In this document: in pieces, positions 1 through 23,516 of the stretch | Position numbering within the stretch: the first letter of the stretch is position 1 | How the letters are laid out: each line of letters begins with the position of its first letter | Notes under the pieces: generated by a model | What the model saw: the letters and a program-made list of their open reading frames with translations, nothing else | Database searches by the model: none | What the model was told of the DNA's origin: nothing | Program-made: the position numbers and the translations under genes | Source of the DNA: a virus | Taxonomy: Duplodnaviria > Heunggongvirae > Uroviricota > Caudoviricetes | IMG/VR virus record: IMGVR_UViG_2585427772_000010 | DNA length: 23,516 nucleotides | Strand: one strand, 5' to 3'

Positions 1-1011
1 TTATAACGTCACTCCGCCTTTTAGTGGATTCAGAGCGACGGCATTTTGCAGATAGTCAGGCGCAAGGTGCGCATAGGCCATCGTCTGCTGAATGCTCGCA
101 TGTCCCAGAATCTGTTGCAGTGCGATTATATTGCCCCCATTCATCATGAAATGGCTTGCGAATGTATGCCGCAGGATGTGGGTTGCCTGATTGGGTGGTA
201 TATCAGGTTTCACTCTGCGTAAAATCCCGCAAAATTTCTCATAATCAACTTTGAATAATTTGGCGCTGGCCTCCTCTTTAACTTTTTTCTCCAGTTCCTC
301 AGAAATCGGCACGGTTCGCTTTTTACCGTTTTTGGTTTTCAGGAAGGTAACCCTGCAATTTGTAATCTGTGCTGGTTTTAGCGTGGCAACTTCCGTCCAT
401 CTTCCTCCAGTGCTCAGACATAAAAGCGCGACAAGTAAGTCATCACCAGCCAAAACATTTAACAGTTTTTCGATTTCTGCTTTTTCCAGGAACGTCATTT
501 CAGGGTTGGCTTCCGCCAGTGGCGGCAGTCCGTGAATTGGGTGTTGCCCGGAAAATTCATCCAATTGAATTAATTTTGTGAACATGCCGGATAATCGGTA
601 CATGTCACGGTTTATCGTTGCGGCACTGATACCATCACGTAGTCGCATGGAACGATAATCCATCAAAGCCCTTTTGCTCATCCTGCTCACTGGTATATCA
701 CCTATGCCGCTGATGGTTTTGAGTAGATGATTAAACTCTTTTGTTCCATGCTCGTGGTTTTGCCCGTGATATTTCCACCAGATGTCCAGCAACTCACTCA
801 AAGTCCGGCGGTCTGCTCGCTGGCCTCCCCATTCTTTCTGACTGGCATTGGCGATTGTGTATCGCTCAAATGCTAGTGCTTCAGCTTTTCTTTCGAATTT
901 CCTGCGGATGCGTTTTCCGTCGCGGCCGCGAGGTCTAATGTCCACTTCATAGCGACCATCATCGAGCTTCTTAATTGCCATAAGAAAGCCCTCCGGCGCT
1001 GTATTCACCAT
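1..1011 (-). CDS. int: Tyrosine integrase (P2 Int-like)
   Basis: 336-aa ORF; C-terminal catalytic region with HxLRHTFAS and LGHASIQQTMAYAHL motifs typical of phage tyrosine recombinases; position next to the C repressor as in P2. Confidence 0.9.
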   Translation of the reverse strand: MVNTAPEGFLMAIKKLDDGRYEVDIRPRGRDGKRIRRKFERKAEALAFERYTIANASQKEWGGQRADRRTLSELLDIWWKYHGQNHEHGTKEFNHLLKTISGIGDIPVSRMSKRALMDYRSMRLRDGISAATINRDMYRLSGMFTKLIQLDEFSGQHPIHGLPPLAEANPEMTFLEKAEIEKLLNVLAGDDLLVALLCLSTGGRWTEVATLKPAQITNCRVTFLKTKNGKKRTVPISEELEKKVKEEASAKLFKVDYEKFCGILRRVKPDIPPNQATHILRHTFASHFMMNGGNIIALQQILGHASIQQTMAYAHLAPDYLQNAVALNPLKGGVTL

Positions 1012-1050
1012 CTTGGTAGCAAATGGTGAAAATGTAATCTTTATATAGAG

Positions 1051-1344
1051 TTAGCCAATCCTTTTCGCGGAGTGGTTGGACTCTGTTGACTCTGGCCCAA
1101 TGTGCGCGAGAGCCGGTGCGATTTGTCCTGCGTCCGGCGCGGTTTTATCTGTCATAAGCCATAGAGCATATTTTTGGAATGTGGGATGCATAGTGATTTT
1201 TAGCAAAGCTGTGCCACCAGGTTCAAAGTTTCCTCCTTCATATTTTTTAAGTGTGCTTAGTGGTAAGTCTATGATTTCACAGAATTTTGATTGGCTTAGC
1301 CCTTCAGCCTCACGCAAGGCCTTAATCTTTTCGCTTAATTTCAT
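1051..1344 (-). CDS. C: Immunity repressor C (HTH)
   Basis: 97-aa ORF with N-terminal helix-turn-helix-like segment (LSQSKFCEIIDLPLSTLKKYE); divergent from cox, same size and position as P2 C. Confidence 0.8.
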   Translation of the reverse strand: MKLSEKIKALREAEGLSQSKFCEIIDLPLSTLKKYEGGNFEPGGTALLKITMHPTFQKYALWLMTDKTAPDAGQIAPALAHIGPESTESNHSAKRIG

Positions 1345-1465
1345 TTGACATGGTGCCTATATAGGGACTAAATTCCCTCAAAACTGGAACCTATATAGGT
1401 TCCATTGATTTGAGAATAAACCAGCGTCTAAACGGTTTTGAGTGGTTTAGAAAGGGCTGGATCCT
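1345..1465. promoter_or_regulatory. Divergent C/cox promoter-operator region with two copies of the palindrome CCTATATAGG
   Basis: CCTATATAGG at 1356-1365 and 1390-1399; the second lies inside a perfect 18-bp palindrome GGAACCTATATAGGTTCC (1386-1403); located between the divergent repressor and cox starts. Confidence 0.4.
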
Positions 1466-1753
1466 ATGAGGGTACCATATATGGACGCTGAAAATTATGT
1501 GATTCAGTATCCGCTGGACGCGGTTCATGTGGATAAATTTGCTGATTTATTAGGGAAGCCAAAGACAGCCGTCAGTGAAATGGTGAAGGCAAATAAATTA
1601 CCAATTATTGAATTACGTGATCCTTGCAAACCGAAGGCTCGTGCCGGTGAAAAATGGGTTTTCATTCCTGAGTTTAATCGCGCTGTACGTGAGGCGTTTT
1701 ATAACCGACCGGTTGAACAGCGTGATGCATGGCTTTTGTGGATGGGGTTGTGA
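1466..1753 (+). CDS. cox: Cox-like excisionase/early transcription regulator
   Basis: 95-aa ORF first on the early rightward operon, size and position of P2 Cox; an internal start at 1481 is possible. Confidence 0.65.
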   Translation: MRVPYMDAENYVIQYPLDAVHVDKFADLLGKPKTAVSEMVKANKLPIIELRDPCKPKARAGEKWVFIPEFNRAVREAFYNRPVEQRDAWLLWMGL

Positions 1754-1755
1754 TT

Positions 1756-1926
1756 ATGAATGAGCCGCGTTGTATTGCTCAGTTATTGCGTAACGAAAGC
1801 CCCAGGGTGATTGACTTCACCATCACCCACGGGAAGGGACGCAAGGGAATCATTATCCGCACCAAAAAACAGAGTCCGTTAAAGAAGGCTCTGACCTTTC
1901 TGAAAAGCCGGAGGGTCTGGAAATGA
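1756..1926 (+). CDS. Small early protein (P2 orf78 position)
   Basis: ATG at 1756 directly after the cox stop (TGATTATG), in frame with ORF 1729-1926; ends overlapping the B start. Confidence 0.4.
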   Translation: MNEPRCIAQLLRNESPRVIDFTITHGKGRKGIIIRTKKQSPLKKALTFLKSRRVWK

Positions 1927-2423
1927 CAGTGATGACGCTTAATCTCGTTGAAAAACAGCCAGCAGCTATGCGCCGGATAATTGGTAAGCATCTGGCCGTC
2001 CCTCGCTGGCAGGATACATGTGATTATTATAATCAGATGATGGAACGCGAACGGCTAACAGTTTGCTTTCATGCGCAGTTAAAACAACGTCATGCAACGA
2101 TGCGTTTTGAAGAAATGAACGACGTCGAACGTGAACGGCTGGTTTGTGCAATTGATGAATTGCGTGGGGCATTCTCAAAACGCCGTCAGGTTGGCGCAAG
2201 TGAGTATGCATATATTAGTTTTTTAACAGTCAGTCAGCGTCGTACTTTATTTATGCATGCCGGATTGACTGAAAAAGAATTCAACCAGCCATACTGGCGA
2301 ATTAATGAAGAGTCATGTTACTGGCGTGATGCTTTATTCCGTGCATTACGTGAATTATTCAGCCTGTTTGAGTATGCACCGACAATTCTGACGTCGGTAA
2401 AACCAGAGCAATATCTGCATTAA
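1923..2423 (+). CDS. B: Replication protein B (helicase-loading accessory)
   Basis: 166-aa ORF, same length and position as P2 B; start overlaps the upstream stop (ATGA). Confidence 0.8.
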   Translation: MTVMTLNLVEKQPAAMRRIIGKHLAVPRWQDTCDYYNQMMERERLTVCFHAQLKQRHATMRFEEMNDVERERLVCAIDELRGAFSKRRQVGASEYAYISFLTVSQRRTLFMHAGLTEKEFNQPYWRINEESCYWRDALFRALRELFSLFEYAPTILTSVKPEQYLH

Positions 2424-2486
2424 ATAATTAACCAGAGTTTTAAACGCACTTAATCGTGCGGGGCTTCTTTTTGCCTGGAGAAAGTC

Positions 2487-2711
2487 ATGCATACAGTTTC
2501 TGAAAATCAGTGCGGTAAATACGCATTACTGCTGCAACAGGCCAGAACCGAAGCACAGGCTGACGCTGCGACGCGCTTTTCTTCTCATCTTGACGCCATG
2601 ATTCGCCATATCACAAAGGCGGAGTTATCCCGCGTGGAGATAGTCGAGCTACTCAGTCAGGAGTCGGAAAAATTTCACAATATCGGATTGTCTCGCGGGG
2701 AGGTGCTTTGA
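2487..2711 (+). CDS. Hypothetical early protein (P2 orf80 position)
   Basis: 74-aa ORF in the early operon between B and A; stop overlaps next start. Confidence 0.55.
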
Positions 2712-3010
2712 TGTCCTGTTCTCATTCAGTTGTATTACTGAATAACGCCTTAAAAATCGCCGTTATGAAAAATGGCGATTTGTCTCTTATCCAACTTTGT
2801 CTTGATAAAGAAAAACGCGACATCACTGAATCTGTTATCGCGATTTATCAGAGCGAATTAAACCTCCTGTCTGATGTGATCAATTTACTTGTGAAACGCG
2901 CTGTATTCCACAAGCAAATTTCCTCAGTGGATGAACTGACAAAATTAACGACAGAACTCGCCAGTTATTGCGCTGATGTATCCAGGAAACTTAACGATAA
3001 AAGGAGCTGA
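2708..3010 (+). CDS. Hypothetical early protein (P2 orf81 position)
   Basis: 100-aa ORF, translationally coupled to neighbours. Confidence 0.55.
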
Positions 3011-3012
3011 TA

Positions 3013-3237
3013 ATGCCGGACAACGTAGATTTTATTCAGGAACAACAGGCTGAATTACTGGAGCGCCAGATTAACGCGGCAAGGGTAAAACATTGCGGTG
3101 TTTCTTCGCTGGTTTGCGAAGAGTGTGACGCTCCAATACCTGCTGCCCGTCGTGCGGCTTATCCGTCAGCCACGCGTTGTGTTTCCTGTCAGTCAGTCTT
3201 TGAAGCAAAAAACAAACATTACCGGAGAACGGCATGA
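3013..3237 (+). CDS. TraR/DksA-type C4 zinc-finger protein (P2 orf82 position)
   Basis: 74-aa ORF with CxxC...CxxC (CEECDAPIP...RCVSCQ) characteristic of the DksA/TraR zinc-finger family. Confidence 0.65.
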   Translation: MPDNVDFIQEQQAELLERQINAARVKHCGVSSLVCEECDAPIPAARRAAYPSATRCVSCQSVFEAKNKHYRRTA

Positions 3238-3509
3238 GTATTCGTATTGAAATTGGCGAACGTTATGTCGTTACCAGTGACAGCTTTCAGTTTATTCTCC
3301 ACGAGAAAAAGAGAGCGGAAAGCGGTAAAAACGCCGGTCAGGAATGGCTGGCGGTGGTTGGTTATTACCCGAAATTAAGCCAGCTCGTTTCCGGCCTGAT
3401 GCATCACGATATTCTGACCGGAAGCGCAAAGTCTTTTGCTGATTTAAACGGGCAGGTTGAGCAACTCAGCAAGCGTTGTTCAGAGGCTTTTGGCTCATAT
3501 GGCCGTTAA
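3234..3509 (+). CDS. Hypothetical early protein (P2 orf83 position)
   Basis: 91-aa ORF, start overlaps orf82 stop; 3' end overlaps the A start by 11 nt. Confidence 0.55.
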   Translation: MSIRIEIGERYVVTSDSFQFILHEKKRAESGKNAGQEWLAVVGYYPKLSQLVSGLMHHDILTGSAKSFADLNGQVEQLSKRCSEAFGSYGR

Positions 3510-5778
3510 AGCCTCCGGGCGTTTTGTCCCTCCGTCAGCATTTGCCGCAGGCACCGGTAAGACGTTTACCGGTGCTTATGCATGGAACGCGCCACGCGAG
3601 GCCGTCGGGCGCGAAAGACCCCTTACACGTGACGAGATGCGTCAGGTGCAAGGTGTTTTATCCACGATTAACCGCCTGCCTTACTTTTTGCGTTCGCTGT
3701 TTACTTCACGCTATGACTACATCCGGCGCAATAAAAGCCCGGTGCACGGGTTTTATTTCCTCACATCCACTTTTCAGCGTCGTTTATGGCCGCGCATTGA
3801 GCGCGTGAATCAGCGCCATGAAATGAACACCGACGCGTCGTTACTGTTTCTGGCAGAGCGTGACCACTATGCGCGCCTGCCGGGAATGAATGACAAGGAG
3901 CTGAAAAAATTTGCCGCCCGTATCTCATCGCAGCTTTTCATGATGTATGAGGAACTCTGCGATGCCTGGGTGGATGCCCATGGCGAAAAAGAATCGCTGT
4001 TTACGGATGAGGCGCAGGCTCACCTGTATGGTCATGTTGCTGGCGCTGCACGTGCTTTCAATATTTCCCCGCTCTACTGGAAAAAATACCGTAAAGGACA
4101 GATGACCACGAGGCAGGCATATTCTGCCATTGCCCGCCTGTTTAACGATGAGTGGTGGACTCATCAGCTTAAAGGCCAGCGTATGCGCTGGCATGAGGCG
4201 TTACTGATTGCTGTCGGGGAGGTCAATAAAGACCGTTCTCCTTATGCCAGTAAACATGCCATTCGTGATGTGCGTGCACGCCGCCAGGCAAATCTGGAAT
4301 TTCTTAAATCGTGTGACCTTGAAAACAGGGAAACCGGCGAGCGCATCGACCTTATCAGTAAGGTGATGGGCAGTATTTCTAATCCTGAAATTCGCCGGAT
4401 GGAGCTGATGAACACCATTGCCGGTATTGAGCGTTACGCCGCAGCAGAGGGTGATGTGGGGATGTTTATCACGCTGACCGCGCCGTCAAAGTATCACCCG
4501 ACACGTCAGGTCGGAAAAGGCGAAAGTAAAACCGTCCAGCTAAATCACGGCTGGAACGATGAGGCATTTAATCCAAAGGATGCGCAGCGTTATCTCTGCC
4601 ATATCTGGAGCCTGATGCGCACGGCATTCAAGGATAATGATTTACAGGTCTACGGTTTGCGTGTCGTCGAGCCACACCACGACGGAACGCCGCACTGGCA
4701 TATGATGCTTTTTTGTAATCCACGCCAGCGTAACCAGATTATTGAAATCATGCGTCGCTATGCGCTCAAAGAGGATGGCGACGAAAGAGGAGCCGCGCGA
4801 AACCGTTTTCAGGCAAAACACCTTAACCGGGGCGGTGCTGCGGGATATATCGCGAAATACATCTCAAAAAACATCGACGGCTATGCACTGGATGGTCAGC
4901 TCGATAATGATACCGGTAGGCCGCTGAAAGACACAGCTGCGGCTGTTACCGCATGGGCGTCAACGTGGCGCATTCCGCAATTTAAAACGGTTGGTCTGCC
5001 GACAATGGGGGCTTACCGTGAACTACGCAAATTGCCTCGCGGCGTCAGCATTGCTGATGAGTTTGACGAGCGCGTCGAGGCTGCACGCGCCGCTGCAGAC
5101 AGTGGTGATTTTGCGTTGTATATCAGCGCGCAGGGCGGGGCAAATGTCCCGCGCGATTGTCAGACTGTCAGGGTCGCCCGTAGCCCGTCGGATGACGTTA
5201 ACGAGTACGAGGAAGAAGTCGAGAGAGTGGTCGGCATTTACGCGCCGCATCTCGGCGCGCGTCATATTCATATCACCAGAACGACGGACTGGCGCATTGT
5301 TCCGAAAGTGCCGGTCGTTGAGCCTTTGACTTTAAAAAGCGGCATCGCCGCGCCTCGGAGTCCTGTCAATAACTGTGGAAAGCTCACCGGTGGTGATACT
5401 TCGTTACCGGCTCCCACACCTTCTGAGCACGCCGCAGCAGTGCTTAATCTGGTTGATGACGGTGTTATTGAATGGAATGACCAGGAGGTCGTGAGGGCGC
5501 TCAGGGGCGCATTAAAACGAGGTCTGAGAAGACCAAACCGTCAGCAAAGAAACGGAAGCCCGTTAAAACAGCATGAAATGGCACCATCGGCCAGACTGAC
5601 CCGGTCAGAACGAATGCAAATTACCCGTATCCGCGTTGACCTTGCTCAGAACGGTATCAGGCCGCAGCGATGGGAGCTTGAGGCGCTGGCGCGTGGAGCA
5701 ATTGTAAATTACGACGGGAAAAAATTCACGTATCCAGTCGCTGATGAGTGGCGGGGATTCTCAGCAGTAATGGAGTGA
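3499..5778 (+). CDS. A: Replication initiation protein A (rolling-circle HUH endonuclease)
   Basis: Long ORF; start placed at the internal ATG 3499 (MAVKASGRF...) by comparison with P2 A as I recall it; contains an HUH-like motif (PHWHMML) and a tyrosine pair (GYIAKYISK) expected for rolling-circle initiators. Confidence 0.9.
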   Translation: MAVKASGRFVPPSAFAAGTGKTFTGAYAWNAPREAVGRERPLTRDEMRQVQGVLSTINRLPYFLRSLFTSRYDYIRRNKSPVHGFYFLTSTFQRRLWPRIERVNQRHEMNTDASLLFLAERDHYARLPGMNDKELKKFAARISSQLFMMYEELCDAWVDAHGEKESLFTDEAQAHLYGHVAGAARAFNISPLYWKKYRKGQMTTRQAYSAIARLFNDEWWTHQLKGQRMRWHEALLIAVGEVNKDRSPYASKHAIRDVRARRQANLEFLKSCDLENRETGERIDLISKVMGSISNPEIRRMELMNTIAGIERYAAAEGDVGMFITLTAPSKYHPTRQVGKGESKTVQLNHGWNDEAFNPKDAQRYLCHIWSLMRTAFKDNDLQVYGLRVVEPHHDGTPHWHMMLFCNPRQRNQIIEIMRRYALKEDGDERGAARNRFQAKHLNRGGAAGYIAKYISKNIDGYALDGQLDNDTGRPLKDTAAAVTAWASTWRIPQFKTVGLPTMGAYRELRKLPRGVSIADEFDERVEAARAAADSGDFALYISAQGGANVPRDCQTVRVARSPSDDVNEYEEEVERVVGIYAPHLGARHIHITRTTDWRIVPKVPVVEPLTLKSGIAAPRSPVNNCGKLTGGDTSLPAPTPSEHAAAVLNLVDDGVIEWNDQEVVRALRGALKRGLRRPNRQQRNGSPLKQHEMAPSARLTRSERMQITRIRVDLAQNGIRPQRWELEALARGAIVNYDGKKFTYPVADEWRGFSAVME

Positions 5779-6107
5779 ACGTCGCCAGTTGCGAAAATTA
5801 TTTACAGGGGGCAGCGTTAAGCATCTAAAGATCTTGTTCTATGATTAGAATGTTTCCTCGTTGCACTCTCGTATAGTTATTTAATGGGAAGATGTACTCT
5901 ATATGTTGTGTTTTGGTGATAAATGAAGCCAAAGGAAGGAGATTTTGCTTGATTGATGGGCGCTCTTTGCTATACACCTTGTATTGAGAAGGAGAAGTAA
6001 TCAAGGATTAAGCTGGCTTTTGTCAAAAATCTGAAAAGCTTTTTTGACTGAATACGATAGCGAGTTGTACTATTTGCGCCCTCAAAAGTAACCGGCGGCT
6101 GGGTAAA

Positions 6108-6482
6108 ATGGGGAAGCAAGGCAAAGGCAAAGGCAACAAAAATCAGGTTAAGGTTACGTGGGCTCAGGCGTGGCGGGATGTAATGATAAGAGCCATGTCT
6201 AATGGTCAGTTGATACCTATTACCATCAGTATTATTTTAATGATTGCTGCATGGAGGTTACCAAAAACAGACTTGTCCAATTTAGCCTTCTCTATTGTTG
6301 ATGGCTTTAAGGAGCATTCCTTGGTTGGTTGGGCTATCTCGGTAATAGTGGGTTTGGCTTGGTCTGCACATGCGCGAATCATGAGGCGCTGTTTTAGTTC
6401 CGAGGCACAGAGAATCGGTAACGAGAAAACAAAGTATCAACAAAGACAGACCACTCAAGCCTTGGGTACAAGTGATAAATAG
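6108..6482 (+). CDS. Small membrane protein with two predicted TM helices (cargo gene 1)
   Basis: 124-aa ORF; lysine-rich N-terminus, hydrophobic segments LIPITISIILMIAAW and LVGWAISVIVGLAWSA; AT-rich; start uncertain (alternative ATGs at 6183 and 6195). Confidence 0.5.
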   Translation: MGKQGKGKGNKNQVKVTWAQAWRDVMIRAMSNGQLIPITISIILMIAAWRLPKTDLSNLAFSIVDGFKEHSLVGWAISVIVGLAWSAHARIMRRCFSSEAQRIGNEKTKYQQRQTTQALGTSDK

Positions 6483-6502
6483 TTGTTTATTTAGGAGTTA
6501 TT

Positions 6503-7060
6503 ATGCTGACAGTGCTGTTTTATGTGCTGTTGGGTTTAGGCGCAGCACACTTCATTTACGAGCGAATCATTTTGCCGTCCATCCGACTTCATTATAGAAA
6601 CCAATTGTTTGCGCTTCGTGATGTCGCTAGGAGGAAAATCATTGATGGAGGTTCCGATACTTCCATGCAAGCGGCAACACTTGTGCATGACTCATTGAAT
6701 AACGCTATCAATAGATTGCATTTACTCACGTTGCCAAACAAATTTCGTGCTCAAAAGCGTATGGCAGAAAACCATGCAATAAGGCAGAAAATTCGGCGTG
6801 AGATAGATGTTTTCAAACGCTGTGATGATAGAGAAGTTGTTGATGTACTGTTTAAATCCGGTCGGATACTTGAAAATGTACTGTTATTCAATAGCTTAAT
6901 GTTATTGCTTTACATGTTTCCATTTGTCCTTGCTGTATGGTTCTGTGTTAGGGTCATAAAGACAGCAAGTAGTTTAGTACAGTGGGTCAAAGGAAGAGAT
7001 TTAGAGGAAGCTATAATGCTGCTTCCTGATACTCAGGTTGAAAAGGTTGTATACGCATAA
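6503..7060 (+). CDS. Membrane protein with N- and C-terminal hydrophobic helices (cargo gene 2)
   Basis: 185-aa ORF; AGGAG 6 nt upstream of the ATG; 20-nt gap from gene 1 (operon); hydrophobic N-terminus (LTVLFYVLLGLGAAHFIY) and C-proximal helix (LLFNSLMLLLYMFPFVLAVWFCV); followed by a terminator. Confidence 0.65.
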   Translation: MLTVLFYVLLGLGAAHFIYERIILPSIRLHYRNQLFALRDVARRKIIDGGSDTSMQAATLVHDSLNNAINRLHLLTLPNKFRAQKRMAENHAIRQKIRREIDVFKRCDDREVVDVLFKSGRILENVLLFNSLMLLLYMFPFVLAVWFCVRVIKTASSLVQWVKGRDLEEAIMLLPDTQVEKVVYA

Positions 7061-7089
7061 AAATCACCCCTTAGGGGGTGATTTTTTTA
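7061..7089 (+). terminator. Rho-independent terminator
   Basis: ATCACCCC-TTAG-GGGGTGAT hairpin followed by a 7-T run immediately after the 6503-7060 stop. Confidence 0.7.
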
Positions 7090-7299
7090 CATGACTTTTG
7101 ATTAGCTGACATTGTAAATCCGCATGTATCAGATGCATTGTTTTGCATGTGGAAATGGGTGTTTTCACTGCCAGCTATCGCTACATGTAGCAAAAACACG
7201 GGCTTAATAAGAAATCATTCTGCCATAAGGCATAACTTCCCCGCGTGCTCAGGTATTGACGTCATAGATATGGATCTTTTTTAATCAAGGTATGGTATT

Positions 7300-8247
7300 A
7301 TGAAGATATTTATTAGTTGGTCAGGTCAGGACAGCCTGGAGATAGCAAAAGTATTACGGGATTGGATACCGAATGTTATTCAAGTAGCTGAGCCGTACGT
7401 ATCAGCGGAAGATATTGATAAAGGCACTCGCTGGGCGACTGATATATCAAAGGAACTTGATGACTCTTCTTATGGGATTATTTGCCTTACAAAAAATAAT
7501 ATTAATGCACCGTGGATAAATTTTGAGGCGGGGGCTTTAGGTAAAAAGGTTGATAAGAGCCGGGTTAGTCCTTTCTTGTTTAAAATTAAACCATCTGAGA
7601 TAACAGGCCCAATATTACAATTCCAGTATACTCGTTCGGATGATAAGAACGATATTTTGAAGTTGATGTTGTCAATAAATAATCAAGCAGGATTTTTGAC
7701 TGAAGAACGCTTAACTAAAGCTTTCGAGCAATGGTGGCCAAGTTTAGAGCGTGAGTTAGATAACATTCAAGATATTAACCCTGTAGATAAAGATTCCACT
7801 AAAAAAACAAAAGGTGATTCGACTTCTGAGATACAAAATCTTTCCAAAATTGTTGAAAGTTTGCTGGATATTAGCCGAACAAATCACCAATTATTGCGTG
7901 ATCCAGCATCATTATTGCCAGAAGAATATGTTAGCAAAATAATAAACAGGGAAGGGCGTAAAGAAACTGTTTTAAAAATTGTAGCTTCTGATTTATTATC
8001 CATGCATCATTCACTAATTCGTGTAAAAAGAAGATTTATTCGTCGTGGTATTGATGAAACATCTAGGAGCGAGTTAATTGAATCATTAAATAAAATGATA
8101 ATGGATTGTTCTAGAGTAATCGCTCACTTAGATAATTATTGTGGGGCTTCATCAAACAATATGTTCAATAGTGCGCTTAGATTGCGGACCAGAAATTTAA
8201 TTGACATGATGGATGAGGAGGATGCAGAACGGGATGAAATGGAATAA
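7300..8247 (+). CDS. TIR-like domain protein with uncharacterised helical C-terminal half (cargo gene 3)
   Basis: 315-aa ORF; N-terminal ~130 aa carries the bacterial TIR-like pattern (KIFISWSGQD ... GIICLTKNN ... PWINFEAG) with a glutamate at the position of the catalytic Glu of TIR NADases; C-terminal ~170 aa is charged/helical and unrecognised. The domain call is from motif reading only. Confidence 0.6.
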   Translation: MKIFISWSGQDSLEIAKVLRDWIPNVIQVAEPYVSAEDIDKGTRWATDISKELDDSSYGIICLTKNNINAPWINFEAGALGKKVDKSRVSPFLFKIKPSEITGPILQFQYTRSDDKNDILKLMLSINNQAGFLTEERLTKAFEQWWPSLERELDNIQDINPVDKDSTKKTKGDSTSEIQNLSKIVESLLDISRTNHQLLRDPASLLPEEYVSKIINREGRKETVLKIVASDLLSMHHSLIRVKRRFIRRGIDETSRSELIESLNKMIMDCSRVIAHLDNYCGASSNNMFNSALRLRTRNLIDMMDEEDAERDEME

Positions 8248-8791
8248 TCAATTTTGACTAATCATAAATAATTTTGCATATATAAACTTATAATGCCGCA
8301 GCCGCTATTTTTCAGCGGCTGTATATCGCTTATAATGGGTATGTTATTTTTATTTTGATAAAATCATTAAAATTGTCGATGTTATATGAATGCACATGTA
8401 TTATTAATGTTAGAAGATTATGCCTGCTTACGGCTATTGTGCTGAATTCAACTATGAACGCATCAGTATTAAAATCGTTCCATGAAATGTTCTTCGTCTA
8501 CAGCAGATGATGGGCAACGAAAAAATGACGCTGAGTGAGTTGGTCGGGGAGAATTGTTAGAGGTATTTATGGAGTGGTTTAATAATATCGGTCAATCCTG
8601 AGTTGCAGCATCACATAGACGATAGGGAATCTCTCCAGTCGTTCTGGAATGGCAGCGTTGAACAACAAGCACAGCGAGGCGTTAGATGCCCATCAGATTG
8701 ACACAGAGGGTTTATGAATCGCTGGGATTTACTTAGTTTGAAAAATAATATATTTATATGTTTTTGTATTGTGTTTGTTAAGGAGTTTGGA

Positions 8792-8998
8792 TTGAAAAGA
8801 AAACTGATTTGTGTTATGGCTTTTTGGGGGGCGTTGCTGGCTGGTTGTAATGAGAGTAATAAAAAAGAAGTTGAGGGTTGTATTGAAAGAGGTGTCCAAT
8901 ATTTTATAGAGATTGGTTCTTACCCTAAATTAAGTGATGGGCGTGATGCTGTAAAAGTTGCTACTGAACGTTGTAATAGAACAATAACGGCTTTCTGA
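8792..8998 (+). CDS. Small predicted lipoprotein (cargo gene 4)
   Basis: Track ORF 8714-8998; preferred start is the in-frame TTG at 8792, preceded by AAGGAG (8780-8785), giving a classical lipoprotein signal peptide (KRK, hydrophobic core, lipobox LLAG-C); about 49-aa mature protein with three further Cys. Confidence 0.5.
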   Translation: MKRKLICVMAFWGALLAGCNESNKKEVEGCIERGVQYFIEIGSYPKLSDGRDAVKVATERCNRTITAF

Positions 8999-9000
8999 TA

Positions 9001-9918
9001 ATGGATTATACGAGCTATATAATAGGACAGCTTCAGGTTGAGGATATTATTGATGCAATTAAAGGCGTTAATAATACTAATGTCATAAAAGATTATGTGC
9101 TGCCTGTAGTATTACCAATTATATCTTCTGTGCTGAGTTACTTTATTGCAACTAGGTTGTTTTATCGGCAGGAGGACCTTAAAGCACAAAGAAGAAAGGT
9201 AAGCGTTGTAAATAAATGTATTTATGACTACTTTTCTGCAATGACAACGTTGTTGCAAATTAAAGGGAATTATTATGGTGGGGTAAGTATAAGTGAAAAT
9301 CCTATCGAGAGGGCTTTAGCTTTTCCTGTTGTGGTTTTTTCTGGTGCTCCTCTATCATCAGATTTAAGTGAGTTGGCCTGTATATTGAGTCAAAAGGGAG
9401 TAGGGAATAATAGAGAGCCAGCAAAGACTACTAACTGGGGGGATGCTTTTGCTGTTAGTGATATAGCAAGAAGGTTTAACAGCCTATTGGCTGCATTAAA
9501 TGTTAGGAATGATTTTGATGACACCTATAGAGGAATGATTATTGAATCAACAGGTTCACCTTTGCCTACGATGCGTTTTAAAAATGATGATATTGTTAAT
9601 GCTATAGGTAGTAATAAGGCAGCTTATTACATTGATATTACTGAGCAAATAATGATTATGATAGATGTTTTGTTGCTTGATATTAATCTGTTGCTCAAAG
9701 AGTTGCCATTGTATGCTGAATCGCTGTTTGACAAAAGAGTAATGCAAGAAGATTCAGGGATTCTTAAATTCAATGATTTGCACGAACGTTTTCCTCTACT
9801 TATGAAACCTGTAACGCCACCTTCGATTAAACTCATGTCTGATTATTTGGGGTACAGTGAAGATGAGATCTTACGACGCTATCCATACCCGTTCTTTAAT
9901 ATGCATGATTGTGAATGA
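9001..9918 (+). CDS. Uncharacterised 305-aa protein with one N-proximal TM helix (cargo gene 5)
   Basis: ATG 2 nt after the lipoprotein stop (coupled); hydrophobic segment VLPVVLPIISSVLSYFIATRLF; AT-rich; no family recognised. Confidence 0.7.
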   Translation: MDYTSYIIGQLQVEDIIDAIKGVNNTNVIKDYVLPVVLPIISSVLSYFIATRLFYRQEDLKAQRRKVSVVNKCIYDYFSAMTTLLQIKGNYYGGVSISENPIERALAFPVVVFSGAPLSSDLSELACILSQKGVGNNREPAKTTNWGDAFAVSDIARRFNSLLAALNVRNDFDDTYRGMIIESTGSPLPTMRFKNDDIVNAIGSNKAAYYIDITEQIMIMIDVLLLDINLLLKELPLYAESLFDKRVMQEDSGILKFNDLHERFPLLMKPVTPPSIKLMSDYLGYSEDEILRRYPYPFFNMHDCE

Positions 9919-10021
9919 ATGTGCATATGTCAGAAGCCGTTTTTATTGTCAGTTATCGTCAGTGCTGGCGCGCTCTTGGAGTGTTCATGCAACTGCATTA
10001 AAACCGCCCCACGAAGCGGGC

Positions 10022-10040
10022 GGGCGAGGCGGGGAAAGCA
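10022..10040. other. cos site (19-nt cohesive-end sequence of P2-type phages)
   Basis: Exact GGCGAGGCGGGGAAAGCAC, which I recall as the P2/P4 cohesive end, in the expected position between the old/tin locus and Q. Confidence 0.6.
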
Positions 10041-10171
10041 CTGCGCGCTGGCGGGGGTGATGATTGTCTGAGCGCGTCGTGATGGCGTTTAGATTGTGCG
10101 CCGGGGCGTTGGTGTGTCTGCGGGGTGTTTTGTACAGTGGCGAGCGTGTGAGGGCGTGATGACGGGGGTGT

Positions 10172-10193
10172 AAAAAAGCCGCCCGCAGGCGGC
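10172..10193 (-). terminator. Rho-independent terminator downstream of Q
   Basis: GCCGCC-CGCA-GGCGGC hairpin with an A-run on the plus strand (a T-run on the minus strand) immediately 3' of the Q stop. Confidence 0.5.
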
Positions 10194-10198
10194 GATGT

Positions 10199-11233
10199 TC
10201 AGCCGTTGTCAGTGTCCAGTGAGTAGTTTTTAAAGCGGATGACCTCCTGACCGAGCCAGCCGTTTATTTCCCGAATCCTGTCCTGTAACGGGATAAGTTC
10301 ATTGCGGACAAAGACCTTTGCCACTTTCTCAATATCGCCCAGCGACCCGACGTTTTCCGGCTTGCCACCCATCAACTGAAAGGGGATGCGGTGCGCGTCC
10401 AGCAGGTCAGCGGCGCTGGCTTTTTTGATATTAAAAAAATCGTCCTTCGTGGCCACTTCACTGAGCGGGATAATTTTAATGCCGTCGGCTTTTCCCTGTG
10501 GGGCATAGAGAAACAGGTTTTTAAAGTTATTGCGGCCTTTCGACTTCACCATGTTTTCGCGGAGCATTTCGATATCGTTGCGATCCTGCACGGCATCAGT
10601 GACGTACATGATGTATCCGGCATGTGCGCCGTTTTCGTAATACTTGCGGCGGAACAGCGTGGCCGACTCATTCAGCCAGGCAGAGTTAAGGGCGCTGAGA
10701 TATTCCGGCAGACCGTACAGCTCCTGATTAATATCCGGCTCCAGCAGGTGAAACACGGAGCCGGGCGCGAAAGGTGTCGGCTCGTTGAAGGACGGCACCC
10801 ACCAGTAAACATCCTCCTCCACGCCACGGCGGGGATATTTTGCCGGGGAGGGTTCCAGTCTGATGACCTTACCGGTGGTGCTGTAACGCTTTTCCAGAAA
10901 CGCATTACCGAATACCAGAAAATCCAGCACAAAGCGGCTGAAATCCTGCTGAGAAAGCCACGGGTGTGGGATAAACGTTGAGGCCAGAATGTTACGTTTG
11001 ACGTAAATCGGTGAGCTGTGATGCACGGCAGCACGCAGGCTTTTTGCCAGACCGGTAAAGCTGACTGGTGGCTCATACCATCTGCCGTTACTGATGCACT
11101 CGACGTAATCCAGAATGTCACGGCGGTCGAGTACCGGCACCGGCTCACCAAAGGTGAATGCCTCCATTTTCGGGGCGCTGGCGGTCATTTTTTTTGCCGC
11201 AGGTTGCGGTGTTTTCCCTTTTTTCTTGCTCAT
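10199..11233 (-). CDS. Q: Portal protein Q
   Basis: 344-aa ORF, same length and position as P2 Q; start ATG overlaps the P stop (TGATG). Confidence 0.9.
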   Translation of the reverse strand: MSKKKGKTPQPAAKKMTASAPKMEAFTFGEPVPVLDRRDILDYVECISNGRWYEPPVSFTGLAKSLRAAVHHSSPIYVKRNILASTFIPHPWLSQQDFSRFVLDFLVFGNAFLEKRYSTTGKVIRLEPSPAKYPRRGVEEDVYWWVPSFNEPTPFAPGSVFHLLEPDINQELYGLPEYLSALNSAWLNESATLFRRKYYENGAHAGYIMYVTDAVQDRNDIEMLRENMVKSKGRNNFKNLFLYAPQGKADGIKIIPLSEVATKDDFFNIKKASAADLLDAHRIPFQLMGGKPENVGSLGDIEKVAKVFVRNELIPLQDRIREINGWLGQEVIRFKNYSLDTDNG

Positions 11234-11795
11234 CAGTAAAACTCCAGAATGGTGGATGTCAGCGGGGTGCTGATACCGGCGGTGAGTGGCTCATTTAACA
11301 GGGCGTGCATGGTCGCCCAGGCGAGGTCGGCGTGGCTGGCTTCCTCGCTACGGCTGGCCTCATAGGTGGCGCTGCGTCCGCTGCTGGTCATGGTCTTGCG
11401 GATAGCCATGAACGAGCTGGTGATGTCGGTGGCGCTGCGTCCGCTGCTGGTCATGGTCTTGCGGATAGCCATGAACGAGCTGGTGATGTCGGTGGCGCTG
11501 ACGTCATATTCCAGACAGCCACGGCGGATGACGTCTTTTGCCTTGAGCACCATTGCGGTTTTCATTTCCGGCGTGTAGCGGATATCGCGTGCGGCGGGAT
11601 AGAACGAGCGCACGAGCTGGAACACGCCGACACCGAGGCCGGTGGCATCAATTCCGATGTATTCGACGTTGTATTTTTCGGTGAGTTTGCGGATGGATTC
11701 CGCCTGAGTGGCAAAGTCCATGCCTTTCCACTGGTGACGCTCAAGTATTCTGAATTTACCTCCGGCCACCACCGGCGGTGCCAGCACCACGCATC
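11233..11795 (-). pseudogene. P: Terminase large subunit P, C-terminal fragment only, carrying an in-frame 63-bp tandem duplication
   Basis: Only ~185 codons remain of a gene that is ~590 codons in P2; the reading frame runs into the K fragment on the other strand; the upstream promoter and N-terminal part are absent. Confidence 0.8.
11368..11493. repeat. Perfect 63-bp tandem duplication (2 copies) inside the P remnant
   Basis: 11368-11430 and 11431-11493 are identical; the 10-mer GGTGGCGCTG precedes each copy and a partial third GGCGCTG follows; encodes a duplicated 21-aa segment (SATDITSSFMAIRKTMTSSGR). Confidence 0.9.
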
Positions 11796-11797
11796 CG

Positions 11798-12250
11798 GCG
11801 CTGGCCGTGTCCGAAGGGACGGCGAATCATCCGCTGACGAAAAACCGGGGCTATGACGTGATAGTCACCGGACTGGACGGAAAGCCGGAAATTTTCACCG
11901 ACTACAGTGACCACCCGTTCGCACATGGTCGACCGGCGAAGGTGTTTAACCGTCGCGGTGAAAAATCCACGGCCTCCGGTCGCTATCAGCAGCTTTACCT
12001 GTTCTGGCCGCATTACCGCAAACAGCTTGCCCTGCCGGATTTCAGTCCGTTGTCACAGGACAGGCTCGCCATTCAGTTGATCCGCGAACGCGGTGCACTG
12101 GATGACATCCGGGCGGGACGCATTGAGCGCGCCATTTCACGCTGTCGCAATATCTGGGCGTCCCTGCCGGGTGCCGGTTACGGTCAGCGTGAGCATCCAC
12201 TGGAAAAACTGGTCACCGTCTGGCGTACCGCCGGCGGCGTACCGGCTTAA
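11798..12250 (+). pseudogene. K: Endolysin K (lambda R-like lytic transglycosylase), 5'-truncated
   Basis: Translation (SEGTANHPLTKNRGYDVIV ... IWASLPGAGYGQ) aligns with lambda R from about its residue 17 onward; the catalytic-Glu motif SEGT is retained but the N-terminus, RBS and upstream holin gene are missing. Confidence 0.75.
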
Positions 12251-12264
12251 ACGGAGTAAACACC

Positions 12265-12690
12265 ATGAAGAAATTATCCCTTTCACTGATGCTGAATGTG
12301 CCGCTGGCGCTGATGCTGGCACTGTCCCTGATTTACCCGCAGAGCGTGGCCGTCAGTTTTGTCGCCGCCTGGGCGATTCTGGCGACGGTTATCTGTGTGG
12401 TTGCCGGTGGTGTCGGCGTGTATGCCACTGAGTATGTGCTGGAACGCTACGGGCGGGAGCTGCCGCCGGAATCGCTGGCCGTGAAGATTGTCACGTCGCT
12501 GTTTTTGCAGCCGGTGCCGTGGCGCAGACGGGCAGTAGCTCTGGTGGTGATGGTGGCGACGTTTATCTCGCTGGTCGCTGCCGGGTGGATTTTTACCGCG
12601 CTGATTTATCTTGTGGCGTCGCTGTTTTTCCGGCTGATACGTAAAGCCTGCCGTCAGCGTTTTGAGGGGCGGGAACCATGTCAAAGCTGA
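12265..12690 (+). CDS. lysA: LysA (membrane protein of the P2 lysis cassette)
   Basis: 141-aa strongly hydrophobic multi-TM protein directly after K, as in P2. Confidence 0.8.
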   Translation: MKKLSLSLMLNVPLALMLALSLIYPQSVAVSFVAAWAILATVICVVAGGVGVYATEYVLERYGRELPPESLAVKIVTSLFLQPVPWRRRAVALVVMVATFISLVAAGWIFTALIYLVASLFFRLIRKACRQRFEGREPCQS

Positions 12691-13103
12691 TGATTGTGCT
12701 GGTTGTGCTGTTATCGCTGGCGGTGGCGGGGCTGTTTCTGGTGAAGCATGAAAACGCCAGCCTGCGCGCCTCGCTGGACAGGGCGAACAACGTCGCCAGT
12801 GAACAGCAGACGACCATCACCATGCTGCAAAATCAGCTTCATGTTGCCATCACCAGGGCAGACAAAAACGAGCTGGCGCAGGTGGCACTGCGTCAGGAAC
12901 TGGAGAACGCCGCGAAGCGTGAAGCACAGCGCGAGAAAACCATCACGAGGTTACTTAATGAAAACGAAGATTTTCGCCGCTGGTATGGCGCTGACCTGCC
13001 TGATGCTGTGCGCCGGTTGCACCAGCGCCCCGCCTGCACCGACGCCAGTGATTGTCGCCAACGCCTGCCCGAAAGTGAGCCTTTGCCCGATGCCGGGCAG
13101 TGA
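12678..13103 (+). CDS. lysB: LysB, Rz-like inner-membrane spanin
   Basis: 141-aa ORF with N-terminal TM helix followed by coiled-coil-like region; overlaps lysA stop. Confidence 0.8.
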   Translation: MSKLMIVLVVLLSLAVAGLFLVKHENASLRASLDRANNVASEQQTTITMLQNQLHVAITRADKNELAQVALRQELENAAKREAQREKTITRLLNENEDFRRWYGADLPDAVRRLHQRPACTDASDCRQRLPESEPLPDAGQ

Positions 13104-13248
13104 CCCGGAGACGAACGGCGATTTAAGTGCCGATATCCGGCAGCTTGAGAACGCGCTGGCACGTTGTGCCAGCCAGGTAAAAATGATTAAACACTGTCAG
13201 GACGAAAACGATGCTCAAACCCGACAGCCTGCGCAGGGCGCTGACTGA
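12958..13248 (+). CDS. lysC: LysC, Rz1-like outer-membrane lipoprotein spanin, embedded in +1 frame of lysB
   Basis: Internal ATG at 12958 of track ORF 12748-13248 gives MKTKIFAAGMALTCLMLCAGC... with lipobox LCAG-C and a proline-rich mature region; starts inside lysB and extends beyond it. Confidence 0.7.
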   Translation: MKTKIFAAGMALTCLMLCAGCTSAPPAPTPVIVANACPKVSLCPMPGSDPETNGDLSADIRQLENALARCASQVKMIKHCQDENDAQTRQPAQGAD

Positions 13249-13678
13249 TGCCGTCACGGTGCTGAAAACTAACCCCGATATGCTGCGGATATTCGTGGAT
13301 AACGGGAGTATTGCCTCCACACTGGCGGCGTCGTTGTCATTCGAAAAGCGTTACACGCTCAATGTCATTGTGACCGACTTTACCGGTGATTTTGACCTGC
13401 TCATCGTGCCGGTGCTGGCGTGGCTGCGGGAAAATCAGCCCGACATCATGACCACCGACGAAGGCCAGAAAAAGGGCTTCACGTTTTATGCAGACATCAA
13501 CAATGACAGCAGCTTTGATATCAGTATCAGCCTGATGCTGACCGAGCGCACGCTGGTCAGTGAGGTTGACGGTGCGCTGCATGTGAAGAATATCCCGGAA
13601 CCTCCGCCGCCGGAGCCAGTCAATCGCCCGATGGAGCTTTATATCAATGGTGAACTGGTGAGCAAGTGGGATGAATGA
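13211..13678 (+). CDS. R: Tail completion protein R
   Basis: 155-aa ORF, same length and position as P2 R. Confidence 0.85.
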   Translation: MLKPDSLRRALTDAVTVLKTNPDMLRIFVDNGSIASTLAASLSFEKRYTLNVIVTDFTGDFDLLIVPVLAWLRENQPDIMTTDEGQKKGFTFYADINNDSSFDISISLMLTERTLVSEVDGALHVKNIPEPPPPEPVNRPMELYINGELVSKWDE

Positions 13679-14123
13679 GTTTAAGCGTTTTGAAGACCGA
13701 CTGACCGGACTGATTGAATCGCTGTCACCGTCTGGGCGTCGGCGACTGAGTGCAGAACTGGCGAAACGTCTGCGGCAGAGTCAGCAGCGTCGGGTGATGG
13801 CACAGAAAGCTCCGGACGGCACACCCTACGCACCACGCCAGCAGCAGAGCGCCAGAAAAAAGACCGGTCGCGTTAAGCGAAAAATGTTTGCGAAACTTAT
13901 CACCAGTCGTTTTTTGCATATCCGCGCCAGCCCTGAACAGGCATCAATGGAGTTTTACGGCGGGAAGTCACCGAAAATCGCCAGTGTGCATCAGTTCGGT
14001 CTGTCGGAAGAAACCCGGAAAGACGGTAAGAAAATTGATTATCCGGCGCGTCCTCTGCTCGGCTTTACCGGTGAGGATGTGCAGATGATTGAAGAGATTA
14101 TCCTGGCTCACCTTGAGCGTTAG
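13671..14123 (+). CDS. S: Tail completion protein S
   Basis: 150-aa ORF overlapping the R stop, same length and position as P2 S. Confidence 0.85.
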   Translation: MNEFKRFEDRLTGLIESLSPSGRRRLSAELAKRLRQSQQRRVMAQKAPDGTPYAPRQQQSARKKTGRVKRKMFAKLITSRFLHIRASPEQASMEFYGGKSPKIASVHQFGLSEETRKDGKKIDYPARPLLGFTGEDVQMIEEIILAHLER

Positions 14124-14194
14124 TTTTATCCAGACAGAGGCTGATGCGCAATTAAACATTGAGCGGCCATGCTGGTCGCTCAATGTTTAGAGGT

Positions 14195-14980
14195 TTATGA
14201 GTGATTTTTATTTGATGCTTTGTATTCTAAAACCTTCTTATTGGCGTAAAAGAATTTTGTATATGACAGGAATATAACCAGACCTGAAGTGAAATAGACG
14301 AGGGATAGTATTAATAATGCTTTTTTGCGACTGTTATTATCTTTAATCTCCAGGCTTAACCATTCGGAGTCCTCCTCGTTTAGCTGTAAGAGCTTATTGC
14401 AGGCGATTTCAGGAAGTGTGTCTTTTATAAATACGTTTTGCAGTCTCTTGCAATCGGCAAGGCTATAAGTTTTATTAAATTCAACTGCTTTATTTTTGAA
14501 GGATAAAAGAACTTTGTCACTATAAACATAGTACATCATGTTTTTATATGGTATGCCTATGGCATCCCTTACTATAACGGATTGTTCGTTGTGTATGTAA
14601 CATGCGAGGAGAATGTAAAAAATACTGGCCAGAATTACAATTATTGTTTTAATTATGTGTGGTGGTTTTGTTATGTCACCCCAGATGCGAGTAAGGAAAA
14701 AATACGATGTTTTTAGTTTTCCATCAATCAGTCCCTGCTGTATCATTCTCACATTTTCAATGCCTGATACATTGATTCCGTTAATTATTTTAAATAGTTG
14801 AATGTCGCGCCACTCGCGGTCAAGTCTTTTTAATTTTTTGTCTGAATATCCAAAATTGAAATAATGTGCAATAAGCCTCATAAGGTTACTTTTACCAAAG
14901 CTAAAAAATGCTAATACTGCAAAGCTACAAAGGAAAAAAACGATTAGCCCCCACACATTAGTCACATTATAGCTGACCAT
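14195..14980 (-). CDS. AT-rich multi-pass membrane protein at the orf30 position, antisense to the late genes
   Basis: 261-aa ORF; AAGGAGAG 5 nt upstream of the ATG on the minus strand; about three hydrophobic helices; composition visibly more AT-rich than flanking S and V. Confidence 0.7.
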   Translation of the reverse strand: MVSYNVTNVWGLIVFFLCSFAVLAFFSFGKSNLMRLIAHYFNFGYSDKKLKRLDREWRDIQLFKIINGINVSGIENVRMIQQGLIDGKLKTSYFFLTRIWGDITKPPHIIKTIIVILASIFYILLACYIHNEQSVIVRDAIGIPYKNMMYYVYSDKVLLSFKNKAVEFNKTYSLADCKRLQNVFIKDTLPEIACNKLLQLNEEDSEWLSLEIKDNNSRKKALLILSLVYFTSGLVIFLSYTKFFYANKKVLEYKASNKNHS

Positions 14981-14989
14981 TACGCTCTC

Positions 14990-15060
14990 CTTGAATGTTG
15001 TCTGGTAGTTCTACAAATGAATCCAGATAGCATAACTTTTATATATTGTGCAATCTCACA
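14990..15060 (+). promoter_or_regulatory. Candidate late promoter upstream of V (P_V)
   Basis: Imperfect dyad TTGTCTGGTAGTTCTACAA about 50-60 bp upstream of V and an AT-rich -10-like TATATAT; P2 has an Ogr-dependent late promoter at this position. Spacing does not exactly match the TGT-N12-ACA consensus as I recall it. Confidence 0.3.
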
Positions 15061-15063
15061 TGC

Positions 15064-15699
15064 ATGAACACTCTCGCAAATATTCAGGAACTCGCGCGCG
15101 CACTGCGCAACATGATTCGCACCGGCATTATCGTCGAAACCGACCTTAACGCCGGTCGCTGCCGCGTGCAGACCGGCGGCATGTGCACCGACTGGCTTCA
15201 GTGGCTGACCCATCGCGCCGGTCGTTCGCGCACATGGTGGGCACCTTCCGTGGGGGAACAGGTGCTGATTCTGTCCGTGGGCGGTGAACTCGACACGGCG
15301 TTTGTTCTGCCGGGGATTTATTCCGGCGATAATCCCGCGCCGTCTGCGTCGGCGGATGCCCTGCATATCCGTTTCCCTGACGGGGCGGTGATTGAGTATG
15401 AACCCGAAACCAGTGCGCTCACGGTAAGCGGAATTAAAACGGCCAGCGTGACGGCTTCCGGTTCTGTTACTGCCACTGTGCCGGTGGTCATGGTGAAAGC
15501 GTCAACCCGCATCACCCTGGACACACCGGAGGTGGTCTGCACCAACAGGCTGATTACCGGCACGCTGGAAGTGCAGAAGGGCGGGACGATGCGCGGCAAC
15601 ATTGAACACACCGGCGGTGAACTCTCATCAAACGGTAAGGTACTGCATACCCATAAACACCCCGGCGACAGCGGCGGCACAACCGGGAGTCCTCTATGA
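15064..15699 (+). CDS. V: Baseplate spike/assembly protein V
   Basis: Start at internal ATG 15064 (MNTLANIQ...) of track ORF 15046-15699; 211 aa, as in P2 V. Confidence 0.85.
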   Translation: MNTLANIQELARALRNMIRTGIIVETDLNAGRCRVQTGGMCTDWLQWLTHRAGRSRTWWAPSVGEQVLILSVGGELDTAFVLPGIYSGDNPAPSASADALHIRFPDGAVIEYEPETSALTVSGIKTASVTASGSVTATVPVVMVKASTRITLDTPEVVCTNRLITGTLEVQKGGTMRGNIEHTGGELSSNGKVLHTHKHPGDSGGTTGSPL

Positions 15700-16043
15700 C
15701 AGCGCGTTATCTCGGAATGAATCGCAGTGATGGCCTGACGGTCACTGACCTTGAGCATATCAGCCAGAGTATCGGCGATATCCTGCGCACACCGGTCGGC
15801 TCACGGGTGATGCGCCGTGATTACGGCTCGTTGCTGGCGTCAATGATTGACCAGCCGCAGACCCCGGCGCTTGAGTTGCAGATTAAGGTCGCCTGTTACA
15901 TGGCGGTGCTGAAATGGGAACCCCGCGTCACCCTGTCATCCGTCACCACGGCGCGCAGTTTTGACGGGCGAATGACGGTCACGTTAACCGGTCAGCACAA
16001 CGACACCGGTCAGCCACTTTCGTTAACCATCCCTGTGAGTTGA
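15696..16043 (+). CDS. W: Baseplate protein W (gp25-like)
   Basis: 115-aa ORF overlapping the V stop, same length and position as P2 W. Confidence 0.85.
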   Translation: MTARYLGMNRSDGLTVTDLEHISQSIGDILRTPVGSRVMRRDYGSLLASMIDQPQTPALELQIKVACYMAVLKWEPRVTLSSVTTARSFDGRMTVTLTGQHNDTGQPLSLTIPVS

Positions 16044-16047
16044 AACC

Positions 16048-16956
16048 ATGCCGATTATCGACCTGAACCAGCTACCCGCACCGGATGTGGTCGAGGAGCT
16101 GGACTTTGAAACCATTCTTGCCGAACGCAAGGCGACACTGATTTCCCTTTACCCGGAAGACCAGCAGGAGGTGGTCGCCCGTACCCTGACGCTGGAATCG
16201 GAGCCTCTCGTCAAACTGCTGGAAGAAAATGCTTATCGTGAGCTTATCTGGCGTCAGCGTGTGAATGAGGCCGCACGGGCGGTGATGCTGGCCTGTGCCG
16301 CCGGTAATGACCTTGATGTGATTGGTGCCAATTACAACACCACACGCCTGATTATCATCCCGGCAGATGATTCGACCATCCCGCCGACACCGGCAGTGAT
16401 GGAATCTGACACCGATTATCGTCTGCGTATTCAGCAGGCGTTTGAAGGTTTAAGCGTTGCCGGGTCGGTGGGAGCCTATCAGTATCATGGTCGCAGTGCC
16501 GACGGGCGTGTCGCGGATATCTCTGTCACCAGTCCGTCTCCGGCCTGTGTCACTATCTCCGTGCTGTCCCGAGAAAATAACGGTGTCGCATCCGAAGACC
16601 TGCTGGCTGTGGTGCGTAACGCTCTTAATGGCGAGGACGTCAGGCCGGTGGCTGACCGTGTGACCGTGCAGTCTGCCGCCATTGTTGAATACCAGATAAA
16701 CGCCACGCTGTATCTTTACCCTGGTCCAGAAAGCGAACCCATCCGCGCCGCCGCCGTGAAAAAACTGGAAGCGTACATCACGGCACAGCACCGGCTGGGG
16801 CGCGACATCCGTCTGTCTGCCATTTATGCCGCTTTGCATGTGGAAGGCGTGCAGCGTGTCGAACTGACTGCACCGCTGGCTGACATCGTGCTCAACAGTA
16901 CGCAGGCGTCTTTCTGCACCGAATACAGCGTCGTGACCGGAGGCTCGGATGAGTGA
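16048..16956 (+). CDS. J: Baseplate protein J
   Basis: 302-aa ORF, same length and position as P2 J. Confidence 0.9.
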   Translation: MPIIDLNQLPAPDVVEELDFETILAERKATLISLYPEDQQEVVARTLTLESEPLVKLLEENAYRELIWRQRVNEAARAVMLACAAGNDLDVIGANYNTTRLIIIPADDSTIPPTPAVMESDTDYRLRIQQAFEGLSVAGSVGAYQYHGRSADGRVADISVTSPSPACVTISVLSRENNGVASEDLLAVVRNALNGEDVRPVADRVTVQSAAIVEYQINATLYLYPGPESEPIRAAAVKKLEAYITAQHRLGRDIRLSAIYAALHVEGVQRVELTAPLADIVLNSTQASFCTEYSVVTGGSDE

Positions 16957-17479
16957 TTCGCGACTGCTGCCGACCGGCTCATCACCGCTTGAGGTCGCCG
17001 CCGCAAAAGCCTGTGCGGAAATTGAAAAAACACCGGTCAGTATTCGTGAGCTGTGGAACCCGGACTCCTGTCCGGCAAATCTGCTGCCGTGGCTGGCGTG
17101 GGCGTTTTCGGTCGACAGGTGGGATGAAAAGTGGCCGGAAGCGACAAAACGCGCCGTTATCCGCGATGCCTATTTCATCCACTGTCATAAAGGCACTATC
17201 GGCGCAATCCGACGCGTGGTGGAGCCGCTCGGCTATCTCATCAACGTGACGGAGTGGTGGGAAAACAGTGACCCGCCCGGCACCTTCCGGCTTGATATTG
17301 GTGTACTGGAAAGCGGTATCACAGAGGCAATGTATCAGGAAATGGAACGGCTGATTGCCGATGCCAAACCTGCAAGCCGCCACCTTATTGGCCTGAACAT
17401 TACCCGGGACATTCCCGGCTATCTGTTCGCCGGTGGTGTGGCTTACGACGGCGATGTAATTACGGTTTACCCCGGATAA
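16949..17479 (+). CDS. I: Baseplate protein I
   Basis: 176-aa ORF overlapping the J stop, same length and position as P2 I. Confidence 0.85.
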   Translation: MSDSRLLPTGSSPLEVAAAKACAEIEKTPVSIRELWNPDSCPANLLPWLAWAFSVDRWDEKWPEATKRAVIRDAYFIHCHKGTIGAIRRVVEPLGYLINVTEWWENSDPPGTFRLDIGVLESGITEAMYQEMERLIADAKPASRHLIGLNITRDIPGYLFAGGVAYDGDVITVYPG

Positions 17480-17489
17480 GTGAGGAATA

Positions 17490-19535
17490 ATGAGCATAAA
17501 ATTCAGAACCGTTATCACCACTGCCGGTGCAGCAAAGCTGGCAGCGGCAACCGCGCCGGGAGGGCGGAAGGTCAACATTACCACGATGGCCGTCGGGGAT
17601 GGCGGTGGTAAATTGCCTGTCCCGGATGCCGGACAGACCGGGCTTATCCATGAAGTCTGGCGACATGCGCTGAACAAAATCAGCCAGGACAAACGAAACA
17701 GTAATTATATTATCGCCGAGCTGGTTATTCCGCCGGAGGTGGGCGGTTTCTGGATGCGTGAGCTTGGCCTGTACGATGATGCGGGAACATTAATTGCCGT
17801 GGCGAACATGGCCGAAAGTTATAAGCCAGCTCTTGCCGAAGGCTCAGGGCGTTCGCAGACCTGTCGCATGGTCATCATCGTCAGCAGTGTGGCCTCAGTG
17901 GAGCTGACCATTGACACCACAACGGTGATGGCGACTCAGGATTACGTTGATGACAAAATTGCAGAGCATGAACAGTCACGACGTCACCAGGACGCCTCGC
18001 TGACCGCAAAAGGTTTTACTCAGTTAAGCAATGCGACCAACAGCACGTCTGAAACACTGGCCGCAACGCCGAAAGCGGTTAAGGCCGCATATGACCTTGC
18101 TAACGGGAAATATACCGCACAGGACGCTACCACAGCGCGAAAAGGTCTTGTCCAGCTAAGTAGTGCGACCAACAGCATATCTGAAACGCTCGCCGCAACA
18201 CCAAAAGCCGTTAAGACGGTAATGGATGAAACGAACAAGAAAGCGCCATTAAACAGCCCTGCACTGACCGGAACGCCAACGACGCCAACTGCGCGACAGG
18301 GAACGAATAATACTCAGATCGCAAACACGGCTTTCGTTATGGCCGCGATTGCCGCCCTTGTAGACTCGTCGCCTGACGCACTGAATACGCTGAACGAGCT
18401 GGCGGCGGCGCTGGGCAATGACCCGAATTTTGCTACCACCATGACTAATGCGCTTGCGGGTAAGCAACCGAAAGATGCCACTTTGACGGCGCTGGCGGGG
18501 CTTGCTACTGCGGCAGACAGGTTTCCGTATTTTACGGGGAATGATGTTGCCAGCCTGGCGACCCTGACAAAAGTCGGGCGGGATATTCTGGCTAAATCGA
18601 CCGTTGCCGCTGTTATCGAATATCTCGGTTTACAGGAAACGGTAAACCGAGCCGGGAACGCCGTGCAAAAAAATGGCGATACTTTGTCCGGCGGGCTTAC
18701 TTTTGAAAACGACTCAATCCTTGCCTGGATTCGAAATACTGACTGGGCGAAGATTGGATTTAAAAATGATGCCGATGGTGACACTGATTCATATATGTGG
18801 TTTGAAACAGGTGACAACGGCAATGAATATTTCAAATGGAGAAGTCGCCAGAGCACCACAACAAAAGACCTGATGAATCTTAAATGGGATGCTCTGTATG
18901 TTCTTGTTAAAGCCCTTTTCAGCAGTGAAGTAAAAATATCTACAGTCAATGCACTGAGGATATTTAATTCATCTTTTGGGGCTATTTTTCGCCGTTCTGA
19001 AGAAAACCTGTATATCATTCCTACACGAGAAAATGAGGGTGAAAATGGAGATATTGGGCCATTAAGGCCATTCGGCATCAACTTAAGAACAGGAGTTGTG
19101 TCTGTTGGTAATGGTGCCAGGATTGATGGCGGGCTGGCACTTGGCACGAATAACGCGTTGGGTGGGAACTCTATTGTTCTTGGTGATAACGACACCGGAT
19201 TTAAACAAAATGGCGATGGTAATCTGGATGTTTATGCTAATAACGTCCATGTTATGCGCTTTGTTTCCGGAAGCATTCAAAGTAATAAGACCATAAATAT
19301 TACGGGGCGTGTTAATCCCTCGGATTACGGTAACTTTGATTCCCGCTATGTGAGAGATATCAGACTTGGCACACGTGTTGTCCAGACCATGCAGAAAGGG
19401 GTGATGTATGAGAAAGCAGGGCACGTAATTACCGGGCTTGGTATTGTCGGTGAAGTCGATGGTGATGACCCCGCAGTATTCAGGCCAATACAAAAATACA
19501 TCAATGGCACATGGTATAACGTCGCACAGGTGTAA
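17490..19535 (+). CDS. H: Tail fibre protein H
   Basis: 681-aa ORF with conserved N-terminal baseplate-attachment region, internal fibre repeats (SNATNSTSETLAATPKAVKA / SSATNSISETLAATPKAVKT) and a distinct C-terminal receptor-binding portion. Confidence 0.9.
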   Translation: MSIKFRTVITTAGAAKLAAATAPGGRKVNITTMAVGDGGGKLPVPDAGQTGLIHEVWRHALNKISQDKRNSNYIIAELVIPPEVGGFWMRELGLYDDAGTLIAVANMAESYKPALAEGSGRSQTCRMVIIVSSVASVELTIDTTTVMATQDYVDDKIAEHEQSRRHQDASLTAKGFTQLSNATNSTSETLAATPKAVKAAYDLANGKYTAQDATTARKGLVQLSSATNSISETLAATPKAVKTVMDETNKKAPLNSPALTGTPTTPTARQGTNNTQIANTAFVMAAIAALVDSSPDALNTLNELAAALGNDPNFATTMTNALAGKQPKDATLTALAGLATAADRFPYFTGNDVASLATLTKVGRDILAKSTVAAVIEYLGLQETVNRAGNAVQKNGDTLSGGLTFENDSILAWIRNTDWAKIGFKNDADGDTDSYMWFETGDNGNEYFKWRSRQSTTTKDLMNLKWDALYVLVKALFSSEVKISTVNALRIFNSSFGAIFRRSEENLYIIPTRENEGENGDIGPLRPFGINLRTGVVSVGNGARIDGGLALGTNNALGGNSIVLGDNDTGFKQNGDGNLDVYANNVHVMRFVSGSIQSNKTINITGRVNPSDYGNFDSRYVRDIRLGTRVVQTMQKGVMYEKAGHVITGLGIVGEVDGDDPAVFRPIQKYINGTWYNVAQV

Positions 19536-19538
19536 TTT

Positions 19539-20066
19539 ATGCAGCATTTAAAAAATATTACTGCGGGTAATCCAAAAACTGTTGCCCAATATCAACTGAC
19601 AAAAAATTTTGATGTTATCTGGTTATGGTCCGAAGAGGGAAAAAACTGGTATGAGGAAGTAAGTAATTTTCAGGAAGACACGATAAAGATTGTTTACGAC
19701 GAGAATAATATAATTGTCGGCATCACCAGAGATGCTTCAACGCTTAACCCTGAAGGTTTCAGCGTTGTCGAGGTTCCTGATATTACCTCCAACCGACGTG
19801 CTGATGACTCAGGTAAATGGATGTTTAAGGATGGTGCCGTGATTAAGCGGATTTATACGGCAGATGAACAGGAGCAACAGGCAGAATCACAAAAAGCAGC
19901 TTTACTTTCCGAAGCGGAAAGCGTTATTCAGCCACTGGAACGCGCTGTCAGGCTGAATATGGCGACGGATGAGGAATGCGCACGACTGGAGTCATGGGAA
20001 CGCTACAGCGTTCTGATCAGCCGTGTGGATCCTGCAAATCCTGAATGGCCGGAAATGCCGCAATAA
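19539..20066 (+). CDS. G: Tail fibre assembly chaperone G
   Basis: 175-aa ORF immediately after H, same length and position as P2 G. Confidence 0.85.
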
Positions 20067-20287
20067 GTTGTATAAGCTCTGGTGTGAGATTACATATCTA
20101 TGGCACAGAGTAAAGCCTAATCTGACAGGCCGCTCTGTGTCTGGAGTAGATTTTAGTAAAGCATTATTTTATTAGTGCAAATTCTAATCAATACATTTTA
20201 TGTATATGATATCCTACGGACTTTAATGACTTGGTTTAGGCTAACCAGATAACACTGAAGGAATATTTTTGATAATTAAGGTGCGGT

Positions 20288-20881
20288 ATGTTTACTAAGC
20301 GACGATTAAAAAATATTAACTGGGAGGCAAGTTCAGTGATTCTTGCTATGGTTCTCTTTGTTGGAAATATATTTTATACAAATCATCGTGATGATATAAG
20401 CATGGAGGCTGAGAGGGACAGTATCAGAACAATGTTTGCATATGAAATCGCTAATAACCATCGCGCTCTCACTTTTCTTGATAAAACGAGACATATTGGC
20501 TTTGACGAAAATTCGGAGCATTTTGTTGGCGAGCCTTTTGCCATTAATGTCAAATCATTAGGGGGACCTCGCTTACAGATTGCATTAAACCAGACTGATA
20601 AAGTGTTTAAATCCTACTTCGGCGAATTAAGTAAGCTTGATAAAGAGGATGTTACTCTTCTTATGGACTATTACCATGAGCAAAGCATCCTGCTGGAGCG
20701 TGTAAAATCTACGTTACAGAAGATGAAAAGTGGTAATGATATTAAAGTTGATATTGATGGTTGCTTATTAGAAGAACACTTCATGAATGAGCTTAATCTT
20801 TCTAATATTTTGCTTAAACGCTATAGCTATTTATTATCACAACACGCTAAGGAACATAAAACAAAAGATTTACATAATTGA
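20288..20881 (+). CDS. AT-rich membrane-anchored protein at the Z/fun position
   Basis: 197-aa ORF; AAGGTG 5 nt upstream of the ATG; single N-terminal TM helix (SSVILAMVLFVGNIFY); flanked by AT-rich intergenic DNA between G and the FI remnant. Confidence 0.65.
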   Translation: MFTKRRLKNINWEASSVILAMVLFVGNIFYTNHRDDISMEAERDSIRTMFAYEIANNHRALTFLDKTRHIGFDENSEHFVGEPFAINVKSLGGPRLQIALNQTDKVFKSYFGELSKLDKEDVTLLMDYYHEQSILLERVKSTLQKMKSGNDIKVDIDGCLLEEHFMNELNLSNILLKRYSYLLSQHAKEHKTKDLHN

Positions 20882-21090
20882 TAATCTGCTAATGGTTATT
20901 CATGGGGTAACTATGTTTTATATGTAATCCAGCCCAGATGAATTATTGATTCTGGATAATAACCGCAGAGCGGCATATACCCTGACAGGCAAATGTCCGC
21001 TTCTTGCTCAAAGCAGACTGTCAGATTTGATAACTTTTGGGCTATGTAAACTGTCAGTCGGAAAATGAGTGTGTACAAATCAGGACAGGC

Positions 21091-21127
21091 GGGGGGAATT
21101 GCCCCCTTTTTTTTTTTTTTTTTTTTT
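21091..21127 (+). terminator. Strong rho-independent terminator with a 21-T tract
   Basis: GGGGG-AATTG-CCCCC hairpin (21092-21106) followed by 21 consecutive T (21107-21127). Confidence 0.7.
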
Positions 21128-21212
21128 CATCCACTGACCAGCCAGGTCAAATAGCGTCTCATGTACTACCCAACGGAAAATAGTTGCACCCATTAACCAC
21201 GGAGTTAAACGG
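21128..21212 (+). promoter_or_regulatory. Candidate late promoter upstream of FI (P_F)
   Basis: Dyad TGACCAGCCAGGTCA about 65-75 bp upstream of the FI ATG; GGAG 9 nt before the ATG; P2 has a late promoter here. Confidence 0.3.
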
Positions 21213-21326
21213 ATGAGTGACTATCATCACGGCGTGCAGGTGCTGGAGATTAACGACGGCACCCGCGTCATTTCCACCGTATCCACAGCCATTGTCGGCA
21301 TGGTCTGCACGGCTAGCCTCCCGTAA
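21213..21326 (+). pseudogene. FI: Tail sheath FI, 5' stub (37 codons then stop)
   Basis: [35 protein letters not shown] matches the start of the P2 sheath protein as I recall it, then leaves frame and hits TAA at 21324-21326. Confidence 0.7.
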
Positions 21327-22077
21327 CAGGCTGGAAGCCAGTGTCGCTCCGTCACTGGCCGGAATTAAAATCCCGCACATCGACCAGTCGCAGGAGTCCG
21401 ATGCGAAATTCCTGACCCGTCTTGCTGAACGCAACGGCGGTGAGGTGTCGGTAAAAATGGGAAAACTGCTGTTTCTCAAAGCGGGGCAGGGGGGGACGGT
21501 CAGCGGTAAAAAAATCCCGCAGATTACCATCACCCGCAGCGACGGCGACCGTCATCATTTTGCGATTGCTGACCGTGGAGCCTACACAGGCGTAACGGCA
21601 AAGTGGTTACACACCAAAGACCCGAAGCCGCAAAAGCAGAAGGTAAAACTGAAACGCAAAAAGAAAGAGAAACACCTGCGCGCACTGGAGCACCCGAAAG
21701 CGAAACCGGTCACGCAGAAGAAAGAGCCAAAAGTACCGGAAGCGCGCGAAGGTGAATACATGGCCGGTGAGGCTGACAACGTTTTTGCCCTGACCACGGT
21801 ATATGCCACGAAAGCACAGGCCATGCGCGCCGCTCAGGCGAAGTGGGATAAACTGCAACGGGGTGTTGCGGAGTTCTCCATCAGCCTGGCTACTGGTCGG
21901 GCAGATATTTACACGGAAACGCCGGTCAGAGTGTCAGGCTTTAAGCGCGTCATAGACGAGCAGGACTGGACAATCACTAAGGTGACACATTTTCTGAATA
22001 ATAGCGGCTTCACGACGTCCCTGGAGCTTGAGGTCAGGCTTTCTGATGTGGAGTACGAAACAGAAGATGATGAGTGA
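21318..22077 (+). pseudogene. D: Tail protein D, 3' fragment (about 250 codons) fused to the FI stub
   Basis: Frame of track ORF 21217-22077 encodes a lysine-rich linker and C-terminal region ending ...LELEVRLSDVEYETEDDE, directly upstream of ogr as in P2; no native start or N-terminal part. Confidence 0.75.
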
Positions 22078-22158
22078 TGTAATTTATTTATCTGTTTGTT
22101 TTATAAGGATAAATTAACTAAAATGGCACCATCAACAAAACCGGAAGAGGTGCTCGCG

Positions 22159-22377
22159 ATGTTTCATTGTCCTTTATGCCAGCATGCCGCACATGCGCGT
22201 ACAAGCCGCTATATCACTGACACGACAAAAGAGCGTTATCACCAGTGTCAGAACGTGAATTGCAGCGCCACGTTCATCACTTATGAGTCGGTACAGCGAT
22301 ACATCGTGAAGCCGGGAGAAGTCCATGCCGTAAGGCCGCACCCGTTGCCGTCAGGACAGCAAATTATGTGGATGTAA
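22159..22377 (+). CDS. ogr: Late gene activator Ogr (zinc-finger)
   Basis: Start at internal ATG 22159 (MFHCPLCQHAAHARTSRY...); 72 aa with CxxC...CxxxxC zinc-binding pattern; last phage gene as in P2. Confidence 0.85.
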   Translation: MFHCPLCQHAAHARTSRYITDTTKERYHQCQNVNCSATFITYESVQRYIVKPGEVHAVRPHPLPSGQQIMWM

Positions 22378-22387
22378 TCACAAAAAT

Positions 22388-22415
22388 AGCCCCTCAGTTG
22401 AGGGGCTTTATTTAT
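22388..22415 (+). terminator. Terminator-like hairpin after ogr
   Basis: AGCCCCTC-AGTT-GAGGGGCT followed by TTTATTTAT. Confidence 0.55.
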
Positions 22416-22505
22416 GGTCGATGTGGACGCTATGTGGACAGCGTTTGATATAAATCCATTTATATCATCAGGTTAGGTGCTTTTTTGTGACACCATCCCT
22501 GTCTT

Positions 22506-22532
22506 CCCCCACATGATGTGGGGGTTTTTTTT
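22506..22532 (+). terminator. Rho-independent terminator hairpin in the phage-host junction region
   Basis: CCCCCACA-TGA-TGTGGGGG followed by 8 T. Confidence 0.5.
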
Positions 22533-22613
22533 ATCCTCAATTTGCCTGCTGCTTAATGCATTGCAGATGATTTGCTTCCGTTATACTACCGTCAGTTGAT
22601 AGCGGGAGTATTT

Positions 22614-23516
22614 ATGAATCAATCTTATGGACGGCTGGTCAGTCGGGCGGCGATTGCTGCGACGGCGATGGCTTCGCTGCTATTGCTGATTAAAATTTTT
22701 GCATGGTGGTATACCGGGTCGGTGAGTATTCTCGCCGCGCTGGTGGATTCGCTGGTGGATATCGGCGCGTCGTTGACGAATTTACTGGTGGTGCGATATT
22801 CCCTGCAACCTGCCGACGATAATCACTCGTTTGGTCACGGTAAAGCTGAGTCCCTCGCGGCGCTGGCGCAAAGTATGTTTATCTCCGGTTCGGCACTATT
22901 CCTGTTTTTGACGGGTATTCAACATCTGGTATCTCCAACACCGATGACAGATCCAGGCGTCGGGGTTATCGTGACAATTGTGGCGCTAATTTGTACGATT
23001 ATCCTTGTCTCGTTTCAGCGTTGGGTGGTGCGCCGGACGCAAAGCCAGGCGGTGCGGGCTGATATGCTACATTACCAGTCTGATGTTATGATGAACGGCG
23101 CAATTCTGCTGGCGCTGGGGTTGTCCTGGTACGGCTGGCATCGCGCCGATGCTCTGTTTGCATTGGGGATCGGCATCTATATTTTATATAGCGCGTTACG
23201 CATGGGATATGAGGCGGTACAGTCATTACTGGATCGCGCATTGCCTGATGAGGAACGGCAAGAAATTATTGATATCGTGACTTCCTGGCCGGGTGTTAGC
23301 GGCGCTCACGATCTTCGCACGCGGCAGTCAGGGCCGACCCGCTTTATTCAGATTCATTTGGAAATGGAAGACTCTCTGCCTTTGGTTCAGGCACATATGG
23401 TGGCGGATCAGGTAGAGCAGGCTATTTTACGGCGTTTTCCGGGATCGGATGTGATTATCCATCAGGACCCCTGTTCCGTCGTACCCAGGGAGGGTAAACG
23501 GTCTATGCTTTCATAA
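22614..23516 (+). CDS. fieF: Cation-diffusion-facilitator iron/zinc efflux transporter FieF (YiiP), host gene
   Basis: Start at internal ATG 22614 ([29 protein letters not shown]...); 300 aa; sequence as I recall it for E. coli FieF; higher GC, multi-TM transporter plus C-terminal cytoplasmic domain. Confidence 0.85.

Follow-up and report, generated by a model that had tools for sequence, protein, structure and literature searches.

What occupies the AT-rich interval that separates the replication gene A from cos in the P2-like prophage of IMG/VR record IMGVR_UViG_2585427772_000010, and do the genes found there form one system or several? We refer to the whole stretch of DNA analysed, 23,516 nucleotides, as the window. 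An earlier note, made from the raw sequence, had recognised here the variable accessory hotspot of P2 carrying acquired genes. This reading holds, because the flanks are P2-like, the interior is unrelated to P2 and the gpA-cos interval is a documented defence hotspot of P2 (PMC9122126; PMC13586616). We consider it very probable that positions 5781-9993 correspond to this hotspot in a prophage of the P2_AC1 type, filled through recombination with two independent cargo modules.

Borders, composition and known carriers of the island

The borders of the island are defined by the following features:
3457-5778, plus strand: replication gene A, left flank (Pfam Phage_GPA, 1.6e-124; probable ATG at 3499)
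9994-10041, no strand assigned: right border, conserved 29 nt followed by cos (local alignment to the P2 right end and cosL/cosR annotation)
10199-11233, minus strand: portal gene Q, right flank (Pfam Phage_portal; homology to P2 positions 1-1728)

Identity to P2 amounts to 92-97% in both flanks. On the left, the hotspot is delimited by the conserved gene A, which shows 97% nucleotide identity to its P2 counterpart. Homology to P2 ends at position 5780, directly past the A stop codon (5776-5778), and is back at 9994, 29 nt ahead of the 19-nt cos (GGCGAGGCGGGGAAAGCAC, 10023-10041). The alignment to P2 that the earlier note had proposed therefore places the variable region at 5781-9993; the extent given before, 5779-9940, rightly reached past the last gene (stop at 9918), but the right edge lies some 50 nt further. 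Variable DNA is thus found between the 3' end of gene A and cos/Q, the exact location of orf91-tin-old in P2 (gpA to cos/gpQ). Both loci use the same slot for anti-phage cargo expressed in the lysogen, although they share no sequence similarity, their genes lie on opposite strands and the island spans 4.2 kb versus 3.2 kb for the P2 locus. Likewise, the P2 mechanisms are unrelated to the island, Old being an ATPase-nuclease and Tin targeting T-even phages. Indeed, P2 Orf91, Tin, Old and Fun(Z) used as tblastn queries gave no match anywhere in the window (E > 0.3; best E 0.31 for Orf91, Tin and Old), and none of the five island genes resembles Old or Tin, as had been claimed.

The drop in base composition, also noticed before, was evident: GC is 37.7% (0.377) for 5779-9940, against 49-56% in the flanks (0.486 for 1-5778 and 0.563 for 9941-14190), and the island is the lowest-GC stretch of 4162 nt in the window (minimum 0.376 at 5801). 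Codon usage departs from the phage core as well, with a distance of 1.58 versus 0.41 +/- 0.07 for random subsets of core codons (z = 16) and a GC3 of 0.22-0.46 in the five genes versus 0.55-0.69 in A, Q and the late genes. The distance reaches 1.73 in each of the genes for the TIR protein and the 305-aa protein described below, compared with 0.66-1.04 in core genes of similar length; codon usage of the 2TM and 1TM genes is milder and like that of the early genes C, cox and B. The ORF list bears out the plus-strand orientation of all five ORFs (6108-6482, 6503-7060, 7300-8247, 8714-8998 and 9001-9918).

The island has been described before and is not novel. Its five-gene arrangement is listed by Rousset et al. 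2022 (PMC9122126, Table S5A), with four of the five protein accessions being the same, and the island is 99.6% identical in nucleotides, over its full length, to the A-cos hotspot of P2_AC1 (OV192280 / NC_070903), where position, gene order and strand are all as in the window. P2_AC1 is the sole carrier among 50,697 phage records, while the island is present in 14-19 of 5426 complete Escherichia coli genomes, 14 of which show 99.4-99.9% identity. Between P2_AC1 and the window, the 1TM protein is identical, the TIR protein differs by one residue and the 305-aa protein by two, and the 2TM protein of the window has one GK repeat fewer. The lipoprotein gene is intact in the window (T5G6 run), whereas in AC1 it carries a -1 frameshift (T5G5). 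Conversely, AC1 is a viable phage and two large internal deletions have removed about 10.7 kb from the window prophage.

The 2TM-1TM-TIR cassette

The first module comprises these features:
5779-6107, plus strand: non-coding leader of the TIR cassette, with no ORF of a known family
6108-6482, plus strand: "2TM" membrane protein, 124 aa (PADLOC 2TM-TIR, 2.2e-58, full length; phrog_33772, 9e-76)
6503-7060, plus strand: "1TM" membrane protein, 185 aa (PADLOC 1TM-TIR, 2.7e-75; 100% identical to AC1)
7059-7086, plus strand: strong hairpin with a T run, intrinsic-terminator-like, in the gap between the 1TM and TIR genes (RNA folding)
7300-8247, plus strand: TIR-domain protein, 315 aa (Pfam TIR_2, 4.7e-10; PADLOC TIR-TM, 2.3e-118)
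8298-8322, plus strand: hairpin 3' of the TIR gene, a possible terminator with a poor T run (-15.9 kcal/mol, z = -3.1)

The first three genes of the island constitute 2TM-1TM-TIR, known in DefenseFinder as Rst_2TM_1TM_TIR, because the three PADLOC profiles are matched, near full length and in the AC1 order, by three adjacent genes. Rousset et al. 2022 cloned it from AC1 and demonstrated a block of phages lambda, LF82_P8 and P2, with AC1 lysogens and bacteria carrying the three-gene plasmid both being resistant to all three (PMC9122126). The three-gene clone reproduced the phenotype of the AC1 lysogen, yet the lipoprotein gene of AC1 is frameshifted. The cassette in the window differs by 0-2 residues per protein from the one for which phage block was demonstrated (PMC9122126); anti-phage activity of the copy in the window, which lies in a prophage with large deletions, is putative.

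A sigma-70-like site in the leader (TTGACT-18-TACTAT, 6044-6073) is a consensus match only, with the number of such sites not above that in shuffled sequences. The hairpin at 7059-7086 was absent from the output of a terminator scan; its folding energy is -17.8 kcal/mol (z = -5.5), and none of 200 shuffles was as stable. In a hydropathy scan, the 1TM protein displays hydrophobic segments at residues 1-19 and 131-149. The TIR protein has an N-terminal TIR domain (residues 3-113; 40.5 bits versus a gathering cut-off of 28) followed by a C-terminal region of ca. 170 aa without family match, contains no transmembrane segment, and its single substitution with respect to AC1 is A283V. Its residue E76 (PWINFEAG) aligns, weakly (E = 0.66-1.4), to the Glu of WTNYEL in AbTIR (7UWG, 8G83). 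This Glu, within a W-x-x-x-E motif, we take to be the catalytic residue of AbTIR.

We found no published mechanism for 2TM-1TM-TIR in the literature searched. In the module (ca. 5781-8330), a putative operon of two genes encodes the small membrane proteins; behind it come a terminator-like hairpin and the gene of a cytoplasmic TIR protein, probably transcribed on its own. Most likely, infection would activate the TIR domain, with E76 as candidate catalytic residue, leading to NAD+ cleavage. An ADP-ribose-derived signal might then switch on the membrane proteins and cause membrane collapse; alternatively, their part might be that of a sensor or scaffold, and NAD+ depletion alone would halt the infected cell. 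The first option agrees with the working model of Rousset et al., in which a signal made by the TIR protein activates a membrane effector (PMC9122126). However, this model is weakened because no nucleotide-binding domain could be recognised in either the 2TM or the 1TM protein.

In type II Thoeris, the TIR protein ThsB signals to membrane-spanning ThsA, and the island likewise has a stand-alone TIR protein encoded beside membrane protein genes. Nevertheless, it has two distinct membrane proteins, which unlike ThsA show no Macro, SLOG, SIR2 or other Pfam domain, and its signal molecule is hypothetical. Membership in Thoeris was rejected, as no ThsA or ThsB model of PADLOC matches any island protein at E <= 0.1.

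A gene relic and an independent two-gene module

Three further features lie downstream of the TIR cassette:
8488-8642, plus strand: decayed fragment of a small gene (nucleotide identity; tblastn 2e-6 to 7e-6)
8792-8998, plus strand: 68-aa lipoprotein precursor, gene 1 of the second module (TTG start; signal MKRKLICVMAFWGALLAG, then C)
9001-9918, plus strand: 305-aa protein, gene 2 of the second module (family uncharacterised)

The relic lacks the N-terminal 21 codons (tblastn) and retains only ca. 20 readable ones (VLRLQQMMGNEKMTLSELVG) before a stop. Its nucleotide identity to a gene annotated as hypothetical protein in ca. 185 E. coli genomes is 72-77%, rising to at most 87% in the shortest matched pieces. 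In many P2 hotspots this small gene normally trails DUF3850/orf91, and in strain KC-Dl-1 it is found directly after DUF3850, within the A-Q interval. The island is a mosaic of the TIR cassette, the decayed small-gene fragment and a separate two-gene module. The position of the relic between both modules indicates that the TIR cassette probably replaced DUF3850 and half of the small gene; the older form of the hotspot would have read A, DUF3850, small gene, lipoprotein and 305-aa protein.

The true start of the lipoprotein is probably TTG at 8792, and not position 8714 of the long ORF, because it is preceded by AAGGAG and matched in position by ATG in E. coli MS 16-3 and by GTG in Salmonella; within the long ORF (8714-8998), residues 27-94 match phrog_32041. 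In the precursor, a basic n-region and a hydrophobic core precede a lipobox ([LVI][ASTVI][GAS]C), a layout that predicts lipidation; the mature part, ca. 49 aa, has two further invariant cysteines. The G-C of the lipobox, C30 and C61 are conserved in all five variants, down to 59% identity. The 305-aa protein consists of a single N-terminal transmembrane helix (residues ca. 32-54) and an all-helical bundle, and its K/R bias (1.8 on the N-side versus 3.4 on the C-side) predicts a cytoplasmic C-terminal domain. The module (ca. 8642-9993) would then pair a lipoprotein in the periplasm with a single-pass protein of the inner membrane, whose helical bundle, the bulk of this protein, is probably cytoplasmic.

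The second module is independent of the first. In E. coli MS 16-3 and in P2 prophages of Salmonella the gene pair is present but the TIR cassette is not, and in E. coli HVV53 and one IMG/VR contig the pair is the sole cargo. Its two genes remain together at identities of 53-57% for the large protein and 59-60% for the lipoprotein. The 305-aa protein matched no entry in PADLOC, Pfam, NCBIfam, PDB or BFVD, and no fold or family match hints at its activity. Its family comprises ca. 168 clusters at 50% identity, whose members, in about 10 contexts, are mostly associated to mobile elements or defence genes. Distant relatives belong to a type I R-M operon or a P4-like satellite, adjoin the PADLOC candidate defence gene PDC-S67 or a TIR gene, or are located in integrase/IS or Mu-like regions; at least one other lies in an ordinary chromosomal neighbourhood, among housekeeping genes.

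From this genomic context, by guilt by association over those ca. 10 contexts, we tentatively attribute to the module a role in envelope-level phage exclusion or abortive infection, a reading that we rank first although its chances are slightly below even; an envelope function in lysogenic conversion ranks second. A disulfide-bonded lipoprotein and a membrane protein with a helical bundle might block genome entry or trigger abortive infection. Known exclusion proteins include the lipoproteins Llp of T5 and Cor of phi80/N15, as well as Imm and Sp of T4, SieA of P22 and gp15 of HK97. Similar to superinfection-exclusion proteins, the module comprises a lipoprotein and an inner-membrane protein, carried by a lysogen in an accessory slot, but the likeness is of architecture only, with no similarity in sequence or fold. 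A somewhat bolder proposal, which we hold more loosely, is that it represents an autonomous, previously undescribed envelope anti-phage module, and its large protein a widespread defence family with lineage-specific periplasmic or membrane partners.

Alternatively, the module could be a lysogenic-conversion "moron" that modifies the envelope for the benefit of the host and is not antiviral. Morons have envelope roles in serum or stress resistance, such as that of the lambda Bor lipoprotein, and these roles are frequent for small prophage lipoproteins. The lack of any defence-family match and the relative among housekeeping genes are in agreement with this, as is the presence of non-defence cargo, including partition systems and a cytolethal distending toxin, in the P2 hotspot (PMC9122126). 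However, the relatives in the R-M operon, in the satellite and beside PDC-S67 point to defence, and in P4 hotspots six of eight randomly picked loci of unknown function were anti-phage (PMC13586616); we regard the moron as the less likely reading, although deserving consideration.

That all five genes form one defence system, with the lipoprotein and the 305-aa protein as TIR accessories, is very unlikely. The second module does lie directly downstream of the TIR cassette, on the same strand, in 14 of 14 complete E. coli genomes with the cassette, but their near identity makes them a single lineage and not independent co-occurrences; and the TIR gene adjoining one distant 305-aa homologue is unrelated to that of the window. 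Furthermore, the three genes alone conferred the AC1 defence phenotype (PMC9122126), the lipoprotein gene is frameshifted beside an intact TIR cassette in AC1, strain M21816 and two IMG/VR contigs, at least four further arrangements of the hotspot contain the second module by itself, and a hairpin and the gene relic separate both modules.

We also examined a spanin-like lysis pair bridging the envelope, superficially resembled in architecture by a small lipoprotein next to a single-pass protein rich in long helices, and consider it highly improbable. Location, gene order and predicted topology all disagree with a two-component spanin (Rz/Rz1-like): spanin genes belong to the lysis cassette, which does not include the module and which here has its own P2 spanin genes, lysB/lysC, at 12678-13248; gene order is reversed, since in spanins the i-spanin gene comes first and the o-spanin gene is embedded in it or follows; a periplasmic coiled-coil domain and a lipoprotein in the outer membrane would be expected, but Asp at +2, an inner-membrane retention signal, appears in three of five lipoprotein variants, and charge bias puts the large domain of the 305-aa protein in the cytoplasm. 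Besides, most P2-like phages lack the module. Lastly, fairly AT-rich sequence is also found in the early genes C, cox and B (GC3 0.38-0.42), but low GC as local variation in conserved core DNA was ruled out by the synteny comparison that the earlier note had suggested, because P2 homology is found nowhere inside the island, its carriers are scarce and other P2-like phages have entirely different genes there.

Turnover of cargo in the hotspot

Hotspot content is indeed variable: P2 contains orf91-tin-old; MS 16-3 and Salmonella contain DUF3850, the small gene and the second module; KC-Dl-1 contains DUF3850, the small gene and a different gene; and HVV53 contains only the second module. Reading the raw sequence served here as a positive control, because the hotspot was correctly located and its cargo then resolved to a published and validated system, while the second module and its family of ca. 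168 clusters are a candidate for cloning. The prophage is decayed, having lost packaging and tail genes, and the reading frames of both cargo modules are nonetheless intact; the relic, in turn, is a record of an earlier occupant of the hotspot. This single locus displays the dynamic of P2 and P4 hotspots, in which cargo is swapped without pseudogenisation of the defence genes.

Composition and limits of the island in a P2-like prophage

The window is filled by a P2-like prophage, from the stop codon of int at one end to host DNA past ogr at the other, in the order int, C, cox, B, orf80-83, A, island, cos, Q and late genes. Its closest phage is Escherichia phage P2_AC1 (hereafter AC1), with a 98.7% match over positions 1-10022.

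Landmarks of the prophage, genes of the island and flanking host gene (positions in the window)
1-1011, minus strand: int; the window starts at its stop codon
3457/3499-5778, plus strand: gene A, left of the island
6108-6482, plus strand: 2TM gene (module 1)
6503-7060, plus strand: 1TM gene (module 1)
7300-8247, plus strand: TIR gene (module 1)
8792-8998, plus strand: lipoprotein gene, 68 aa from its most likely start (module 2)
9001-9918, plus strand: membrane-protein gene, 305 aa (module 2)
10023-10041: cos, 19 nt, right of the island
10199-11233, minus strand: Q, with the late genes beyond
22572-23516, right-hand (ogr) side: host cation-efflux gene (Pfam Cation_efflux and ZT_dimer)

The earlier note had described a visible drop in base composition between A and cos, and both sliding-window GC and codon usage indeed depart there from the phage core. 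GC is 0.52-0.57 in A, drops to 0.32-0.43 over 5779-9940 and is again 0.51-0.57 around cos and Q. With a mean of 0.377, compared with 0.486 on its left side and 0.563 on its right, the island is the lowest-GC stretch of 4162 nt in the window. The five island genes have GC3 values of 0.22-0.46, versus 0.55-0.69 for A, Q, lysA/B, R, S, V, W, J and I. Likewise, the synonymous-codon distance of the island from the core gene set is 1.58, whereas for equally large random subsets of the core it is 0.41 +/- 0.07 (z = 16). The TIR and 305-aa genes contribute the highest individual values (1.73 each, versus 0.66-1.04 for int, Q, J and the N-terminal part of H, which are core genes of similar length), whereas the codon usage of the 2TM and 1TM genes is less extreme and within the range of the AT-richer early genes. 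As also noted earlier, five ORFs read on the plus strand; these are the island ORFs of at least 90 aa, and those on the minus strand are of 69 aa or less. The absence of any gene like P2 Old or Tin was confirmed by tblastn of P2 Orf91, Tin, Old and Fun(Z) across the window, which retrieved nothing (best E = 0.31); P2 Orf30, in contrast, was found at 98.9% identity.

Homology to P2 stops at 5780, 2 bases past the A stop, and restarts at 9994, 29 nt before cos; the right limit, first placed at about 9940, therefore lies some 50 nt farther. A repeat search of the island produced only short matches of chance size; neither repeats at its flanks nor att-like sites were found. A match of 14 nt shared by 5810 and 8651 was rejected as a duplication after reading the junctions in five loci. 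An Rfam scan of 5600-10300 at E <= 1 found no RNA family, and the window contains no tRNA gene. In all, the drop in composition is confirmed, and the interpretation of the region as the variable P2 accessory hotspot with acquired cargo is supported.

The prophage contains two other AT-rich patches. One (20288-20881, plus strand, GC 0.35) is a second cargo slot at the position of P2 fun(Z) and is also present in AC1; its 197-aa ORF is not similar to Fun(Z) and matches nothing in Pfam or PADLOC. The other (14195-14980, minus strand, GC 0.34) is orf30, which has no family match and, at 98.9% identity to P2 Orf30, is an accessory gene that has been conserved here rather than swapped. The C-terminal part of the tail-fibre gene H and gene G (18914-20139, where GC is also lower, at 0.41-0.45) show 80-87% identity or no match to P2, although they do match AC1, which is the usual exchange of host-range cassettes.

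Compared to AC1 and P2, the prophage has also suffered two internal deletions, each with a 4-nt overlap at its junction. The first, of 5.3 kb (junction at about 11800-11803), fused the C-terminal third of the terminase gene P to mid-K, with loss of most of P and all of O, N, M, L, X and Y; this junction was found neither in 5426 complete E. coli genomes nor in the representative genomes. The second, of 5.4 kb (junction at about 21314-21317), fused the start of FI to mid-D, with loss of FII, E, T and U. Lacking packaging and tail genes, the element is defective, but the reading frames of all the cargo genes are intact. The P remnant additionally contains about 63 extra nt in its 3' part (around 11330-11450) relative to P2 and AC1, which look like a direct duplication because GGTGGCGCTGCGTCCGCTGCTGG is present twice.

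The 2TM-1TM-TIR module

The PADLOC profiles 2TM-TIR, 1TM-TIR and TIR-TM match the 2TM, 1TM and TIR genes, respectively, over essentially their full length (E = 2e-58, 3e-75 and 2e-118), and in Pfam the TIR protein exceeds the gathering score for TIR_2. Over its whole length the island shares 99.6% identity with that of AC1, and no other carrier was found among 50,697 phage records. At the protein level, 1TM is identical, TIR differs by A283V and 2TM has one Gly-Lys repeat fewer; the latter corresponds to one GGCAAA unit at its N terminus (6117-6140), resulting in 124 aa instead of the 126 aa of AC1. AC1 was isolated by Rousset et al. 2022, and its lysogens resist lambda and LF82_P8; a clone from AC1 gave the same resistance and blocked P2 as well (PMC9122126). 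The catalogue name of the system is Rst_2TM_1TM_TIR, and the island is hence already known in sequence, arrangement and, for three of its five genes, function. A product of the lambdoid Enterobacteria phage mEp390 annotated as hypothetical (33766-34218) shows 41% identity to the TIR domain (residues 1-150).

A gap of 20 nt separates the 2TM and 1TM genes, and a strong hairpin with a T run follows 1TM (7059-7086; -17.8 kcal/mol, z = -5.5). The TIR gene starts 214 nt beyond this hairpin and is followed by a second one (8298-8322), which suggests that the module may comprise two transcription units. We detected no hydrophobic segment in the TIR protein and two in the protein named 1TM (residues 1-19 and 131-149). 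In a weak alignment, E76 of TIR corresponds to the W-x-x-x-E glutamate of the NADase AbTIR.

It has been proposed that a nucleotide signal from the TIR protein activates the membrane proteins (PMC9122126). We give about an even chance to this predicted mechanism, in which the signal would switch on 2TM and 1TM. Since a Pfam search recognised no ligand-binding domain in either of them, we also retain a second, less probable model, in which the membrane proteins would act as sensor or scaffold and the TIR domain would be the effector, through depletion of NAD+. Our literature searches found no paper on the mechanism of 2TM-1TM-TIR.

Mosaic history of the hotspot

Between the two modules, positions 8488-8642 show 72-77% identity over most of their length, and up to 87% on the shortest pieces, to an annotated small gene present in about 185 E. 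coli genomes. In these genomes, a DUF3850/orf91-like gene directly follows A and precedes the small gene. The copy in the window is a relic that lacks the first 21 codons and of which some 20 codons can be read before a stop. From about 8642-8657 up to cos, the island is homologous to hotspots in E. coli MS 16-3 and in Salmonella P2 prophages, which have the order A, DUF3850, small gene, lipoprotein and 305-aa gene. The simplest history, as deduced from these alignments, is that the TIR cassette would have displaced DUF3850, together with the small gene's 5' half, from an ancestor with that arrangement, in agreement with the rapid hotspot swapping described by Moura de Sousa et al. 2026 (PMC13586616).

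The same island, with 99.9% identity, occurs in E. coli 0-4 in a P2-like prophage next to yegR, whose integrase/immunity module and attachment site differ from those in the window. Therefore, either the island or the backbone has recombined across immunity and integration types. The int-C-cox region of strain 0-4 is unrelated to window positions 1-1755, with 72-80% identity over short pieces only. The MS 16-3 locus (L001) also contains an AT-rich insert between cos and Q (8402-9700), across cos from the usual hotspot, and its 333-aa gene has no PADLOC match.

The lipoprotein and 305-aa genes as a candidate second module

The lipoprotein ORF spans 8714-8998, and its true start is most likely the TTG at 8792, because this is preceded by AAGGAG, is replaced by ATG in MS 16-3 and GTG in Salmonella, and coincides with the start of the PHROG profile. 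The product, MKRKLICVMAFWGALLAG followed by Cys, has the typical features of a lipoprotein precursor. Five variants, down to 59% identity, all preserve the lipobox G-C, two other cysteines and a C-terminal ERCNRT.TAF. An Asp at position +2 of a lipoprotein causes retention in the inner membrane. This residue is Asp in three of the five variants and Asn in the window, which makes the location of the window protein uncertain. Its identification as an EexN entry-exclusion lipoprotein was discarded, as the NCBIfam match (E = 0.06) covers only the signal peptide.

The 305-aa gene begins 2 nt past the stop of the lipoprotein gene and encodes a conserved N-terminal amphipathic helix, one transmembrane helix (around residues 32-54) and a helical remainder. 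Among the 52 family members with a detected hydrophobic segment, K/R residues average 3.4 on its C-side flank and 1.8 on its N-side flank; the protein is thus predicted to have a short N terminus in the periplasm and its bulk in the cytoplasm. Word-indexed searches reached only very close relatives, and the family was retrieved by exhaustive HMMER search. Fold searches with an AF2 model from a 60-sequence run (a 3-sequence run was poor, pLDDT 55) returned only generic helical bundles, and hhalign found no relation of the family to the 1TM and TIR proteins.

The pair is kept together in the metagenomic P2-like hotspot L005 (57% and 60% identity for the 305-aa protein and the lipoprotein, respectively) and in HVV53 (53% and 59%), and it is the sole cargo between A and Q in HVV53 and in an IMG/VR contig (L029). 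In L005, a third cargo gene follows (1808-3109; 433 aa), with weak matches to PADLOC DzbB (2e-4) and Pfam MauJ. Module 2 appears in 19 of 5426 complete E. coli genomes: 14 with the TIR cassette, one without it, and four ETEC strains with a 67%-identical variant. The 14 co-occurrences are no argument for a single five-gene system, because the copies are near-clonal. AC1, E. coli M21816 and two IMG/VR contigs have G5 for G6 in the T5G6 run of the lipoprotein signal peptide (8829-8839), which amounts to a -1 frameshift; MS 16-3 has T7G4 and is in frame. The frameshift reflects either pseudogenisation in one sub-lineage or homopolymer slippage. Because AC1 carries it, data from AC1 lysogens say little about module 2.

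In a survey of about ten contexts, which does not amount to a statistical test, remote relatives of the 305-aa protein were found after hsdS in a type I R-M operon; adjoining the integrase of a P4-like satellite; directly downstream of a match to the PADLOC candidate PDC-S67 (1e-22); near an unrelated TIR gene and a RadC fragment; in an integrase/IS21 region; near a Mor gene; downstream of a secreted DUF4124 protein, beside an HTH/antitoxin-like pair; and, once, among ordinary chromosomal genes. Additionally, six of eight randomly chosen loci of uncharacterised function from P4 hotspots (PMC13586616) and three of eight systems tested from P2 hotspots (PMC9122126) were protective. From these neighbourhoods and rates, we tentatively consider module 2 a candidate antiviral unit, with a probability somewhat short of even. 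Its main rival, a non-defence conversion function, is somewhat less probable, and a spanin-like pair is unlikely, with position, gene order, the Asp at +2 and the predicted topology all against it. For a candidate antiviral module 2, the pairing of a periplasmic lipoprotein with an inner-membrane protein makes a putative action at the envelope the most natural reading, which would consist of genome-entry exclusion or membrane-triggered abortive infection. What the window leaves beyond the known island is, then, this candidate two-gene module and the natural history of the hotspot swap.

Follow-up and report, generated by a model that had tools for sequence, protein, structure and literature searches.

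Genes and signals at the locus

The stretch of caudovirus DNA that was analysed (23,516 nucleotides; IMG/VR record IMGVR_UViG_2585427772_000010; "the window") carries three genes, 2TM, 1TM and TIR, which lie adjacent and co-oriented in that order on the plus strand (Table 1), in the gpA-gpQ cargo hotspot of a defective P2-like prophage. Replication gene A (3457-5778) directly precedes the insert, and portal gene Q (10199-11233, minus strand) comes after it, as placed by the RefSeq annotation of a 99.6% identical locus. That annotation, together with the contrast between GC contents of 0.36-0.41 in the trio and 0.53 in gpA and the portal gene, bears out the description of an AT-rich insert directly after gene A that had been given in an initial annotation of the DNA.

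Table 1. Features of the hotspot cargo, with positions in the window
Feature	Position	Strand	Basis or remark
Equivalent of the validated pFD240 insert ("2TM + 1TM + TIR", phage AC1)	5843..8633	+	Exact primer sites
Possible promoter of the 2TM gene, TTGACT-18-TACTAT	6044..6073	+	Consensus scan
2TM protein gene (124 aa), first of module 1	6108..6482	+	PADLOC PDLC02978 2TM-TIR, E = 2.2e-58
"1TM" protein gene (185 aa), second of module 1	6503..7060	+	PADLOC PDLC02977 1TM-TIR, E = 2.7e-75
Intrinsic terminator ending module 1: 12-bp stem, UUAG loop	7059..7086	+	T residues run on to 7088
Conserved 5' region accompanying the TIR gene, where the promoter and ribosome-binding site of module 2 presumably lie	7140..7299	+	Alignment
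TIR protein gene (315 aa)	7300..8247	+	PADLOC PDLC03016 TIR-TM, E = 2.3e-118
Codon of E76, candidate catalytic Glu (W72-x3-E76 in WINFEAG)	7525..7527	+	Invariance; AbTir alignment
Hairpin downstream of the TIR gene, without T-run	8298..8322	+	-15.9 kcal/mol, z = -2.9
Third cargo module: small lipoprotein and 305-aa protein with N-terminal TM	8792..9918	+	Outside the pFD240 insert

The hotspot cargo comes to five genes, not three. The remaining two specify a lipoprotein (68 aa with TTG 8792 as start codon; the open frame reaches back to 8714) whose signal peptide, MKRKLICVMAFWGALLAGC, has a lipobox, and the 305-aa protein. Neither has a match in PADLOC, Pfam or NCBIfam; the two genes are not part of the validated system described below, and in E. 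coli MS 16-3 they occupy the P2 hotspot with no trio beside them.

The first two genes of the trio are separated by 20 nt (6483-6502) that include an AGGAG ribosome-binding site. The 2TM protein matches its PADLOC profile from end to end (residues 1-124 on profile positions 1-124 of 124), is identical to its counterpart in E. coli 0-4, and has two hydrophobic segments (32-52 and 69-87) and basic tails (+6 and +5) that predict an N-in/C-in topology. Its partner matches over residues 1-184 (profile positions 1-183 of 186) and probably crosses the membrane at least twice, its "1TM" label notwithstanding, since an N-terminal TM (1-19) is joined by a 35-residue hydrophobic stretch (122-156). The one operon read at the outset, with a two-TM 124-aa protein and, after a 20-nt gap, a 185-aa membrane protein, thus stands. 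The AF2 model of the 1TM protein is all-helical (pLDDT 86), with no specific fold match in the structure search; its invariant polar residues are H16, Y19, E20, R28, R32, D40, R43, N66, N67, N70, N130, Y137 and P140. No Pfam domain and no known signal-binding domain was found in either protein. The pair is inseparable: the 2TM gene lies immediately upstream of the 1TM gene at 37 of 37 loci, including those of Bacteroidota and Verrucomicrobiota. Distant homologues of the pair occupy ordinary chromosomal contexts; for that reason, and because the two proteins have no recognisable domain, a defence role of the pair by itself is putative.

The third protein consists of a TIR domain (residues ~1-155), a helical C-terminal domain (~174-285) and a disordered tail. 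The TIR-like N-terminal domain proposed initially is confirmed in two ways: 1) Pfam TIR_2 matches residues 3-113 with 40.5 bits, above the gathering score of 28 (E = 4.7e-10). 2) The best PDB matches of the AF2 model (pLDDT 72.9) in a Foldseek search are TIR domains (TcpB/BtpA, PdTIR, AbTir, BtTir, SPARTA TIR-APAZ and TLRs), with probabilities of up to 1.00 and, for the best of them, a target TM of ~0.55-0.64. The 315-aa product therefore gives a TIR-fold signal in profile and structure searches alike. AbTir, BtTir, PdTIR and TcpB/BtpA (PDB 8g83, 7uxr, 3h16, 4lqc) are the closest structural matches of the N-terminal domain and share its aligned W-x3-E motif, but identity is only 15-23%, and these proteins have other N-terminal regions and other roles (as virulence factors) or roles that are unknown. 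The Glu in WINFEAG that had been singled out as potentially catalytic can be identified, provisionally, with E76: it is invariant in 40 diverse homologues and aligns with the Glu of the AbTir WTNYE motif (this alignment is not significant by itself; E = 0.66).

The "clean terminator" noted after the 1TM gene is real: the hairpin AAAAAUCACCCC-UUAG-GGGGUGAUUUUU (-17.8 kcal/mol; z = -5.5; none of 200 shuffles is as stable) is followed by T residues. A consensus terminator scanner did not call it, probably since the stem is lengthened by A and T runs on its flanks. At pair-only loci elsewhere, the 1TM stop codon is in each case followed directly by a comparable hairpin and T-run. The promoter-like site ahead of the 2TM gene is a mere candidate, because such sites are no more numerous in the region than in shuffles. 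At the TIR gene the evidence is of a different kind: ~160 nt ahead of it align with the DNA upstream of TIR-only genes in three other P2 hotspots (L016, L011 and L032), while the terminator region does not, and the megablast match of a TIR-only allele to AC1-type loci begins 112 nt upstream of the ATG. The proposal that the TIR gene is separately promoted is supported by this conserved 5' region and not by the consensus scan, which found no consensus σ70 promoter upstream of the gene. The hairpin downstream of the TIR gene is a doubtful terminator.

A catalogued anti-phage locus

The three genes make up a known anti-phage locus, Rst_2TM_1TM_TIR, and are almost identical to the type example in the P2-like phage P2_AC1 (NC_070903). 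The initial annotation had suggested this name tentatively, and had offered a new TIR plus membrane-effector system as the fallback. The name is right and the fallback falls, because three lines of evidence coincide: 1) All three proteins match the PADLOC component models over their full length, with rounded E-values of 2e-58 (2TM), 3e-75 (1TM) and 2e-118 (TIR), in the profile search that the annotation had put forward as a check, which also placed Pfam TIR_2 above its cut-off. 2) The DNA of the hotspot is 99.6% identical to that of P2_AC1. 3) The forward and reverse primers used to clone pFD240 (sequences from Table S2 of Rousset 2022) match exactly at 5843-5868 (plus strand) and 8609-8633 (minus strand), and between them the DNA shares 99.6-99.9% identity with AC1 and with 14 E. 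coli genomes. Relative to the AC1 locus, genes, order, spacing and hotspot are the same and the 1TM protein is identical (185/185); the 2TM protein is one Gly-Lys repeat shorter (124 instead of 126 aa), the TIR protein is identical at 314 of 315 residues (residue 283 is Ala here, not Val), and the host prophage is without most terminase and head genes.

The locus, then, is not new: it was discovered and catalogued in 2022, with a clone that proved protective. Carried on plasmid pFD240, the insert from AC1 gave E. coli C protection from lambda, LF82_P8 and P2 (Rousset et al. 2022, Cell Host Microbe 30:740; PMC9122126). The phenotype is reported for the AC1 allele only, in E. coli C, and the functional data come only from the three genes cloned together; we found no per-gene deletion or dissection of the trio in the literature. 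The AC1 clone blocks P2 itself, unlike other P2-hotspot systems.

Do the TIR gene and the membrane pair travel together?

Co-occurrence is confined to near-clonal (~100% identical) AC1-type loci. When IMG/VR loci were required to have ≥2.5 kb of sequence on either side, a partner turned up at two of the 32 with TIR and two of the 14 with 1TM; in context look-ups the corresponding counts are 0 of 11 and 0 of 5. (A technical note: the scans were based on conserved peptide patterns, absence of the partner was assessed within about 5-6 kb of the locus, and contig ends truncate some loci.) The closest non-identical relatives are already without the partner, at 74-78% identity for the TIR protein and 85-86% for the 1TM protein. 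P2 hotspots themselves come in both kinds, TIR-only (L016, L011/12, L032) and pair-only (L017, L021, L085, L086), and either module is sometimes their sole cargo. Natural single-module alleles include WP_096843059, a TIR gene from a P2 hotspot, and pairs from P2-like prophages of Serratia or Proteus and, as a 192-aa variant, from a lambdoid context in E. coli. Family sizes lie ~30-fold apart (1511 against 49 matches, the TIR family being the larger). The TIR gene is found single in P2 hotspots, on small Klebsiella plasmids, in other prophages and in chromosomes, and no gene family recurs beside it across 45 lineages; the pair, for its part, occurs without a TIR gene even across phyla. The functional unity of TIR and membrane proteins that was implied at the outset is therefore not supported: comparative genomics yields two separable modules.

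One machine or two?

To judge from sequence comparison, the locus is probably a stack of two autonomous transcription units in a hotspot rather than a single three-component machine: this is what the strong terminator, the separate conserved 5' region and the lack of co-occurrence outside the AC1 lineage suggest. Module 1 would be the 2TM+1TM operon, with its own promoter region, its genes coupled across 20 nt and its own terminator; two inner-membrane proteins that are always paired would most likely act jointly at the membrane, in exclusion or in the manner of abortive infection. Module 2 would be a self-sufficient single TIR gene with its own 5' region; in its product a helical C-terminal domain follows a TIR domain that has an invariant Glu of catalytic type (E76). 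This protein would most likely function as SpbK and other stand-alone TIR NADases do: its C-terminal domain would sense a phage component, the TIR domains would cluster, NAD+ would be consumed, and infection would abort.

It is a further step, and one toward which we only lean, to regard the catalogued trio as two independent units brought together by chance in a single phage lineage, each with an activity of its own: a widespread single-gene defence protein combining TIR and helical domains (the family comprises ~1,500 clusters at 90% identity, in phages, small plasmids and chromosomes of Proteobacteria) and an obligate 2TM+1TM pair that ranges from Enterobacterales prophages to Bacteroidota chromosomes. 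On that reading, detection rules that demand the complete trio would overlook nearly all occurrences of either unit.

SpbK, of the Bacillus subtilis element ICEBs1, is a stand-alone TIR NADase whose activator is YonE, the portal protein of SPbeta (PMC8880864, PMC12847820), and stand-alone TIRs have been treated as likely NAD+-depleting effectors by Yirmiya et al. 2025 (10.64898/2025.12.03.692087). Both SpbK and the AC1-type protein are single-gene, mobile-element-borne TIR proteins of ~300 aa with a non-TIR domain, and the latter displays the conserved candidate catalytic Glu and the single-gene mobilisation of the class. By analogy, they may share a logic that leads from a phage protein through TIR clustering and NAD+ hydrolysis to aborted infection. 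Domain order and sensor domain, however, are not comparable, and no relationship was detected in sequence: SpbK appeared neither in PDB sequence searches nor among the 50 Foldseek matches listed, from libraries that may lack an SpbK entry. A literature search turned up no single-gene defence experiment for the AC1-type TIR family.

The principal rival is the integrated, Thoeris-like trio proposed by Rousset et al., in which the TIR protein senses infection and a nucleotide messenger activates the two membrane proteins, killing the cell. It has precedent: several Thoeris types have a TIR protein that signals to effectors with TM segments, among them type II, in which His-ADPR acts on a Macro-TM effector, and newer types with TM effectors (10.1101/2024.01.03.573942, 10.64898/2025.12.03.692087). 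The outward likeness is evident as well, a TIR gene beside transmembrane genes in a defence context, adjacent and co-oriented in AC1 and 14 E. coli genomes, with protection by the three genes cloned together. In Thoeris, TIR and effector genes are conserved together within an operon, and a ligand-binding domain is part of the effector; in AC1-type loci TIR and TM genes are probably separate transcription units, with a terminator between them, that keep company in one near-clonal lineage only, the TIR gene standing alone, with no recurrent neighbour, in 45 others and the pair existing without any TIR even across phyla, and no recognisable signal-binding domain (SLOG, Macro, SAVED, etc.) was found in the TM proteins. 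The integrated trio is, on this reckoning, unlikely, and the published idea of TIR signalling to TM proteins is, as far as genome comparison can tell, not supported, because TIR homologues and pair occur apart elsewhere.

A compromise would have modules of independent origin become functionally coupled in the AC1 lineage alone: TIR-driven NAD+ loss, for example, or ADPR products might potentiate the pair and generate a phenotype (such as the anti-P2 effect that distinguishes the AC1 clone from other P2-hotspot systems) that neither module gives alone. In its favour, 14 of the 5426 complete E. coli genomes, of varied host origin, keep the exact five-gene arrangement at ≥99%, but that degree of conservation reflects recent common descent, not selection for linkage; we think such coupling quite improbable. 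That these are chance ORFs or non-defence cargo with a superficial likeness, for which the only point is that the two membrane proteins are without Pfam domains, is ruled out, to near certainty, by profile E-values of 1e-58 to 1e-118, near identity to a validated clone and invariant residues.

What the two-unit reading would change

As a discovery the locus is unimportant, given the work of 2022; what it usefully leaves is a correction to cataloguing. If the TIR gene and the membrane pair are independent, DefenseFinder and PADLOC, by demanding all three genes, detect just the rare AC1 lineage (14 of 5,426 complete E. coli genomes) and pass over lone TIR genes and TM pairs, which are far commoner; nor should Rst_2TM_1TM_TIR in that case be quoted as an example of TM effectors activated by a TIR messenger. 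From this one hotspot, as many as three minimal modules of defence or exclusion, each of them new, may be definable: the TIR gene, the pair, and the lipoprotein with its 305-aa companion.

Locus anatomy and identity with a catalogued system

The AT-rich insert that carries the trio (the 2TM, 1TM and TIR genes) lies between replication gene A and the portal gene, directly after the former as the initial annotation had it: GC content is 0.41 in the 2TM and 1TM genes and 0.36 in the TIR gene versus 0.53 in the flanking genes. The gene layout described there was also borne out: three ORFs of 124, 185 and 315 aa, all on the + strand, with a measured 20-nt operon gap containing an AGGAG ribosome-binding site between the first two, and a clean terminator behind the second, a hairpin of -17.8 kcal/mol (z = -5.5; 0 of 200 shuffled sequences equally stable). 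(A technical point: this hairpin is absent from the output of the consensus terminator scanner, probably because its stem is lengthened by the flanking A and T runs.)

Features of the hotspot and of the adjoining prophage genes
Feature	Coordinates	Strand	Remarks
Replication gene A	3457-5778		RefSeq annotation of 99.6% identical E. coli locus
2TM gene	6108-6482	+	ORF, 124 aa
1TM gene	6503-7060	+	ORF, 185 aa
Terminator hairpin	7059-7086		directly 3' of 1TM gene; 12-bp stem, UUAG loop, then more T residues
TIR gene	7300-8247	+	ORF, 315 aa
Small lipoprotein gene	8714-8998 (longest ORF)		likely start TTG at 8792; signal peptide MKRKLICVMAFWGALLAGC and lipobox
305-aa protein gene	9001-9918		N-terminal TM
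Portal gene	10199-11233	-	RefSeq annotation of 99.6% identical E. coli locus
Large terminase remnant	11233-11790		C-terminal 185 aa only; Pfam Terminase_6C
Endolysin-like ORF	11807-12250		abuts terminase remnant

The trio is already known, and the window is essentially its type locus, as three observations establish. 1) All three proteins match PADLOC models over their full length: 2TM-TIR (E = 2.2e-58), 1TM-TIR (E = 2.7e-75) and TIR-TM (E = 2.3e-118). 2) Over the entire hotspot (5779-10198), identity to Escherichia phage P2_AC1 (AC1; OV192280 / NC_070903) is 99.6%: the 1TM protein is identical at 185/185 residues, the TIR protein differs by a single residue (A283 here, V in AC1) and the 2TM protein is one Gly-Lys repeat shorter. 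3) Both cloning primers of Rousset et al. 2022 have exact matches in the window (5843-5868, + strand; 8609-8633, - strand), so that 5843-8633 is the validated insert. AC1 was isolated in that study, its lysogen is resistant to lambda and LF82_P8, and the cloned block protects against three phages (PMC9122126). The name Rst_2TM_1TM_TIR, given tentatively in the initial annotation and confirmed here, is used in a later survey citing Rousset et al.; no per-gene dissection or mechanistic follow-up of the trio was found in the searchable literature. The three-gene block is rare (14 of 5,426 complete E. coli genomes), and its copies, at least 99% identical in every case, are by that near-identity uninformative on selection for linkage.

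The GGCAAA (Gly-Lys) repeat at the 5' end of the 2TM gene (6117-6137) differs in copy number between isolates: the protein is 124 aa long here, as in most E. coli copies, and 126 aa in AC1, and in two E. coli genomes the alignments of this region are longer by 6 nt. The cytoplasmic N-tail appears to vary by strand slippage.

The TIR protein

The TIR-like N-terminal domain ascribed to the 315-aa protein is upheld by profile and by fold. Pfam TIR_2 matches at 40.5 bits (curated cut-off 28), and in the AlphaFold model (mean pLDDT 72.9) residues 1-155 form a well-predicted TIR-like alpha/beta domain, after which come long helices (174-285) and a disordered tail; no hydrophobic segment was found. 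The best Foldseek matches in the PDB are TIR domains (probability up to 1.00, target-normalised TM ~0.55-0.64), with the bacterial TcpB/BtpA, PdTIR, AbTir and BtTir first and SPARTA TIR-APAZ and TLR TIR domains also on the list. The protein belongs to a large family, with 1,511 clusters (E at most 1e-3) of ~280-320 aa proteins from Enterobacterales, Burkholderiales and Vibrio. Forty diverse members, when aligned, are strongly conserved over the N-terminal 150 residues and again over a second block beyond the TIR domain (186-210).

The glutamate of WINFEAG, proposed earlier as catalytic, is well supported as a candidate: W72-x3-E76 is invariant in the 40 members, and E76 aligns with the Glu of the AbTir WTNYE motif (a weak alignment, E = 0.66, not significant alone), which we take to be the published catalytic E208, a numbering derived from the construct count.

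One system or two modules?

Several independent lines indicate that the trio is probably a composite of two autonomous units. The first is anatomical: the strong terminator lies between the 2TM+1TM operon and the TIR gene. In five pair-only loci of other phages a GC hairpin and T-run likewise follow at once after the 1TM stop codon, each with a stem of different sequence, while the ~160 nt 5' of the TIR start (~7140-7299) are kept in TIR-only P2 hotspots, in which the terminator region has no counterpart.

Secondly, each unit is found alone. The TIR homologue is a lone gene in eight independent contexts, without 2TM or 1TM homologues within 5 kb (tblastn E < 1): two other P2-like prophages whose whole hotspot is gpA, TIR and portal (E. 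coli, 78% identity; Klebsiella, 74%), small mobilisable Klebsiella plasmids, a Serratia chromosome, a Proteus prophage, another enterobacterial prophage, Massilia and Vibrio. For the Klebsiella-plasmid homologue (61% identity) the protein index lists 365 contig-collection blocks, so that the lone TIR gene has a much wider distribution than the catalogued trio. (On two such contigs of ~8-9 kb, L013 and L014, it is the main cargo beside replicase, MobC/relaxase and RelE/antitoxin genes.) Diverged 1TM genes (four contexts, five loci) each have a 2TM homologue upstream and no TIR gene within 5 kb; the pair is the only hotspot cargo of Serratia and Proteus P2-like prophages, and occupies moron positions close to the lysis genes in E. 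coli and Klebsiella lambdoid prophages.

Thirdly, in a systematic scan (profile HMMs on six-frame ORFs, 101 loci) the 2TM gene directly precedes 1TM in 37/37 loci, with Bacteroidota and Verrucomicrobiota MAGs (25-33% identity) among them. The TIR gene accompanies the pair in no loci but those of AC1 type, each ~100% identical to the window. When the count is restricted to distinct loci flanked by 2.5 kb or more on either side, TIR and pair occur together in 2/32 in the IMG/VR TIR scan, 2/14 in the IMG/VR 1TM scan and 0/3 in the species-dereplicated genome scan. Nor is there a recurrent hidden TIR partner within 2.5 kb across 45 lineages (defined at 90% identity), the commonest neighbour family being a phage HNH or terminase gene (5/45). 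Partner absence applies to ~5-6 kb around each gene, in scans seeded with conserved peptides and on contigs of which some are short. Since for each module the partner is already absent from the nearest non-identical relatives, the junction of the two looks, from sequence comparison, like a single recent event.

The membrane pair

The two-TM prediction for the 124-aa protein is confirmed by hydrophobic segments at 32-52 and 69-87; its basic tails (+6 and +5) indicate an N-in/C-in topology. The 185-aa protein is a membrane protein, as predicted, and "1TM" probably understates its topology, because a 35-residue hydrophobic stretch (122-156) accompanies the N-terminal TM helix. It is modelled (pLDDT 86) as a helical bundle, for which no specific structural relative was found; the strongly conserved polar residues are juxtamembrane (H16, Y19, E20, R28, R32, D40, R43, N66, N67, N70). 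The family, at 49 clusters, is ~30x smaller than that of the TIR protein. The adjacent pairs on the Bacteroidota/Verrucomicrobiota MAG contigs (L024-L030) retain the 1TM juxtamembrane motifs HFIYES..LPS.RL..R..LF.LRD.

Neighbouring cargo and the rest of the prophage

After the trio, and beyond the end of the validated pFD240 insert, come the lipoprotein and 305-aa genes; the arrangement of all five genes is given in Rousset Table S5 (PMC9122126). Neither protein matches a PADLOC (defence), Pfam or NCBIfam model. E. coli MS 16-3 has the two in a P2 hotspot that lacks the trio, and they are a candidate exclusion or defence module. In the AC1 record (locus L001, 5943-6223) the lipoprotein ORF is matched as two overlapping tblastn pieces and has no annotated CDS, a pattern that points to a frameshift in AC1 or to an error in sequencing.

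The prophage is defective. It lacks the N-terminal half of the terminase as well as the scaffold, capsid, small terminase and head-completion genes, and the terminase remnant/endolysin-like junction is contiguous in no complete E. coli genome. Within the remnant, 11365-11505 is a 63-bp tandem duplication (2.2 copies, 98% match; 21 codons, in frame). A second AT-rich island (14195-15366, - strand, GC 0.35-0.40), which gene order equates with the 'orf30' variable locus of P2, holds a 261-aa ORF (phrog_2407, unknown function) and one of 128 aa, neither with a Pfam or PADLOC match: another uncharacterised cargo site. A third, which follows the tail-fibre assembly gene and corresponds in place to P2 Z/fun, holds a 197-aa ORF (20288-20881; phrog_3829, unknown function; no Pfam or PADLOC match). 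The gpD homologue that follows (21217-22077) covers profile positions 106-304 only, which suggests that a second deletion took out the tail sheath, tube and tape-measure genes.

Mechanism and implications

How might such a composite work? Rousset et al. proposed that the TIR protein signals to the two membrane proteins. Comparative genomics lends this no support, and no known ligand-binding domain was found in either the 2TM or the 1TM protein. The two modules probably act independently. On the best-supported model, argued by analogy, the TIR protein would be a stand-alone NADase of the SpbK type: its non-TIR part would recognise a phage component, the TIR domains would then cluster and hydrolyse NAD+, and infection would abort. 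SpbK, a phage-triggered TIR NADase, and YonE have been shown to follow this course (PMC12847820), and Yirmiya et al. 2025 (10.64898/2025.12.03.692087) consider stand-alone TIRs likely NAD+-depleting effectors, not signal generators. The 2TM and 1TM proteins, given their obligate pairing, the N-in/C-in 2TM topology and the conserved 1TM polar motifs, probably form a hetero-oligomeric inner-membrane complex that would exclude incoming DNA or kill the cell; a defence role for the pair alone is only putative, because its distant homologues lie in ordinary chromosomal neighbourhoods.

What is new here is only the re-reading of a catalogued system as two stacked modules, or three with the neighbouring pair. 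One of these, 2TM+1TM, is an uncharacterised cross-phylum membrane-protein pair that extends well beyond the Enterobacterales.

What the first reader, a model, noticed from the sequence alone, without database searches (positions are those of the whole stretch)
7700..8247. The TIR-like protein carries an unrecognised ~170-aa helical C-terminal half
Only the first ~130 residues look TIR-like. The remainder (from about DKDSTKKTKGDS... to the acidic tail DEEDAERDEME) is charged and helical with no motif I recognise. In single-protein and multi-protein TIR systems the non-TIR domain is usually the sensor or oligomerisation module, so this half may define specificity.
Basis: inference. Interest (0 to 1): 0.5.

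Follow-up and report, generated by a model that had tools for sequence, protein, structure and literature searches.

The report
Helical tail of known phage TIR protein
The flagged stretch is the helical C-terminal part of the TIR protein from a published, experimentally validated anti-phage cassette of phage P2_AC1; the tail matches no known domain, has a strictly conserved first helix followed by a fast-evolving helical hairpin, and most likely regulates or assembles the TIR enzyme.

Summary
The ORF 7300-8247 (315 aa) is real. It lies in the gpA-portal hotspot of a P2-like prophage that is 99.6% identical to phage P2_AC1. That is the phage in which the three-gene "2TM-1TM-TIR" defence cassette was validated (Rousset 2022). 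PADLOC and PHROG models cover the protein end to end, so it is catalogued, but its C-terminal half has never been characterised.

Anatomy of the protein:
- TIR fold, residues 1-155 (not ~130), with an invariant WxxxE motif.
- Disordered linker, 156-175.
- Helix A, 176-211, almost as conserved as the TIR.
- Amphipathic helical hairpin, 212-284.
- Loose acidic tail, 285-315.

No Pfam, NCBIfam, PDB or viral-fold match exists for the C-half. A profile of it finds only this same architecture among 1.84 billion proteins.

The hairpin evolves fast: dN/dS is 0.83 against 0.06 for the TIR. Across the family it is replaced by unrelated tails.

The TIR gene and the 2TM-1TM pair each occur alone in other P2-like hotspots, and a strong terminator separates them here.

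Best reading: a self-contained TIR NADase whose C-half gates or assembles it. The locus is already known, and interest is moderate.

The parts
7300..8247 (+). ORF of the TIR + helical-tail protein (315 aa + stop). It is the TIR component of the published AC1 '2TM-1TM-TIR' cassette.
   Evidence: ORF list. PADLOC PDLC03016 E 2e-118 over residues 1-295. 99.6% DNA identity to phage P2_AC1. Annotated there as P2AC1_00002.
7300..7764 (+). TIR domain, residues 1-155, including the last helix 135-154 and the invariant WWP at 145-147.
7513..7527 (+). W72-I-N-F-E76, the WxxxE motif holding the putative catalytic glutamate of TIR NADases.
   Evidence: W72 and E76 are invariant in 44 relatives. They align with the W...E of AbTIR, though the E-value is weak.
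7765..7824 (+). Linker, residues 156-175: charged, unconserved, predicted disordered.
   Evidence: pLDDT <50 at 163-173. Conservation 0.7 bits. Length from the end of the TIR match to the conserved helix-A motif varies from 16 to 28 residues.
7825..7932 (+). Helix A, residues 176-211. The conserved core 184-211 reads IVESLLDISRTNHQLLRDPASLLPEEYV (family motif ILEExLELSRxNHxLLRxPExLLPxDY).
   Evidence: E186, L189, R193 and L199 are invariant; N195, R200, P202, P207 and Y210 are >=90% conserved. Conservation 2.3-4.1 bits. dN/dS 0.08. pLDDT 84-94 in the C-half model.
7933..8151 (+). Fast-evolving amphipathic helical hairpin, residues 212-284 (helices 217-249 and 253-284).
   Evidence: AF2. About 1 bit conservation. 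dN/dS 0.83 against the closest relative, at the same dS as the TIR. Hydrophobic stripes with 100-105 degree periodicity. Core positions keep hydrophobic character in 73% of cases.
8152..8244 (+). C-terminal tail, residues 285-315: a disordered stretch, then a low-confidence helix ending in the acidic run DEEDAERDEME.
   Evidence: pLDDT 45-54. Conservation 0.5 bits and occupancy 0.40. Net charge -5.
6108..6482 (+). '2TM' protein gene (124 aa), the upstream neighbour in the published cassette.
   Evidence: PADLOC PDLC02978 E 2e-58. 62% identical to a lambdoid-prophage gene that has no TIR neighbour.
6503..7060 (+). '1TM' protein gene (185 aa).
   Evidence: PADLOC PDLC02977 E 3e-75. The family has only 49 clusters, almost all from Enterobacterales. 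It occurs with the 2TM gene but without a TIR gene in four P2-like hotspots and one lambdoid prophage.
7062..7088 (+). Intrinsic terminator directly after the 1TM stop codon (AAAAUCACCCC-UUAG-GGGGUGAUUUUUUU).
   Evidence: dG -17.8 kcal/mol, z -5.0, 0 of 200 shuffles fold as well. It lies inside the 2TM-1TM DNA homology block, which ends at 7088.
7089..7276 (+). Junction between the two mobile modules, with no homology to either kind of single-module locus.
   Evidence: blastn breakpoints: the 2TM-1TM block is window 6018-7088 (vs L095); the TIR block starts at window 7277 (vs L088, L082).

Best explanation
Residues 176-315 are a family-specific helical extension of a self-contained TIR NADase. 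It has two parts. Helix A (184-211) is conserved and is tied to the TIR by a floppy linker. The amphipathic hairpin (212-284) is fast-evolving and packs with helix A into a small bundle.

Proposed mechanism: the bundle holds the protein in a defined, probably dimeric or oligomeric, inactive state. A phage-derived cue acting on the variable hairpin surface lets the TIR domains assemble. The WxxxE active site then destroys NAD+ and aborts the infection.

Shown here: the domain anatomy, the conservation pattern, the evolutionary rates, the lack of any known domain, the stand-alone occurrence of the gene, and the intact catalytic motif.

Inferred: oligomerisation, autoinhibition, trigger binding and NAD+ depletion.

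Corollary: the published three-gene cassette is probably two juxtaposed modules (2TM+1TM, and TIR) rather than an obligate signalling pathway.
For: Locus and family:
- The locus is the validated AC1 cassette.
- TIR fold plus invariant W72/E76.

The C-half:
- It models as three long helices with pLDDT 74-95.
- Hydrophobic stripes are conserved in 89 relatives, with 100-105 degree periodicity.
- No known domain or fold matches. Fold hits are generic helical hairpins, including histidine-kinase DHp dimerisation hairpins. There are 6/31 weak HisKA hits.
- A profile of the C-half against 1.84e9 proteins gives 209 hits. All are the same TIR architecture or N-terminally cut fragments of it.

Conservation and rates:
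- TIR 3.0 bits, helix A 2.3-4.1 bits, hairpin about 1 bit.
- dN/dS is 0.06, 0.08 and 0.83 respectively, at equal dS.
- The core 1-210 is fully cross-detectable at a median 54% identity. The tails fall into 58 BLAST components.
- The two largest tail classes are unrelated by hhalign (probability 0.7%).

Gene context:
- The gene stands alone in E. coli and Klebsiella P2-like hotspots, a Serratia chromosome, Klebsiella small plasmids and a Providencia defence island.
- No conserved neighbour exists in 79 loci from distinct species.
- A terminator and DNA homology breakpoints separate the gene from 2TM-1TM.
Against: - No experiment or multimer model was available, so oligomerisation and trigger binding are unproven.
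- dN/dS of 0.83 is below 1. It fits relaxed constraint on a plain structural coiled coil as well as diversifying selection.
- The AF2 models are only moderate (pTM 0.46-0.47), and no coordinates or PAE could be inspected. Whether helix A packs on the hairpin, on the TIR, or on another subunit is unknown.
- The only functional data (Rousset 2022) come from all three genes cloned together, so a role for the TM proteins cannot be excluded.
- The hairpin diverged specifically in the AC1 lineage, the one with TM neighbours. The two stand-alone relatives (L099, L088) share 74% hairpin identity with each other, but AC1 shares only 48% and 40% with them. AC1 also lost the consensus KPhxYh motif. This could reflect adaptation to those neighbours.
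Confidence: 0.45

Rival explanations
1. Thoeris-like signalling, the hypothesis of the original paper. The TIR protein senses infection through its C-half and makes a nucleotide messenger from NAD+. The messenger opens or activates the 2TM and 1TM membrane proteins, which kill the cell.
For: - The three genes are adjacent and co-oriented, and were validated together as one clone.
- The TIR has the WxxxE motif.
- The AC1-lineage hairpin diverged from the stand-alone alleles.
- 13 of 33 co-oriented upstream neighbours of distant relatives have a hydrophobic segment.
Against: - The TIR gene is the sole cargo in two other P2-like hotspots and stands alone elsewhere.
- The 2TM-1TM pair occurs without any TIR gene in four P2-like hotspots and a lambdoid prophage.
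- A strong terminator follows the 1TM gene, and DNA homology breaks between the modules.
- The 1TM family has 49 clusters, almost all Enterobacterales. The TIR family has more than 1500 clusters across many phyla.
- No neighbour family recurs in 79 loci.
- The TM proteins have no recognisable ligand-binding domain.
Confidence: 0.2
2. Purely structural coiled coil. The C-half only provides constitutive dimerisation or tetramerisation, as DHp hairpins and the coiled-coil regions of other bacterial TIR proteins do. Infection is sensed elsewhere, for example by the TIR itself or through NAD+/metabolite state. The fast evolution of the hairpin is neutral drift of a surface under little constraint.
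For: - Heptad-like stripes are retained while surface residues drift.
- dN/dS is below 1.
- Fold hits are generic hairpins and DHp domains.
- Tails are replaceable by unrelated helical tails.
Against: - Helix A carries invariant polar residues (E186, R193, N195, R200) across phyla. A generic coiled coil would not need them.
- A stand-alone defence or toxic enzyme needs some gate, and no other domain is present.
- The two stand-alone hotspot alleles keep their hairpin under clear purifying selection (dN/dS 0.27), so the surface is not free to drift everywhere.
Confidence: 0.25
3. Partner-docking domain. In AC1 the hairpin and acidic tail tether the TIR enzyme to the cytoplasmic parts of the 1TM/2TM proteins, so activity is localised or gated at the membrane.
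For: - Lineage-specific divergence of the AC1 hairpin and loss of the KPhxYh motif.
- The 1TM protein has a long soluble helical segment between its hydrophobic ends.
Against: - Module separability and the terminator argue against it, as for the signalling rival.
- The acidic tail is also present in the stand-alone relatives L099 and L088.
- The TIR protein has no hydrophobic segment (maximum Kyte-Doolittle score 1.04).
Confidence: 0.1

Closest known systems
Rst_2TM_1TM_TIR (DefenseFinder) / PADLOC 2TM-TIR, 1TM-TIR and TIR-TM; the phage P2_AC1 hotspot system of Rousset et al. 2022 (PMC9122126)
   Same: This is the same locus. DNA identity to P2_AC1 over the hotspot is 99.6%. All three PADLOC models hit at E 2e-58 to 2e-118. 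The position between gpA and the portal gene is the same.
   Different: Nothing differs at the sequence level. What is added here:
- The TIR model covers a broad stand-alone family.
- The C-half has a conserved helix plus a variable hairpin.
- The TIR gene and the TM pair are separable modules. The paper cloned them together without dissecting them.
Coiled-coil-containing bacterial TIR NADases (AbTir type)
   Different: By my recollection of that literature, which I did not check here, the helical region in those proteins lies N-terminal to the TIR. Here it is C-terminal, behind a disordered linker. There is no detectable sequence relationship outside the TIR.
Thoeris (ThsB TIR sensor/synthase plus ThsA effector)
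   Same: A TIR protein in an anti-phage context. The original authors proposed a Thoeris-like messenger model.
   Different: - No ThsB_TIR (PF08937) or PADLOC Thoeris hit.
- No ThsA-like effector is present.
- Relatives have no conserved partner gene.
Histidine-kinase DHp (HisKA) dimerisation hairpin
   Different: Foldseek E-values are all above 0.8. Only 6 of 31 C-halves give weak HisKA hits (best E 0.074), and the window protein gives none. The resemblance is to a generic fold, not family membership.

Membership tests
Rst_2TM_1TM_TIR / PADLOC 2TM-1TM-TIR system | Three adjacent co-oriented genes matching the 2TM, 1TM and TIR models | tested here: met
   PDLC02978 at 2e-58, PDLC02977 at 3e-75 and PDLC03016 at 2e-118, for ORFs 6108-6482, 6503-7060 and 7300-8247.
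Rst_2TM_1TM_TIR / PADLOC 2TM-1TM-TIR system | Identity with the experimentally validated locus of phage P2_AC1, in the gpA-portal hotspot | tested here: met
   99.6% identity over window 6000-10022 to OV192280.1. gpA and the portal gene flank it. The defence phenotype is taken from PMC9122126.
Rst_2TM_1TM_TIR / PADLOC 2TM-1TM-TIR system | The three genes work as one system (mutual dependence) | not testable with these tools
   Comparative data argue against obligate dependence. TIR-only and 2TM-1TM-only hotspots exist, a terminator lies between the modules, and DNA homology breaks there. No genetic dissection has been published.
TIR-domain NADase | TIR (flavodoxin-like) fold | tested here: met
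TIR-domain NADase | Catalytic glutamate in a WxxxE context | tested here: met
   W72 and E76 are invariant in 44 relatives. They align to the W...E of AbTIR, but the pairwise E-value is weak (0.65-1.4).
TIR-domain NADase | NAD+ cleavage activity | not testable with these tools
   Requires an enzyme assay or NAD+ measurement during infection.
Thoeris | ThsB-type TIR together with a ThsA-type effector (SIR2/SLOG or Macro/TM) | tested here: not met
   No ThsB_TIR or Thoeris model hit in Pfam or PADLOC. The neighbours have no SLOG, Macro or SIR2 domain.
HisKA / DHp domain | Significant match to the HisKA profile, including the phospho-acceptor His box | tested here: not met
   The window C-half has 0 Pfam hits. 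Among 31 relatives, 6 give weak hits with best E 0.074. Foldseek E-values are above 0.8.
Transmembrane TIR protein (as the PADLOC label 'TIR-TM' might suggest) | A membrane-spanning helix in the TIR protein | tested here: not met
   The maximum 19-residue Kyte-Doolittle mean is 1.04, with no window above 1.6.

The most novel reading that the evidence does not exclude
The family is a widespread single-gene immune receptor-effector built on a constant chassis (TIR plus helix A). Its C-terminal helical tails are exchangeable and fast-evolving, with at least two unrelated classes and dozens of orphan types, and they directly recognise phage proteins. On this reading the published '2TM-1TM-TIR' system is really two independent defence modules that happen to sit side by side in phage AC1.
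Probability: 0.3. Interest if true: 0.6.

Novelty: already known. Interest (0 to 1): 0.35.

Why it matters
The gene itself is not new. It is the TIR component of a system validated in this very phage and already present in defence-finding databases.

Three things remain open. No function is known for its C-terminal half. The system has never been dissected. Detection tools require all three genes, so they miss relatives that stand alone, and such relatives turned up repeatedly on plasmids, prophages and islands from many phyla.

If the TIR protein works alone, with its variable helical tail as the gate or sensor, a rare three-gene curiosity becomes a common single-gene defence family. It would have a simple, swappable specificity element, and truncation and hairpin-swap constructs could test it directly.

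Tried and rejected
Searches that found nothing for the C-half:
- Sequence searches: Pfam, NCBIfam, and PDB by both profile and single sequence. Only de novo designed helical proteins and KIN17 appeared, at E >= 0.006.
- The AFDB50 library was not available.

Ideas tested and rejected:
- The C-half as a module shared with other effector domains. All 146 listed hits that were checked, among the best 150 of 209, are the same TIR architecture or truncated fragments of it.
- A transmembrane helix in the TIR protein, as the PADLOC label 'TIR-TM' might suggest. None is present.
- A conserved partner gene. phmmer with the 2TM, 1TM, ORF94 and ORF305 proteins against ORFs of 80 loci found nothing. All-vs-all BLAST of adjacent ORFs gave no recurring family.
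- The hairpin as an imported, recombinant segment. dS is the same as in the TIR.
- Remote homology between the two main tail classes. hhalign probability is 0.7%.

Other negatives:
- The literature held no dissection or structure of this system. Only catalogue mentions were found.
- The consensus promoter scan found no convincing + strand promoter in the 7089-7299 junction, and it also missed the terminator at 7062-7088.

Full report
**What is at the coordinates**

Window 7700-8247 is the 3' part (residues 134-315) of a 315-aa ORF at 7300-8247 on the + strand. The ORF lies in a low-GC islet (34-40% GC against 52-58% around it). The islet sits between a P2-type replication gene (gpA, 3457-5778; Pfam Phage_GPA E 1.6e-124) and the portal gene (10199-11233, minus strand). 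This is the cos-proximal 'hotspot' of P2-like phages described by Rousset et al. 2022 (PMC9122126).

The three + strand ORFs 6108-6482, 6503-7060 and 7300-8247 hit the PADLOC models 2TM-TIR (2e-58), 1TM-TIR (3e-75) and TIR-TM (2e-118). The last model covers residues 1-295 of the protein.

The hotspot DNA (window 6000-10022) is 99.6% identical to Escherichia phage P2_AC1 (annotation). That is the phage from which this three-gene cassette was cloned and shown to protect against lambda, LF82_P8 and P2. The gene is therefore already published and catalogued (Rst_2TM_1TM_TIR). I found no paper that dissects the cassette or describes the C-terminal half.

**Checking the observation**

The non-TIR part is helical and charged, and it matches no named domain. 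Pfam sees only TIR_2 at residues 3-113. NCBIfam sees nothing. A family profile against all PDB sequences finds only designed helical proteins for the C-half. Pfam scans of 31 isolated C-halves give nothing significant.

Three corrections are needed:
- The quoted 'DKDSTKKTKGDS' segment is a disordered linker that varies in length. pLDDT is below 50 at 163-173, conservation is 0.7 bits, and the stretch from the end of the TIR match to the conserved helix-A motif spans 16-28 residues across relatives.
- The whole length is covered by PADLOC PDLC03016 and by phrog_13899. It is 'uncharacterised' rather than 'unrecognised'.

**Anatomy of the C-half**

A model of residues 172-315 alone (31-sequence alignment; mean pLDDT 78) gives helices at protein residues 174-200, 208-248 and 253-281. 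A low-confidence helix follows at 291-314.

Across 191 relatives filtered at 80% identity, the information content per segment is:

| Segment | Residues | Bits per column |
|---|---|---|
| TIR | 1-155 | 3.0 |
| Linker | 156-175 | 0.7 |
| Helix A core | 184-211 | 2.3-4.1 |
| Hairpin | 212-284 | about 1.0 |
| Tail | 285-315 | 0.5 |

In helix A, E186, L189, R193 and L199 are invariant. N195, R200, P202, P207 and Y210 are at least 90% conserved.

In the hairpin, the identities drift but the hydrophobic stripes are kept in 89 relatives. Their periodicity is 100-105 degrees per residue, as in amphipathic bundle or coiled-coil helices. Between the window protein and its closest relative, 73% of core positions stay hydrophobic. 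The protein has no membrane-spanning segment, despite the PADLOC label 'TIR-TM'.

**Is the C-half a known or shared domain?**

No.
- Foldseek of the C-half model finds nothing below E 0.8 in the PDB and nothing below E 0.4 among viral models. The hits are generic hairpins, coiled coils and histidine-kinase DHp hairpins.
- A profile of the C-half searched against 1.84 billion representative proteins finds only 209 proteins at E <= 0.001. Every listed one that I checked is either the same TIR-plus-tail architecture or a fragment cut inside or just after the TIR.

The module is thus private to this TIR clade. It is not a cassette shared with other effectors.

**Constant chassis, variable tail**

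Residues 1-210 of all 191 relatives detect one another by BLAST, at a median 54% identity. The relatives come from many phyla: Proteobacteria, Bacteroidota, Firmicutes, Planctomycetota, Acidobacteriota and a Methanosarcina.

The tails after residue 210 fall into 58 BLAST components:
- one component of 92 sequences, which includes the window protein;
- one of 39 sequences with a tail of about 140 aa;
- about 54 singletons.

The two large classes are unrelated even by profile-profile comparison (hhalign probability 0.7%). The second class also has no Pfam domain.

Codon comparison against the closest non-identical relative (E. coli L099, 78% identity) gives:

| Segment | dN/dS | Amino-acid identity |
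|---|---|---|
| TIR | 0.06 | 94% |
| Helix A | 0.08 | 96% |
| Hairpin | 0.83 | 48% |

dS is the same in all three segments (0.49, 0.41 and 0.52). The hairpin therefore changed fast in place and was not imported.

The two stand-alone alleles L099 and L088 keep their hairpins at dN/dS 0.27 and 74% identity. The acceleration is thus specific to the AC1 lineage. That lineage also replaced the family's second small motif, KPhxYh, with SRVIAHL.

**Context: the TIR gene and the TM pair are separable**

The TIR gene occurs without TM partners in many settings:
- The closest relatives (78% and 74% identity) are the only gene between gpA and the portal gene in an E. coli and a Klebsiella P2-like prophage.
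- A Serratia relative lies between two regulator genes, with no small TM ORF nearby.
- A Klebsiella relative lies on small mobilisable plasmids behind the replicase gene.
- A Providencia relative lies in an island beside a type I restriction gene.
- Another relative lies at a prophage edge.
- In 79 loci from different species, no neighbouring gene family recurs.

The 2TM-1TM pair likewise occurs without any TIR gene:
- in four P2-like hotspots;
- in a lambdoid prophage, between the lysis and terminase genes.

The 1TM family has only 49 clusters, almost all from Enterobacterales.

At the DNA level, the 2TM-1TM block is window 6018-7088 and the TIR block starts at 7277. Positions 7089-7276 match neither kind of locus. 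A strong intrinsic terminator (7062-7088; dG -17.8, z -5.0) closes the 2TM-1TM unit. All stand-alone relatives hit the PADLOC TIR model as strongly as the AC1 protein does. The complete three-gene cassette is present in only 14 of 5426 complete E. coli genomes, all at >=99% identity.

**Most likely mechanism**

I read the protein as a self-contained TIR NADase. W72 and E76 form the WxxxE catalytic motif; they are invariant and align to the same residues of AbTIR.

Because relatives usually stand alone, the C-half is the only available regulatory element. Helix A is conserved with invariant polar residues. It probably makes a fixed contact, either with the TIR or with a second subunit. The variable hairpin packs with it into a small bundle. 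That bundle would set the oligomeric state and present a changeable surface.

A phage cue at that surface would release or assemble the TIR domains, and NAD+ loss would abort infection.

The anatomy, conservation, rates, privacy of the module and stand-alone context are shown here. Oligomerisation, gating, trigger binding and NAD+ depletion are inferred. I put this at about 0.45.

**Rivals**

- Thoeris-like messenger model of the original paper (0.2). The separability data, the terminator and the lack of a recurrent partner weaken it. It cannot be excluded, because only the three-gene clone was tested.
- Plain structural coiled coil with neutral surface drift (0.25). It fits the sub-1 dN/dS, but it does not explain the invariant polar face of helix A.
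- Docking domain for the TM proteins (0.1). It fits the AC1-specific hairpin divergence, but little else.

**Comparison with what is known, and novelty**

The locus is the type example of Rst_2TM_1TM_TIR, so it is already known.
- It is not Thoeris. There is no ThsB model hit and no ThsA-type effector.
- It is not a HisKA/DHp member.
- It resembles coiled-coil TIR NADases of the AbTir type only in principle. As I recall that family, its helical part lies on the other side of the TIR.

What is new here is descriptive: the two-part nature of the C-half, its privacy to this TIR clade, the constant-chassis/variable-tail pattern, and the evidence that the 'three-gene system' is probably two modules. 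This is moderately interesting and directly testable, but it would not surprise a specialist.

Noticed in passing
window 8714-8998 and 9001-9918 (+): A third cargo pair lies in the same hotspot: a 94-aa ORF whose stop codon directly abuts the start codon of a 305-aa ORF with two hydrophobic segments. It hits only PHROG families of unknown function (phrog_32041, phrog_21267), with no Pfam, PADLOC or NCBIfam match. Only the 305-aa gene is annotated in P2_AC1. The pair occurs without the TIR cassette in E. coli MS 16-3 (hit H15). It was apparently not among the 'three genes' cloned in the 2022 paper.
   Followed up: partly
window ~11428-11803 and ~21314-21317 (junctions): Compared with phage P2_AC1, the window lacks two blocks of about 5.3-5.4 kb. 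One is AC1 26317-31631, which holds most of the large terminase and the head genes. The other is AC1 11367-16800, which holds tail genes. ORF 11233-11790 is only the Terminase_6C end. The first junction is not contiguous in any of 5426 complete E. coli genomes. The prophage is therefore defective, or the window is spliced.
   Followed up: partly
window 14195-14980 (-) and 20288-20881 (+): Two low-GC ORFs (261 aa and 197 aa) sit among the tail genes, in local GC dips to about 37%. The first is transcribed against its neighbours. Neither has a Pfam or PADLOC hit. They may be further accessory (moron) genes.
   Followed up: partly
L014, L027, L029, L031, L034, L059 and others (gene starts near 5001 in most of these loci): A second class of relatives (about 343 aa; Bacteroides, Phocaeicola, Clostridia, gamma-proteobacteria) keeps the TIR and helix A. 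It lacks the LLPxDY end of the motif. It carries an unrelated helical tail of about 140 aa (FPWIYDAG...HPMMREM) with no Pfam match.
   Followed up: partly
L090 and L091, 3102-4939: On small Klebsiella mobilisable plasmids, the TIR-tail gene starts on the stop codon of the replicase gene (overlap at 4001-4004). It is very common: the protein is indexed in 365 blocks of the collection.
   Followed up: no
L104 227-2699: A 59%-identical relative lies on a Rop-type plasmid-like contig, next to a SLATT-domain gene and a separate ThsB-type TIR gene. This places two different TIR genes side by side.
   Followed up: no
window 8298-8322 (+): A stable hairpin (9 bp stem, dG -15.9, z -3.1) lies 50 nt after the TIR stop codon, without a T-run. 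It may be a weak terminator or a processing site for the TIR transcript.
   Followed up: no

Follow-up and report, generated by a model that had tools for sequence, protein, structure and literature searches.

A lipoprotein and membrane protein gene pair in the hotspot of a P2-like phage as a candidate phage-exclusion module

Two adjacent plus-strand genes in the analyzed window (the whole 23,516-nucleotide stretch of phage DNA), one for a 68-aa predicted prolipoprotein (8792–8998) and the other for a predicted bitopic inner-membrane protein of 305 residues (9001–9918), together form what, judging from sequence comparisons, is an autonomous and separable two-gene accessory cassette of enterobacterial P2-like phages. 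We regard the chances for and against the pair being anti-phage in some way as evenly balanced. The reading that we favor, with a probability of roughly 0.3, is that of a phage-exclusion module which would be expressed by the lysogen and would act at the inner membrane through a specific sensor/effector arrangement, the mechanism of which we infer.

The pair sits in the gpA-gpQ/cos hotspot of a P2-like phage, and this location between gpA and cos/portal is a first point in favor of phage exclusion. Here, gpA spans 3457–5778 (Phage_GPA, E 1.6e-124) and is followed by the plus-strand, three-gene Rst_2TM_1TM_TIR defence system at 6108–8247, as matched by PADLOC (2TM-TIR, E 2.2e-58; 1TM-TIR, E 2.7e-75; TIR-TM, E 2.3e-118). 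At the right edge of the hotspot, outside the cassette, the 19-nt cohesive-end sequence of the P2 cos gave one exact match at 10023–10041 (plus strand) and none in 100 shuffles. The window locus is almost identical to phage P2_AC1, and position 10022 is where the linear P2_AC1 record stops in the alignment. The initial annotation had described an AT-rich pair lying between the TIR module and cos, and we find it to be right on both counts, with the TIR gene ending at 8247 ahead of the cos sequence and a GC content of 0.36–0.39 in the cassette region versus 0.53–0.60 in the phage backbone.

A blastn comparison of the window with other loci set the limits of the cassette at 8642 and about 10048. 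On the left, nucleotide homology with two loci that lack the TIR module (L002, from E. coli MS 16-3, and L005, from Salmonella) starts at 8642, and their alignment places a GC-rich hairpin directly before the equivalent point in both. The conserved 5' leader that begins here (8642–8791, plus strand) holds a Shine-Dalgarno sequence, AAGGAG (8780–8785), and an AT-rich stretch. On the right, the plus-strand spacer between the cassette and cos (9919–10022) is conserved along with the cassette, and in the MS 16-3 annotation an extra gene is inserted at about 10048–10066. A sigma-70 promoter scan revealed no convincing or consensus site in the leader, the nearest predicted promoter lying outside the cassette at 8309–8336; expression in the lysogen is therefore assumed, and this counts against our favored reading. 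Moreover, Rfam gave no matches on the whole window, and a repeat scan of 8200–10100 found nothing meaningful.

Within these defined boundaries the cassette keeps varied company. It adjoins the TIR system here and other cargo in E. coli MS 16-3 and locus L004, while in Salmonella and E. coli CP058063 it is essentially the sole hotspot-specific cargo, and such modularity argues for a phage-exclusion module. Its setting next to the TIR genes also raises the prospect of an accessory role for the pair in the upstream 2TM-1TM-TIR system, for instance as an additional membrane effector with its regulator, which we consider very improbable. Consistent with that idea, the AC1-type TIR module occurs with the pair in 14 of 14 cases among 5426 complete E. 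coli genomes and never without it, and the 305-aa protein is single-TM like the presumed effectors of the TIR system. However, these 14 copies are at least 99.4% identical over 3.85 kb and thus represent one clonal arrangement, and no TIR module accompanies the pair in Salmonella, MS 16-3, ETEC strains, or E. albertii. The two modules are, in addition, separated by a 545-bp spacer with a remnant of another gene, the PADLOC models for Rst_2TM_1TM_TIR match 6108–8247 only and not the pair, and an hhalign comparison of the 305-aa family with the neighboring 1TM protein showed no relation (probability 1.4%). The three TIR genes by themselves account for the defence of the lysogen. These were the only genes of the locus that Rousset et al. 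(2022) cloned and validated from phage AC1, whose lysogen resisted only lambda and LF82_P8 in a panel of lambda, T4, P1, 186, CLB_P2, LF82_P8, AL505_P2, and T7, with the three-gene clone giving both resistances (PMC9122126). No visible phenotype on that panel is thus left over for the pair, which also weighs against the phage-exclusion reading.

That the two genes belong together is suggested by their arrangement and evolution. The stop codon of the first (TGA, 8996–8998) is followed by the dinucleotide TA and then by the ATG of the second at 9001, which confirms the tight coupling with a 2-nt gap seen in the initial annotation; in diverged lineages the gap is 33–34 nt. The gene order is kept in three lineages at 52–60% amino acid identity, pairwise identities of the two genes yield an identical lineage grouping, and the dN/dS over diverged pairs is 0.10–0.38 (0.15–0.38 for the lipoprotein gene, and 0.10–0.27 across the three lineages for the 305-aa gene), indicating purifying selection on both. 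Because the dN/dS is low and each protein falls in a conserved family, we take both open reading frames to be real genes and reject an ORF artefact. This retained linkage under purifying selection again favors an exclusion module, but it could also mean, with a rather small likelihood in our estimate, that two unrelated single-gene functions have traveled together since one ancestral insertion. In fact, each protein is part of a larger, unannotated family whose members occur without the other: no 305-family gene was found near lipoprotein relatives at any of 23 loci outside P2-like elements, nor the lipoprotein at any of eight sampled distant 305-family contexts, and outside prophages both families are common on the chromosomes of distant phyla. 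The paired loci all come from a single phage lineage, so that identity by descent may explain the linkage. However, the order and close spacing have survived to the identities given above amid freely reshuffled hotspot cargo, and both genes diverge in step.

The first gene product is predicted from its sequence to be a lipoprotein. Its TTG start at 8792 lies 6 nt behind the AAGGAG, and the N-terminus reads MKRKLICVMAFWGALLAG followed by CNES..., with a KRK n-region, an h-region of 12 residues, and an L-A-G-C lipobox, such that residues 1–18 (8792–8845) form the signal peptide and Cys19 (8846–8848) is the predicted lipidated residue. This conforms to what we looked for in a lipoprotein, namely [LVI][ASTVIG][GAS]C about 15–25 residues from the start, preceded by a positive n-region and a hydrophobic h-region, and L004, L008, L016, and most of 19 distant homologs likewise have lipoboxes. 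For most copies, RefSeq chooses instead the ATG at 8714, yet the start at 8792 is better supported. At the corresponding position three close variants have TTG, ATG, or GTG, and diverged homologs have unrelated signal peptides that are equal in length and without a homologous extension. Moreover, between the window and Salmonella, 7 of the 26 residues encoded by the extension differ compared with 1 of 50 in the mature part. We accordingly rejected the 94-aa ORF from 8714 as the true product; for strain MS 16-3, even RefSeq gives the 68-aa form. The Shine-Dalgarno, TTG start, and LLAG-C lipobox proposed in the initial annotation therefore agree with our sequence check, and the lipoprotein signal is on what seems to be the true N-terminus, though its description of the mature part as cysteine-rich was overstated, as the 50 residues contain the lipidated cysteine and two further invariant ones (C12 and C43 of the mature chain), which probably form one disulfide.

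An AlphaFold2 (AF2) model of the mature lipoprotein, built on a four-sequence alignment, has a pLDDT of 85 and a helix-loop-helix architecture (helices 3–22 and 35–48). In the family alignment of 24 sequences the extracytoplasmic domain is strongly conserved, and it is 45–63% identical from E. coli phages to Nitrosospira, Sphingomonas, and Gemmatimonadota. The hairpin domain occurs across Proteobacteria and Gemmatimonadota. As for the membrane in which it is anchored, an aspartate directly after the lipidated cysteine (the +2 position) causes inner-membrane retention in E. coli by Lol avoidance. Diverged lineages carry this residue (C-D-D in L004, and C-D-N in L008 and L016), whereas the window, L002, and L005 have C-N-E. 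By this rule the window lipoprotein is predicted to be in the outer membrane, from where a tether of 10 residues could not reach an inner-membrane partner, which speaks against our favored reading; taken together, the localization is ambiguous.

The second gene product is predicted to be a single-pass membrane protein without a recognizable catalytic domain. It has an amphipathic N-terminal tail of about 30 residues, a TM helix at residues 33–54 (9097–9162), and an all-α bundle of about 250 residues, all in an AF2 model with a pLDDT of 89 and a pTM of 0.82 (82-sequence alignment). The one N-proximal TM helix claimed for this open reading frame is thus borne out, residues 33–54 being its strongest hydrophobic stretch. 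A second hydrophobic stretch (213–237), which contains the conserved acidic residues Glu215 and Asp222, is not a TM helix and forms part of the bundle in the model. Lysines and arginines flanking the TM helix number 5 after it and 2 before it in the window protein and average 3.67 and 1.87, respectively, in the family, 68 of whose 82 members show this positive-inside bias. By prediction, then, the protein is bitopic with an N-out/C-in orientation, in which the helical bundle is probably cytoplasmic and the N-tail periplasmic. Together with the lipobox and the confident model, this topology also counts in favor of a phage-exclusion module. Furthermore, it qualifies the view of an envelope-associated pair in the initial annotation, as the membrane placement stands but the greater part of the 305-aa protein is predicted to lie in the cytoplasm, so that a sensor/effector fits at least as well as classic surface exclusion.

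Neither protein had a significant match in Pfam, PADLOC, or NCBIfam, and with PADLOC-DB v2.0.0, including its PDC candidates, neither matched at E ≤ 1. The sole database matches of both were to PHROGs, with the 305-aa protein being a full-length member of PHROG 21267 (E 6.6e-149) and the lipoprotein of PHROG 32041 (E 9.5e-38); both PHROGs are of unknown function and so provide a label rather than a function. When we extended the searches to relatives, Pfam gave nothing consistent over 82 members of the 305-aa family or over 24 lipoprotein relatives, and PADLOC over the same 82 members returned five isolated marginal matches (E 0.0025–0.009) to TM segments only. The 305-aa family itself comprises at least 201 clusters at 50% identity (E ≤ 1e-3), with members of about 290 residues. 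At the structural level, a profile search against PDB sequences found nothing, Foldseek had no hit at E ≤ 0.001 against BFVD or, for the mature lipoprotein model, against the PDB, and the AF2 model of the 305-aa protein had no specific fold match. The impression that the pair resembles nothing nameable thus holds, as the homology and structure searches match no described family or defence system.

These results also bear on the proposal that the pair is a classical envelope superinfection exclusion system, which would spare the cell and block receptor use or genome translocation by incoming phages or mobile DNA of other kinds. We deem this unlikely. A lipoprotein and an inner-membrane protein encoded in a prophage hotspot, the former with a strongly conserved extracytoplasmic domain, are what it would lead one to expect, and the best NCBIfam match of the lipoprotein is the entry-exclusion lipoprotein EexN, although this is non-significant (E 0.06, 13.2 bits against a cut-off of 33) and covers signal-peptide residues only. 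There is, however, no sequence or fold similarity to known exclusion proteins, and neither a Pfam match nor any other sign of membership places the lipoprotein with the entry or surface exclusion lipoproteins EexN, TraT, TrbK, Cor, and Llp. Likewise, about 250 of 305 residues on the cytoplasmic side would be unusual among entry blockers, known exclusion proteins are narrow and phage-specific whereas both families here are widespread outside prophages and apart, and the AC1 lysogen shows no extra resistance.

The neighbors of distant relatives also bear on defence. Among members of the 305-aa family that lack the lipoprotein, one lies directly downstream of a homolog of the PDC-S67 defence candidate (hhalign finds no relation between the family and the PDC-S67-like protein), one adjoins the specificity subunit of a type I RM system, one shares a small island with a TIR protein, and one belongs to an island with RES toxins and Imm11/Imm49. 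Lone lipoprotein relatives are found directly after an OLD-family nuclease and, on a viral contig, between a resolvase/Hypoth_Ymh pair and GmrSD with an EcoRI-type methylase. These defence or conflict genes support the phage-exclusion reading; running counter to it, about half of the sampled distant 305-family contexts have housekeeping flanks (in themselves uninformative either way), and the lipoprotein family has no conserved neighbor. Family members between housekeeping genes are more in keeping with a non-defence moron, comparable to Bor and Lom of lambda, by which the pair would alter the lysogen envelope for host fitness (stress tolerance, serum or bile resistance, or colonization) with no role in phage-phage conflict, a reading to which we give only a modest chance. 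For one thing, not all cargo of the P2 hotspot serves defence, since partition systems and the CDT toxin are found there alongside old, tin, and many validated systems (PMC9122126). For another, the identity of the lipoprotein domain over such distant bacteria suggests a conserved cellular target, and AC1 gives no phage phenotype attributable to the pair. Against a moron are the defence or conflict genes next to several relatives of both families and the rarity of the cassette, which is present in 19 of 5426 complete E. coli genomes from strains whose hosts (dog, duck, pigeon, chicken, calf, pig, and human) are unrelated and therefore give no niche signal.

As regards earlier records, Table S5A of Rousset et al. 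(2022) (PMC9122126) contains the pair under the label "hypothetical + hypothetical", and the 305-aa protein (WP_023140581.1) is listed in Table S10 of the DefensePredictor study as a predicted "putative novel defense gene". The expectation that this part of the window is the most likely to be undescribed hence stands insofar as the literature that we searched by accession and topic has no description of either protein, though not to the extent that these two entries exist. The mean log-odds of 4.84 adds to the case for phage exclusion, but it is just over the cut-off of 4, overall validation in that study was 45% and lower at lower scores, and the model draws on neighboring genes, which here include a TIR system. 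In the related P4 hotspot, six of eight randomly chosen loci of no assigned function proved to be protective (PMC13586616). Overall, we see the pair as a credible but unproven candidate anti-phage system, one of many such, and the superinfection-exclusion or abortive-infection role suggested in the initial annotation as a possibility based on location and neighbors only.

The lipoprotein is predicted to have a helical hairpin of 40 residues, probably disulfide-bonded, which a tether of about 10 residues links to the membrane on the periplasmic side. In the phage-exclusion module as we envisage it, the 305-aa protein, whose relatives in other bacteria have no lipoprotein gene with them, would be the core component and a membrane-anchored sensor/effector, and the lipoprotein may be an add-on gained in the P2 lineage. 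From the periplasmic side, the latter might couple or restrain the 305-aa protein, either as a sensor of the tail or DNA entry or as a modulator. Upon infection, the 305-aa protein would then perturb the membrane or engage a phage component at the inner membrane, and the infection would stop. A bolder version, which strikes us as improbable, is an envelope-spanning anti-phage relay, in which the lipoprotein, as a member of a widespread and unannotated family of disulfide hairpins, would detect tail penetration or DNA entry and signal via the periplasmic N-tail to the cytoplasmic bundle as effector. The latter would found a family, at least 200 clusters in size, whose members would work alone as single-gene defences in other bacteria.

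Should the pair prove protective, two unannotated families would join the defence catalog, i.e., a one-TM helical-bundle family with its at least 201 clusters and a lipoprotein hairpin domain of about 40 residues. It would also offer a tractable E. coli model for a periplasm-to-cytoplasm relay during infection, and the well-studied AC1 locus would turn out to contain a second system that escaped notice when cloning was limited to the three TIR genes. If not protective, it would be one more prophage moron. With about 1,000 uncharacterized clusters predicted as defensive in E. coli alone, the finding is useful rather than exceptional.

Among known systems, the pair is most readily compared with other cargo of the P2 gpA-gpQ hotspot (old, tin, and Rst_*), with which it shares the slot, the AT-richness, the small size, and a cassette-like exchange between P2-like prophages, and it adjoins the validated Rst_2TM_1TM_TIR, though it has no sequence relationship to these systems (no PADLOC match). 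Exclusion analogs include TraT/TraS of F, Imm/Sp of T4, Llp of T5, Cor of phi80 and N15, EexN of IncN, TrbK of IncP, and Ltp of S. thermophilus, and the likeness to them is that of a small lipoprotein from a mobile element, plausibly made by the cell that carries the element, which is encoded beside an inner-membrane protein or works with one. In contrast to these analogs, the pair lacks sequence or fold similarity, its membrane partner has a large cytoplasmic helical domain, and its families are widespread outside mobile elements. With the TM effectors of abortive infection (CBASS/Pycsar/retron, the Rst TM partners, and lactococcal AbiP) there is no homology, and the sole candidate here for a sensor or signaling partner is the lipoprotein. 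Even so, the 305-aa protein resembles such effectors in combining an N-terminal anchor with a cytoplasmic domain, and its relatives are solitary in variable islands near RM, TIR, RES, or PDC-S67 genes.

The lipoprotein gene (8792-8998) and the gene of the 305-aa membrane protein (9001-9918) make up an accessory cassette that is real, conserved and hitherto uncharacterised; the window itself is a P2-like E. coli prophage. Here, the gpA replication gene (3457-5778; Phage_GPA, 1.6e-124) and the minus-strand portal gene (10199-11233) flank the P2 cos sequence, matched exactly over its 19 nt (10023-10041). The gpA-to-cos stretch is AT-rich (GC 0.32-0.43 vs 0.53-0.60 in the backbone), and over window 5701-10022 the DNA shares 99.6% identity with the end of phage P2_AC1. 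The three components of the Rst_2TM_1TM_TIR system are encoded in it (6108-6482, 6503-7060 and 7300-8247; PADLOC E 2.2e-58, 2.7e-75 and 2.3e-118), and the placement of the AT-rich pair between this TIR module and cos was borne out. The interval itself is a reported hotspot (Rousset et al., 2022; PMC9122126). Between the TIR genes and the cassette is a 394-bp spacer (8248-8641), which seems to carry a recombination scar, because it contains a 54-bp remnant (8495-8548) with 87% identity to the 77-aa gene preceding the cassette in Salmonella. No promoter was identified for the cassette, the sole promoter-like site nearby being at 8309-8336 in this spacer (10/12 matches).

The prophage is defective. 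Alignment to an intact relative from Salmonella shows about 5.3 kb to be absent: the rest of gpP, the capsid genes (O, N, M and L), gene X, and the holin. The gpP terminase gene persists as a 185-aa C-terminal remnant (Terminase_6C, within 11233-12250), which contains an in-frame 63-bp (21-codon) tandem duplication (11365-11505; 2.2 copies, 98% match) and at 11803/11810 is fused directly to DNA matching a gene of the Salmonella locus L005 (16049-16546). The latter gene adjoins the holin on its downstream side, has no Pfam match, and is presumably P2 lysozyme gene K. Among the late (lysis/tail) genes, an AT-rich insert on the minus strand (14195-15366; GC 0.35-0.40) with apparently coupled genes of 261 and 128 aa, neither product matching Pfam or PADLOC, could be a second accessory cassette. 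Another putative accessory gene is the AT-rich 197-aa ORF 3' of the tail-fibre genes (20288-20881), also lacking a Pfam or PADLOC match, in the Z/fun slot of the P2 map.

Both genes read as the initial annotation had described them. AAGGAG (8780-8785) precedes the TTG start at 8792, the product begins with MKRKLICVMAFWGALLAG followed by Cys, a canonical lipobox, and the stop codon (8996-8998) is separated by two bases from ATG 9001, which opens the 305-aa ORF (9001-9918). RefSeq mostly calls a 94-aa lipoprotein from ATG 8714, a start that is less well supported. The start at 8792 is preferable, since the homologous codon is TTG in the window, ATG in E. coli MS 16-3 and GTG in Salmonella, each a start codon; since diverged homologues have unrelated but equally long signal peptides and no homologous N-terminal extension; and since window and Salmonella differ at 7/26 residues of the putative extension vs 1/50 of the mature lipoprotein.

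At the nucleotide level, homology to TIR-less loci runs from window 8642 to about 10048, adjoining cos. In E. coli MS 16-3, a DUF3850 gene and a small ORF come before the pair, and after it comes an unrelated 333-aa gene (7588-8589 of that locus) without significant family match, inserted between cassette and cos at a junction corresponding to window 10048-10066; in Salmonella prophages, the pair is the only hotspot-specific cargo. A diverged version (large protein 57% identical in amino acids) immediately follows gpA and has a 433-aa MauJ/DzbB-like neighbour. This neighbour, 3' of the pair in locus L004 (1808-3109), matches Pfam MauJ with E 3.6e-6 and 28.3 bits, barely above the cut-off of 28, is weakly like Dazbog DzbB (PADLOC E 2e-4), and could be a further defence candidate of the hotspot. 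In E. coli CP058063, four ETEC genomes, and E. albertii, a third version (52-53%) makes up the whole cargo, and the pair also occurs on four IMG/VR P2-like contigs. The pair is thus a separable cassette. The AC1-type TIR module is always accompanied by it (14/14 among 5426 complete E. coli genomes), though the copies share at least 99.4% identity and represent one clonal arrangement; moreover, a three-gene TIR clone reproduced the P2_AC1 lysogen's resistance to lambda and LF82_P8 (PMC9122126), and that the two proteins are accessory parts of the TIR system is very improbable. The cassette is rare (15 + 4 of the same 5426 genomes). In all these lineages, the lipoprotein gene comes first, separated from the large gene by 2 to 34 nt. 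Pairwise identities of either gene give the same lineage grouping, and dN/dS over three lineages spans 0.15-0.38 in the lipoprotein gene and 0.10-0.27 in the large one. Against this, both genes occur together only in enterobacterial P2-like loci and each family has relatives elsewhere, but two unrelated genes merely travelling together is an improbable account.

That neither protein resembles anything known was upheld: both lack matches in Pfam, PADLOC and NCBIfam, and their PHROGs (32041 and 21267) are of unknown function. With the 305-aa protein, a word-indexed search found nothing beyond its own cluster and the 57% relative, while an exhaustive HMM search gave 201 clusters at E<=1e-3 and, at E<=1e-10, 113; almost all are 270-320 aa long and match end to end, and 82 aligned members showed no consistent Pfam or PADLOC match. 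Its AlphaFold2 model from this alignment is confident (pLDDT 89, pTM 0.82), with a helix at the N-terminus (5-23), then one of 68 residues (28-95) whose first part is the TM segment, two further long helices (149-184 and 204-242), and several shorter helices. Y32, P35, N71, L84, K88, Y91, P101, R104, N158, R169, E215, and D222 are invariant or nearly so. The single N-proximal TM helix was confirmed at residues 33-54, the top hydrophobic stretch; a second stretch (213-237) was rejected, as it contains conserved acidic residues and the model makes it a helix of the bundle. Lys/Arg average 3.67 after the TM helix vs 1.87 before it, a bias seen in 68/82 members, from which an N-out/C-in protein is predicted, in which some 25-30 residues form a periplasmic tail and the bundle is cytoplasmic.

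The mature lipoprotein domain, C-x3-G-x2-YF-x2-IGSYP-x-L ... G-R-x-A-x2-VA-x-ERC-x-R-T-x-TAF which includes two invariant Cys, has counterparts of 43-63% identity in Nitrosospira, Acinetobacter, Tepidiphilus, Sphingomonas, Massilia, Idiomarina, Gemmatimonadota, and further taxa, usually preceded by a lipobox and a low-complexity tether that varies. Its AF2 model (4-sequence alignment; pLDDT 85) is a helix-loop-helix, for which a structure search gave no match. Family members nearly always terminate precisely with T-x-T-A-F (window 8987-8995), and it is pure speculation that the free C-terminal Phe is functional, e.g., recognised by a periplasmic PDZ protein. In E. coli, residue +2 after the lipidated Cys directs sorting, Asn to the outer and Asp to the inner membrane. 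This residue (8849-8851) is Asn in the window type and Asp, then Asp/Asn, in the diverged pairs (L004, L008, L016), which predicts outer and inner membrane destinations, respectively.

Elsewhere, 305-aa family members stand immediately 3' of a PDC-S67 homologue, next to a type I RM S subunit, in islands with a TIR protein and RadC fragment or with RES toxins and Imm11/Imm49, and at the edge of an island with a Mor gene. In the first case (L011, 500-1147), the 215-aa single-TM PDC-S67 homologue (E 1.2e-22) is directly upstream of the distant member P0009, and the two may be a different two-gene membrane module. No conserved neighbour was found for the lipoprotein family, whose lone members lie immediately 3' of an OLD-family ATPase-TOPRIM nuclease (L025, Telluria sp.), beside DUF4236 and a DUF3644-like protein, and, on viral contig L044, between resolvase/Hypoth_Ymh and a GmrSD-HNH enzyme with an EcoRI-type methylase. 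By guilt by association in this small sample, without statistics, these neighbourhoods are suggestive of defence. Three 305-aa family members are solitary insertions with housekeeping genes on both sides, and the P2_AC1 lysogen had no phenotype attributable to the pair (PMC9122126); a non-defence envelope moron is nonetheless rather unlikely.

Rousset et al. (2022) entered the pair only as 'hypothetical + hypothetical' (Table S5A; PMC9122126), and none of the papers in the library searched names its accessions. DefensePredictor, which takes neighbouring genes as input and validated at 45% overall and higher with higher score, places the 305-aa protein (WP_023140581.1) among 1,041 uncharacterised predicted defence clusters, with mean log-odds 4.84 (cut-off 4) and no significant remote homology (PMC13092281). 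Phage exclusion by the lysogen is the role we hold most likely, with a probability of about 0.5; the functional interpretation in the initial annotation, superinfection exclusion or abortive infection, is plausible but unproven. Tentatively, the 305-aa protein would be the core of a sensor/effector arrangement at the inner membrane, and the lipoprotein a periplasmic partner gained in the P2 lineage; the +2 Asn conflicts with this placement, because a 10-residue tether is too short to bridge the periplasm. Classical entry exclusion, with which an envelope lipoprotein would agree and the large predicted cytoplasmic bundle less so, is also rather unlikely. The cassette lends itself well to a simple cloning test, though it is one among very many such candidates. 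It is without sequence or fold kinship to any described system, and it fits a known pattern, that of prophage hotspot cargo in which a lipoprotein is paired with an inner-membrane partner.

Follow-up and report, generated by a model that had tools for sequence, protein, structure and literature searches.

E. coli K-12 has a D'-ogr remnant of phage P2, and E. coli B has a defective P2-like prophage. In P2 itself, genes P and O are separated by an intergenic region that contains the divergent late promoter pair PP and PO. Decay by internal deletions, with loss of morphogenesis and lysis genes and retention of immunity and accessory genes, has been described for cryptic, defective or "grounded" E. 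coli prophages (PMC6379469), and the pool of defective prophages in strain O157 Sakai is an example of such decayed prophages (PMC2669165). Rousset et al. 2022 (PMC9122126) showed that P2-like phages carry anti-phage systems in a hotspot between gpA and cos, and that the TIR/TM system of one viable member, P2_AC1 (hereafter AC1), gives protection from lambda, LF82_P8 and P2-like relatives.

Here, we analyzed a window of 23,516 nucleotides from the viral record IMGVR_UViG_2585427772_000010. It contains a P2-family prophage, bounded by int on the minus strand (1-1011) and by an att core (22489-22535) with the E. coli gene fieF beyond it, and both gene-set homology and synteny (BLAST and tblastn against P2 and AC1) placed it among the P2-like (Peduovirus) prophages. 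The window was collinear from end to end with AC1 (NC_070903, a viable Peduovirus), at 94-99.8% identity, except for two deletions and a 63-bp duplication in P that is private to the window and lacking in AC1. While AC1 forms plaques and has both a 5,319-bp block from P to K and a 5,438-bp block from FI to D, neither block is found in the window. The gene set of a functional phage is accordingly incomplete, with O, N, M, L, X, Y, FII, E, T and U absent and P, K, FI and D truncated. We class the element as a defective P2-like prophage, a result of a thoroughly known kind of event, and it should be labeled as such.

The junction between terminase P and endolysin K

The earlier note, made from the letters of the sequence, had described a deletion scar at 11780-11810, with the P frame on the minus strand and the K frame on the plus strand meeting at 11790-11800. 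BLAST and alignments against P2 and AC1 bore out the scar within the wider interval, and placed the meeting point at 11800-11803, about 5 to 10 bp to the right of the narrower one. On the P side, window 11428-11803 matched positions 32208-31833 of P2 (NC_070904, L001), within gene P, at 99.7% identity. On the K side, window 11800-18083 matched P2 26517-20234, beginning inside gene K, at 96.0% identity. With E = 0 for both, the abutting of the two P2 blocks at the junction is not due to chance. Mapping against complete P2-family genomes, as the note had proposed, gave the exact breakpoints: in base-level three-way alignments with P2, the match to the P parent ended at 11803 and that to the K parent began at 11800, and the result was identical when AC1 was taken as the parent. 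The two sides have a 4-bp microhomology in common, GCTG at 11800-11803, with no filler DNA (0 bp). In the parents, P has one copy of this motif, inside codon 422/423, and K has one at codons 16/17. The sequence missing between these points, as judged by BLAST, amounted to 5,319 bp whether counted against P2 or against AC1.

The junction alignments revealed neither an insertion sequence nor a transposon end at the P/K breakpoints, and likewise no recombinase site and no long repeat. The flanks consisted of phage sequence only, and the parental flanks had no extended similarity to each other. The junction thus has the anatomy of a deletion scar, in which collinear flanks abut, a short identity is kept once and no mobile-element signature is present.

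On the P2 map, the lost block comprises codons 1-422 of P, the P-O intergenic region, genes O, N, M, L, X and Y, and codons 1-16 of K. The loss of a block of several kilobases holding the promoter region and these six genes had been claimed before, together with the condition that finding O, N, M, L and Y elsewhere in the same prophage would overturn it. When P2 proteins were searched against the window by tblastn, P was recovered as residues 423-590 and K as residues 17-165, and no match to O, N, M, L, X or Y was obtained anywhere in the window, so that the claim stands.

The terminase remnant (11233..11803, minus strand; tblastn, Pfam and translation) consists of codons 423-590 of the large terminase P plus a duplication of 21 codons. 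It retains part of the Terminase_6C nuclease domain (PF17289, RNaseH-like; profile positions 21-135 of 155) and lacks both the ATPase domain and a start codon. The earlier statement that the element cannot make capsids or package DNA agrees with this gene content, since the scaffold, capsid, small terminase and head-completion genes are absent and P is without its N-terminal 422 residues. The endolysin remnant (11801..12250, plus strand; tblastn and translation) comprises codons 17-165 of K. Its loss of the start codon, ribosome-binding site and holin partner, also noted earlier, was confirmed, with codons 1-16 gone and Y absent. The first canonical in-frame start is a GTG at 11807 (V19), which would give a product of 147 amino acids, and no Shine-Dalgarno-like sequence was found upstream of it. 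The remnant still encodes the SEGT motif with its glutamate, which we take to be the catalytic residue (Glu19 of lambda R), and P2 K aligns to the lambda lysozyme (1AM7/3D3D) across the conserved LDMLA-SEGT stretch. Pfam assigned no family to the K remnant, and the precomputed Pfam table has none for full-length 165-aa K genes either.

Although the note had spoken of the scar as fusing P and K, this holds only in the sense that the 5'-truncated K abuts the 3' end of P. The remnants lie head to head, both truncated at the 5' end and diverging from the junction, and because both genes are transcribed away from the deleted block, no P-K fusion protein is possible. It also follows from this divergent arrangement that the deletion removed both 5' gene ends together with PP and PO, whose P-O interval was located from the P2 annotation (NC_070904). 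On the minus strand, the portal gene Q (10199..11233; 344 aa) is intact (tblastn over 344/344 aa, 99.4% identity) and is probably promoterless, given the place of PP on the P2 map. On the plus strand downstream of K, lysA, lysB, lysC, R and S (12265..14123) are intact ORFs with full-length tblastn matches, and the position of PO in the deleted P-O interval predicts that they are deprived of this late promoter. No sigma-70-like promoter was predicted in window 11000-12400. Q, the two remnants, lysA, lysB, lysC, R and S would then be silent, although transcription might still run on from the plus-strand cargo genes upstream and cover the K remnant through S. A scan for the Ogr-type dyad TGT-N12-ACA was uninformative, with 3 matches against 5.8 expected.

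Head genes are absent here while baseplate and fiber genes remain, and this superficially resembles the native gene order of a distinct P2-derived element, a tailocin or a phage satellite, in which nothing would have been deleted. We give this reading hardly any credence. Both genes at the border are truncated within their coding sequence (P at codon 423, K at codon 17); a tailocin would need the sheath, tube and tape measure, which have been lost as well; and, judged from the collinearity with AC1, there are no P4-type genes.

Carriers of the junction and the quality of the source assembly

The exact junction 36-mer was present in at least eight other loci (L003-L009 and L021), among isolate assemblies, SRA re-assemblies and one metagenome. 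One of these loci, L008, was 100% identical to the window. The other seven were about 99.9% identical to it, and came from NCBI assemblies GCA_907163395.1 (L003), GCA_002512175.1 (L009) and GCA_000714345.1 (L021), Logan assemblies of ERR4504328 (L004), ERR13951939 (L005) and ERR13116674 (L007), and the ENA metagenome ERZ28566128 (L006). The truncated K product of 147 aa was indexed in 60 blocks of a public assembly collection, and portal, P remnant and K remnant stood in the same order at 5/5 distinct places among the matches listed. Public records list the exact remnant proteins by names like "lysozyme [Escherichia coli 6-175-07_S3_C1]". A host in Shigella or another genus was considered, but the exact-protein matches were to E. 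coli isolates (6-175-07_S3_C1/C2).

By contrast with these assemblies, the specific junction was unmatched in the complete-genome and phage collections searched: it was found in 0/5,426 complete RefSeq E. coli genomes and in 0/50,697 phage records, every match in the former stopping, and in the latter ending, at window 11803. The 36-mer was likewise not found among GTDB species-representative genomes, nor a 24-mer of the junction among JGI metagenome contigs, and these two results say little, as neither collection covers within-species diversity.

The earlier note had raised the possibility that the junction is an assembly artefact. Such an artefact could arise, for instance, if two P2-like prophages were collapsed or mis-scaffolded and P and K regions were wrongly joined. 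The E. coli genomes with any match had a median of 2 P2-like places, which would offer an opportunity for such an error, and the source assembly has probable consensus errors elsewhere (T-to-G changes in G runs, a poly-T run and the private 63-bp duplication). Yet the identical 36-bp junction recurs in at least seven other assemblies, made from different samples with different pipelines and with flanks 99.9% identical, and no Ns or ambiguous bases are present at the junction. An artefact is therefore very improbable, and the claim of a deletion withstood this check in independent assemblies. The sequences of the carriers rather indicate that the scar is real and confined to one rather uncommon E. 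coli lineage. Their near-identity points to vertical inheritance, and the carriers whose loci reach the chromosome are all at the same fieF site.

The 63-bp duplication in the P remnant has a different standing. Tandem Repeats Finder (TRF) reported it as an in-frame tandem duplication of 2 x 63 bp (11365..11490), with copies at 11365-11427 and 11428-11490 that are identical at 63/63 positions and bounded by the 10-bp repeat GGTGGCGCTG. It was absent from seven carriers (L003-L007, L009 and L021), and present only in L008, in a form identical to that in the window. The window was 100% identical over 20,555 bp to contig JORM01000046.1 of GCA_000713185.1, and the sister assembly GCA_000714345.1, of the same project to judge by the names in its records, is without the duplication. 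Slippage could have given rise to the duplication, or it may be an error of assembly; the latter is suggested because other private differences of the source assembly, judged against the other carriers and, where matchable, against AC1 and P2, look like consensus error. These differences include T-to-G changes inside G runs at 7533, 9175, 10055, 10834, 10847 and 10852, and a poly-T run of about 22 bases within 21094-21127, with the smear at 21105-21127, where all other carriers have mixed sequence. Both look like consensus or sequencing errors in the source assembly. The deletion junction at 11800-11803 is unaffected by this doubt.

A second deletion and the element that remains

A second deletion junction was located at 21314..21317 by BLAST, tblastn, alignment and translation. 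There, codons 1-35 of the sheath gene FI are joined out of frame to codons 127-387 of D. The 5,438 bp missing in comparison with AC1 comprise FII, E/E', T and U, together with the remainder of FI and the 5' portion of D. The two sides of this junction share AGC as microhomology, which would extend to TAGC with a parent that carried T at 21314. On the plus strand, the stub of FI (21213-21317) is followed by the remnant of D, the two together spanning 21213..22077 (tblastn, Pfam and translation). The D frame is open from 21217/21292 to 22077 and matches PF05954 at profile positions 106-304 of 305. Both scars were present in every carrier locus that reaches the second site (L003, L008, L009 and L021). 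None of the loci recovered had just one of the deletions: the 286-aa ORF of the D remnant had no match when looked up, and the 261-aa version gave only sister assemblies with both scars. We propose that the deletion from FI to D was an independent event of the same type as that from P to K.

Taken together, we consider it very probable that the P-K junction stems from a single spontaneous deletion of 5,319 bp, which arose in an integrated AC1-like prophage of E. coli by illegitimate recombination at GCTG, was accompanied by a second deletion, and left a disarmed prophage that is inherited vertically. The ends would have been joined by illegitimate, microhomology-mediated recombination at GCTG along a RecA-independent route, either replication slippage or microhomology-mediated end joining, to judge from the scar alone. 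As a 4-bp match is short, being expected by chance in about 1 in 256 alignments, it argues weakly for this mechanism, and a blunt or other end-joining route may have been used instead. The first deletion took the head genes O, N and L, the small terminase gene M, X and the holin gene Y, and to judge from gene content, it should have left a prophage unable to assemble capsids, to cut and package DNA, or to lyse the cell in a programmed way. The second, at about 21314-21317, took the sheath, tube and tape-measure genes, which predicts that no tail can be built. Because of both scars, the element is expected to produce neither heads nor tails. What remains is an element of about 22.6 kb that keeps genes for immunity, integration/excision and replication, as well as cos and the 2TM-1TM-TIR cassette, and that appears to have been passed on vertically, in its disarmed state, within one E. 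coli lineage. In our assessment the prophage has decayed in an ordinary way, through illegitimate recombination, and the result has become fixed in a single lineage.

Apart from the two scars, the retained ORFs were of full length by tblastn, including int, C, cox, A, Q, lysA, lysB, lysC, R, S, orf30, V, W, J, I, H, G and ogr; B is also kept. The tail-fiber protein H (17490-19535) had only 70% identity to P2 H, with a divergent C-terminal part, and this is usual host-range mosaicism. In the slot between the tail-fiber assembly gene G and FI (20140-20995), which holds Z/fun in P2, the window has an ORF of 197 aa (20288-20881) without any Pfam or PADLOC match. Several Peduovirus genomes match this slot at about 98% identity, and in L003 an ORF of 181 aa was called there instead.

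The prophage is integrated into the chromosome at cpxP/fieF. The attR core (22489..22535) was recognized by its 47-bp identity to the attL side of the intact prophage L019, attL itself lying outside the window, and the fieF flank on the right was 99.9% identical to E. coli (all 5,426 complete genomes). Read directly from the sequence, an intact P2-type cohesive-end sequence, the 19-mer GGCGAGGCGGGGAAAGCAC, lies at 10023..10041, where the linear records of P2 and AC1 end exactly. This intact cos adjoins the promoterless portal gene, and cutting and packaging in trans would be possible in principle.

The hotspot between gpA and cos (5781-10022) was 99.6% identical to that of AC1. It carries an anti-phage cargo of three adjacent plus-strand genes (6108..8247), at 6108-6482, 6503-7060 and 7300-8247, and two further ORFs at 8714-8998 and 9001-9918. 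PADLOC matched the three genes to component models over their full lengths (2TM-TIR, 2e-58; 1TM-TIR, 3e-75; TIR-TM, 2e-118), and Pfam reported TIR_2 within the cassette, which identifies it, at the level of sequence, as a predicted 2TM-1TM-TIR system. The two downstream ORFs (94 aa and 305 aa) had no Pfam or PADLOC match.

Could the deletions have produced, or been selected to produce, a mobilizable element of 22.6 kb that bears cos and a defense cassette and is packaged in trans by a P2-like helper, either co-resident or superinfecting? Several features would suit such an element: the cos 19-mer is intact, as are int, cox, C, B, A, ogr and the defense cargo, none of the retained ORFs is degraded, and the element persists in many samples. 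Against this, no satellite-specific gene has been gained, the window being strictly collinear with AC1. Both junctions cut ORFs at arbitrary positions and FI and D are joined out of frame, while the carriers, with about 99.9% identity and, in those that reach the chromosome, a shared fieF site, fit vertical inheritance. Moreover, the element has 68% of the length of the P2 genome, and it is doubtful whether a P2-size head would package it stably. We therefore regard this origin as unlikely. A related idea, that the doubly deleted element is a nascent helper-dependent hitchhiker which is excised, replicated and packaged in trans by a superinfecting P2-like phage, has in our view a small chance of being right; if it were true, the defense cassette would spread with the element, and a first step from helper phage toward satellite would be observable. 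Ordinary decay remains the reading that we prefer.

Comparison with known prophages, tailocins and satellites

An R-type tailocin is not what the window encodes, as its sheath gene is reduced to 35 codons and tube, tape measure, U and holin are absent. Nor does it resemble a P4-like satellite, a kind of element that has its own alpha primase for replication, helper-manipulation genes (sid, psu, delta, epsilon) and no structural genes, and with which it shares only cos; the window is collinear with AC1, has no extra genes and keeps the portal, baseplate and fiber genes. The intact prophages of E. coli 14EC020 (NZ_CP024138) and D7 (NZ_CP010150) have the same cpxP/fieF site, att core and gene order as the window. 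They differ from it in being complete, at about 34 kb, and in carrying a different hotspot cargo.

Other P2-like prophages are also truncated in P. In five of them (L002, L011, L012, L014 and L015), the 3' part of P beside Q is kept and joined to a distant part of the prophage. Their breakpoints lie at P2 31751-32059, compared with 31833 in the window, and the partners of P in them include S, int, lysB, a full-length lysozyme gene beside a tail-sheath remnant, and others. As both breakpoints and partners differ, the comparison of sequences indicates that these truncations are events separate from that in the window. Several P-side breakpoints fell within about 80 bp, and a deletion hotspot in P was considered and rejected. 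The loci had been retrieved through an identical 163-aa ORF, which can be produced only from that short interval, and because of this ascertainment bias, the clustering is no evidence for a hotspot. Independent damage to P was seen in many other E. coli P2-like prophages, including these five as well as L010, L013, L016 and L017. In some, P was called as two separate ORFs, and its length differed from that in P2 by -8 or +4 bp or its alignment had a local break; the P remnants in some public records are named "oxidoreductase, partial".

For annotation, the comparison means that the "lysozyme" of 147/149 aa and the "terminase-like" protein or "oxidoreductase, partial" of 163/184 aa are remnants that border a deletion, and not independent genes. 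The P-K scar raises no new principle. It does give a clean view of an early stage of prophage disarmament, in which heads, packaging, holin and tail have been lost and the anti-phage cassette, immunity and cos have been kept. This is in keeping with the idea that hosts retain what is useful in the cargo of P2-like phages (Rousset et al. 2022, PMC9122126) and shed the dangerous or costly parts. With the cryptic and defective prophages of E. coli, the element in the window shares decay by internal deletion and the retention of immunity and accessory genes. It differs from the cryptic ones in the stage that it has reached, which is an early one, with two clean deletions only and every other ORF intact.

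Follow-up and report, generated by a model that had tools for sequence, protein, structure and literature searches.

A very recent tandem duplication, probably seeded by 10-bp direct repeats, in the terminase remnant of a defective P2-like prophage of Escherichia coli

In Escherichia coli, slippage or template switching between nearby direct repeats of less than 200 bp proceeds independently of RecA and gives rise to deletions and expansions (PMC7145654). Tandem duplications formed in this microhomology-mediated way are one class of event with which a short perfect repeat in a bacterial gene can be compared. A second is the class of variable-number tandem repeats, or minisatellites (MLVA), in which units of about 10-100 bp lie head to tail between conserved flanks. 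For a repeat that falls in a phage packaging gene, a third point of reference is the intact protein, here the large terminase gpP of phage P2 (NP_046758.1, 590 aa). Here we describe a locus that bears comparison with all three, in which a 63-bp segment of gene P is duplicated in tandem within the remnant that a 5.3-kb deletion has left in a defective P2-like prophage. We put at about 0.85 the probability that this is a real and very recent tandem duplication in a pseudogene, arising from 10-bp direct repeats after the 5.3-kb deletion and selectively neutral.

The window, by which we mean the whole stretch of 23,516 nt that was analysed, corresponds to contig JORM01000046.1 of E. coli 6-319-05_S3_C3 (ST827), with 100% identity over 20.5 kb. 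It holds a P2-like prophage in which int, C, cox, B, A, cargo genes and Q are followed by lysis and tail genes. The features on which the argument depends are the following.

10199..11233, minus strand: gene Q (portal), an intact ORF of 344 aa directly downstream of the P remnant
11233..11803, minus strand: 3' remnant of gene P (large terminase), collinear with P2 1221-1728, about 169 ancestral codons plus 21 duplicated
11365..11427, minus strand: copy 1 of the 63-bp unit, opening with the 10-mer GGTGGCGCTG and encoding SATDITSSFMAIRKTMTSSGR, which is P2 gpP residues 524-544
11428..11490, minus strand: copy 2 of the 63-bp unit, 100% identical to copy 1
11491..11500, minus strand: closing 10-mer GGTGGCGCTG, the ancestral downstream direct repeat, already present and equal to P2 1416-1425
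about 11422-11442: new unit-to-unit junction, GATGTC-GGTGGCGCTG-CGTCC
11800..11803, no strand: deletion junction with 4-bp microhomology GCTG, P2 1728 joined to P2 7048 (inside K)
11801..12250, plus strand: K', a 5'-truncated endolysin gene, 149 or 147 aa as called versus 165 aa in P2

The cargo genes are observations in their own right. Between A and Q lies a low-GC block (6108-9918), whose plus-strand stretch 6108-8247 matches the PADLOC models 2TM-TIR, 1TM-TIR and TIR-TM with E values of 1e-58 to 1e-118; from these matches the cargo is a predicted TIR-based anti-phage system in a P2 variable hotspot. Two further genes in the same block (8714-8998 and 9001-9918) gave no match. Low-GC (~37%) cargo ORFs of 261 aa (14195-14980, minus strand) and 197 aa (20288-20881, plus strand) sit at the P2 orf30 position and a second P2 variable locus, and neither has a Pfam or PADLOC match. 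A 21-base T homopolymer occupies 21107-21127.

DNA homology of the remnant to P2 gene P ends at P2 1728, and about 5.3 kb has been lost at the junction with K, comprising the P promoter, the 5' two-thirds of P, all of O, N, M, L, X and Y, and the first ~16 codons of K. The genes removed include those for scaffold (O), capsid (N), small terminase (M), head completion (L), tail protein X and holin Y; with the head genes, the holin and tail gene X deleted, the element makes neither heads nor lysis. The window is P2-collinear on both sides of the gap, keeps the int-to-tail order otherwise and lacks essential morphogenesis and lysis genes, as a defective P2-like prophage does. A domesticated tailocin was considered and rejected, as tail gene X, holin Y and the start of endolysin K are deleted along with the head genes. 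The left side of the deletion junction reads GGCGCTG, the same 7-mer as the core of GGTGGCGCTG, an agreement probably due to chance in GC-rich coding sequence.

For what is left of gene P, GenBank gives a 184-aa 'terminase-like family protein' (KEM57506.1) with an internal GTG start at 11787. This is the second GTG; exact protein look-ups with the first GTG (185 aa) and with an internal ATG (162 aa) as start returned no match. Pfam finds in the product only a partial Terminase_6C domain (RNaseH-like nuclease), matched from model position 21 onward and interrupted by the duplication, residues 7-117 aligning with model positions 21-135 and a second stretch following; the Terminase_5/HTH and Terminase_6N ATPase domains are found by Pfam in P2 gpP and not in the window product. 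The P promoter region (P2 ~3016-3087) falls within the deletion, and a consensus scan of the minus strand from 11790 to 14490 found no sigma-70-like site that would drive the remnant. Given that a partial, split Terminase_6C domain is all that remains, and that the gene is collinear with P2 up to the point where it runs into K, the term 'terminase remnant' used in an earlier reading of the sequence alone is correct and the gene is dead: the remnant is a pseudogene, not a terminase. Since gene P is dead, an in-frame duplication within it is without consequence, and the frame itself is preserved simply because 63 is 3 x 21, so that any multiple of 63 would keep it.

Within the remnant, identity at a lag of 63 is unbroken across 73 positions, which defines a perfect tract of 136 bp (11365-11500), or 2.16 units. 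Tandem Repeats Finder reports the same array with period 63, 2.2 copies and a score of 273, by far the top array of the window, and a second repeat search likewise returned two fully identical (100%) copies. In 23.5 kb of sequence, the chance of exact identity over 73 bases at a fixed lag is of the order of 4^-73 per position, so the tract is not explicable by chance. The 10-mer is found at 11365, 11428 and 11491 and at no other site in the window. The unit is in frame when read on the minus strand, the peptide SATDITSSFMAIRKTMTSSGR is encoded twice, and the 10-mer supplies the codons of Ser-Ala-Thr, a tripeptide that borders the segment on either side in the ancestral protein (…DV-SAT-DITSS…GR-SAT-YEAS…). 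Direct comparison agrees in each of these respects with the sequence-only reading, which had described two identical 63-bp copies (11368-11430 and 11431-11493) bounded by GGTGGCGCTG and followed by the partial start of a third, with 21 amino acids of P duplicated; its coordinates differ from those of the 10-mer-bounded units listed above by a phase of 3 bases, and the two descriptions are equally valid. No Chi site that might have triggered recombination lies in or near the array; the only two in the window (GCTGGTGG, at 22739 and 22751) are held in a perfect 12-bp tandem repeat, CGCTGGTGGATT x1.9, at 22738-22760.

The ancestral state can be read from P2 and from relatives of the window itself. 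P2 carries GGTGGCGCTG at 1353 and 1416 with one unit between, and the best phage and E. coli matches of the remnant, including P2 and P2_2H1, all have a single unit with the 10-mer on both sides. All top matches span 508 bp for 571 query bases, hence one copy in each of them. Gene Q was used as query to locate sister assemblies, and the same deleted prophage with one unit is present in at least 20 other assemblies, where the tract between the flanks measures 73 bp, one unit plus the 10-mer. One of these, L011, has the same deletion and a single unit identical in sequence to that of the window; L021 (with 16 similar places), L023, L025 and L026 share the deletion junction and the single unit and show no difference from the window within the tract. 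The truncated K' protein, which marks the deleted prophage lineage, is found on at least 24 contigs. Both window copies carry a G (CCATGAAC) where P2 has an A (CCATAAAC), so the duplication post-dates the split from P2. The single-copy ancestor that had been expected is therefore present in P2, in P2_2H1, in the best phage and E. coli matches and in the same deleted prophage elsewhere, and the fact that one unit is already flanked by the 10-mer in P2 and in the sister prophages points to a microhomology-mediated tandem duplication.

One of these relatives contains an unrelated length difference. The terminase gene of Escherichia virus P2_2H1 (LR595870.1) is 36 bp longer than that of P2, with the insert GGGGTCGTCGGCAGCGTCAGATGTGTATAAGAGACAG at ~1293-1328, which contains what we take to be the Illumina Nextera read-1 adapter. 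In all likelihood the insert is a contaminant that entered the assembly and was annotated as coding, and P2_2H1 was rejected as a second duplication allele because its extra 36 bp are of adapter origin and lie elsewhere in the gene.

The unit-to-unit junction was sought in other terminases, as intact terminases naturally carrying two copies had been named in advance as the finding that would speak against a recent event. A 70-mer with the junction at its centre was searched against 5,426 complete E. coli genomes and 50,697 GenBank phage records and gave no match (E<=1e-18), while a control 70-mer from the same gene, searched at the same settings, is found at 1,736 places in 1,520 of the complete E. 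coli genomes; the junction is thus present at 0 of 1,736 P-gene places. Three large collections that were also searched did not yield it either. A junction 23-mer is absent from IMG/VR and matches one GTDB representative (Zoogloea oryzae) and three JGI metagenome contigs; three of these four matches were inspected and rejected as true junctions, being unrelated GC-rich sequence matched by chance, and the fourth (L005) comes from the same study as L004. Homologous proteins were compared up to 320 aa in length, intact terminase genes being assessed at the DNA level, and ten homologous C-terminal fragments from at least nine genera (Citrobacter, Klebsiella, Enterobacter, Yersinia, Serratia, Iodobacter, Bordetella, Herbaspirillum and others) are all single-copy in the duplicated segment. 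This segment lies within Terminase_6C and has residues that are invariant among the homologues (T, D, F, M, I and T). An insertion of 21 aa at this place would very probably ruin the nuclease, and such damage could plausibly account for the restriction of the allele to a gene that had already died.

The clone from which the window comes has been sampled more than once. Isolates 6_319_05_S3_C1, C2 and C3 and 6_175_07_S3_C1 and C2 are all ST827, phylogroup B2 and O4:H40, and were collected from two children on 4/15/09 (Richter et al. 2018, Table S1, PMC6222053). Both children are Tanzanian, and 6-319-05_S3_C1, C2 and C3 are colonies from one and the same stool. Exact look-ups of synthetic remnant proteins containing 1 to 7 units gave the following results.

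1 unit: 69 contigs, including 6-175-07_S3_C1 and C2
2 units: only 6-319-05_S3_C3
5 units: 6-319-05_S3_C1
6 units: 6-319-05_S3_C2
3, 4 and 7 units: no exact match

At the DNA level the arrays are likewise perfect, with five units in S3_C1 (L007) and six in S3_C2 (L010). Besides its 154-kb contig with six units, the S3_C2 assembly includes a redundant 973-bp contig with two (L009, JORG01000033.1); six-copy and two-copy contigs in one assembly indicate that the assembler left the locus unresolved. The short contig is equivalent to window 10835-11807, one of its ends adjoining an error-prone cluster of G-runs and the other lying 4 bp beyond the deletion junction. In the other child, 6_175_07_S3_C1 (L023) has the identical deletion junction and one unit, obtained with the same sequencing and assembly pipeline, and a 163-aa one-copy product is on record for the second isolate, 6_175_07_S3_C2. 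The duplication allele is private to one clone, from child 6-319-05. Its existence is well supported, with the junction in four contigs from three isolates of this child and a single copy for the other child from the same pipeline, and the distinction among isolates between one copy and two or more is secure.

The exact number is a different matter. These genomes are MaSuRCA 2.3.2 assemblies of 100-bp HiSeq 2000 reads, and k-mer content was computed for haplotypes of 1 to 7 units. For k<=74 the k-mers are identical for every array of two or more units. Between one unit and two or more, 89 100-mers are new and 26 are lost, and the junction needs 20 31-mers beyond the single-copy genome. Arrays of three or more units have 26 100-mers without counterpart in a two-unit array, which itself has none beyond those of longer arrays, and the 100-mer sets are the same for all arrays of three or more, so that five and six copies are indistinguishable by read content. 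Since every 100-mer of a two-unit array is also present in a longer one, 'two' is a lower bound with which any true number of at least two is compatible. Of the earlier claim of two copies, the duplication itself therefore stands, with n>=2, and exactly two does not, as 100-bp reads give a minimum only.

Where near-identical assemblies disagree with the window at single bases, the difference is mostly G/T and sits in or beside a G-run. At window positions 10055, 10834, 10847 and 10852 the window has G and the assemblies from unrelated projects that were read across each site have T; at 7533 it has G versus T in L011 and in both sister assemblies, the only ones that cover the site. Further differences occur in the sister contigs at 2704, 5787 and 13968, and three of the sites fall in portal gene Q. 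These differences are probably systematic HiSeq 2000 errors. Such discrepancies at G-runs mean that the local accuracy of the assemblies is limited, and the imperfect base-level quality is a further reason for treating two copies as a lower bound.

With this in view the differing numbers of units can be weighed. They might be taken at face value, as those of a true hypervariable minisatellite whose 2, 5 and 6 copies are real differences between cells, or the product of mixed cultures, through expansion and contraction in the gut or in culture. Three colonies give three numbers, as perfect arrays on contigs of 142-155 kb; the five- and six-copy contigs contain the 26 100-mers that would be impossible at a true n of 2; and the six-copy and two-copy contigs of S3_C2 could reflect a mixed culture. 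Against reading the numbers in this way, the usual assembler error would be collapse to the minimal path, here n=2, and the equality of k-mers up to k=74 for all n>=2, and of 100-mers for all n>=3, means that 2, 5 and 6 may be renderings of one and the same number. In favour of real differences is the known instability of perfect tandem repeats that reach 73 bp or more (PMC7145654). On balance we regard true hypervariability as a minority reading, though one with real weight. Somewhat more doubtful still is the stronger statement that both the origin and the expansion of a minisatellite have been caught as they happened, from one copy in 6-175-07 to 2, 5 and 6 in the stool of 6-319-05, with real heterogeneity within the host; if it were true, the locus would be a natural neutral reporter of repeat-expansion dynamics in the gut.

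The opposite suspicion, that the whole duplication is an artefact of assembly and the true copy number is one, draws on the short-read-only assemblies, the base errors at G-runs and the discordant copy numbers, and is nevertheless very improbable. The junction requires the 20 new 31-mers and 89 new 100-mers, sequence foreign to a single-copy genome, and occurs independently in three isolates of child 6-319-05; the same pipeline returned one copy for at least one isolate of the other child (L023), the one-copy product being recorded for the second isolate as well. A 10-bp repeat is also shorter than the k-mers and overlaps usually employed for 100-bp reads, so that a false loop would not be expected. 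Least probable of all is that two copies belong naturally to this terminase lineage or were selected in it, for example as a functional repeat of the nuclease or as a new protein made from the remnant. The preserved reading frame and the 184-aa GenBank annotation might suggest as much, but the frame is uninformative where every multiple of 63 keeps it, and the junction is absent from all 1,736 P-gene places, from the phage records and from the ten homologues. The remnant, furthermore, has neither the HTH nor the ATPase domain nor the first ~20 positions of the nuclease model, the P promoter region is deleted, and the minus strand upstream (11790-14490) offers no sigma-70-like site.

The preferred reading, a recent duplication from 10-bp direct repeats in an already defunct gene, can be set out as a sequence of probable steps. 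In its ancestral form gene P has two copies of GGTGGCGCTG at a spacing of 63 bp. These short direct repeats probably misaligned at replication and yielded a second unit, joined head to tail to the first with exactly one 10-mer between the two; slippage is a likely route, as is RecA-independent switching of template between sister strands. The molecular mechanism is suggested by this anatomy, which would fit either fork slippage or template switching at a post-replication gap, and RecA independence and the link to replication would be expected from the 10-bp length of the repeat together with the literature (PMC7145654). A recent slipped-strand or microhomology-mediated event, as the sequence-only reading had proposed, is supported by the direct repeats in the ancestor, the single one at the junction and the identity of the copies. 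The order of events would be a P2-like prophage, then the P-K deletion, which is widespread with one unit, and then the duplication, in a sub-clone of child 6-319-05. Placed in this way the duplication would be later than the 5.3-kb deletion that ruined the terminase, head and lysis genes, and because that deletion had already destroyed the gene, the duplication would be selectively neutral; from the lost promoter and N-terminal domains, neutrality is almost certain. Once formed, at least 73 bp of perfect tandem homology would make further expansion or contraction much likelier, and the 2, 5 and 6 copies of the sister assemblies may represent ongoing instability or the inability of 100-bp reads to count. 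The locus had been predicted to be prone both to expansion or contraction and to assembly errors, and its assembly with 1, 2, 5 and 6 copies in sister isolates bears this out.

The biological weight of the finding is small, since the mutation is neutral and affects a gene already dead in a prophage that is itself decaying; it is an ordinary mutational product of a well-known type with no plausible function. What is newly documented is the one-copy ancestor, the direct-repeat substrate, an allele private to one clone and the ambiguity visible in its sister genomes. The junction is a clone-specific marker that separates the isolates of one child from a near-identical clone in the other, and the locus provides a clean natural case of a 10-bp direct repeat seeding a tandem array after purifying selection has been lost. 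It also calls for caution with 100-bp MaSuRCA assemblies, in which deposited numbers of 2, 5 and 6, together with a redundant two-copy contig, are not to be taken as biology before the reads have been consulted.

Set beside the systems with which we began, the remnant is like P2 gpP in that its DNA is ~98% identical to the last 508 bp of P2 gene P and in that the duplicated peptide, gpP 524-544, belongs to the Terminase_6C nuclease domain. It is unlike gpP in consisting of the C-terminal ~29%, without Terminase_5/HTH, Terminase_6N and promoter, and in having a 21-aa insertion in the nuclease fold. To VNTR or minisatellite loci (MLVA) it is similar in its head-to-tail array within an ORF, with a unit of appropriate size, a period that is a multiple of three and conserved flanks, as well as in an assembled copy number that differs among close isolates (1, 2, 5 and 6, numbers taken from assemblies and not from reads). 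Unlike them, the window array is perfect and is confined to one clone from one child, which makes it a newborn array and not an established polymorphic locus. With the microhomology-mediated tandem duplications of E. coli it has in common a 10-bp direct repeat at both ends of the segment in the ancestor, a single repeat at the junction with bases neither inserted nor lost, identical copies, and, as in the RecA-independent class (PMC7145654), repeats that are far below 200 bp and close together. In anatomy there is no difference between them; what distinguishes the present case is that it arose naturally, in a prophage pseudogene and not in a reporter construct.

Follow-up and report, generated by a model that had tools for sequence, protein, structure and literature searches.

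Our analysis showed that the open reading frame on the minus strand at positions 14195..14980 of the window, by which we mean the whole stretch of 23,516 nucleotides of viral DNA analysed here (IMG/VR record IMGVR_UViG_2585427772_000010), is, judged by identity and position, the orthologue of orf30 of bacteriophage P2. It further indicates that orf30 belongs to a family of predicted three-pass inner-membrane proteins that appears to be an old resident of one slot, between genes S and V, in P2-like phages. The gene itself is a known, annotated ORF of a model phage and is not new. What is new here is the residence of a whole family between S and V, with allele similarity uncoupled from that of the flanking genes, the purifying selection seen on both soluble loops of the protein together with a pair of cysteines in loop 2 of every member, and the presence of an intact gene in defective prophages and at a fixed, prophage-free locus in Enterobacter. 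The role that we tentatively favour for the protein is a putative exclusion of other phages at the level of the cell envelope.

In the ORF listing of the window, orf30 runs from an ATG at 14978-14980 to a TAA stop at 14195-14197 and encodes 261 amino acids. A Shine-Dalgarno sequence, AAGGAG, lies 6 nt before the ATG (14987..14992, minus strand) and is invariant in the seven alleles described below. The neighbouring genes, gpS (13671-14123) and gpV (15064-15699), are both on the plus strand. The GC content of the whole ORF is 0.34 and its GC3 is 0.36, compared to 0.53-0.62 (about 0.58) in the 300-nt windows that flank it. The preliminary description of this locus, as an antisense, conspicuously AT-rich frame of 261 codons with a strong ribosome binding site, wedged between S and V and predicted to span the membrane about three times, thus agrees with the coordinates, the base composition and the hydropathy profile given below. 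That description had left open whether the gene is P2 orf30, a question that the comparison with P2 settles in favour of orthology. Between 13600 and 15700, the DNA of the window is 97.9% identical to that of P2 (AF063097), and the protein is 98.9% identical to P2 Orf30 (AAD03281.1 / NP_046770.1) across all 261 residues, with three amino acid differences. The position between S and V, the antisense orientation, the terminator and the pV control region are identical in the two, P2 coordinates being converted to those of the window with an offset of +4756. The gene had also been described as transcribed against the late operon; its antisense orientation stands, but the operon is part of a defective prophage with two large deletions. 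Compared to phage P2_AC1, the first, of about 5.3 kb, takes out O, N, M, L, X and Y together with most of P and the start of K, and the second, of about 5.4 kb, runs from FI through most of D; the capsid genes and most of the tail-shaft genes are lost, and the right end of the prophage abuts fieF.

A word-indexed search for relatives of orf30 recovered only five clusters, and an exhaustive phmmer search of 1.84 billion representatives recovered 35, about twenty of which are full-length (~250 aa, 22-34% identity). Overall, the homologues span 21-39% identity, and length, the three helices and the Cys pair are kept. We fetched the genomic contexts of the homologues and mapped the P2 proteins onto them. 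Of 22 viral or prophage loci, 20 have a family member in the S-V slot, where it is divergent from V and runs against the late genes; in the two exceptions (L016 and L017), the homologue lies beyond R. The GC content of the family members in the diverged viral loci is 0.30-0.36, versus 0.51-0.62 in their flanks. Over 17 S-V loci, the median pairwise identity is 29% for the orf30 family, 71% for V and 74% for J. The identity between orf30-family alleles has a rank correlation of only 0.16 (rho, p 0.07) with that between the V proteins of the same loci, against a rho of 0.73 for J versus V. These observations suggest that the family has long occupied one slot in P2-like phages, and that its deeply diverged alleles have been shuffled independently of their neighbours. 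A recent, one-off insertion into P2 was ruled out, since the family occupies the S-V slot across diverged phages. Earlier comparative papers recorded a 786-bp ORF between S and V in P2 that is absent from W-phi and L-413C, as well as different genes between S and V in other P2-like phages, and the S-V position has been named beside the TO and Z regions as a site of foreign genes in these phages.

The gene is not rare. Of 5426 complete E. coli genomes, 464 (8.6%) carry it, E. coli B among them; all the copies are chromosomal, and 461 of the 464 are full length. In the same set, the P2-type S gene was located 1798 times, in 1572 genomes, and orf30 adjoins about 27% of these places (482). In IMG/VR, 79 junctions were compared whose S gene is nearly identical; 50 of them are empty and 21 carry orf30. 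Another antisense, AT-rich gene, whose product of ~357-389 aa has two hydrophobic helices at its C-terminal end, is present at five of the 79, an antisense gene for a soluble protein of ~268 aa at two, and a 253-bp spacer at one. Neither Pfam nor PADLOC gave a match for this alternative cargo (the 357-389 aa membrane proteins, the ~268 aa soluble protein and a 264 aa protein from Serratia). Being unannotated, it offers no guilt by association for orf30.

The preliminary view of orf30 as an accessory gene with no assigned function is upheld on both counts. On the first, the P2 record (AF063097) annotates the gene as "nonessential", and both the occupancy of about 27% in E. coli and the 50 empty IMG/VR junctions point the same way. 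On the second, orf30 is named "hypothetical protein" in NCBI, UniRef, JGI and ENA, comparative papers that name it call its function unknown, and our literature search found no publication giving it a function and no transcript data. The literature on P2 hotspots and defence, in the parts that we could consult, does not name orf30 or the S-V slot as a defence locus. Homology and structure searches were similarly sparing. In PHROGs, the window protein matches phrog_2407 over positions 1-261 of 261 (E 2.7e-147), a family that is annotated "unknown function" and includes all 23 aligned family members; no annotated PHROG family was matched. The Pfam scan of the window protein gave no match at E up to 1, and the NCBIfam scans gave nothing useful. 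PADLOC-DB 2.0 defence models gave 0 matches to the window protein and, for the 23 relatives, only three single-member matches at chance level (E 0.007 or worse). A profile search against PDB sequences found no relative of the family, and no fold match to the orf30 models was found among the PDB structures and BFVD relatives sought. The one faint link from the Pfam and NCBIfam scans of the 23 relatives, which otherwise yielded nothing usable, is to DUF6216 (PF19723), with weak matches in 9 of the 23 and a best E of 8.7e-7; the window protein itself falls below the threshold of this Pfam family. The members of DUF6216 are bacterial membrane proteins of similar length to those of the orf30 family, and a relationship between the two, at best distant, is possible. 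DUF6216 itself gives no hint of a function, and the one paper that we found names it once in passing.

The orf30 product is predicted, from its sequence and from structural models, to be an inner-membrane protein with three passes. Three hydrophobic 19-mers (Kyte-Doolittle >2) lie at residues ~9-29, 108-130 and 220-240 and coincide with long helices in two AlphaFold2 models, the second of which was built on the 23-sequence alignment (pLDDT 83, pTM 0.68). The two models agree on a helix at 6-40, a helical domain at 48-94, a helix at 109-133, strands at 140-173 followed by short helices, and a helix at 202-260. All of the following segments are encoded on the minus strand. Residues 1-8, predicted to be periplasmic, contain almost no K or R across the 23 family members, and are followed by TM1 (residues 9-29, 14894..14956). 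Loop 1 (residues 30-107, 14660..14893), predicted to form a cytoplasmic helical domain, has a mean net charge of +5.2 over the 23 members and the highest column conservation of the family. It contains the best conserved motif, D-x-Q-L-F-[KR]-x-x-N-G-[IV]-N-V ... D-A ... G, and the invariant or near-invariant residues Q61, G68, N70, D76 and G87. TM2 (residues 108-130, 14591..14659) leads into loop 2 (residues 131-219, 14324..14590), a predicted periplasmic region of four beta-strands and short helices with an about neutral net charge. Loop 2 contains exactly two cysteines in 23 of 23 members (C177 and C194 in the window protein) and is less conserved in the family alignment than the predicted cytoplasmic loop 1. 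TM3 (residues 220-240, 14261..14323) is followed by a basic C-terminal tail (residues 241-261, 14198..14260), predicted to be cytoplasmic, with near-invariant N247 and K254. The positive-inside rule, together with the cysteine pair, a typical trait of periplasmic domains, leads us to infer a topology with the N-terminus out, loop 1 in the cytoplasm, loop 2 in the periplasm and the C-terminus in, and with a probable C177-C194 disulfide in loop 2. The window protein has the three hydrophobic helices, the loop-1 motif and the loop-2 Cys pair, features that were derived from the family alignment.

Selection was measured on seven alleles (those of the window, P2, two "Yersinia" P2-type phages and three Escherichia), all of 261 codons. 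They diverge by up to 20% at the amino acid level with no indels or stops, and their dN/dS is 0.26-0.61; that of R, S, V and W in the comparison set is 0-0.23. Split by region, dN/dS amounts to 0.33 (loop 1), 0.27 (loop 2) and 0.36 (tail). In TM1 and TM3 it is about 1, with changes at few sites that swap one hydrophobic residue for another. By this measure both soluble loops are under purifying selection. The frame is thus more than a chance ORF, given these ratios, the lack of indels and stops, the full-length copies in E. coli and the homologues with as little as 21% identity; a pseudogene is likewise ruled out by selection and conservation.

The gene also persists where the phage has been lost. 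In the deleted prophage of the window, the protein differs from that of P2 at only three residues, and in E. coli B, where the prophage is deleted from the portal gene to S, the allele is intact. A Serratia homologue is found between an ASCH-domain gene and ecotin; at one Serratia locus a gpR fragment and remnants of terminase and portal genes lie beside the homologue, and at another it stands between host genes with no phage genes left. The Enterobacter homologue stands on the chromosome, in synteny and with no prophage around it, between a gene for an ECF sigma factor and one for a chemoreceptor. The flanking regions are 93.5-94.8% identical between two species, and the gene has a dN/dS of 0.18; this copy is represented in Enterobacter asburiae and its relatives by a cluster of 72 members. 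Intact copies in dead prophages and at prophage-free loci imply a function that is exerted without the phage structural genes and is worth keeping to the cell, and a host-level role for orf30 is therefore likely on these genomic grounds. A structural phage protein was ruled out, the gene being nonessential, missing in most relatives and kept in the absence of structural genes.

As potential roles, the preliminary description had put forward lysogenic conversion and phage exclusion. What the role might be is suggested by several properties taken together. The predicted location in the inner membrane, a periplasmic domain that is constrained yet comparatively variable, the divergence and shuffling of alleles in the manner of conflict genes and the presence/absence polymorphism of the gene lead us to favour, tentatively and at less than even confidence, an inner-membrane protein that excludes other phages at the envelope. 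Precedent is provided by P2 itself, whose three characterised accessory genes, old, tin and fun(Z), are all described, in the parts of the literature consulted, as excluding other phages. Like orf30, they are nonessential, low-GC, horizontally exchanged cargo at a fixed slot. In such a scheme, the prophage or its remnant would express the orf30 protein, which would act at the envelope against other phages. The more variable periplasmic domain would engage a partner lodged in the inner membrane, or passing through it, in the course of infection, be it part of the incoming phage or a host channel that this phage exploits, and productive genome entry would be blocked, an action of the superinfection-exclusion type. 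The deep allele classes may then correspond to different specificities. It is conceivable, although we hold this wider view with somewhat more reserve, that the orf30 family constitutes a new class of single-gene inner-membrane anti-phage determinant and the S-V junction an overlooked third cargo slot with shuffled specificity alleles, the gene having later been domesticated in Enterobacter and Serratia. If exclusion or defence proves to be the role of orf30, bacterial immunity would gain a structurally new family of membrane proteins and the P2 'defence platform' a third cargo slot, and the survival of orf30 beyond its prophage would have an explanation. If the role is another, orf30 would still encode an envelope protein, derived from prophages and widespread in E. 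coli from the clinic and the laboratory. The pattern of the family (one slot, diverged alleles, a Cys-pair domain and domesticated copies) makes the question of its function directly testable.

The comparison with known exclusion proteins outside P2 shows resemblance of layout only. Neither old, tin and fun(Z) nor the defence proteins of the P2 hotspots were matched in the PADLOC scan of the orf30 family. The published analyses of P2 hotspots, as far as they were accessible, describe the A-Q, Z/fun and tail-cI slots and not S-V, and the S-V cargo is unlike that of the hotspots in consisting mostly of deeply diverged alleles of one family rather than of unrelated systems. An analogy can be drawn with SieA of P22, where a temperate enterobacterial phage likewise encodes a small inner-membrane protein, of several passes, on the opposite strand to the late genes, in this case beside genes for ejection proteins that enter the envelope. 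The sieA gene has a promoter of its own. SieA is, however, 164 aa long compared to 261 aa for the orf30 product and has no counterpart of the periplasmic Cys-pair domain, and hhalign of the 23-member profile against it gave a probability of 0.4%, i.e. no homology. The analogy that favours exclusion is thus one of gene and protein layout. Virulent (P2 vir) and heteroimmune derivatives of P2 plate on P2 lysogens, which makes a strong self-exclusion of P2 by orf30 unlikely, and the exclusion phenotypes classically seen in P2 lysogens have been mapped to old, tin and fun.

The host-level role could also be unrelated to phages, with lysogenic conversion altering the physiology of the envelope (stress tolerance, transport, signalling or colonisation) to the direct benefit of the bacterium. 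In its favour, the syntenic Enterobacter copy is stable, evolves under the low dN/dS noted above close to genes for an ECF sigma factor and a chemoreceptor, and is shared by a 72-member cluster, the Serratia copies stand between host genes, and the gene is carried by 8.6% of complete E. coli genomes. The extreme divergence of the alleles and their shuffling independently of the flanks are, on the other hand, more typical of conflict genes, the near-exclusive tie of the family to one slot in P2-like phages argues for a selection that is related to phages, and the Pfam and NCBIfam scans revealed no signature of an enzyme or a transporter. We consider conversion of this kind unlikely.

A second possibility is that orf30 encodes a membrane effector of abortive infection, whose cytoplasmic loop would sense the infection and whose helices would oligomerise to depolarise or permeabilise the inner membrane, leaving the infected cell killed or arrested, with no block to entry. 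Many single-gene abortive infection proteins are membrane proteins. The cytoplasmic loop is the best conserved part of the family, as would be expected of a surface for sensing or for an effector action. The gene also stands alone as an autonomous unit and is kept without a functional phage, and the arms-race-like divergence of the alleles would fit as well. The searches nevertheless gave no PADLOC match to abortive infection or other defence models and none to RexB of lambda (hhalign probability 0.2%). No conserved partner gene, such as a rexA-like partner, was found for the family in any context examined, nor was an antitoxin gene. An effector of this type would moreover have no obvious use for a periplasmic domain, with its inferred disulfide, that is under purifying selection. 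This reading appears to us decidedly unlikely, and exclusion at the envelope, in which the periplasmic domain would have a direct part, remains the one that we prefer.

The DNA that surrounds orf30 bears on a third alternative, in which the gene would serve the phage's own cycle (genome entry or exit, the timing of lysis, or maturation of the tail or baseplate) or the cassette would be mainly regulatory DNA. In the P2-type phage fiAA91-ss, in which the S-V slot is empty, an unrelated spacer of 66 bp stands where the module would be. Homology between this phage and the window ends at 14125, 2 nt past the stop codon of S, and restarts exactly at the ATG of V at 15064, indicating that the exchangeable unit is the whole AT-rich module of 938 bp (14126..15063), made up of a hairpin, orf30 and a control region. 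The perfect hairpin (14152..14190) ends four bases beyond the stop codon of orf30 and corresponds to the putative rho-independent terminator of the O operon annotated in P2 (P2 9397-9433, equivalent to 14153-14189 here). RNA folding gave -28.4 kcal/mol for the plus strand and -21.6 kcal/mol for the minus strand, with a z of about -5; as it folds on both strands, the hairpin can serve the convergent transcripts of S and orf30. An Rfam scan of 13900-15300 produced only sub-threshold matches, which lie on the hairpin. On the other side, the 83 bp between the ATG codons of orf30 and V (14981..15063) form a divergent control region with the P2-annotated binding site of the activator (Ogr) of pV (14995-15022, mapped from P2 10239-10266). 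This region is 99% conserved among the seven alleles whose proteins differ by up to 20%. The promoter of orf30 must lie in this region or inside V. A sigma-70 consensus scan found no site upstream of orf30, and reading the 83 bp by eye gave only weak candidates with 3-4 of 6 matches per hexamer, none of which we put forward; AT-rich DNA such as that of orf30 could be subject to silencing. An exact TGT-N12-ACA activator dyad was sought in the control regions of the diverged loci and had no match, the window included.

The presence in the module of the hairpin terminator, the annotated activator site and the pV region, the high conservation of the 83 bp and the position of the family, almost always directly upstream of V and divergent from it, could thus be taken to mean that the cassette serves the phage. 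Against this, P2 orf30 is recorded as nonessential, about 73% of close P2-type relatives do without it, the 66-bp spacer standing in its place, the gene is intact where capsid and tail genes are deleted or no phage genes remain, and the purifying selection acts on the protein and not on the DNA alone. A role confined to the phage's own cycle or to regulation is improbable in the light of these observations. The module can be likened to the moron cassettes, a class of units inside late operons that consist of a promoter, a gene and a terminator; for orf30, a promoter of its own is presumed. The gene is dispensable, deviates in base composition, has its own terminator in a late-gene region and is absent from close relatives, and we regard orf30 as an autonomous single-gene accessory ('moron') cassette, a term that designates a functional class and not a sequence family. 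HK97 gp15 and other prophage morons are similar in being extra dispensable genes between tail genes, with their own terminator and a deviant base composition. HK97 gp15 differs from the orf30 product in its length (62 aa versus 261 aa) and in being encoded on the same strand as the late genes, and hhalign against it gave a probability of 0.5%.

Finally, orf30 might be an AT-rich passenger, in decay or selfish, that serves no function at present. Such a reading would account for the low GC content, the lack of an annotated function and the failure to find a sigma-70 site upstream, but it is very hard to reconcile with the 461 of 464 E. coli copies that are full length, the seven alleles free of indels and stops, the dN/dS well below 1 in both loops and the distant homologues that keep the length, the helices and the Cys pair.

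The junction between gpS and gpV, where the window carries orf30, the antisense, AT-rich membrane-protein gene orthologous to P2 orf30, also accommodates other cargo. Among E. coli-type P2 phages, two further single-gene cassettes share this slot, both of them antisense and with a GC content of about 0.34. The product of the first (locus L044, with a gap after S of 1271 bp) is a protein of about 357-389 aa with a pair of hydrophobic helices at its C-terminus, whereas that of the second (loci L051 and L060, 1043 bp) is soluble, has about 268 aa and includes an R-N-I-L-T-H stretch; neither protein has a match in Pfam or PADLOC. In the 'empty' P2-type phages, the slot consists of a 66-bp spacer which, in fiAA91-ss (L025, 725-790), is unrelated to the region of the V operon promoter, pV, in P2 and contains a GC-rich hairpin (GCCGCCGG...CCGGCGGC) directly ahead of the V start.

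A Serratia liquefaciens prophage (L006, 7737-8879), and likewise L012, carries a second low-GC gene between the orf30 homologue and S, which lies on the strand of the late genes and encodes a 264-aa protein with a hydrophobic segment at its N-terminus. It is adjoined by an 88-aa ORF resembling a duplicated 5' fragment of gpV, and the presence of these two elements side by side suggests stacking of cassettes, or their exchange, through recombination within the start of V. Two P2-like contigs that are more distant have their orf30-family gene beyond R (L016, 5683-6465; L017, 5495-6277) rather than between S and V, and the S-V gap is filled by about 1.5 kb of other sequence. Across the loci with diverged orf30 alleles (L006-L019 and L106-L117), the similarity to the respective P2 protein is far lower for gpS (38-56%) than for R (51-83%), V (mostly 63-86%) and J (54-81%). 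During such exchanges, the gene adjoining the cassette may be carried along.

The window holds a defective prophage with two deletions relative to phage P2_AC1. The first, of about 5.3 kb, has its junction near position 11800 (region 11428-11803) and removes most of the terminase gene P, together with O, N, M, L, X, Y and the start of K; the second, of about 5.4 kb, has its junction near 21315 (about 21314-21317) and removes FI, FII, E, T, U and most of D. Both junctions are absent from all complete E. coli genomes searched (n=5426). The remaining fragment of P matches in two BLAST pieces whose overlap is 78 bases on the phage side but only 14 in the window (11428-11441), a difference that may reflect a local duplication of about 64 bp. 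At the left end, the integrase gene is cut by the start of the window (ORF 1..1011, minus strand). The right flank (22540-23516) corresponds to the host gene fieF, with 100% identity to many E. coli genomes, which indicates that the prophage is integrated beside this gene.

Two further cargo regions of this prophage lie between the replication gene A and cos (about 5779-10022) and at the Z/fun position, where a 197-aa ORF is found (20288-20881); in P2_AC1, every corresponding gene of both regions carries a hypothetical annotation. In E. coli B, the defective P2-like prophage (L118, 4010-7699, B-LamR) has an 'ABC-three component system' in the slot that separates gene A from the portal remnant, and a glycosyltransferase downstream of the tail-fibre gene. 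Its orf30 allele, WP_000490543.1, is still intact.

Follow-up and report, generated by a model that had tools for sequence, protein, structure and literature searches.

The open reading frame at positions 20288–20881 of a defective P2-like prophage is a self-contained single-gene accessory cassette ('moron') placed in the Z/fun (G-FI) slot, which is the second variable hotspot in phages of the P2 type. We consider it a genuine gene under purifying selection and not a chance ORF, because dN/dS is 0.19 against the 96%-identical copy of phage PhiR44_1 and 0.10–0.15 between homologues at 60–70% identity (pairs with estimable dS), and because full-length homologues of ~197 aa occur in several genera of Enterobacterales. 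By sequence comparison, its 197-aa product is assigned to a very small orphan family, PHROG 3829. It is predicted to be a bitopic inner-membrane protein with a short basic cytoplasmic tail, one transmembrane (TM) helix and a periplasmic four-helix bundle of ~165 residues, and the evidence supports a stand-alone accessory protein whose site of action would be the inner membrane or the periplasm and which would bind a partner, not catalyse a reaction. Our tentative proposal for its function is a non-enzymatic, envelope-acting, narrow-spectrum phage-exclusion factor, similar to those of superinfection exclusion.

The host prophage

The window (the whole stretch of DNA that was analysed, 23,516 nucleotides, IMG/VR record IMGVR_UViG_2585427772_000010) is a P2-like prophage. 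In the alignment with P2 it follows the order int, early region, gpA, a variable region (5781–10022), cos, Q and late genes, and the aligned late-gene block runs from K to H and G. Two segments of P2 are absent: nucleotides 1729–7043, with most of P, then O, N, M, L, X, Y and the start of K (junction at ~11800), and nucleotides 17757–23190, with FI after ~35 codons, FII, E, T, U and the start of D (junction at ~21314–21317). The prophage is defective and cannot make particles any more. It has lost ~10.7 kb of structural genes, yet both accessory hotspots are intact, and lysA and lysB are retained. The second deletion creates an FI'-'D junction, where the D remnant is in frame in an ORF at 21217–22077 and another frame, that of ORF 21213–21326, contains the FI remnant.

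Hotspot 1, between gpA and cos/Q, holds the three-gene TIR + 2TM + 1TM defence system described for phage AC1 (6108–8247, plus strand), with a TIR protein 99.7% identical to that of P2_AC1. Two ORFs of unknown function (8714–8998 and 9001–9918) lie between this system and Q. In the last part of the window (22467–23516) the prophage ends in the chromosomal neighbourhood of fieF, which starts near 22572. A Salmonella homologue of the 197-aa protein and its type II restriction-modification neighbour (positions 6001–10404 of that locus, L006) are found directly upstream of fieF-pfkA, and it seems that mobile DNA has inserted upstream of fieF repeatedly in both genera.

The cassette in the Z/fun slot

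The preliminary description of this DNA had reported an AT-rich ORF with a single N-terminal TM helix and a charged soluble domain, situated between G and the FI remnant at the locus where P2 carries Z/fun, which is reported to interfere with phage T5. The points on the ORF and its location were borne out. Alignment with P2 (AF063097) placed the ORF between gpG (19539–20066) on one side and the first ~35 FI codons (from 21214) on the other. Its GC content is 0.35 and its GC3 0.32, compared with 0.48 for the whole window and 0.45–0.55 for the neighbours G, D and ogr. The sole hydrophobic stretch of the protein is residues 13–31 (Kyte-Doolittle mean 1.54), and the other 166 residues are charged (22 K+R and 27 D+E) and slightly acidic.

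Homology to P2 ends at window position 20139 (P2 15346) and resumes at 20996 (P2 17433), a side that corresponds to the pF region and the FI start in the whole-window alignment; homology to the backbone shared by P2 and P2-EC58 ends at the same position and restarts at 20987–20996. The DNA in between showed no similarity to P2 or P2-EC58 DNA and, apart from the 197-aa gene, has no ORF of any size. The cassette therefore qualifies as cargo of P2 hotspot 2 (Z/fun slot), that is, a variable insert with conserved flanks on both sides. The coordinates of all features are collected in Table 1.

Table 1. Features of the cassette, its flanks and the TIR system of hotspot 1 (positions in the window).
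Feature	Position	Strand	Remarks
2TM-TIR	6108–6482	+	PADLOC match
1TM-TIR	6503–7060	+	PADLOC match
TIR-TM	7300–8247	+	PADLOC match
Left backbone flank downstream of gpG	20039–20139	+	corresponds to the 'left inverted repeat' in the Z-region record of P2-EC58
Cargo cassette	20140–20995	+	~855 bp, GC ~0.32–0.38; stands in for the 2.1-kb fun(Z) cassette of P2
Shine-Dalgarno sequence AAGGTG	20278–20283	+	spaced 4 nt from the ATG; seen in the sequence itself
197-aa ORF	20288–20881	+	ATG to TGA, stop codon included; orphan family PHROG 3829
Predicted TM helix, codons 13–31	20324–20380	+	EASSVILAMVLFVGNIFYT; hydropathy, charge bias
Helical domain, codons 32–197	20381–20878	+	modelled as an up-down four-helix bundle, predicted periplasmic
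Right backbone flank	20996–21090	+	'right inverted repeat' of the P2-EC58 record; P2/P2-EC58 homology restarts
Backbone intrinsic terminator upstream of the pF region	21091–21127	+	GGGGGGAATTGCCCCC then 21 T; terminator scan

The left flank is contiguous with the P2 homology and is 95% identical to positions 1–103 of AJ512683, the Z-region record of P2-EC58, from which the 'left' and 'right inverted repeat' are taken as feature labels. Between the two sides of the cassette we detected an imperfect inverted repeat of 19 nt (84%), in which 20119–20137 pairs with 21009–21027, while the other matches were short and at chance level. A stable conserved hairpin follows G (~20101–20141; RNA fold z = -3.3).

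The backbone terminator is the first canonical one downstream of gpG as well as of the ORF. Its hairpin is kept in P2, P2-EC58 and PhiR44_1, and the long T run is peculiar to this window: P2-EC58 and PhiR44_1 have GGCGGGCGAATTGCCCGCC followed by TTTTCTTTAT, where the window has GGGGGGAATTGCCCCC followed by 21 uninterrupted T. The run looks like a homopolymer expansion, or is possibly a sequencing or assembly artefact. A small minus-strand ORF (20911–21078) overlaps the right flank and corresponds in part to a 38-aa 'FIG00643520 hypothetical protein' of PhiR44_1; as P2 has the same backbone DNA here, the ORF is unlikely to be a gene. Finally, the C-terminal part of the tail fibre H and the assembly protein G (18900–19540 and 19539–20066) showed patchy identity to P2 (77–87%), with GC falling to ~0.40–0.45 in this divergent stretch, which indicates that a swapped receptor-binding module sits directly upstream of the cargo cassette.

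Relation to P2 Fun

Whether the ORF encodes a Fun homologue or different cargo had been left open, and alignment with P2 Fun(Z) decided for different cargo, the flanking backbone DNA being all that the two have in common. The best BLASTP hit between the two proteins had E = 2.2 over 32 residues and consisted of short spurious segments. P2 Fun(Z) has 528 aa, against 197 aa here, and is encoded on the opposite strand relative to the ORF. A Fun homologue was ruled out on these grounds together with the unrelated cassette DNA. The idea of a diverged Fun(Z) homologue that blocks T5 by the same mechanism has the same genomic slot in its favour and nothing else; being refuted at the sequence level by the same four observations, it has practically no chance of being correct. 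That the ORF might interfere with T5-like phages is a suggestion taken from genome position alone.

Predicted structure and topology of the protein

The N-terminal tail carries 1–8 K/R and 0–2 D/E residues in the 28 family members that retain it, and the 15 residues after the TM helix are neutral to acidic in most members. Given this family-wide charge bias (positive-inside rule) and the hydropathy profile, we infer an N-in/C-out topology, with the bundle predicted in the periplasm.

The TM region is invariant in the close family at N11, W12, E13, A14, S16, V17, A20, M21 and F24 (motif NWEAxSVxxAMxLF). Since this conservation far exceeds the needs of a passive anchor, it suggests that the TM helix may engage in a specific interaction. 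The loop 67–91 is also conserved in the close family (GFDxN...GEPFAINLKSLGGxRL), and family-wide invariant residues are found in helix 1 (R47, Y52, E53 and N57) and in the third long helix (L117, M126, Y128 and Y129).

AlphaFold2 gave a poor model with close homologues alone (pLDDT 63.5), and a Foldseek search of the PDB with that model returned nothing significant. After adding seven distant relatives, pLDDT rose to 83.9 and pTM was 0.72, with all five models at 81–84. In this model the TM segment runs on into the first bundle helix as one unbroken helix (12–66), followed by helices 92–100 and 105–116 (together ~92–116), 119–148 and 151–178. The model shows no enzymatic fold, and its structural matches are generic helix bundles.

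Family size and distribution

The same cassette was found in the same slot, at 96–98% nucleotide identity, in 13 P2-like phage records that represent 8 distinct phages, and the plaque-forming isolates that bear it include AC1, SIDE7, PhiR44_1, D8 and 12W. It is also present in 201 out of 5426 complete E. coli genomes (~3.7%), always in the chromosome. A word-indexed search of 5.8 billion proteins recovered 38 relatives, nearly all of ~197 aa and with 53–97% identity, from Escherichia, Salmonella, Pantoea, Kosakonia, Pluralibacter and Enterobacter. An exhaustive HMMER search of 1.84 billion cluster representatives gave only 18 matches, 7 of which were near-full-length (165–218 aa, 28–40% identity), and only 3 loci with the gene were found in a scan of one genome per species.

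The only significant PHROGs match was phrog_3829, annotated as 'unknown function', and this was true of all 29 aligned members. None of these 29 members, nor the 197-aa protein itself, had a significant Pfam match, and no PHROGs or Pfam family annotated as exclusion or immunity was matched by the 29 members. The 197-aa protein also had no match among the PADLOC v2 models at E <= 10 (P0049 and P0053, two distant members, had none at E <= 0.01), no NCBIfam match, and nothing under E = 0.1 when PDB sequences were searched with a profile. Public databases already list the identical protein as 'hypothetical protein' or, in some NCBI records, as 'lysogenic conversion protein', a label that appears to derive from position only. 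In the literature, including a peptide look-up in the DefensePredictor supplements, we found nothing on phrog_3829 or on 'lysogenic conversion protein'.

Genomic contexts of the relatives

Nothing beyond the coding sequence of the gene is common to its different contexts, and the gene thus moves as a one-gene unit. In Pantoea and Kosakonia the relatives come after the alpha primase at the end of P4-like satellites, and the Salmonella relative is found where a prophage ends, next to genes for a type II methyltransferase and a restriction enzyme. A copy on an IncFII plasmid is annotated as truncated (161 aa), yet tblastn aligns residues 2–197. Among the other relatives, a distant one is found on a contig with resolvase and ParB, and another, on a plasmid-like metagenomic contig that bears ParA, is transcribed divergently from Lamassu LmuA/LmuB. 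The Proteus relative is a chromosomal singleton near ahpCF, and no mobile-element or defence genes were recognised among its neighbours in the part of the neighbourhood that was examined.

Two of the slots in which the gene occurs are known as defence hotspots. The Z/fun slot, hotspot #2 of Vassallo et al. 2022 (PMC9519451), has experimental support as such from fun and three further systems that were validated there, and the hotspot within the tail genes was reported to hold 16% of the defence systems of P2 (PMC13586616). The P4 primase-att slot has also been named as a defence hotspot (PMC13586616), and the literature independently recognises both slots (PMC9519451; PMC13586616; bioRxiv 10.1101/2024.10.15.618418). 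The Z-region ORFs of P2-like phages were described by Nilsson et al. 2004, who put forward the idea of site-specific recombination. P2 hotspots hold non-defence cargo too, such as partition systems and cytolethal distending toxin.

The context of the distant homologue P0049 (218 aa, 32% identity) bears on a different function. Its gene follows, after 38 nt and on the same strand, that of a 290-aa coiled-coil TIR protein (locus L012, 5090–6657), which corresponds to the ThsB-like PADLOC candidate PDC-S66; an integrase adjoins, and a single terminator follows the second gene. PADLOC lists PDC-S66 as a single-gene candidate, but the pair at this locus may instead form a two-gene unit. This arrangement, in which the only terminator comes after the pair, would suit an abortive-infection or membrane effector: a phage cue would trigger oligomerisation of the resting inner-membrane protein through its TM helix, the membrane would be depolarised or permeabilised, and the cell would die before phage release. 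The trigger in some lineages would be a signal from the adjacent TIR protein. For TIR systems, that of AC1 in this prophage among them, TM proteins have been proposed as effectors, and the unusual conservation of the TM helix is in line with such a role. However, the gene of the close family is always alone, without a partner. The TIR system of the window is ~12 kb away from the ORF and occurs in only two of the 13 gene-bearing phage records, both from AC1, and thus is absent from 11 records and from 7 out of the 8 distinct phages. The 197-aa protein has no homology to the 1TM component of that system (hhalign probability 0.1), a predicted periplasmic bundle could not bind a cytoplasmic nucleotide signal, and PDC-S66 itself is treated by PADLOC as complete with one gene. 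We consider an effector of this kind unlikely. A fourth component of the AC1 TIR-TM system was also rejected, given the lack of 1TM homology and of co-occurrence across phages.

Expression and published lysogen tests

In the 148-nt upstream part of the cassette, promoter-like sites were no commoner than in shuffled sequence, and the best of them would cut off the Shine-Dalgarno sequence. The ORF has the orientation of the late V-G operon, and the terminator scan found no canonical terminator between G and the ORF; for these two reasons it could be mainly a late gene. This opens the possibility of a late lytic-cycle accessory, made by read-through of V-W-J-I-H-G and with a periplasmic role in lysis timing (antiholin-/RI-like) or secondary adsorption. 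The orientation, which is that of H and G and unlike that of fun and of P2-EC58 ORF1, speaks for it, as does the fact that transcription from G would meet its first terminator only in the backbone beyond the ORF, and a signal anchor with a periplasmic helical domain recalls antiholins and i-spanins. On the other side, homologues are found where phage lytic machinery is absent (P4-like satellites, plasmids and chromosomal islets), this prophage has kept an intact copy although it cannot make particles, and a stable conserved hairpin follows G. No lipobox ORF that could serve as a spanin partner is embedded in the gene or adjoins it, and the prophage has kept its own lysA and lysB. A late accessory role is, in our opinion, improbable.

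Published lysogens also provide information on the phenotype. Rousset et al. made E. coli C lysogens of four P2-like phages, including the gene-bearing AC1 and SIDE7 (copies 94% and 97.5% identical to the window protein, respectively), and challenged them with a panel of eight phages that did not include T5 (lambda, T4, P1, 186, CLB_P2, LF82_P8, AL505_P2 and T7). Among the lysogens only AC1 protected, and the cloned TIR system by itself reproduced the phenotype (Rousset et al.). Since SIDE7 gave no protection and that of AC1 is explained by the TIR system, the gene gave no visible protection against this panel, and any activity would thus be narrow, or absent in lysogens.

The lack of an anti-phage phenotype in these lysogens would also agree with a non-defence lysogenic-conversion factor in the envelope. 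It could, for example, be an orphan immunity protein that counters a bacteriocin, a tailocin or a contact-dependent toxin acting in the periplasm, or it could modulate a host envelope process and so raise lysogen fitness. The predicted periplasmic location with a non-enzymatic binding fold, the presence of non-defence cargo in P2 hotspots and the Proteus singleton all fit with such a factor. Nevertheless, no toxin gene adjoins the gene in any context examined, most contexts are defence hotspots or neighbours of defence systems, and the protein has no similarity to known Pfam immunity families. We regard a non-defence factor as a rather unlikely explanation, behind that of a membrane effector.

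Proposed function

An anti-phage role is our leading idea because the relatives recur in defence loci, and a block of genome delivery would be its most economical version because the protein is predicted to face the periplasm. In the phage-exclusion mechanism that we propose, the N-terminal tail would remain in the cytoplasm, the TM helix would anchor the protein in the inner membrane, and the bundle would be exposed to the periplasm. The bundle, the conserved TM helix or both might then bind a component of the incoming phage or, alternatively, a host inner-membrane protein required for genome delivery, so that infection would be stopped after adsorption and before the DNA gets into the cytoplasm.

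We counted in favour of exclusion the exact replacement of fun(Z), the relatives in defence settings, the purifying selection, the preservation of an intact gene in a decayed prophage, the N-terminal charge bias, the non-enzymatic bundle model and the conservation of the TM helix. Against it we counted the lysogen results, the lack of a family match, the generic structural matches, the lack of a convincing promoter, the late-gene orientation and the TIR adjacency of P0049, which points to an effector role. A more specific version, which is accordingly held with more doubt, would be a previously unrecognised family of single-gene exclusion proteins that use a four-helix bundle of chemoreceptor type and a TM helix of specific sequence to act on the periplasmic side of the inner membrane. 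This family might have been recruited independently into secondary defence hotspots of a helper phage (the P2 G-FI slot) and of its satellites (the P4-like primase-att slot), with a range narrow enough to be missed by standard panels such as lambda, T4, T7 and P1.

If exclusion is true, an envelope-level, non-abortive mechanism would join the catalogue of P2/P4 hotspot cargo, which now consists mostly of cytoplasmic nuclease, TIR and toxin-antitoxin type systems, and the 197-aa protein would offer a compact tool for probing the passage of phage genomes across the inner membrane. Its presence in ~3.7% of complete E. coli genomes means that it could shape strain-level phage susceptibility of relevance to phage therapy. 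If exclusion is wrong, the annotation is still clarified, as the protein is no Fun homologue and its 'lysogenic conversion protein' label is apparently positional. The sequence was already known from databases and phage genomes, and the hotspot has been known since 2004 and was revisited in 2022–2026; a small membrane protein of unknown function in the Z/fun hotspot is in itself ordinary and would not surprise a specialist.

Comparison with known systems

The cassette shares with other Z/fun-hotspot cargo of P2 the identical slot between gpG and pF/FI, with the same conserved flanks and inverted-repeat region, and likewise is AT-rich foreign DNA of one-gene size that the phage does not need. 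In sequence it is unrelated to Fun, P2-EC58 ORF1 and the PADLOC models, including the PD-T4, PD-lambda and PD-T7 systems. Moreover, it encodes a predicted membrane protein and is co-oriented with the late genes, whereas fun and P2-EC58 ORF1 are antisense and have their own promoters.

The likeness to TIR-TM systems (AC1 TIR + 2TM + 1TM; Thoeris-like) consists of the P0049 gene behind a TIR gene and of the system present in hotspot 1. In contrast to the components of such systems, the ORF product has neither 1TM nor 2TM homology and no TIR linkage in the window or in close relatives, and its predicted periplasmic orientation is incompatible with the sensing of cytoplasmic signals. The overall predicted topology is similar to that of i-spanins, but the model is a four-helix bundle and not an extended coiled coil; an i-spanin of the Rz/LysB type was rejected, as there was no lipobox ORF within or beside the gene and no PHROG spanin match.

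In the model, a four-helix bundle continuous with the TM helix reproduces the layout of the periplasmic sensor domains of chemoreceptors, and the structural counterparts are the 4HB periplasmic ligand-binding domains (LBDs) of chemoreceptors and sensor kinases (Tar, PcaY and PilJ LBDs). The protein does not have the combination of a Pfam match, two flanking TM helices and a cytoplasmic transducer that marks 4HB_MCP/TarH members.

Superinfection-exclusion proteins of phages that act at the inner membrane include Imm and Sp of T4, SieA of P22, gp15 of HK97 and the lactococcal Sie2009. Unlike these, the ORF product has a predicted four-helix-bundle ectodomain of ~165 aa and falls outside the annotated PHROG and Pfam exclusion families. 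It resembles them in being a small, prophage-borne and apparently non-enzymatic protein, encoded by a lone gene, and it is predicted to be anchored in the cytoplasmic membrane with its bulk outside the cytoplasm.

Follow-up and report, generated by a model that had tools for sequence, protein, structure and literature searches.

The 'grounded' prophage is a published concept (PMC6379469), and P2-like prophages that are defective but have conserved defence genes have been described before (PMC13586616). Complete members of the family are also at hand, and three of them served as references for the present analysis: the annotated phage P2 (NC_001895), phage P2_AC1 and the intact prophage located between cpxP and fieF in E. 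coli D7. The DNA studied here (the window, 23,516 nt at its full length) contains a P2-family prophage that has the same gene order as these three, lies at the same site as the D7 prophage and shares 97-99.8% nucleotide identity with the references over the common parts; across D'-ogr-att, where D' denotes the remnant of gene D, it is 99.8% identical to P2_AC1. While the references encode the full P-O-N-M-L-X-Y-K and FI-FII-E-T-U-D regions, the prophage of the window lacks 5,319 bp of the first and 5,438 bp of the second. The latter scar, at which the beginning of the tail sheath gene FI meets the distal part of the baseplate hub gene D, is the main subject here, and the features around it are collected in Table 1.

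Table 1. Positions (numbered from the first letter of the window) of the two deletion junctions, the gene remnants and the regulatory and terminal sites of the prophage.
Feature	Position	Strand	Remarks
FI stub	21213..21326	+	FI proper up to codon 35; Leu-Pro-TAA from out-of-frame D sequence
D' remnant (baseplate hub, Phage_GPD)	21316..22077	+	codons 135-387 of gpD plus stop
FI-D deletion junction	21314..21317	.	TAGC common to FI nt 102-105 and D nt 401-404; 5,438 bp missing
P-K deletion junction	11800..11803	.	GCTG; 5,319 bp missing
pF late-promoter activator (Ogr) site equivalent	21119..21145	+	mapped from NC_001895 17555-17583; upstream half overwritten by T21
F-operon transcription start equivalent	21187..21189	+	inferred by homology to NC_001895 17626-17628
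ogr promoter (-35/-10 equivalents)	22096..22125	+	mapped from NC_001895; kept
ogr, late-gene activator	22159..22377	+	intact; 72/72 aa identical to D7 OgrK
Rho-independent terminator of ogr and the F operon	22386..22409	+	mapped from NC_001895
attR core, right prophage end	22489..22535	.	47 nt; same sequence as the attL copy that follows cpxP in D7
cos cohesive-end 19-mer	10023..10041	+	exact match to P2 cosL/cosR; both flanks conserved

On the left side of the scar, an open reading frame of 37 codons on the plus strand (ATG at 21213, TAA at 21324-21326) represents the start of the P2-family sheath gene FI. It is situated downstream of pF and of the G/cargo region, in a stretch whose upstream part is collinear with P2, P2_AC1 and D7, and its start codon is preceded by a GGAG motif at a distance of 7-10 nt. 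Nucleotides 1-101 of FI are 97-99% identical to the references, and codons 1-35 agree in every encoded residue (35/35) with the intact FI from D7 (tblastn E=3.5e-17). Past codon 35 the frame reads CTC CCG TAA, i.e., Leu-Pro-stop, from out-of-frame D sequence. The initial annotation, which had described an FI gene opening normally with ribosome binding site and ATG, leaving its frame after about 35 residues and terminating at 21324-21326, was accurate on these points. A full-length sheath protein is a polymerising protein of ~396 aa, of which the stub retains codons 1-35 followed by the two foreign residues, and searches with Pfam and PADLOC returned no match for it. It is best regarded as a pseudogene fragment that is homologous to gpFI but would not function as a member of the family. 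Because pF and the FI ribosome binding site have been kept, transcription from pF and translation of the stub probably continue once Ogr is made. A programmed frameshift or a functional FI-D fusion was considered and rejected: the stub ends two codons past the junction, and the difference between the two frames is set by the geometry of the deletion.

To the right of the break, identity to D begins at 21314 (D nt 401) and continues unbroken to the D stop codon at 22075-22077, as seen in a base-by-base alignment. This segment encodes residues 135-387 of gpD (253 of 387 aa) in frame +1 relative to FI, with 95.8% identity to D7 gpD over the aligned part. It had initially been described as a different frame that starts from about 21318 and encodes the C-terminal region of D up to ogr; the D region is real and ogr is indeed the next gene (from 22159), and only the beginning of the D sequence has to be refined, to 21314-21318. 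The Pfam profile Phage_GPD (PF05954) matches D' with 69.8 bits, well above its gathering cut-off of 30.1, although the match is incomplete, covering profile positions 107-304 of 305 with the first 106 missing. D' is not a complete domain with a start of its own: codons 1-134 of D are absent, the 5' end has neither start codon nor ribosome binding site, and the in-frame starts found further upstream (GTG at 21217, TTG at 21292) lie in FI-derived sequence, again with no ribosome binding site. The 286-aa open reading frame that extends from GTG 21217 to 22077 reflects no more than the +1 frame of the FI stub being open and continuing into D'. D' is best regarded as a probably inert pseudogene fragment with no credible start at its 5' end. 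As regards annotation, the calls 'major tail sheath domain protein' (37 aa) and 'late control D protein' (261/286 aa) in GenBank and other gene sets refer to two halves of one scar and not to genes.

The junction itself could be defined to within a few nucleotides. In the base-by-base comparison with P2_AC1, identity to FI extends through position 21313 (FI nt 101), or through 21317 if the (T)AGC overlap is counted, and the four bases of the overlap fit both genes save for one C/T difference on the FI side, where all three references have CAGC and some P2-like phages have TAGC. An ancestor with a perfect TAGC in FI may have existed, which is plausible because an FI allele with GCT at codon 34 is present in intact P2-like contigs; alternatively, the microhomology may comprise only 3 nt, as the references have CAGC and not TAGC. 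The missing DNA amounts to exactly 5,438 bp, the same size whether P2, P2_AC1 or D7 is taken for comparison, and comprises FI nt 106-1191, FII, E/E', T, U and D nt 1-400 (a deletion from FI nt 102-106 to D nt 400-404). Both flanks are collinear with the three intact references around a single breakpoint. In the intact relative, the breakpoints are not connected by any direct repeat of at least 11 nt, and neither an IS element nor a long repeat nor an att site was found at the junction; Rfam gave no match over the whole window. When random junctions were simulated in the D7 prophage, an overlap of at least 4 nt arose in 1.8% of cases (0.018) and one of at least 3 nt in 5.4% (0.054). Collinear flanks, a single breakpoint and an overlap of 3-4 nt with no long repeat, IS or att site are what characterizes a deletion at microhomology. 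The alignment to complete P2-family tail modules, proposed earlier as a way to define the breakpoints, thus places them at FI nt 102-106 and D nt 400-404, bears out the earlier statement that sheath, tube, E/E', T, U and the 5' part of D are missing, and leaves no intact FI, FII, T or D anywhere in this prophage.

A companion scar is present in the left half of the prophage, where the C-terminal third of the terminase gene P (minus strand) adjoins codon 17 of the endolysin gene K. What has been lost at this place is the 5' part of P, the promoters pP/pO along with the activator site, the genes O, N, M, L, X and Y, and codons 1-16 of K. The junction string was found exactly in 12 of the loci examined, and in the index of the protein collection K' products occupy 27-60 blocks; the P-K scar which the initial annotation had invoked is a real loss of 5,319 bp. 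Apart from the genes O, N, M, L, X, Y, FII, E, T and U, which are absent, and P, K, FI and D, which are truncated, the gene content is that of a P2-like prophage: int, C, cox, B, orf80-83, A, five cargo ORFs, Q, lysA/B/C, R, S, V, W, J, I, G and ogr are all full length and 94-100% identical at the amino acid level to their D7 counterparts, with int identical throughout (326/326). The fibre gene H is mosaic: it is 97% identical to P2_AC1 at the DNA level, and its C-terminal part (18915-19328) diverges from D7 and P2 but matches P2_AC1. A further ORF of 261 aa on the minus strand (14195-14980), with no match in Pfam or PADLOC, corresponds to P2 orf30 and is found here and in P2 but not in D7, within a mosaic region at 14126-15063. 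The earlier picture of a prophage that keeps immunity, replication, baseplate, fibres and cargo but has no capsid, sheath or tube is consistent with this inventory, all of the former being full length and H mosaic.

Integrated at its att site and devoid of essential morphogenesis genes, the element qualifies as a defective prophage. From its gene content it follows that it should have no capsid, scaffold, small terminase, sheath, tube, tape measure, hub N-terminus or holin and no intact large terminase or endolysin, and that after the P-K deletion no late promoter would be left for Q or for K'-lysABC-R-S. Production of virions or lysis of the host by the element alone would consequently be impossible, although a further P2-like prophage with tail genes may exist elsewhere in the genome. 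That there are only two lesions and no other pseudogenes argues for both being evolutionarily recent.

Upstream of the FI-D break, the positions of the pF activator site, the start of transcription and the ribosome binding site of FI have been kept. A new wiring from pF to ogr was considered and rejected as not new, the P2 annotation already having the F operon and ogr on one terminator. With cos and its surroundings conserved, the remnant, whose length of ~22.65 kb is inferred from the attL offset in D7, would in principle have kept its cis packaging site. Three cargo genes located after gene A (6108-8247) are recognized by PADLOC as 2TM-TIR, 1TM-TIR and TIR-TM (E 1e-58 to 1e-118), and their proteins are 100% identical to those in the intact D7 prophage; they constitute a candidate TIR-type anti-phage system in the 'old/tin' hotspot of P2. 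Neither Pfam nor PADLOC gave a match for three further cargo ORFs, namely a 94/305-aa pair at 8714-9918 and a 197-aa ORF at 20288-20881. The latter has a hydrophobic N-terminal segment, occupies the G-FI (Z/fun) hotspot and also occurs in P2_AC1 and, judged by position and identical length, in strain S3.

Several local irregularities of the window deserve mention. Upstream of pF and FI (21088-21127), at the site of a terminator hairpin with a T-rich tail, the window reads GGCGGGGGGAATTGCCCCC followed by T21, while most sibling assemblies, P2_AC1 and D7 have GGCGGGCGAATTGCCCGC(A/T/C)TTTTCTTTATCTGTTGTTTCA. Each of the changes copies the preceding base, and L004 (for the labels of carrier assemblies see below) has another version with T22 and L014 a partial one. 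The T21 run is almost certainly an Illumina or assembly artefact, by which the upstream half of the pF activator site would be overwritten in this window only. Its interpretation as an odd terminator or a mutated Ogr site was rejected, the run being absent from most sibling assemblies. The single-base differences to the non-Tanzanian carriers L011 and L016 are nearly all of the kind T-to-G directly after a G run (at 7533, 10847 and 10852, and, common to the sibling L013, at 9175, 10055, 10834 and 21494, the last amounting to V93G in the D' ORF). Such T-to-G changes are a known Illumina error pattern in GG context, and SNPs of this type in the window should be treated as unreliable. Within the P' fragment (11365-11505) an in-frame tandem repeat of 63 bp is present in two copies. 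It occurs once in L004, L011, L013 and L015, five times in L014 and six times in L012, the last two being colonies of one stool sample, yet differing in copy number; D7 and P2 are without the duplication. This variation is either a real duplication beyond the reach of 100-bp reads or an artefact of the assembler.

Related strains were found to carry the same two scars together: a 32-mer spanning the FI-D junction and a 33-mer spanning the P-K junction both recur, without a mismatch, in seven further assemblies that stem from four or more projects (JORG, JONF, JOQZ, JORF, GCA_052502265.1, GCA_043395605.1 and GCA_907163395.1, labelled L003/L012, L004, L013, L014, L011, L015 and L016), including third-party TPA assemblies (prefixes DBKANU and DAYUWT) and one ENA-submitted assembly. 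Two Tanzanian children, from whom samples were taken on one day, yielded the isolates behind four of the seven (ST827, phylogroup B2, O4:H40), and the other three come from unrelated submissions. NCBI has identical copies of the FI stub and of the D' protein (261 aa) for E. coli 6-175-07_S3_C1/C2 and relatives, and the scar-specific 286-aa ORF that spans the junction exists on 15 further contigs (NCBI, Logan, ENA). Wherever carrier contigs reach the flanks, the prophage is in the same place with the same offset, on contigs of nearly equal size (153-157 kb) with the junction mid-contig, and L011 and L016 do not differ at all over 9.6 kb. Carriers were found only via exact-protein look-ups. Neither junction was present in one piece in any of 5,426 complete E. 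coli genomes, and no exact match to either was obtained in GTDB species representatives, JGI metagenome contigs or IMG/VR. No intermediate with a single scar was seen among the carriers, four short contigs (L017-L020) ending before FI and not being scorable. The distribution suggests that both scars are a vertically inherited marker of one clone, and the two exact junction strings are handy markers for this lineage related to ST827/B2, which besides the two children has appeared in several later assemblies. In one carrier of the P-K junction, the ENA metagenome scaffold ERZ28566128 (L019), a further deletion of ~123 bp was observed in lysA/lysB (equivalent to 12507-12610 of the window) between imperfect 19-nt direct repeats (17/19), in a sequence whose replication region has different gene calls; it may reflect continuing decay or an artefact of metagenome assembly.

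Taken as a whole, we consider it very probable that the FI-D scar results from a microhomology-mediated deletion of 5,438 bp in an integrated P2-like prophage, which would have left inert fragments in a grounded element that is inherited vertically. A P2-like prophage (Peduovirus) is integrated between cpxP and fieF in E. coli, and according to this scenario illegitimate recombination between FI nt 102-105 and D nt 401-404 at (T)AGC, inside the F (tail) operon, would have taken place in the integrated prophage by replication slippage or by microhomology-guided end joining. FI and D were joined out of frame, leaving the 37-codon sheath stub and the last 253 codons of D with no proper translation start. 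A second deletion of the same type (at GCTG, 5,319 bp) removed head, packaging and lysis genes together with pP/pO. The outcome would be a 'grounded' prophage, transmitted vertically in one E. coli lineage, in which C, int/cox, B, A, cos, ogr, baseplate, fibres and anti-phage cargo are intact. Locking the prophage in may have brought some selective benefit.

One could envisage instead that the doubly deleted element of ~22.65 kb is a helper-dependent, satellite-like derivative of P2, which a co-infecting P2-like helper would excise, replicate and package via cos, so that the TIR-type defence cargo would spread; if true, the element would be an incipient satellite that descends directly from the lineage of its own helper. 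P2-size heads can hold P4 dimers of ~23 kb, and int, cox, C, B, A, ogr, the 19-nt cos core with both flanks and the attR core are all intact in an element whose cargo includes the 2TM-TIR/1TM-TIR/TIR-TM set. Nevertheless, we consider this possibility very unlikely, as the location of the element at the same place in all carriers that reach the flanks and the identity of L011 and L016 are the pattern of a clone and not of horizontal spread, and as both junctions are missing from IMG/VR, the JGI metagenome contigs and the GTDB representatives. Nor is there any sign of streamlining, about 9 kb of useless portal, lysis, baseplate and fibre genes having been kept. No satellite-specific genes were seen in the element, and it does not classify as a phage satellite (P4-like or otherwise helper-dependent), since besides the cargo every sizeable ORF was a homologue of a P2 core gene in a general homology comparison, with the helper's structural and core genes Q, R, S, V, W, J, I, H and G among those kept.

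It is highly unlikely, in our view, that D' has been kept (with ogr) for a function, be it an internally initiated C-terminal domain of gpD or a regulatory role, and that deletions ending in D were selected for this reason. Remnants consisting of the 3' part of D plus ogr do recur, in prophage PR-X of K-12 and, as a different FI-D' fusion, in strain ZH177, but their breakpoints in D all differ (at nt 401 in the window and near nt 135 in ZH177, with the final 219 nt left in K-12 and D full length in S3 and E4), and such a scatter is expected from the position next to attR and ogr in the absence of selection on D'. An internal in-frame ATG at 21457 does have a GAGG-like motif upstream, yet any product of D' would lack the part of the Phage_GPD domain that corresponds to the first 106 profile positions, and the element encodes no partner tail proteins. 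That the junction is an assembly artefact, i.e., a collapse or chimera by which 5.4 kb really present were dropped, is barely conceivable: the window does derive from 100-bp HiSeq reads assembled with MaSuRCA and does contain local errors (the homopolymerised terminator, T-to-G after G runs, variable copies of the 63-bp repeat), but none of the known ones touches the FI-D junction, the 32-mer and the junction-spanning ORF recur in independent TPA, ENA and other assemblies with the junction mid-contig, and, as the breakpoints share 3-4 nt and no repeat of at least 11 nt links them, an assembler would have had no sequence to collapse on. The assembly collapse that the initial annotation had named as a way in which its reading could fail is thereby all but excluded.

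Compared with known cases, the FI-to-D loss seen in the window has several counterparts. In E. coli S3, ZH177 and E4, independent deletions extend from within FI to D, or to just before it, and have likewise removed the 3' part of the sheath gene, tube, E/E', T and U while the G-FI cargo and ogr were kept. Unlike the window prophage, these elements are other prophages at the trhP/yegR site with breakpoints of their own: FI is annotated as a fragment of 765, 381 and 573 nt, respectively, and D is complete in S3 and E4 and 1,029 nt long in ZH177. Of the 2,160 complete genomes that matched in this search, 3 have such an FI-to-D join, none of them with the junction of the window, suggesting that loss of the FI-to-D block is recurrent but rare. 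The cryptic prophage PR-X of K-12 is another remnant of the P2 family in which ogr and a C-terminal fragment of D persist by the right attachment site. At 629 bp it is limited to ogrK and the pseudogene yegZ, a piece of D comprising its final 219 nt; it occupies the trhP/yegR site and has lost all that lay further left, whereas in the window 253 codons of D are fused to an FI stub in an otherwise intact prophage of ~22.65 kb at cpxP/fieF. PR-X would accordingly represent the extreme and far more eroded end state of such D-ogr remnants.

Seen against this background, the FI-D scar appears to be an instance of ordinary, lineage-specific prophage decay and is of little weight beyond annotation, although the two clean deletions with overlaps of 3-4 nt add a small data point on the loss of prophage modules, and a cleanly and recently grounded prophage is a possible natural substrate for work on helper mobilisation or on the domestication of defence cargo. 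With the grounded and defective prophages described before (PMC6379469; PMC13586616) it shares the loss of mobility and morphogenesis functions along with a defence cargo that is nearly identical to that of intact elements, and it differs from them in having only two clean deletions and no other pseudogenes.
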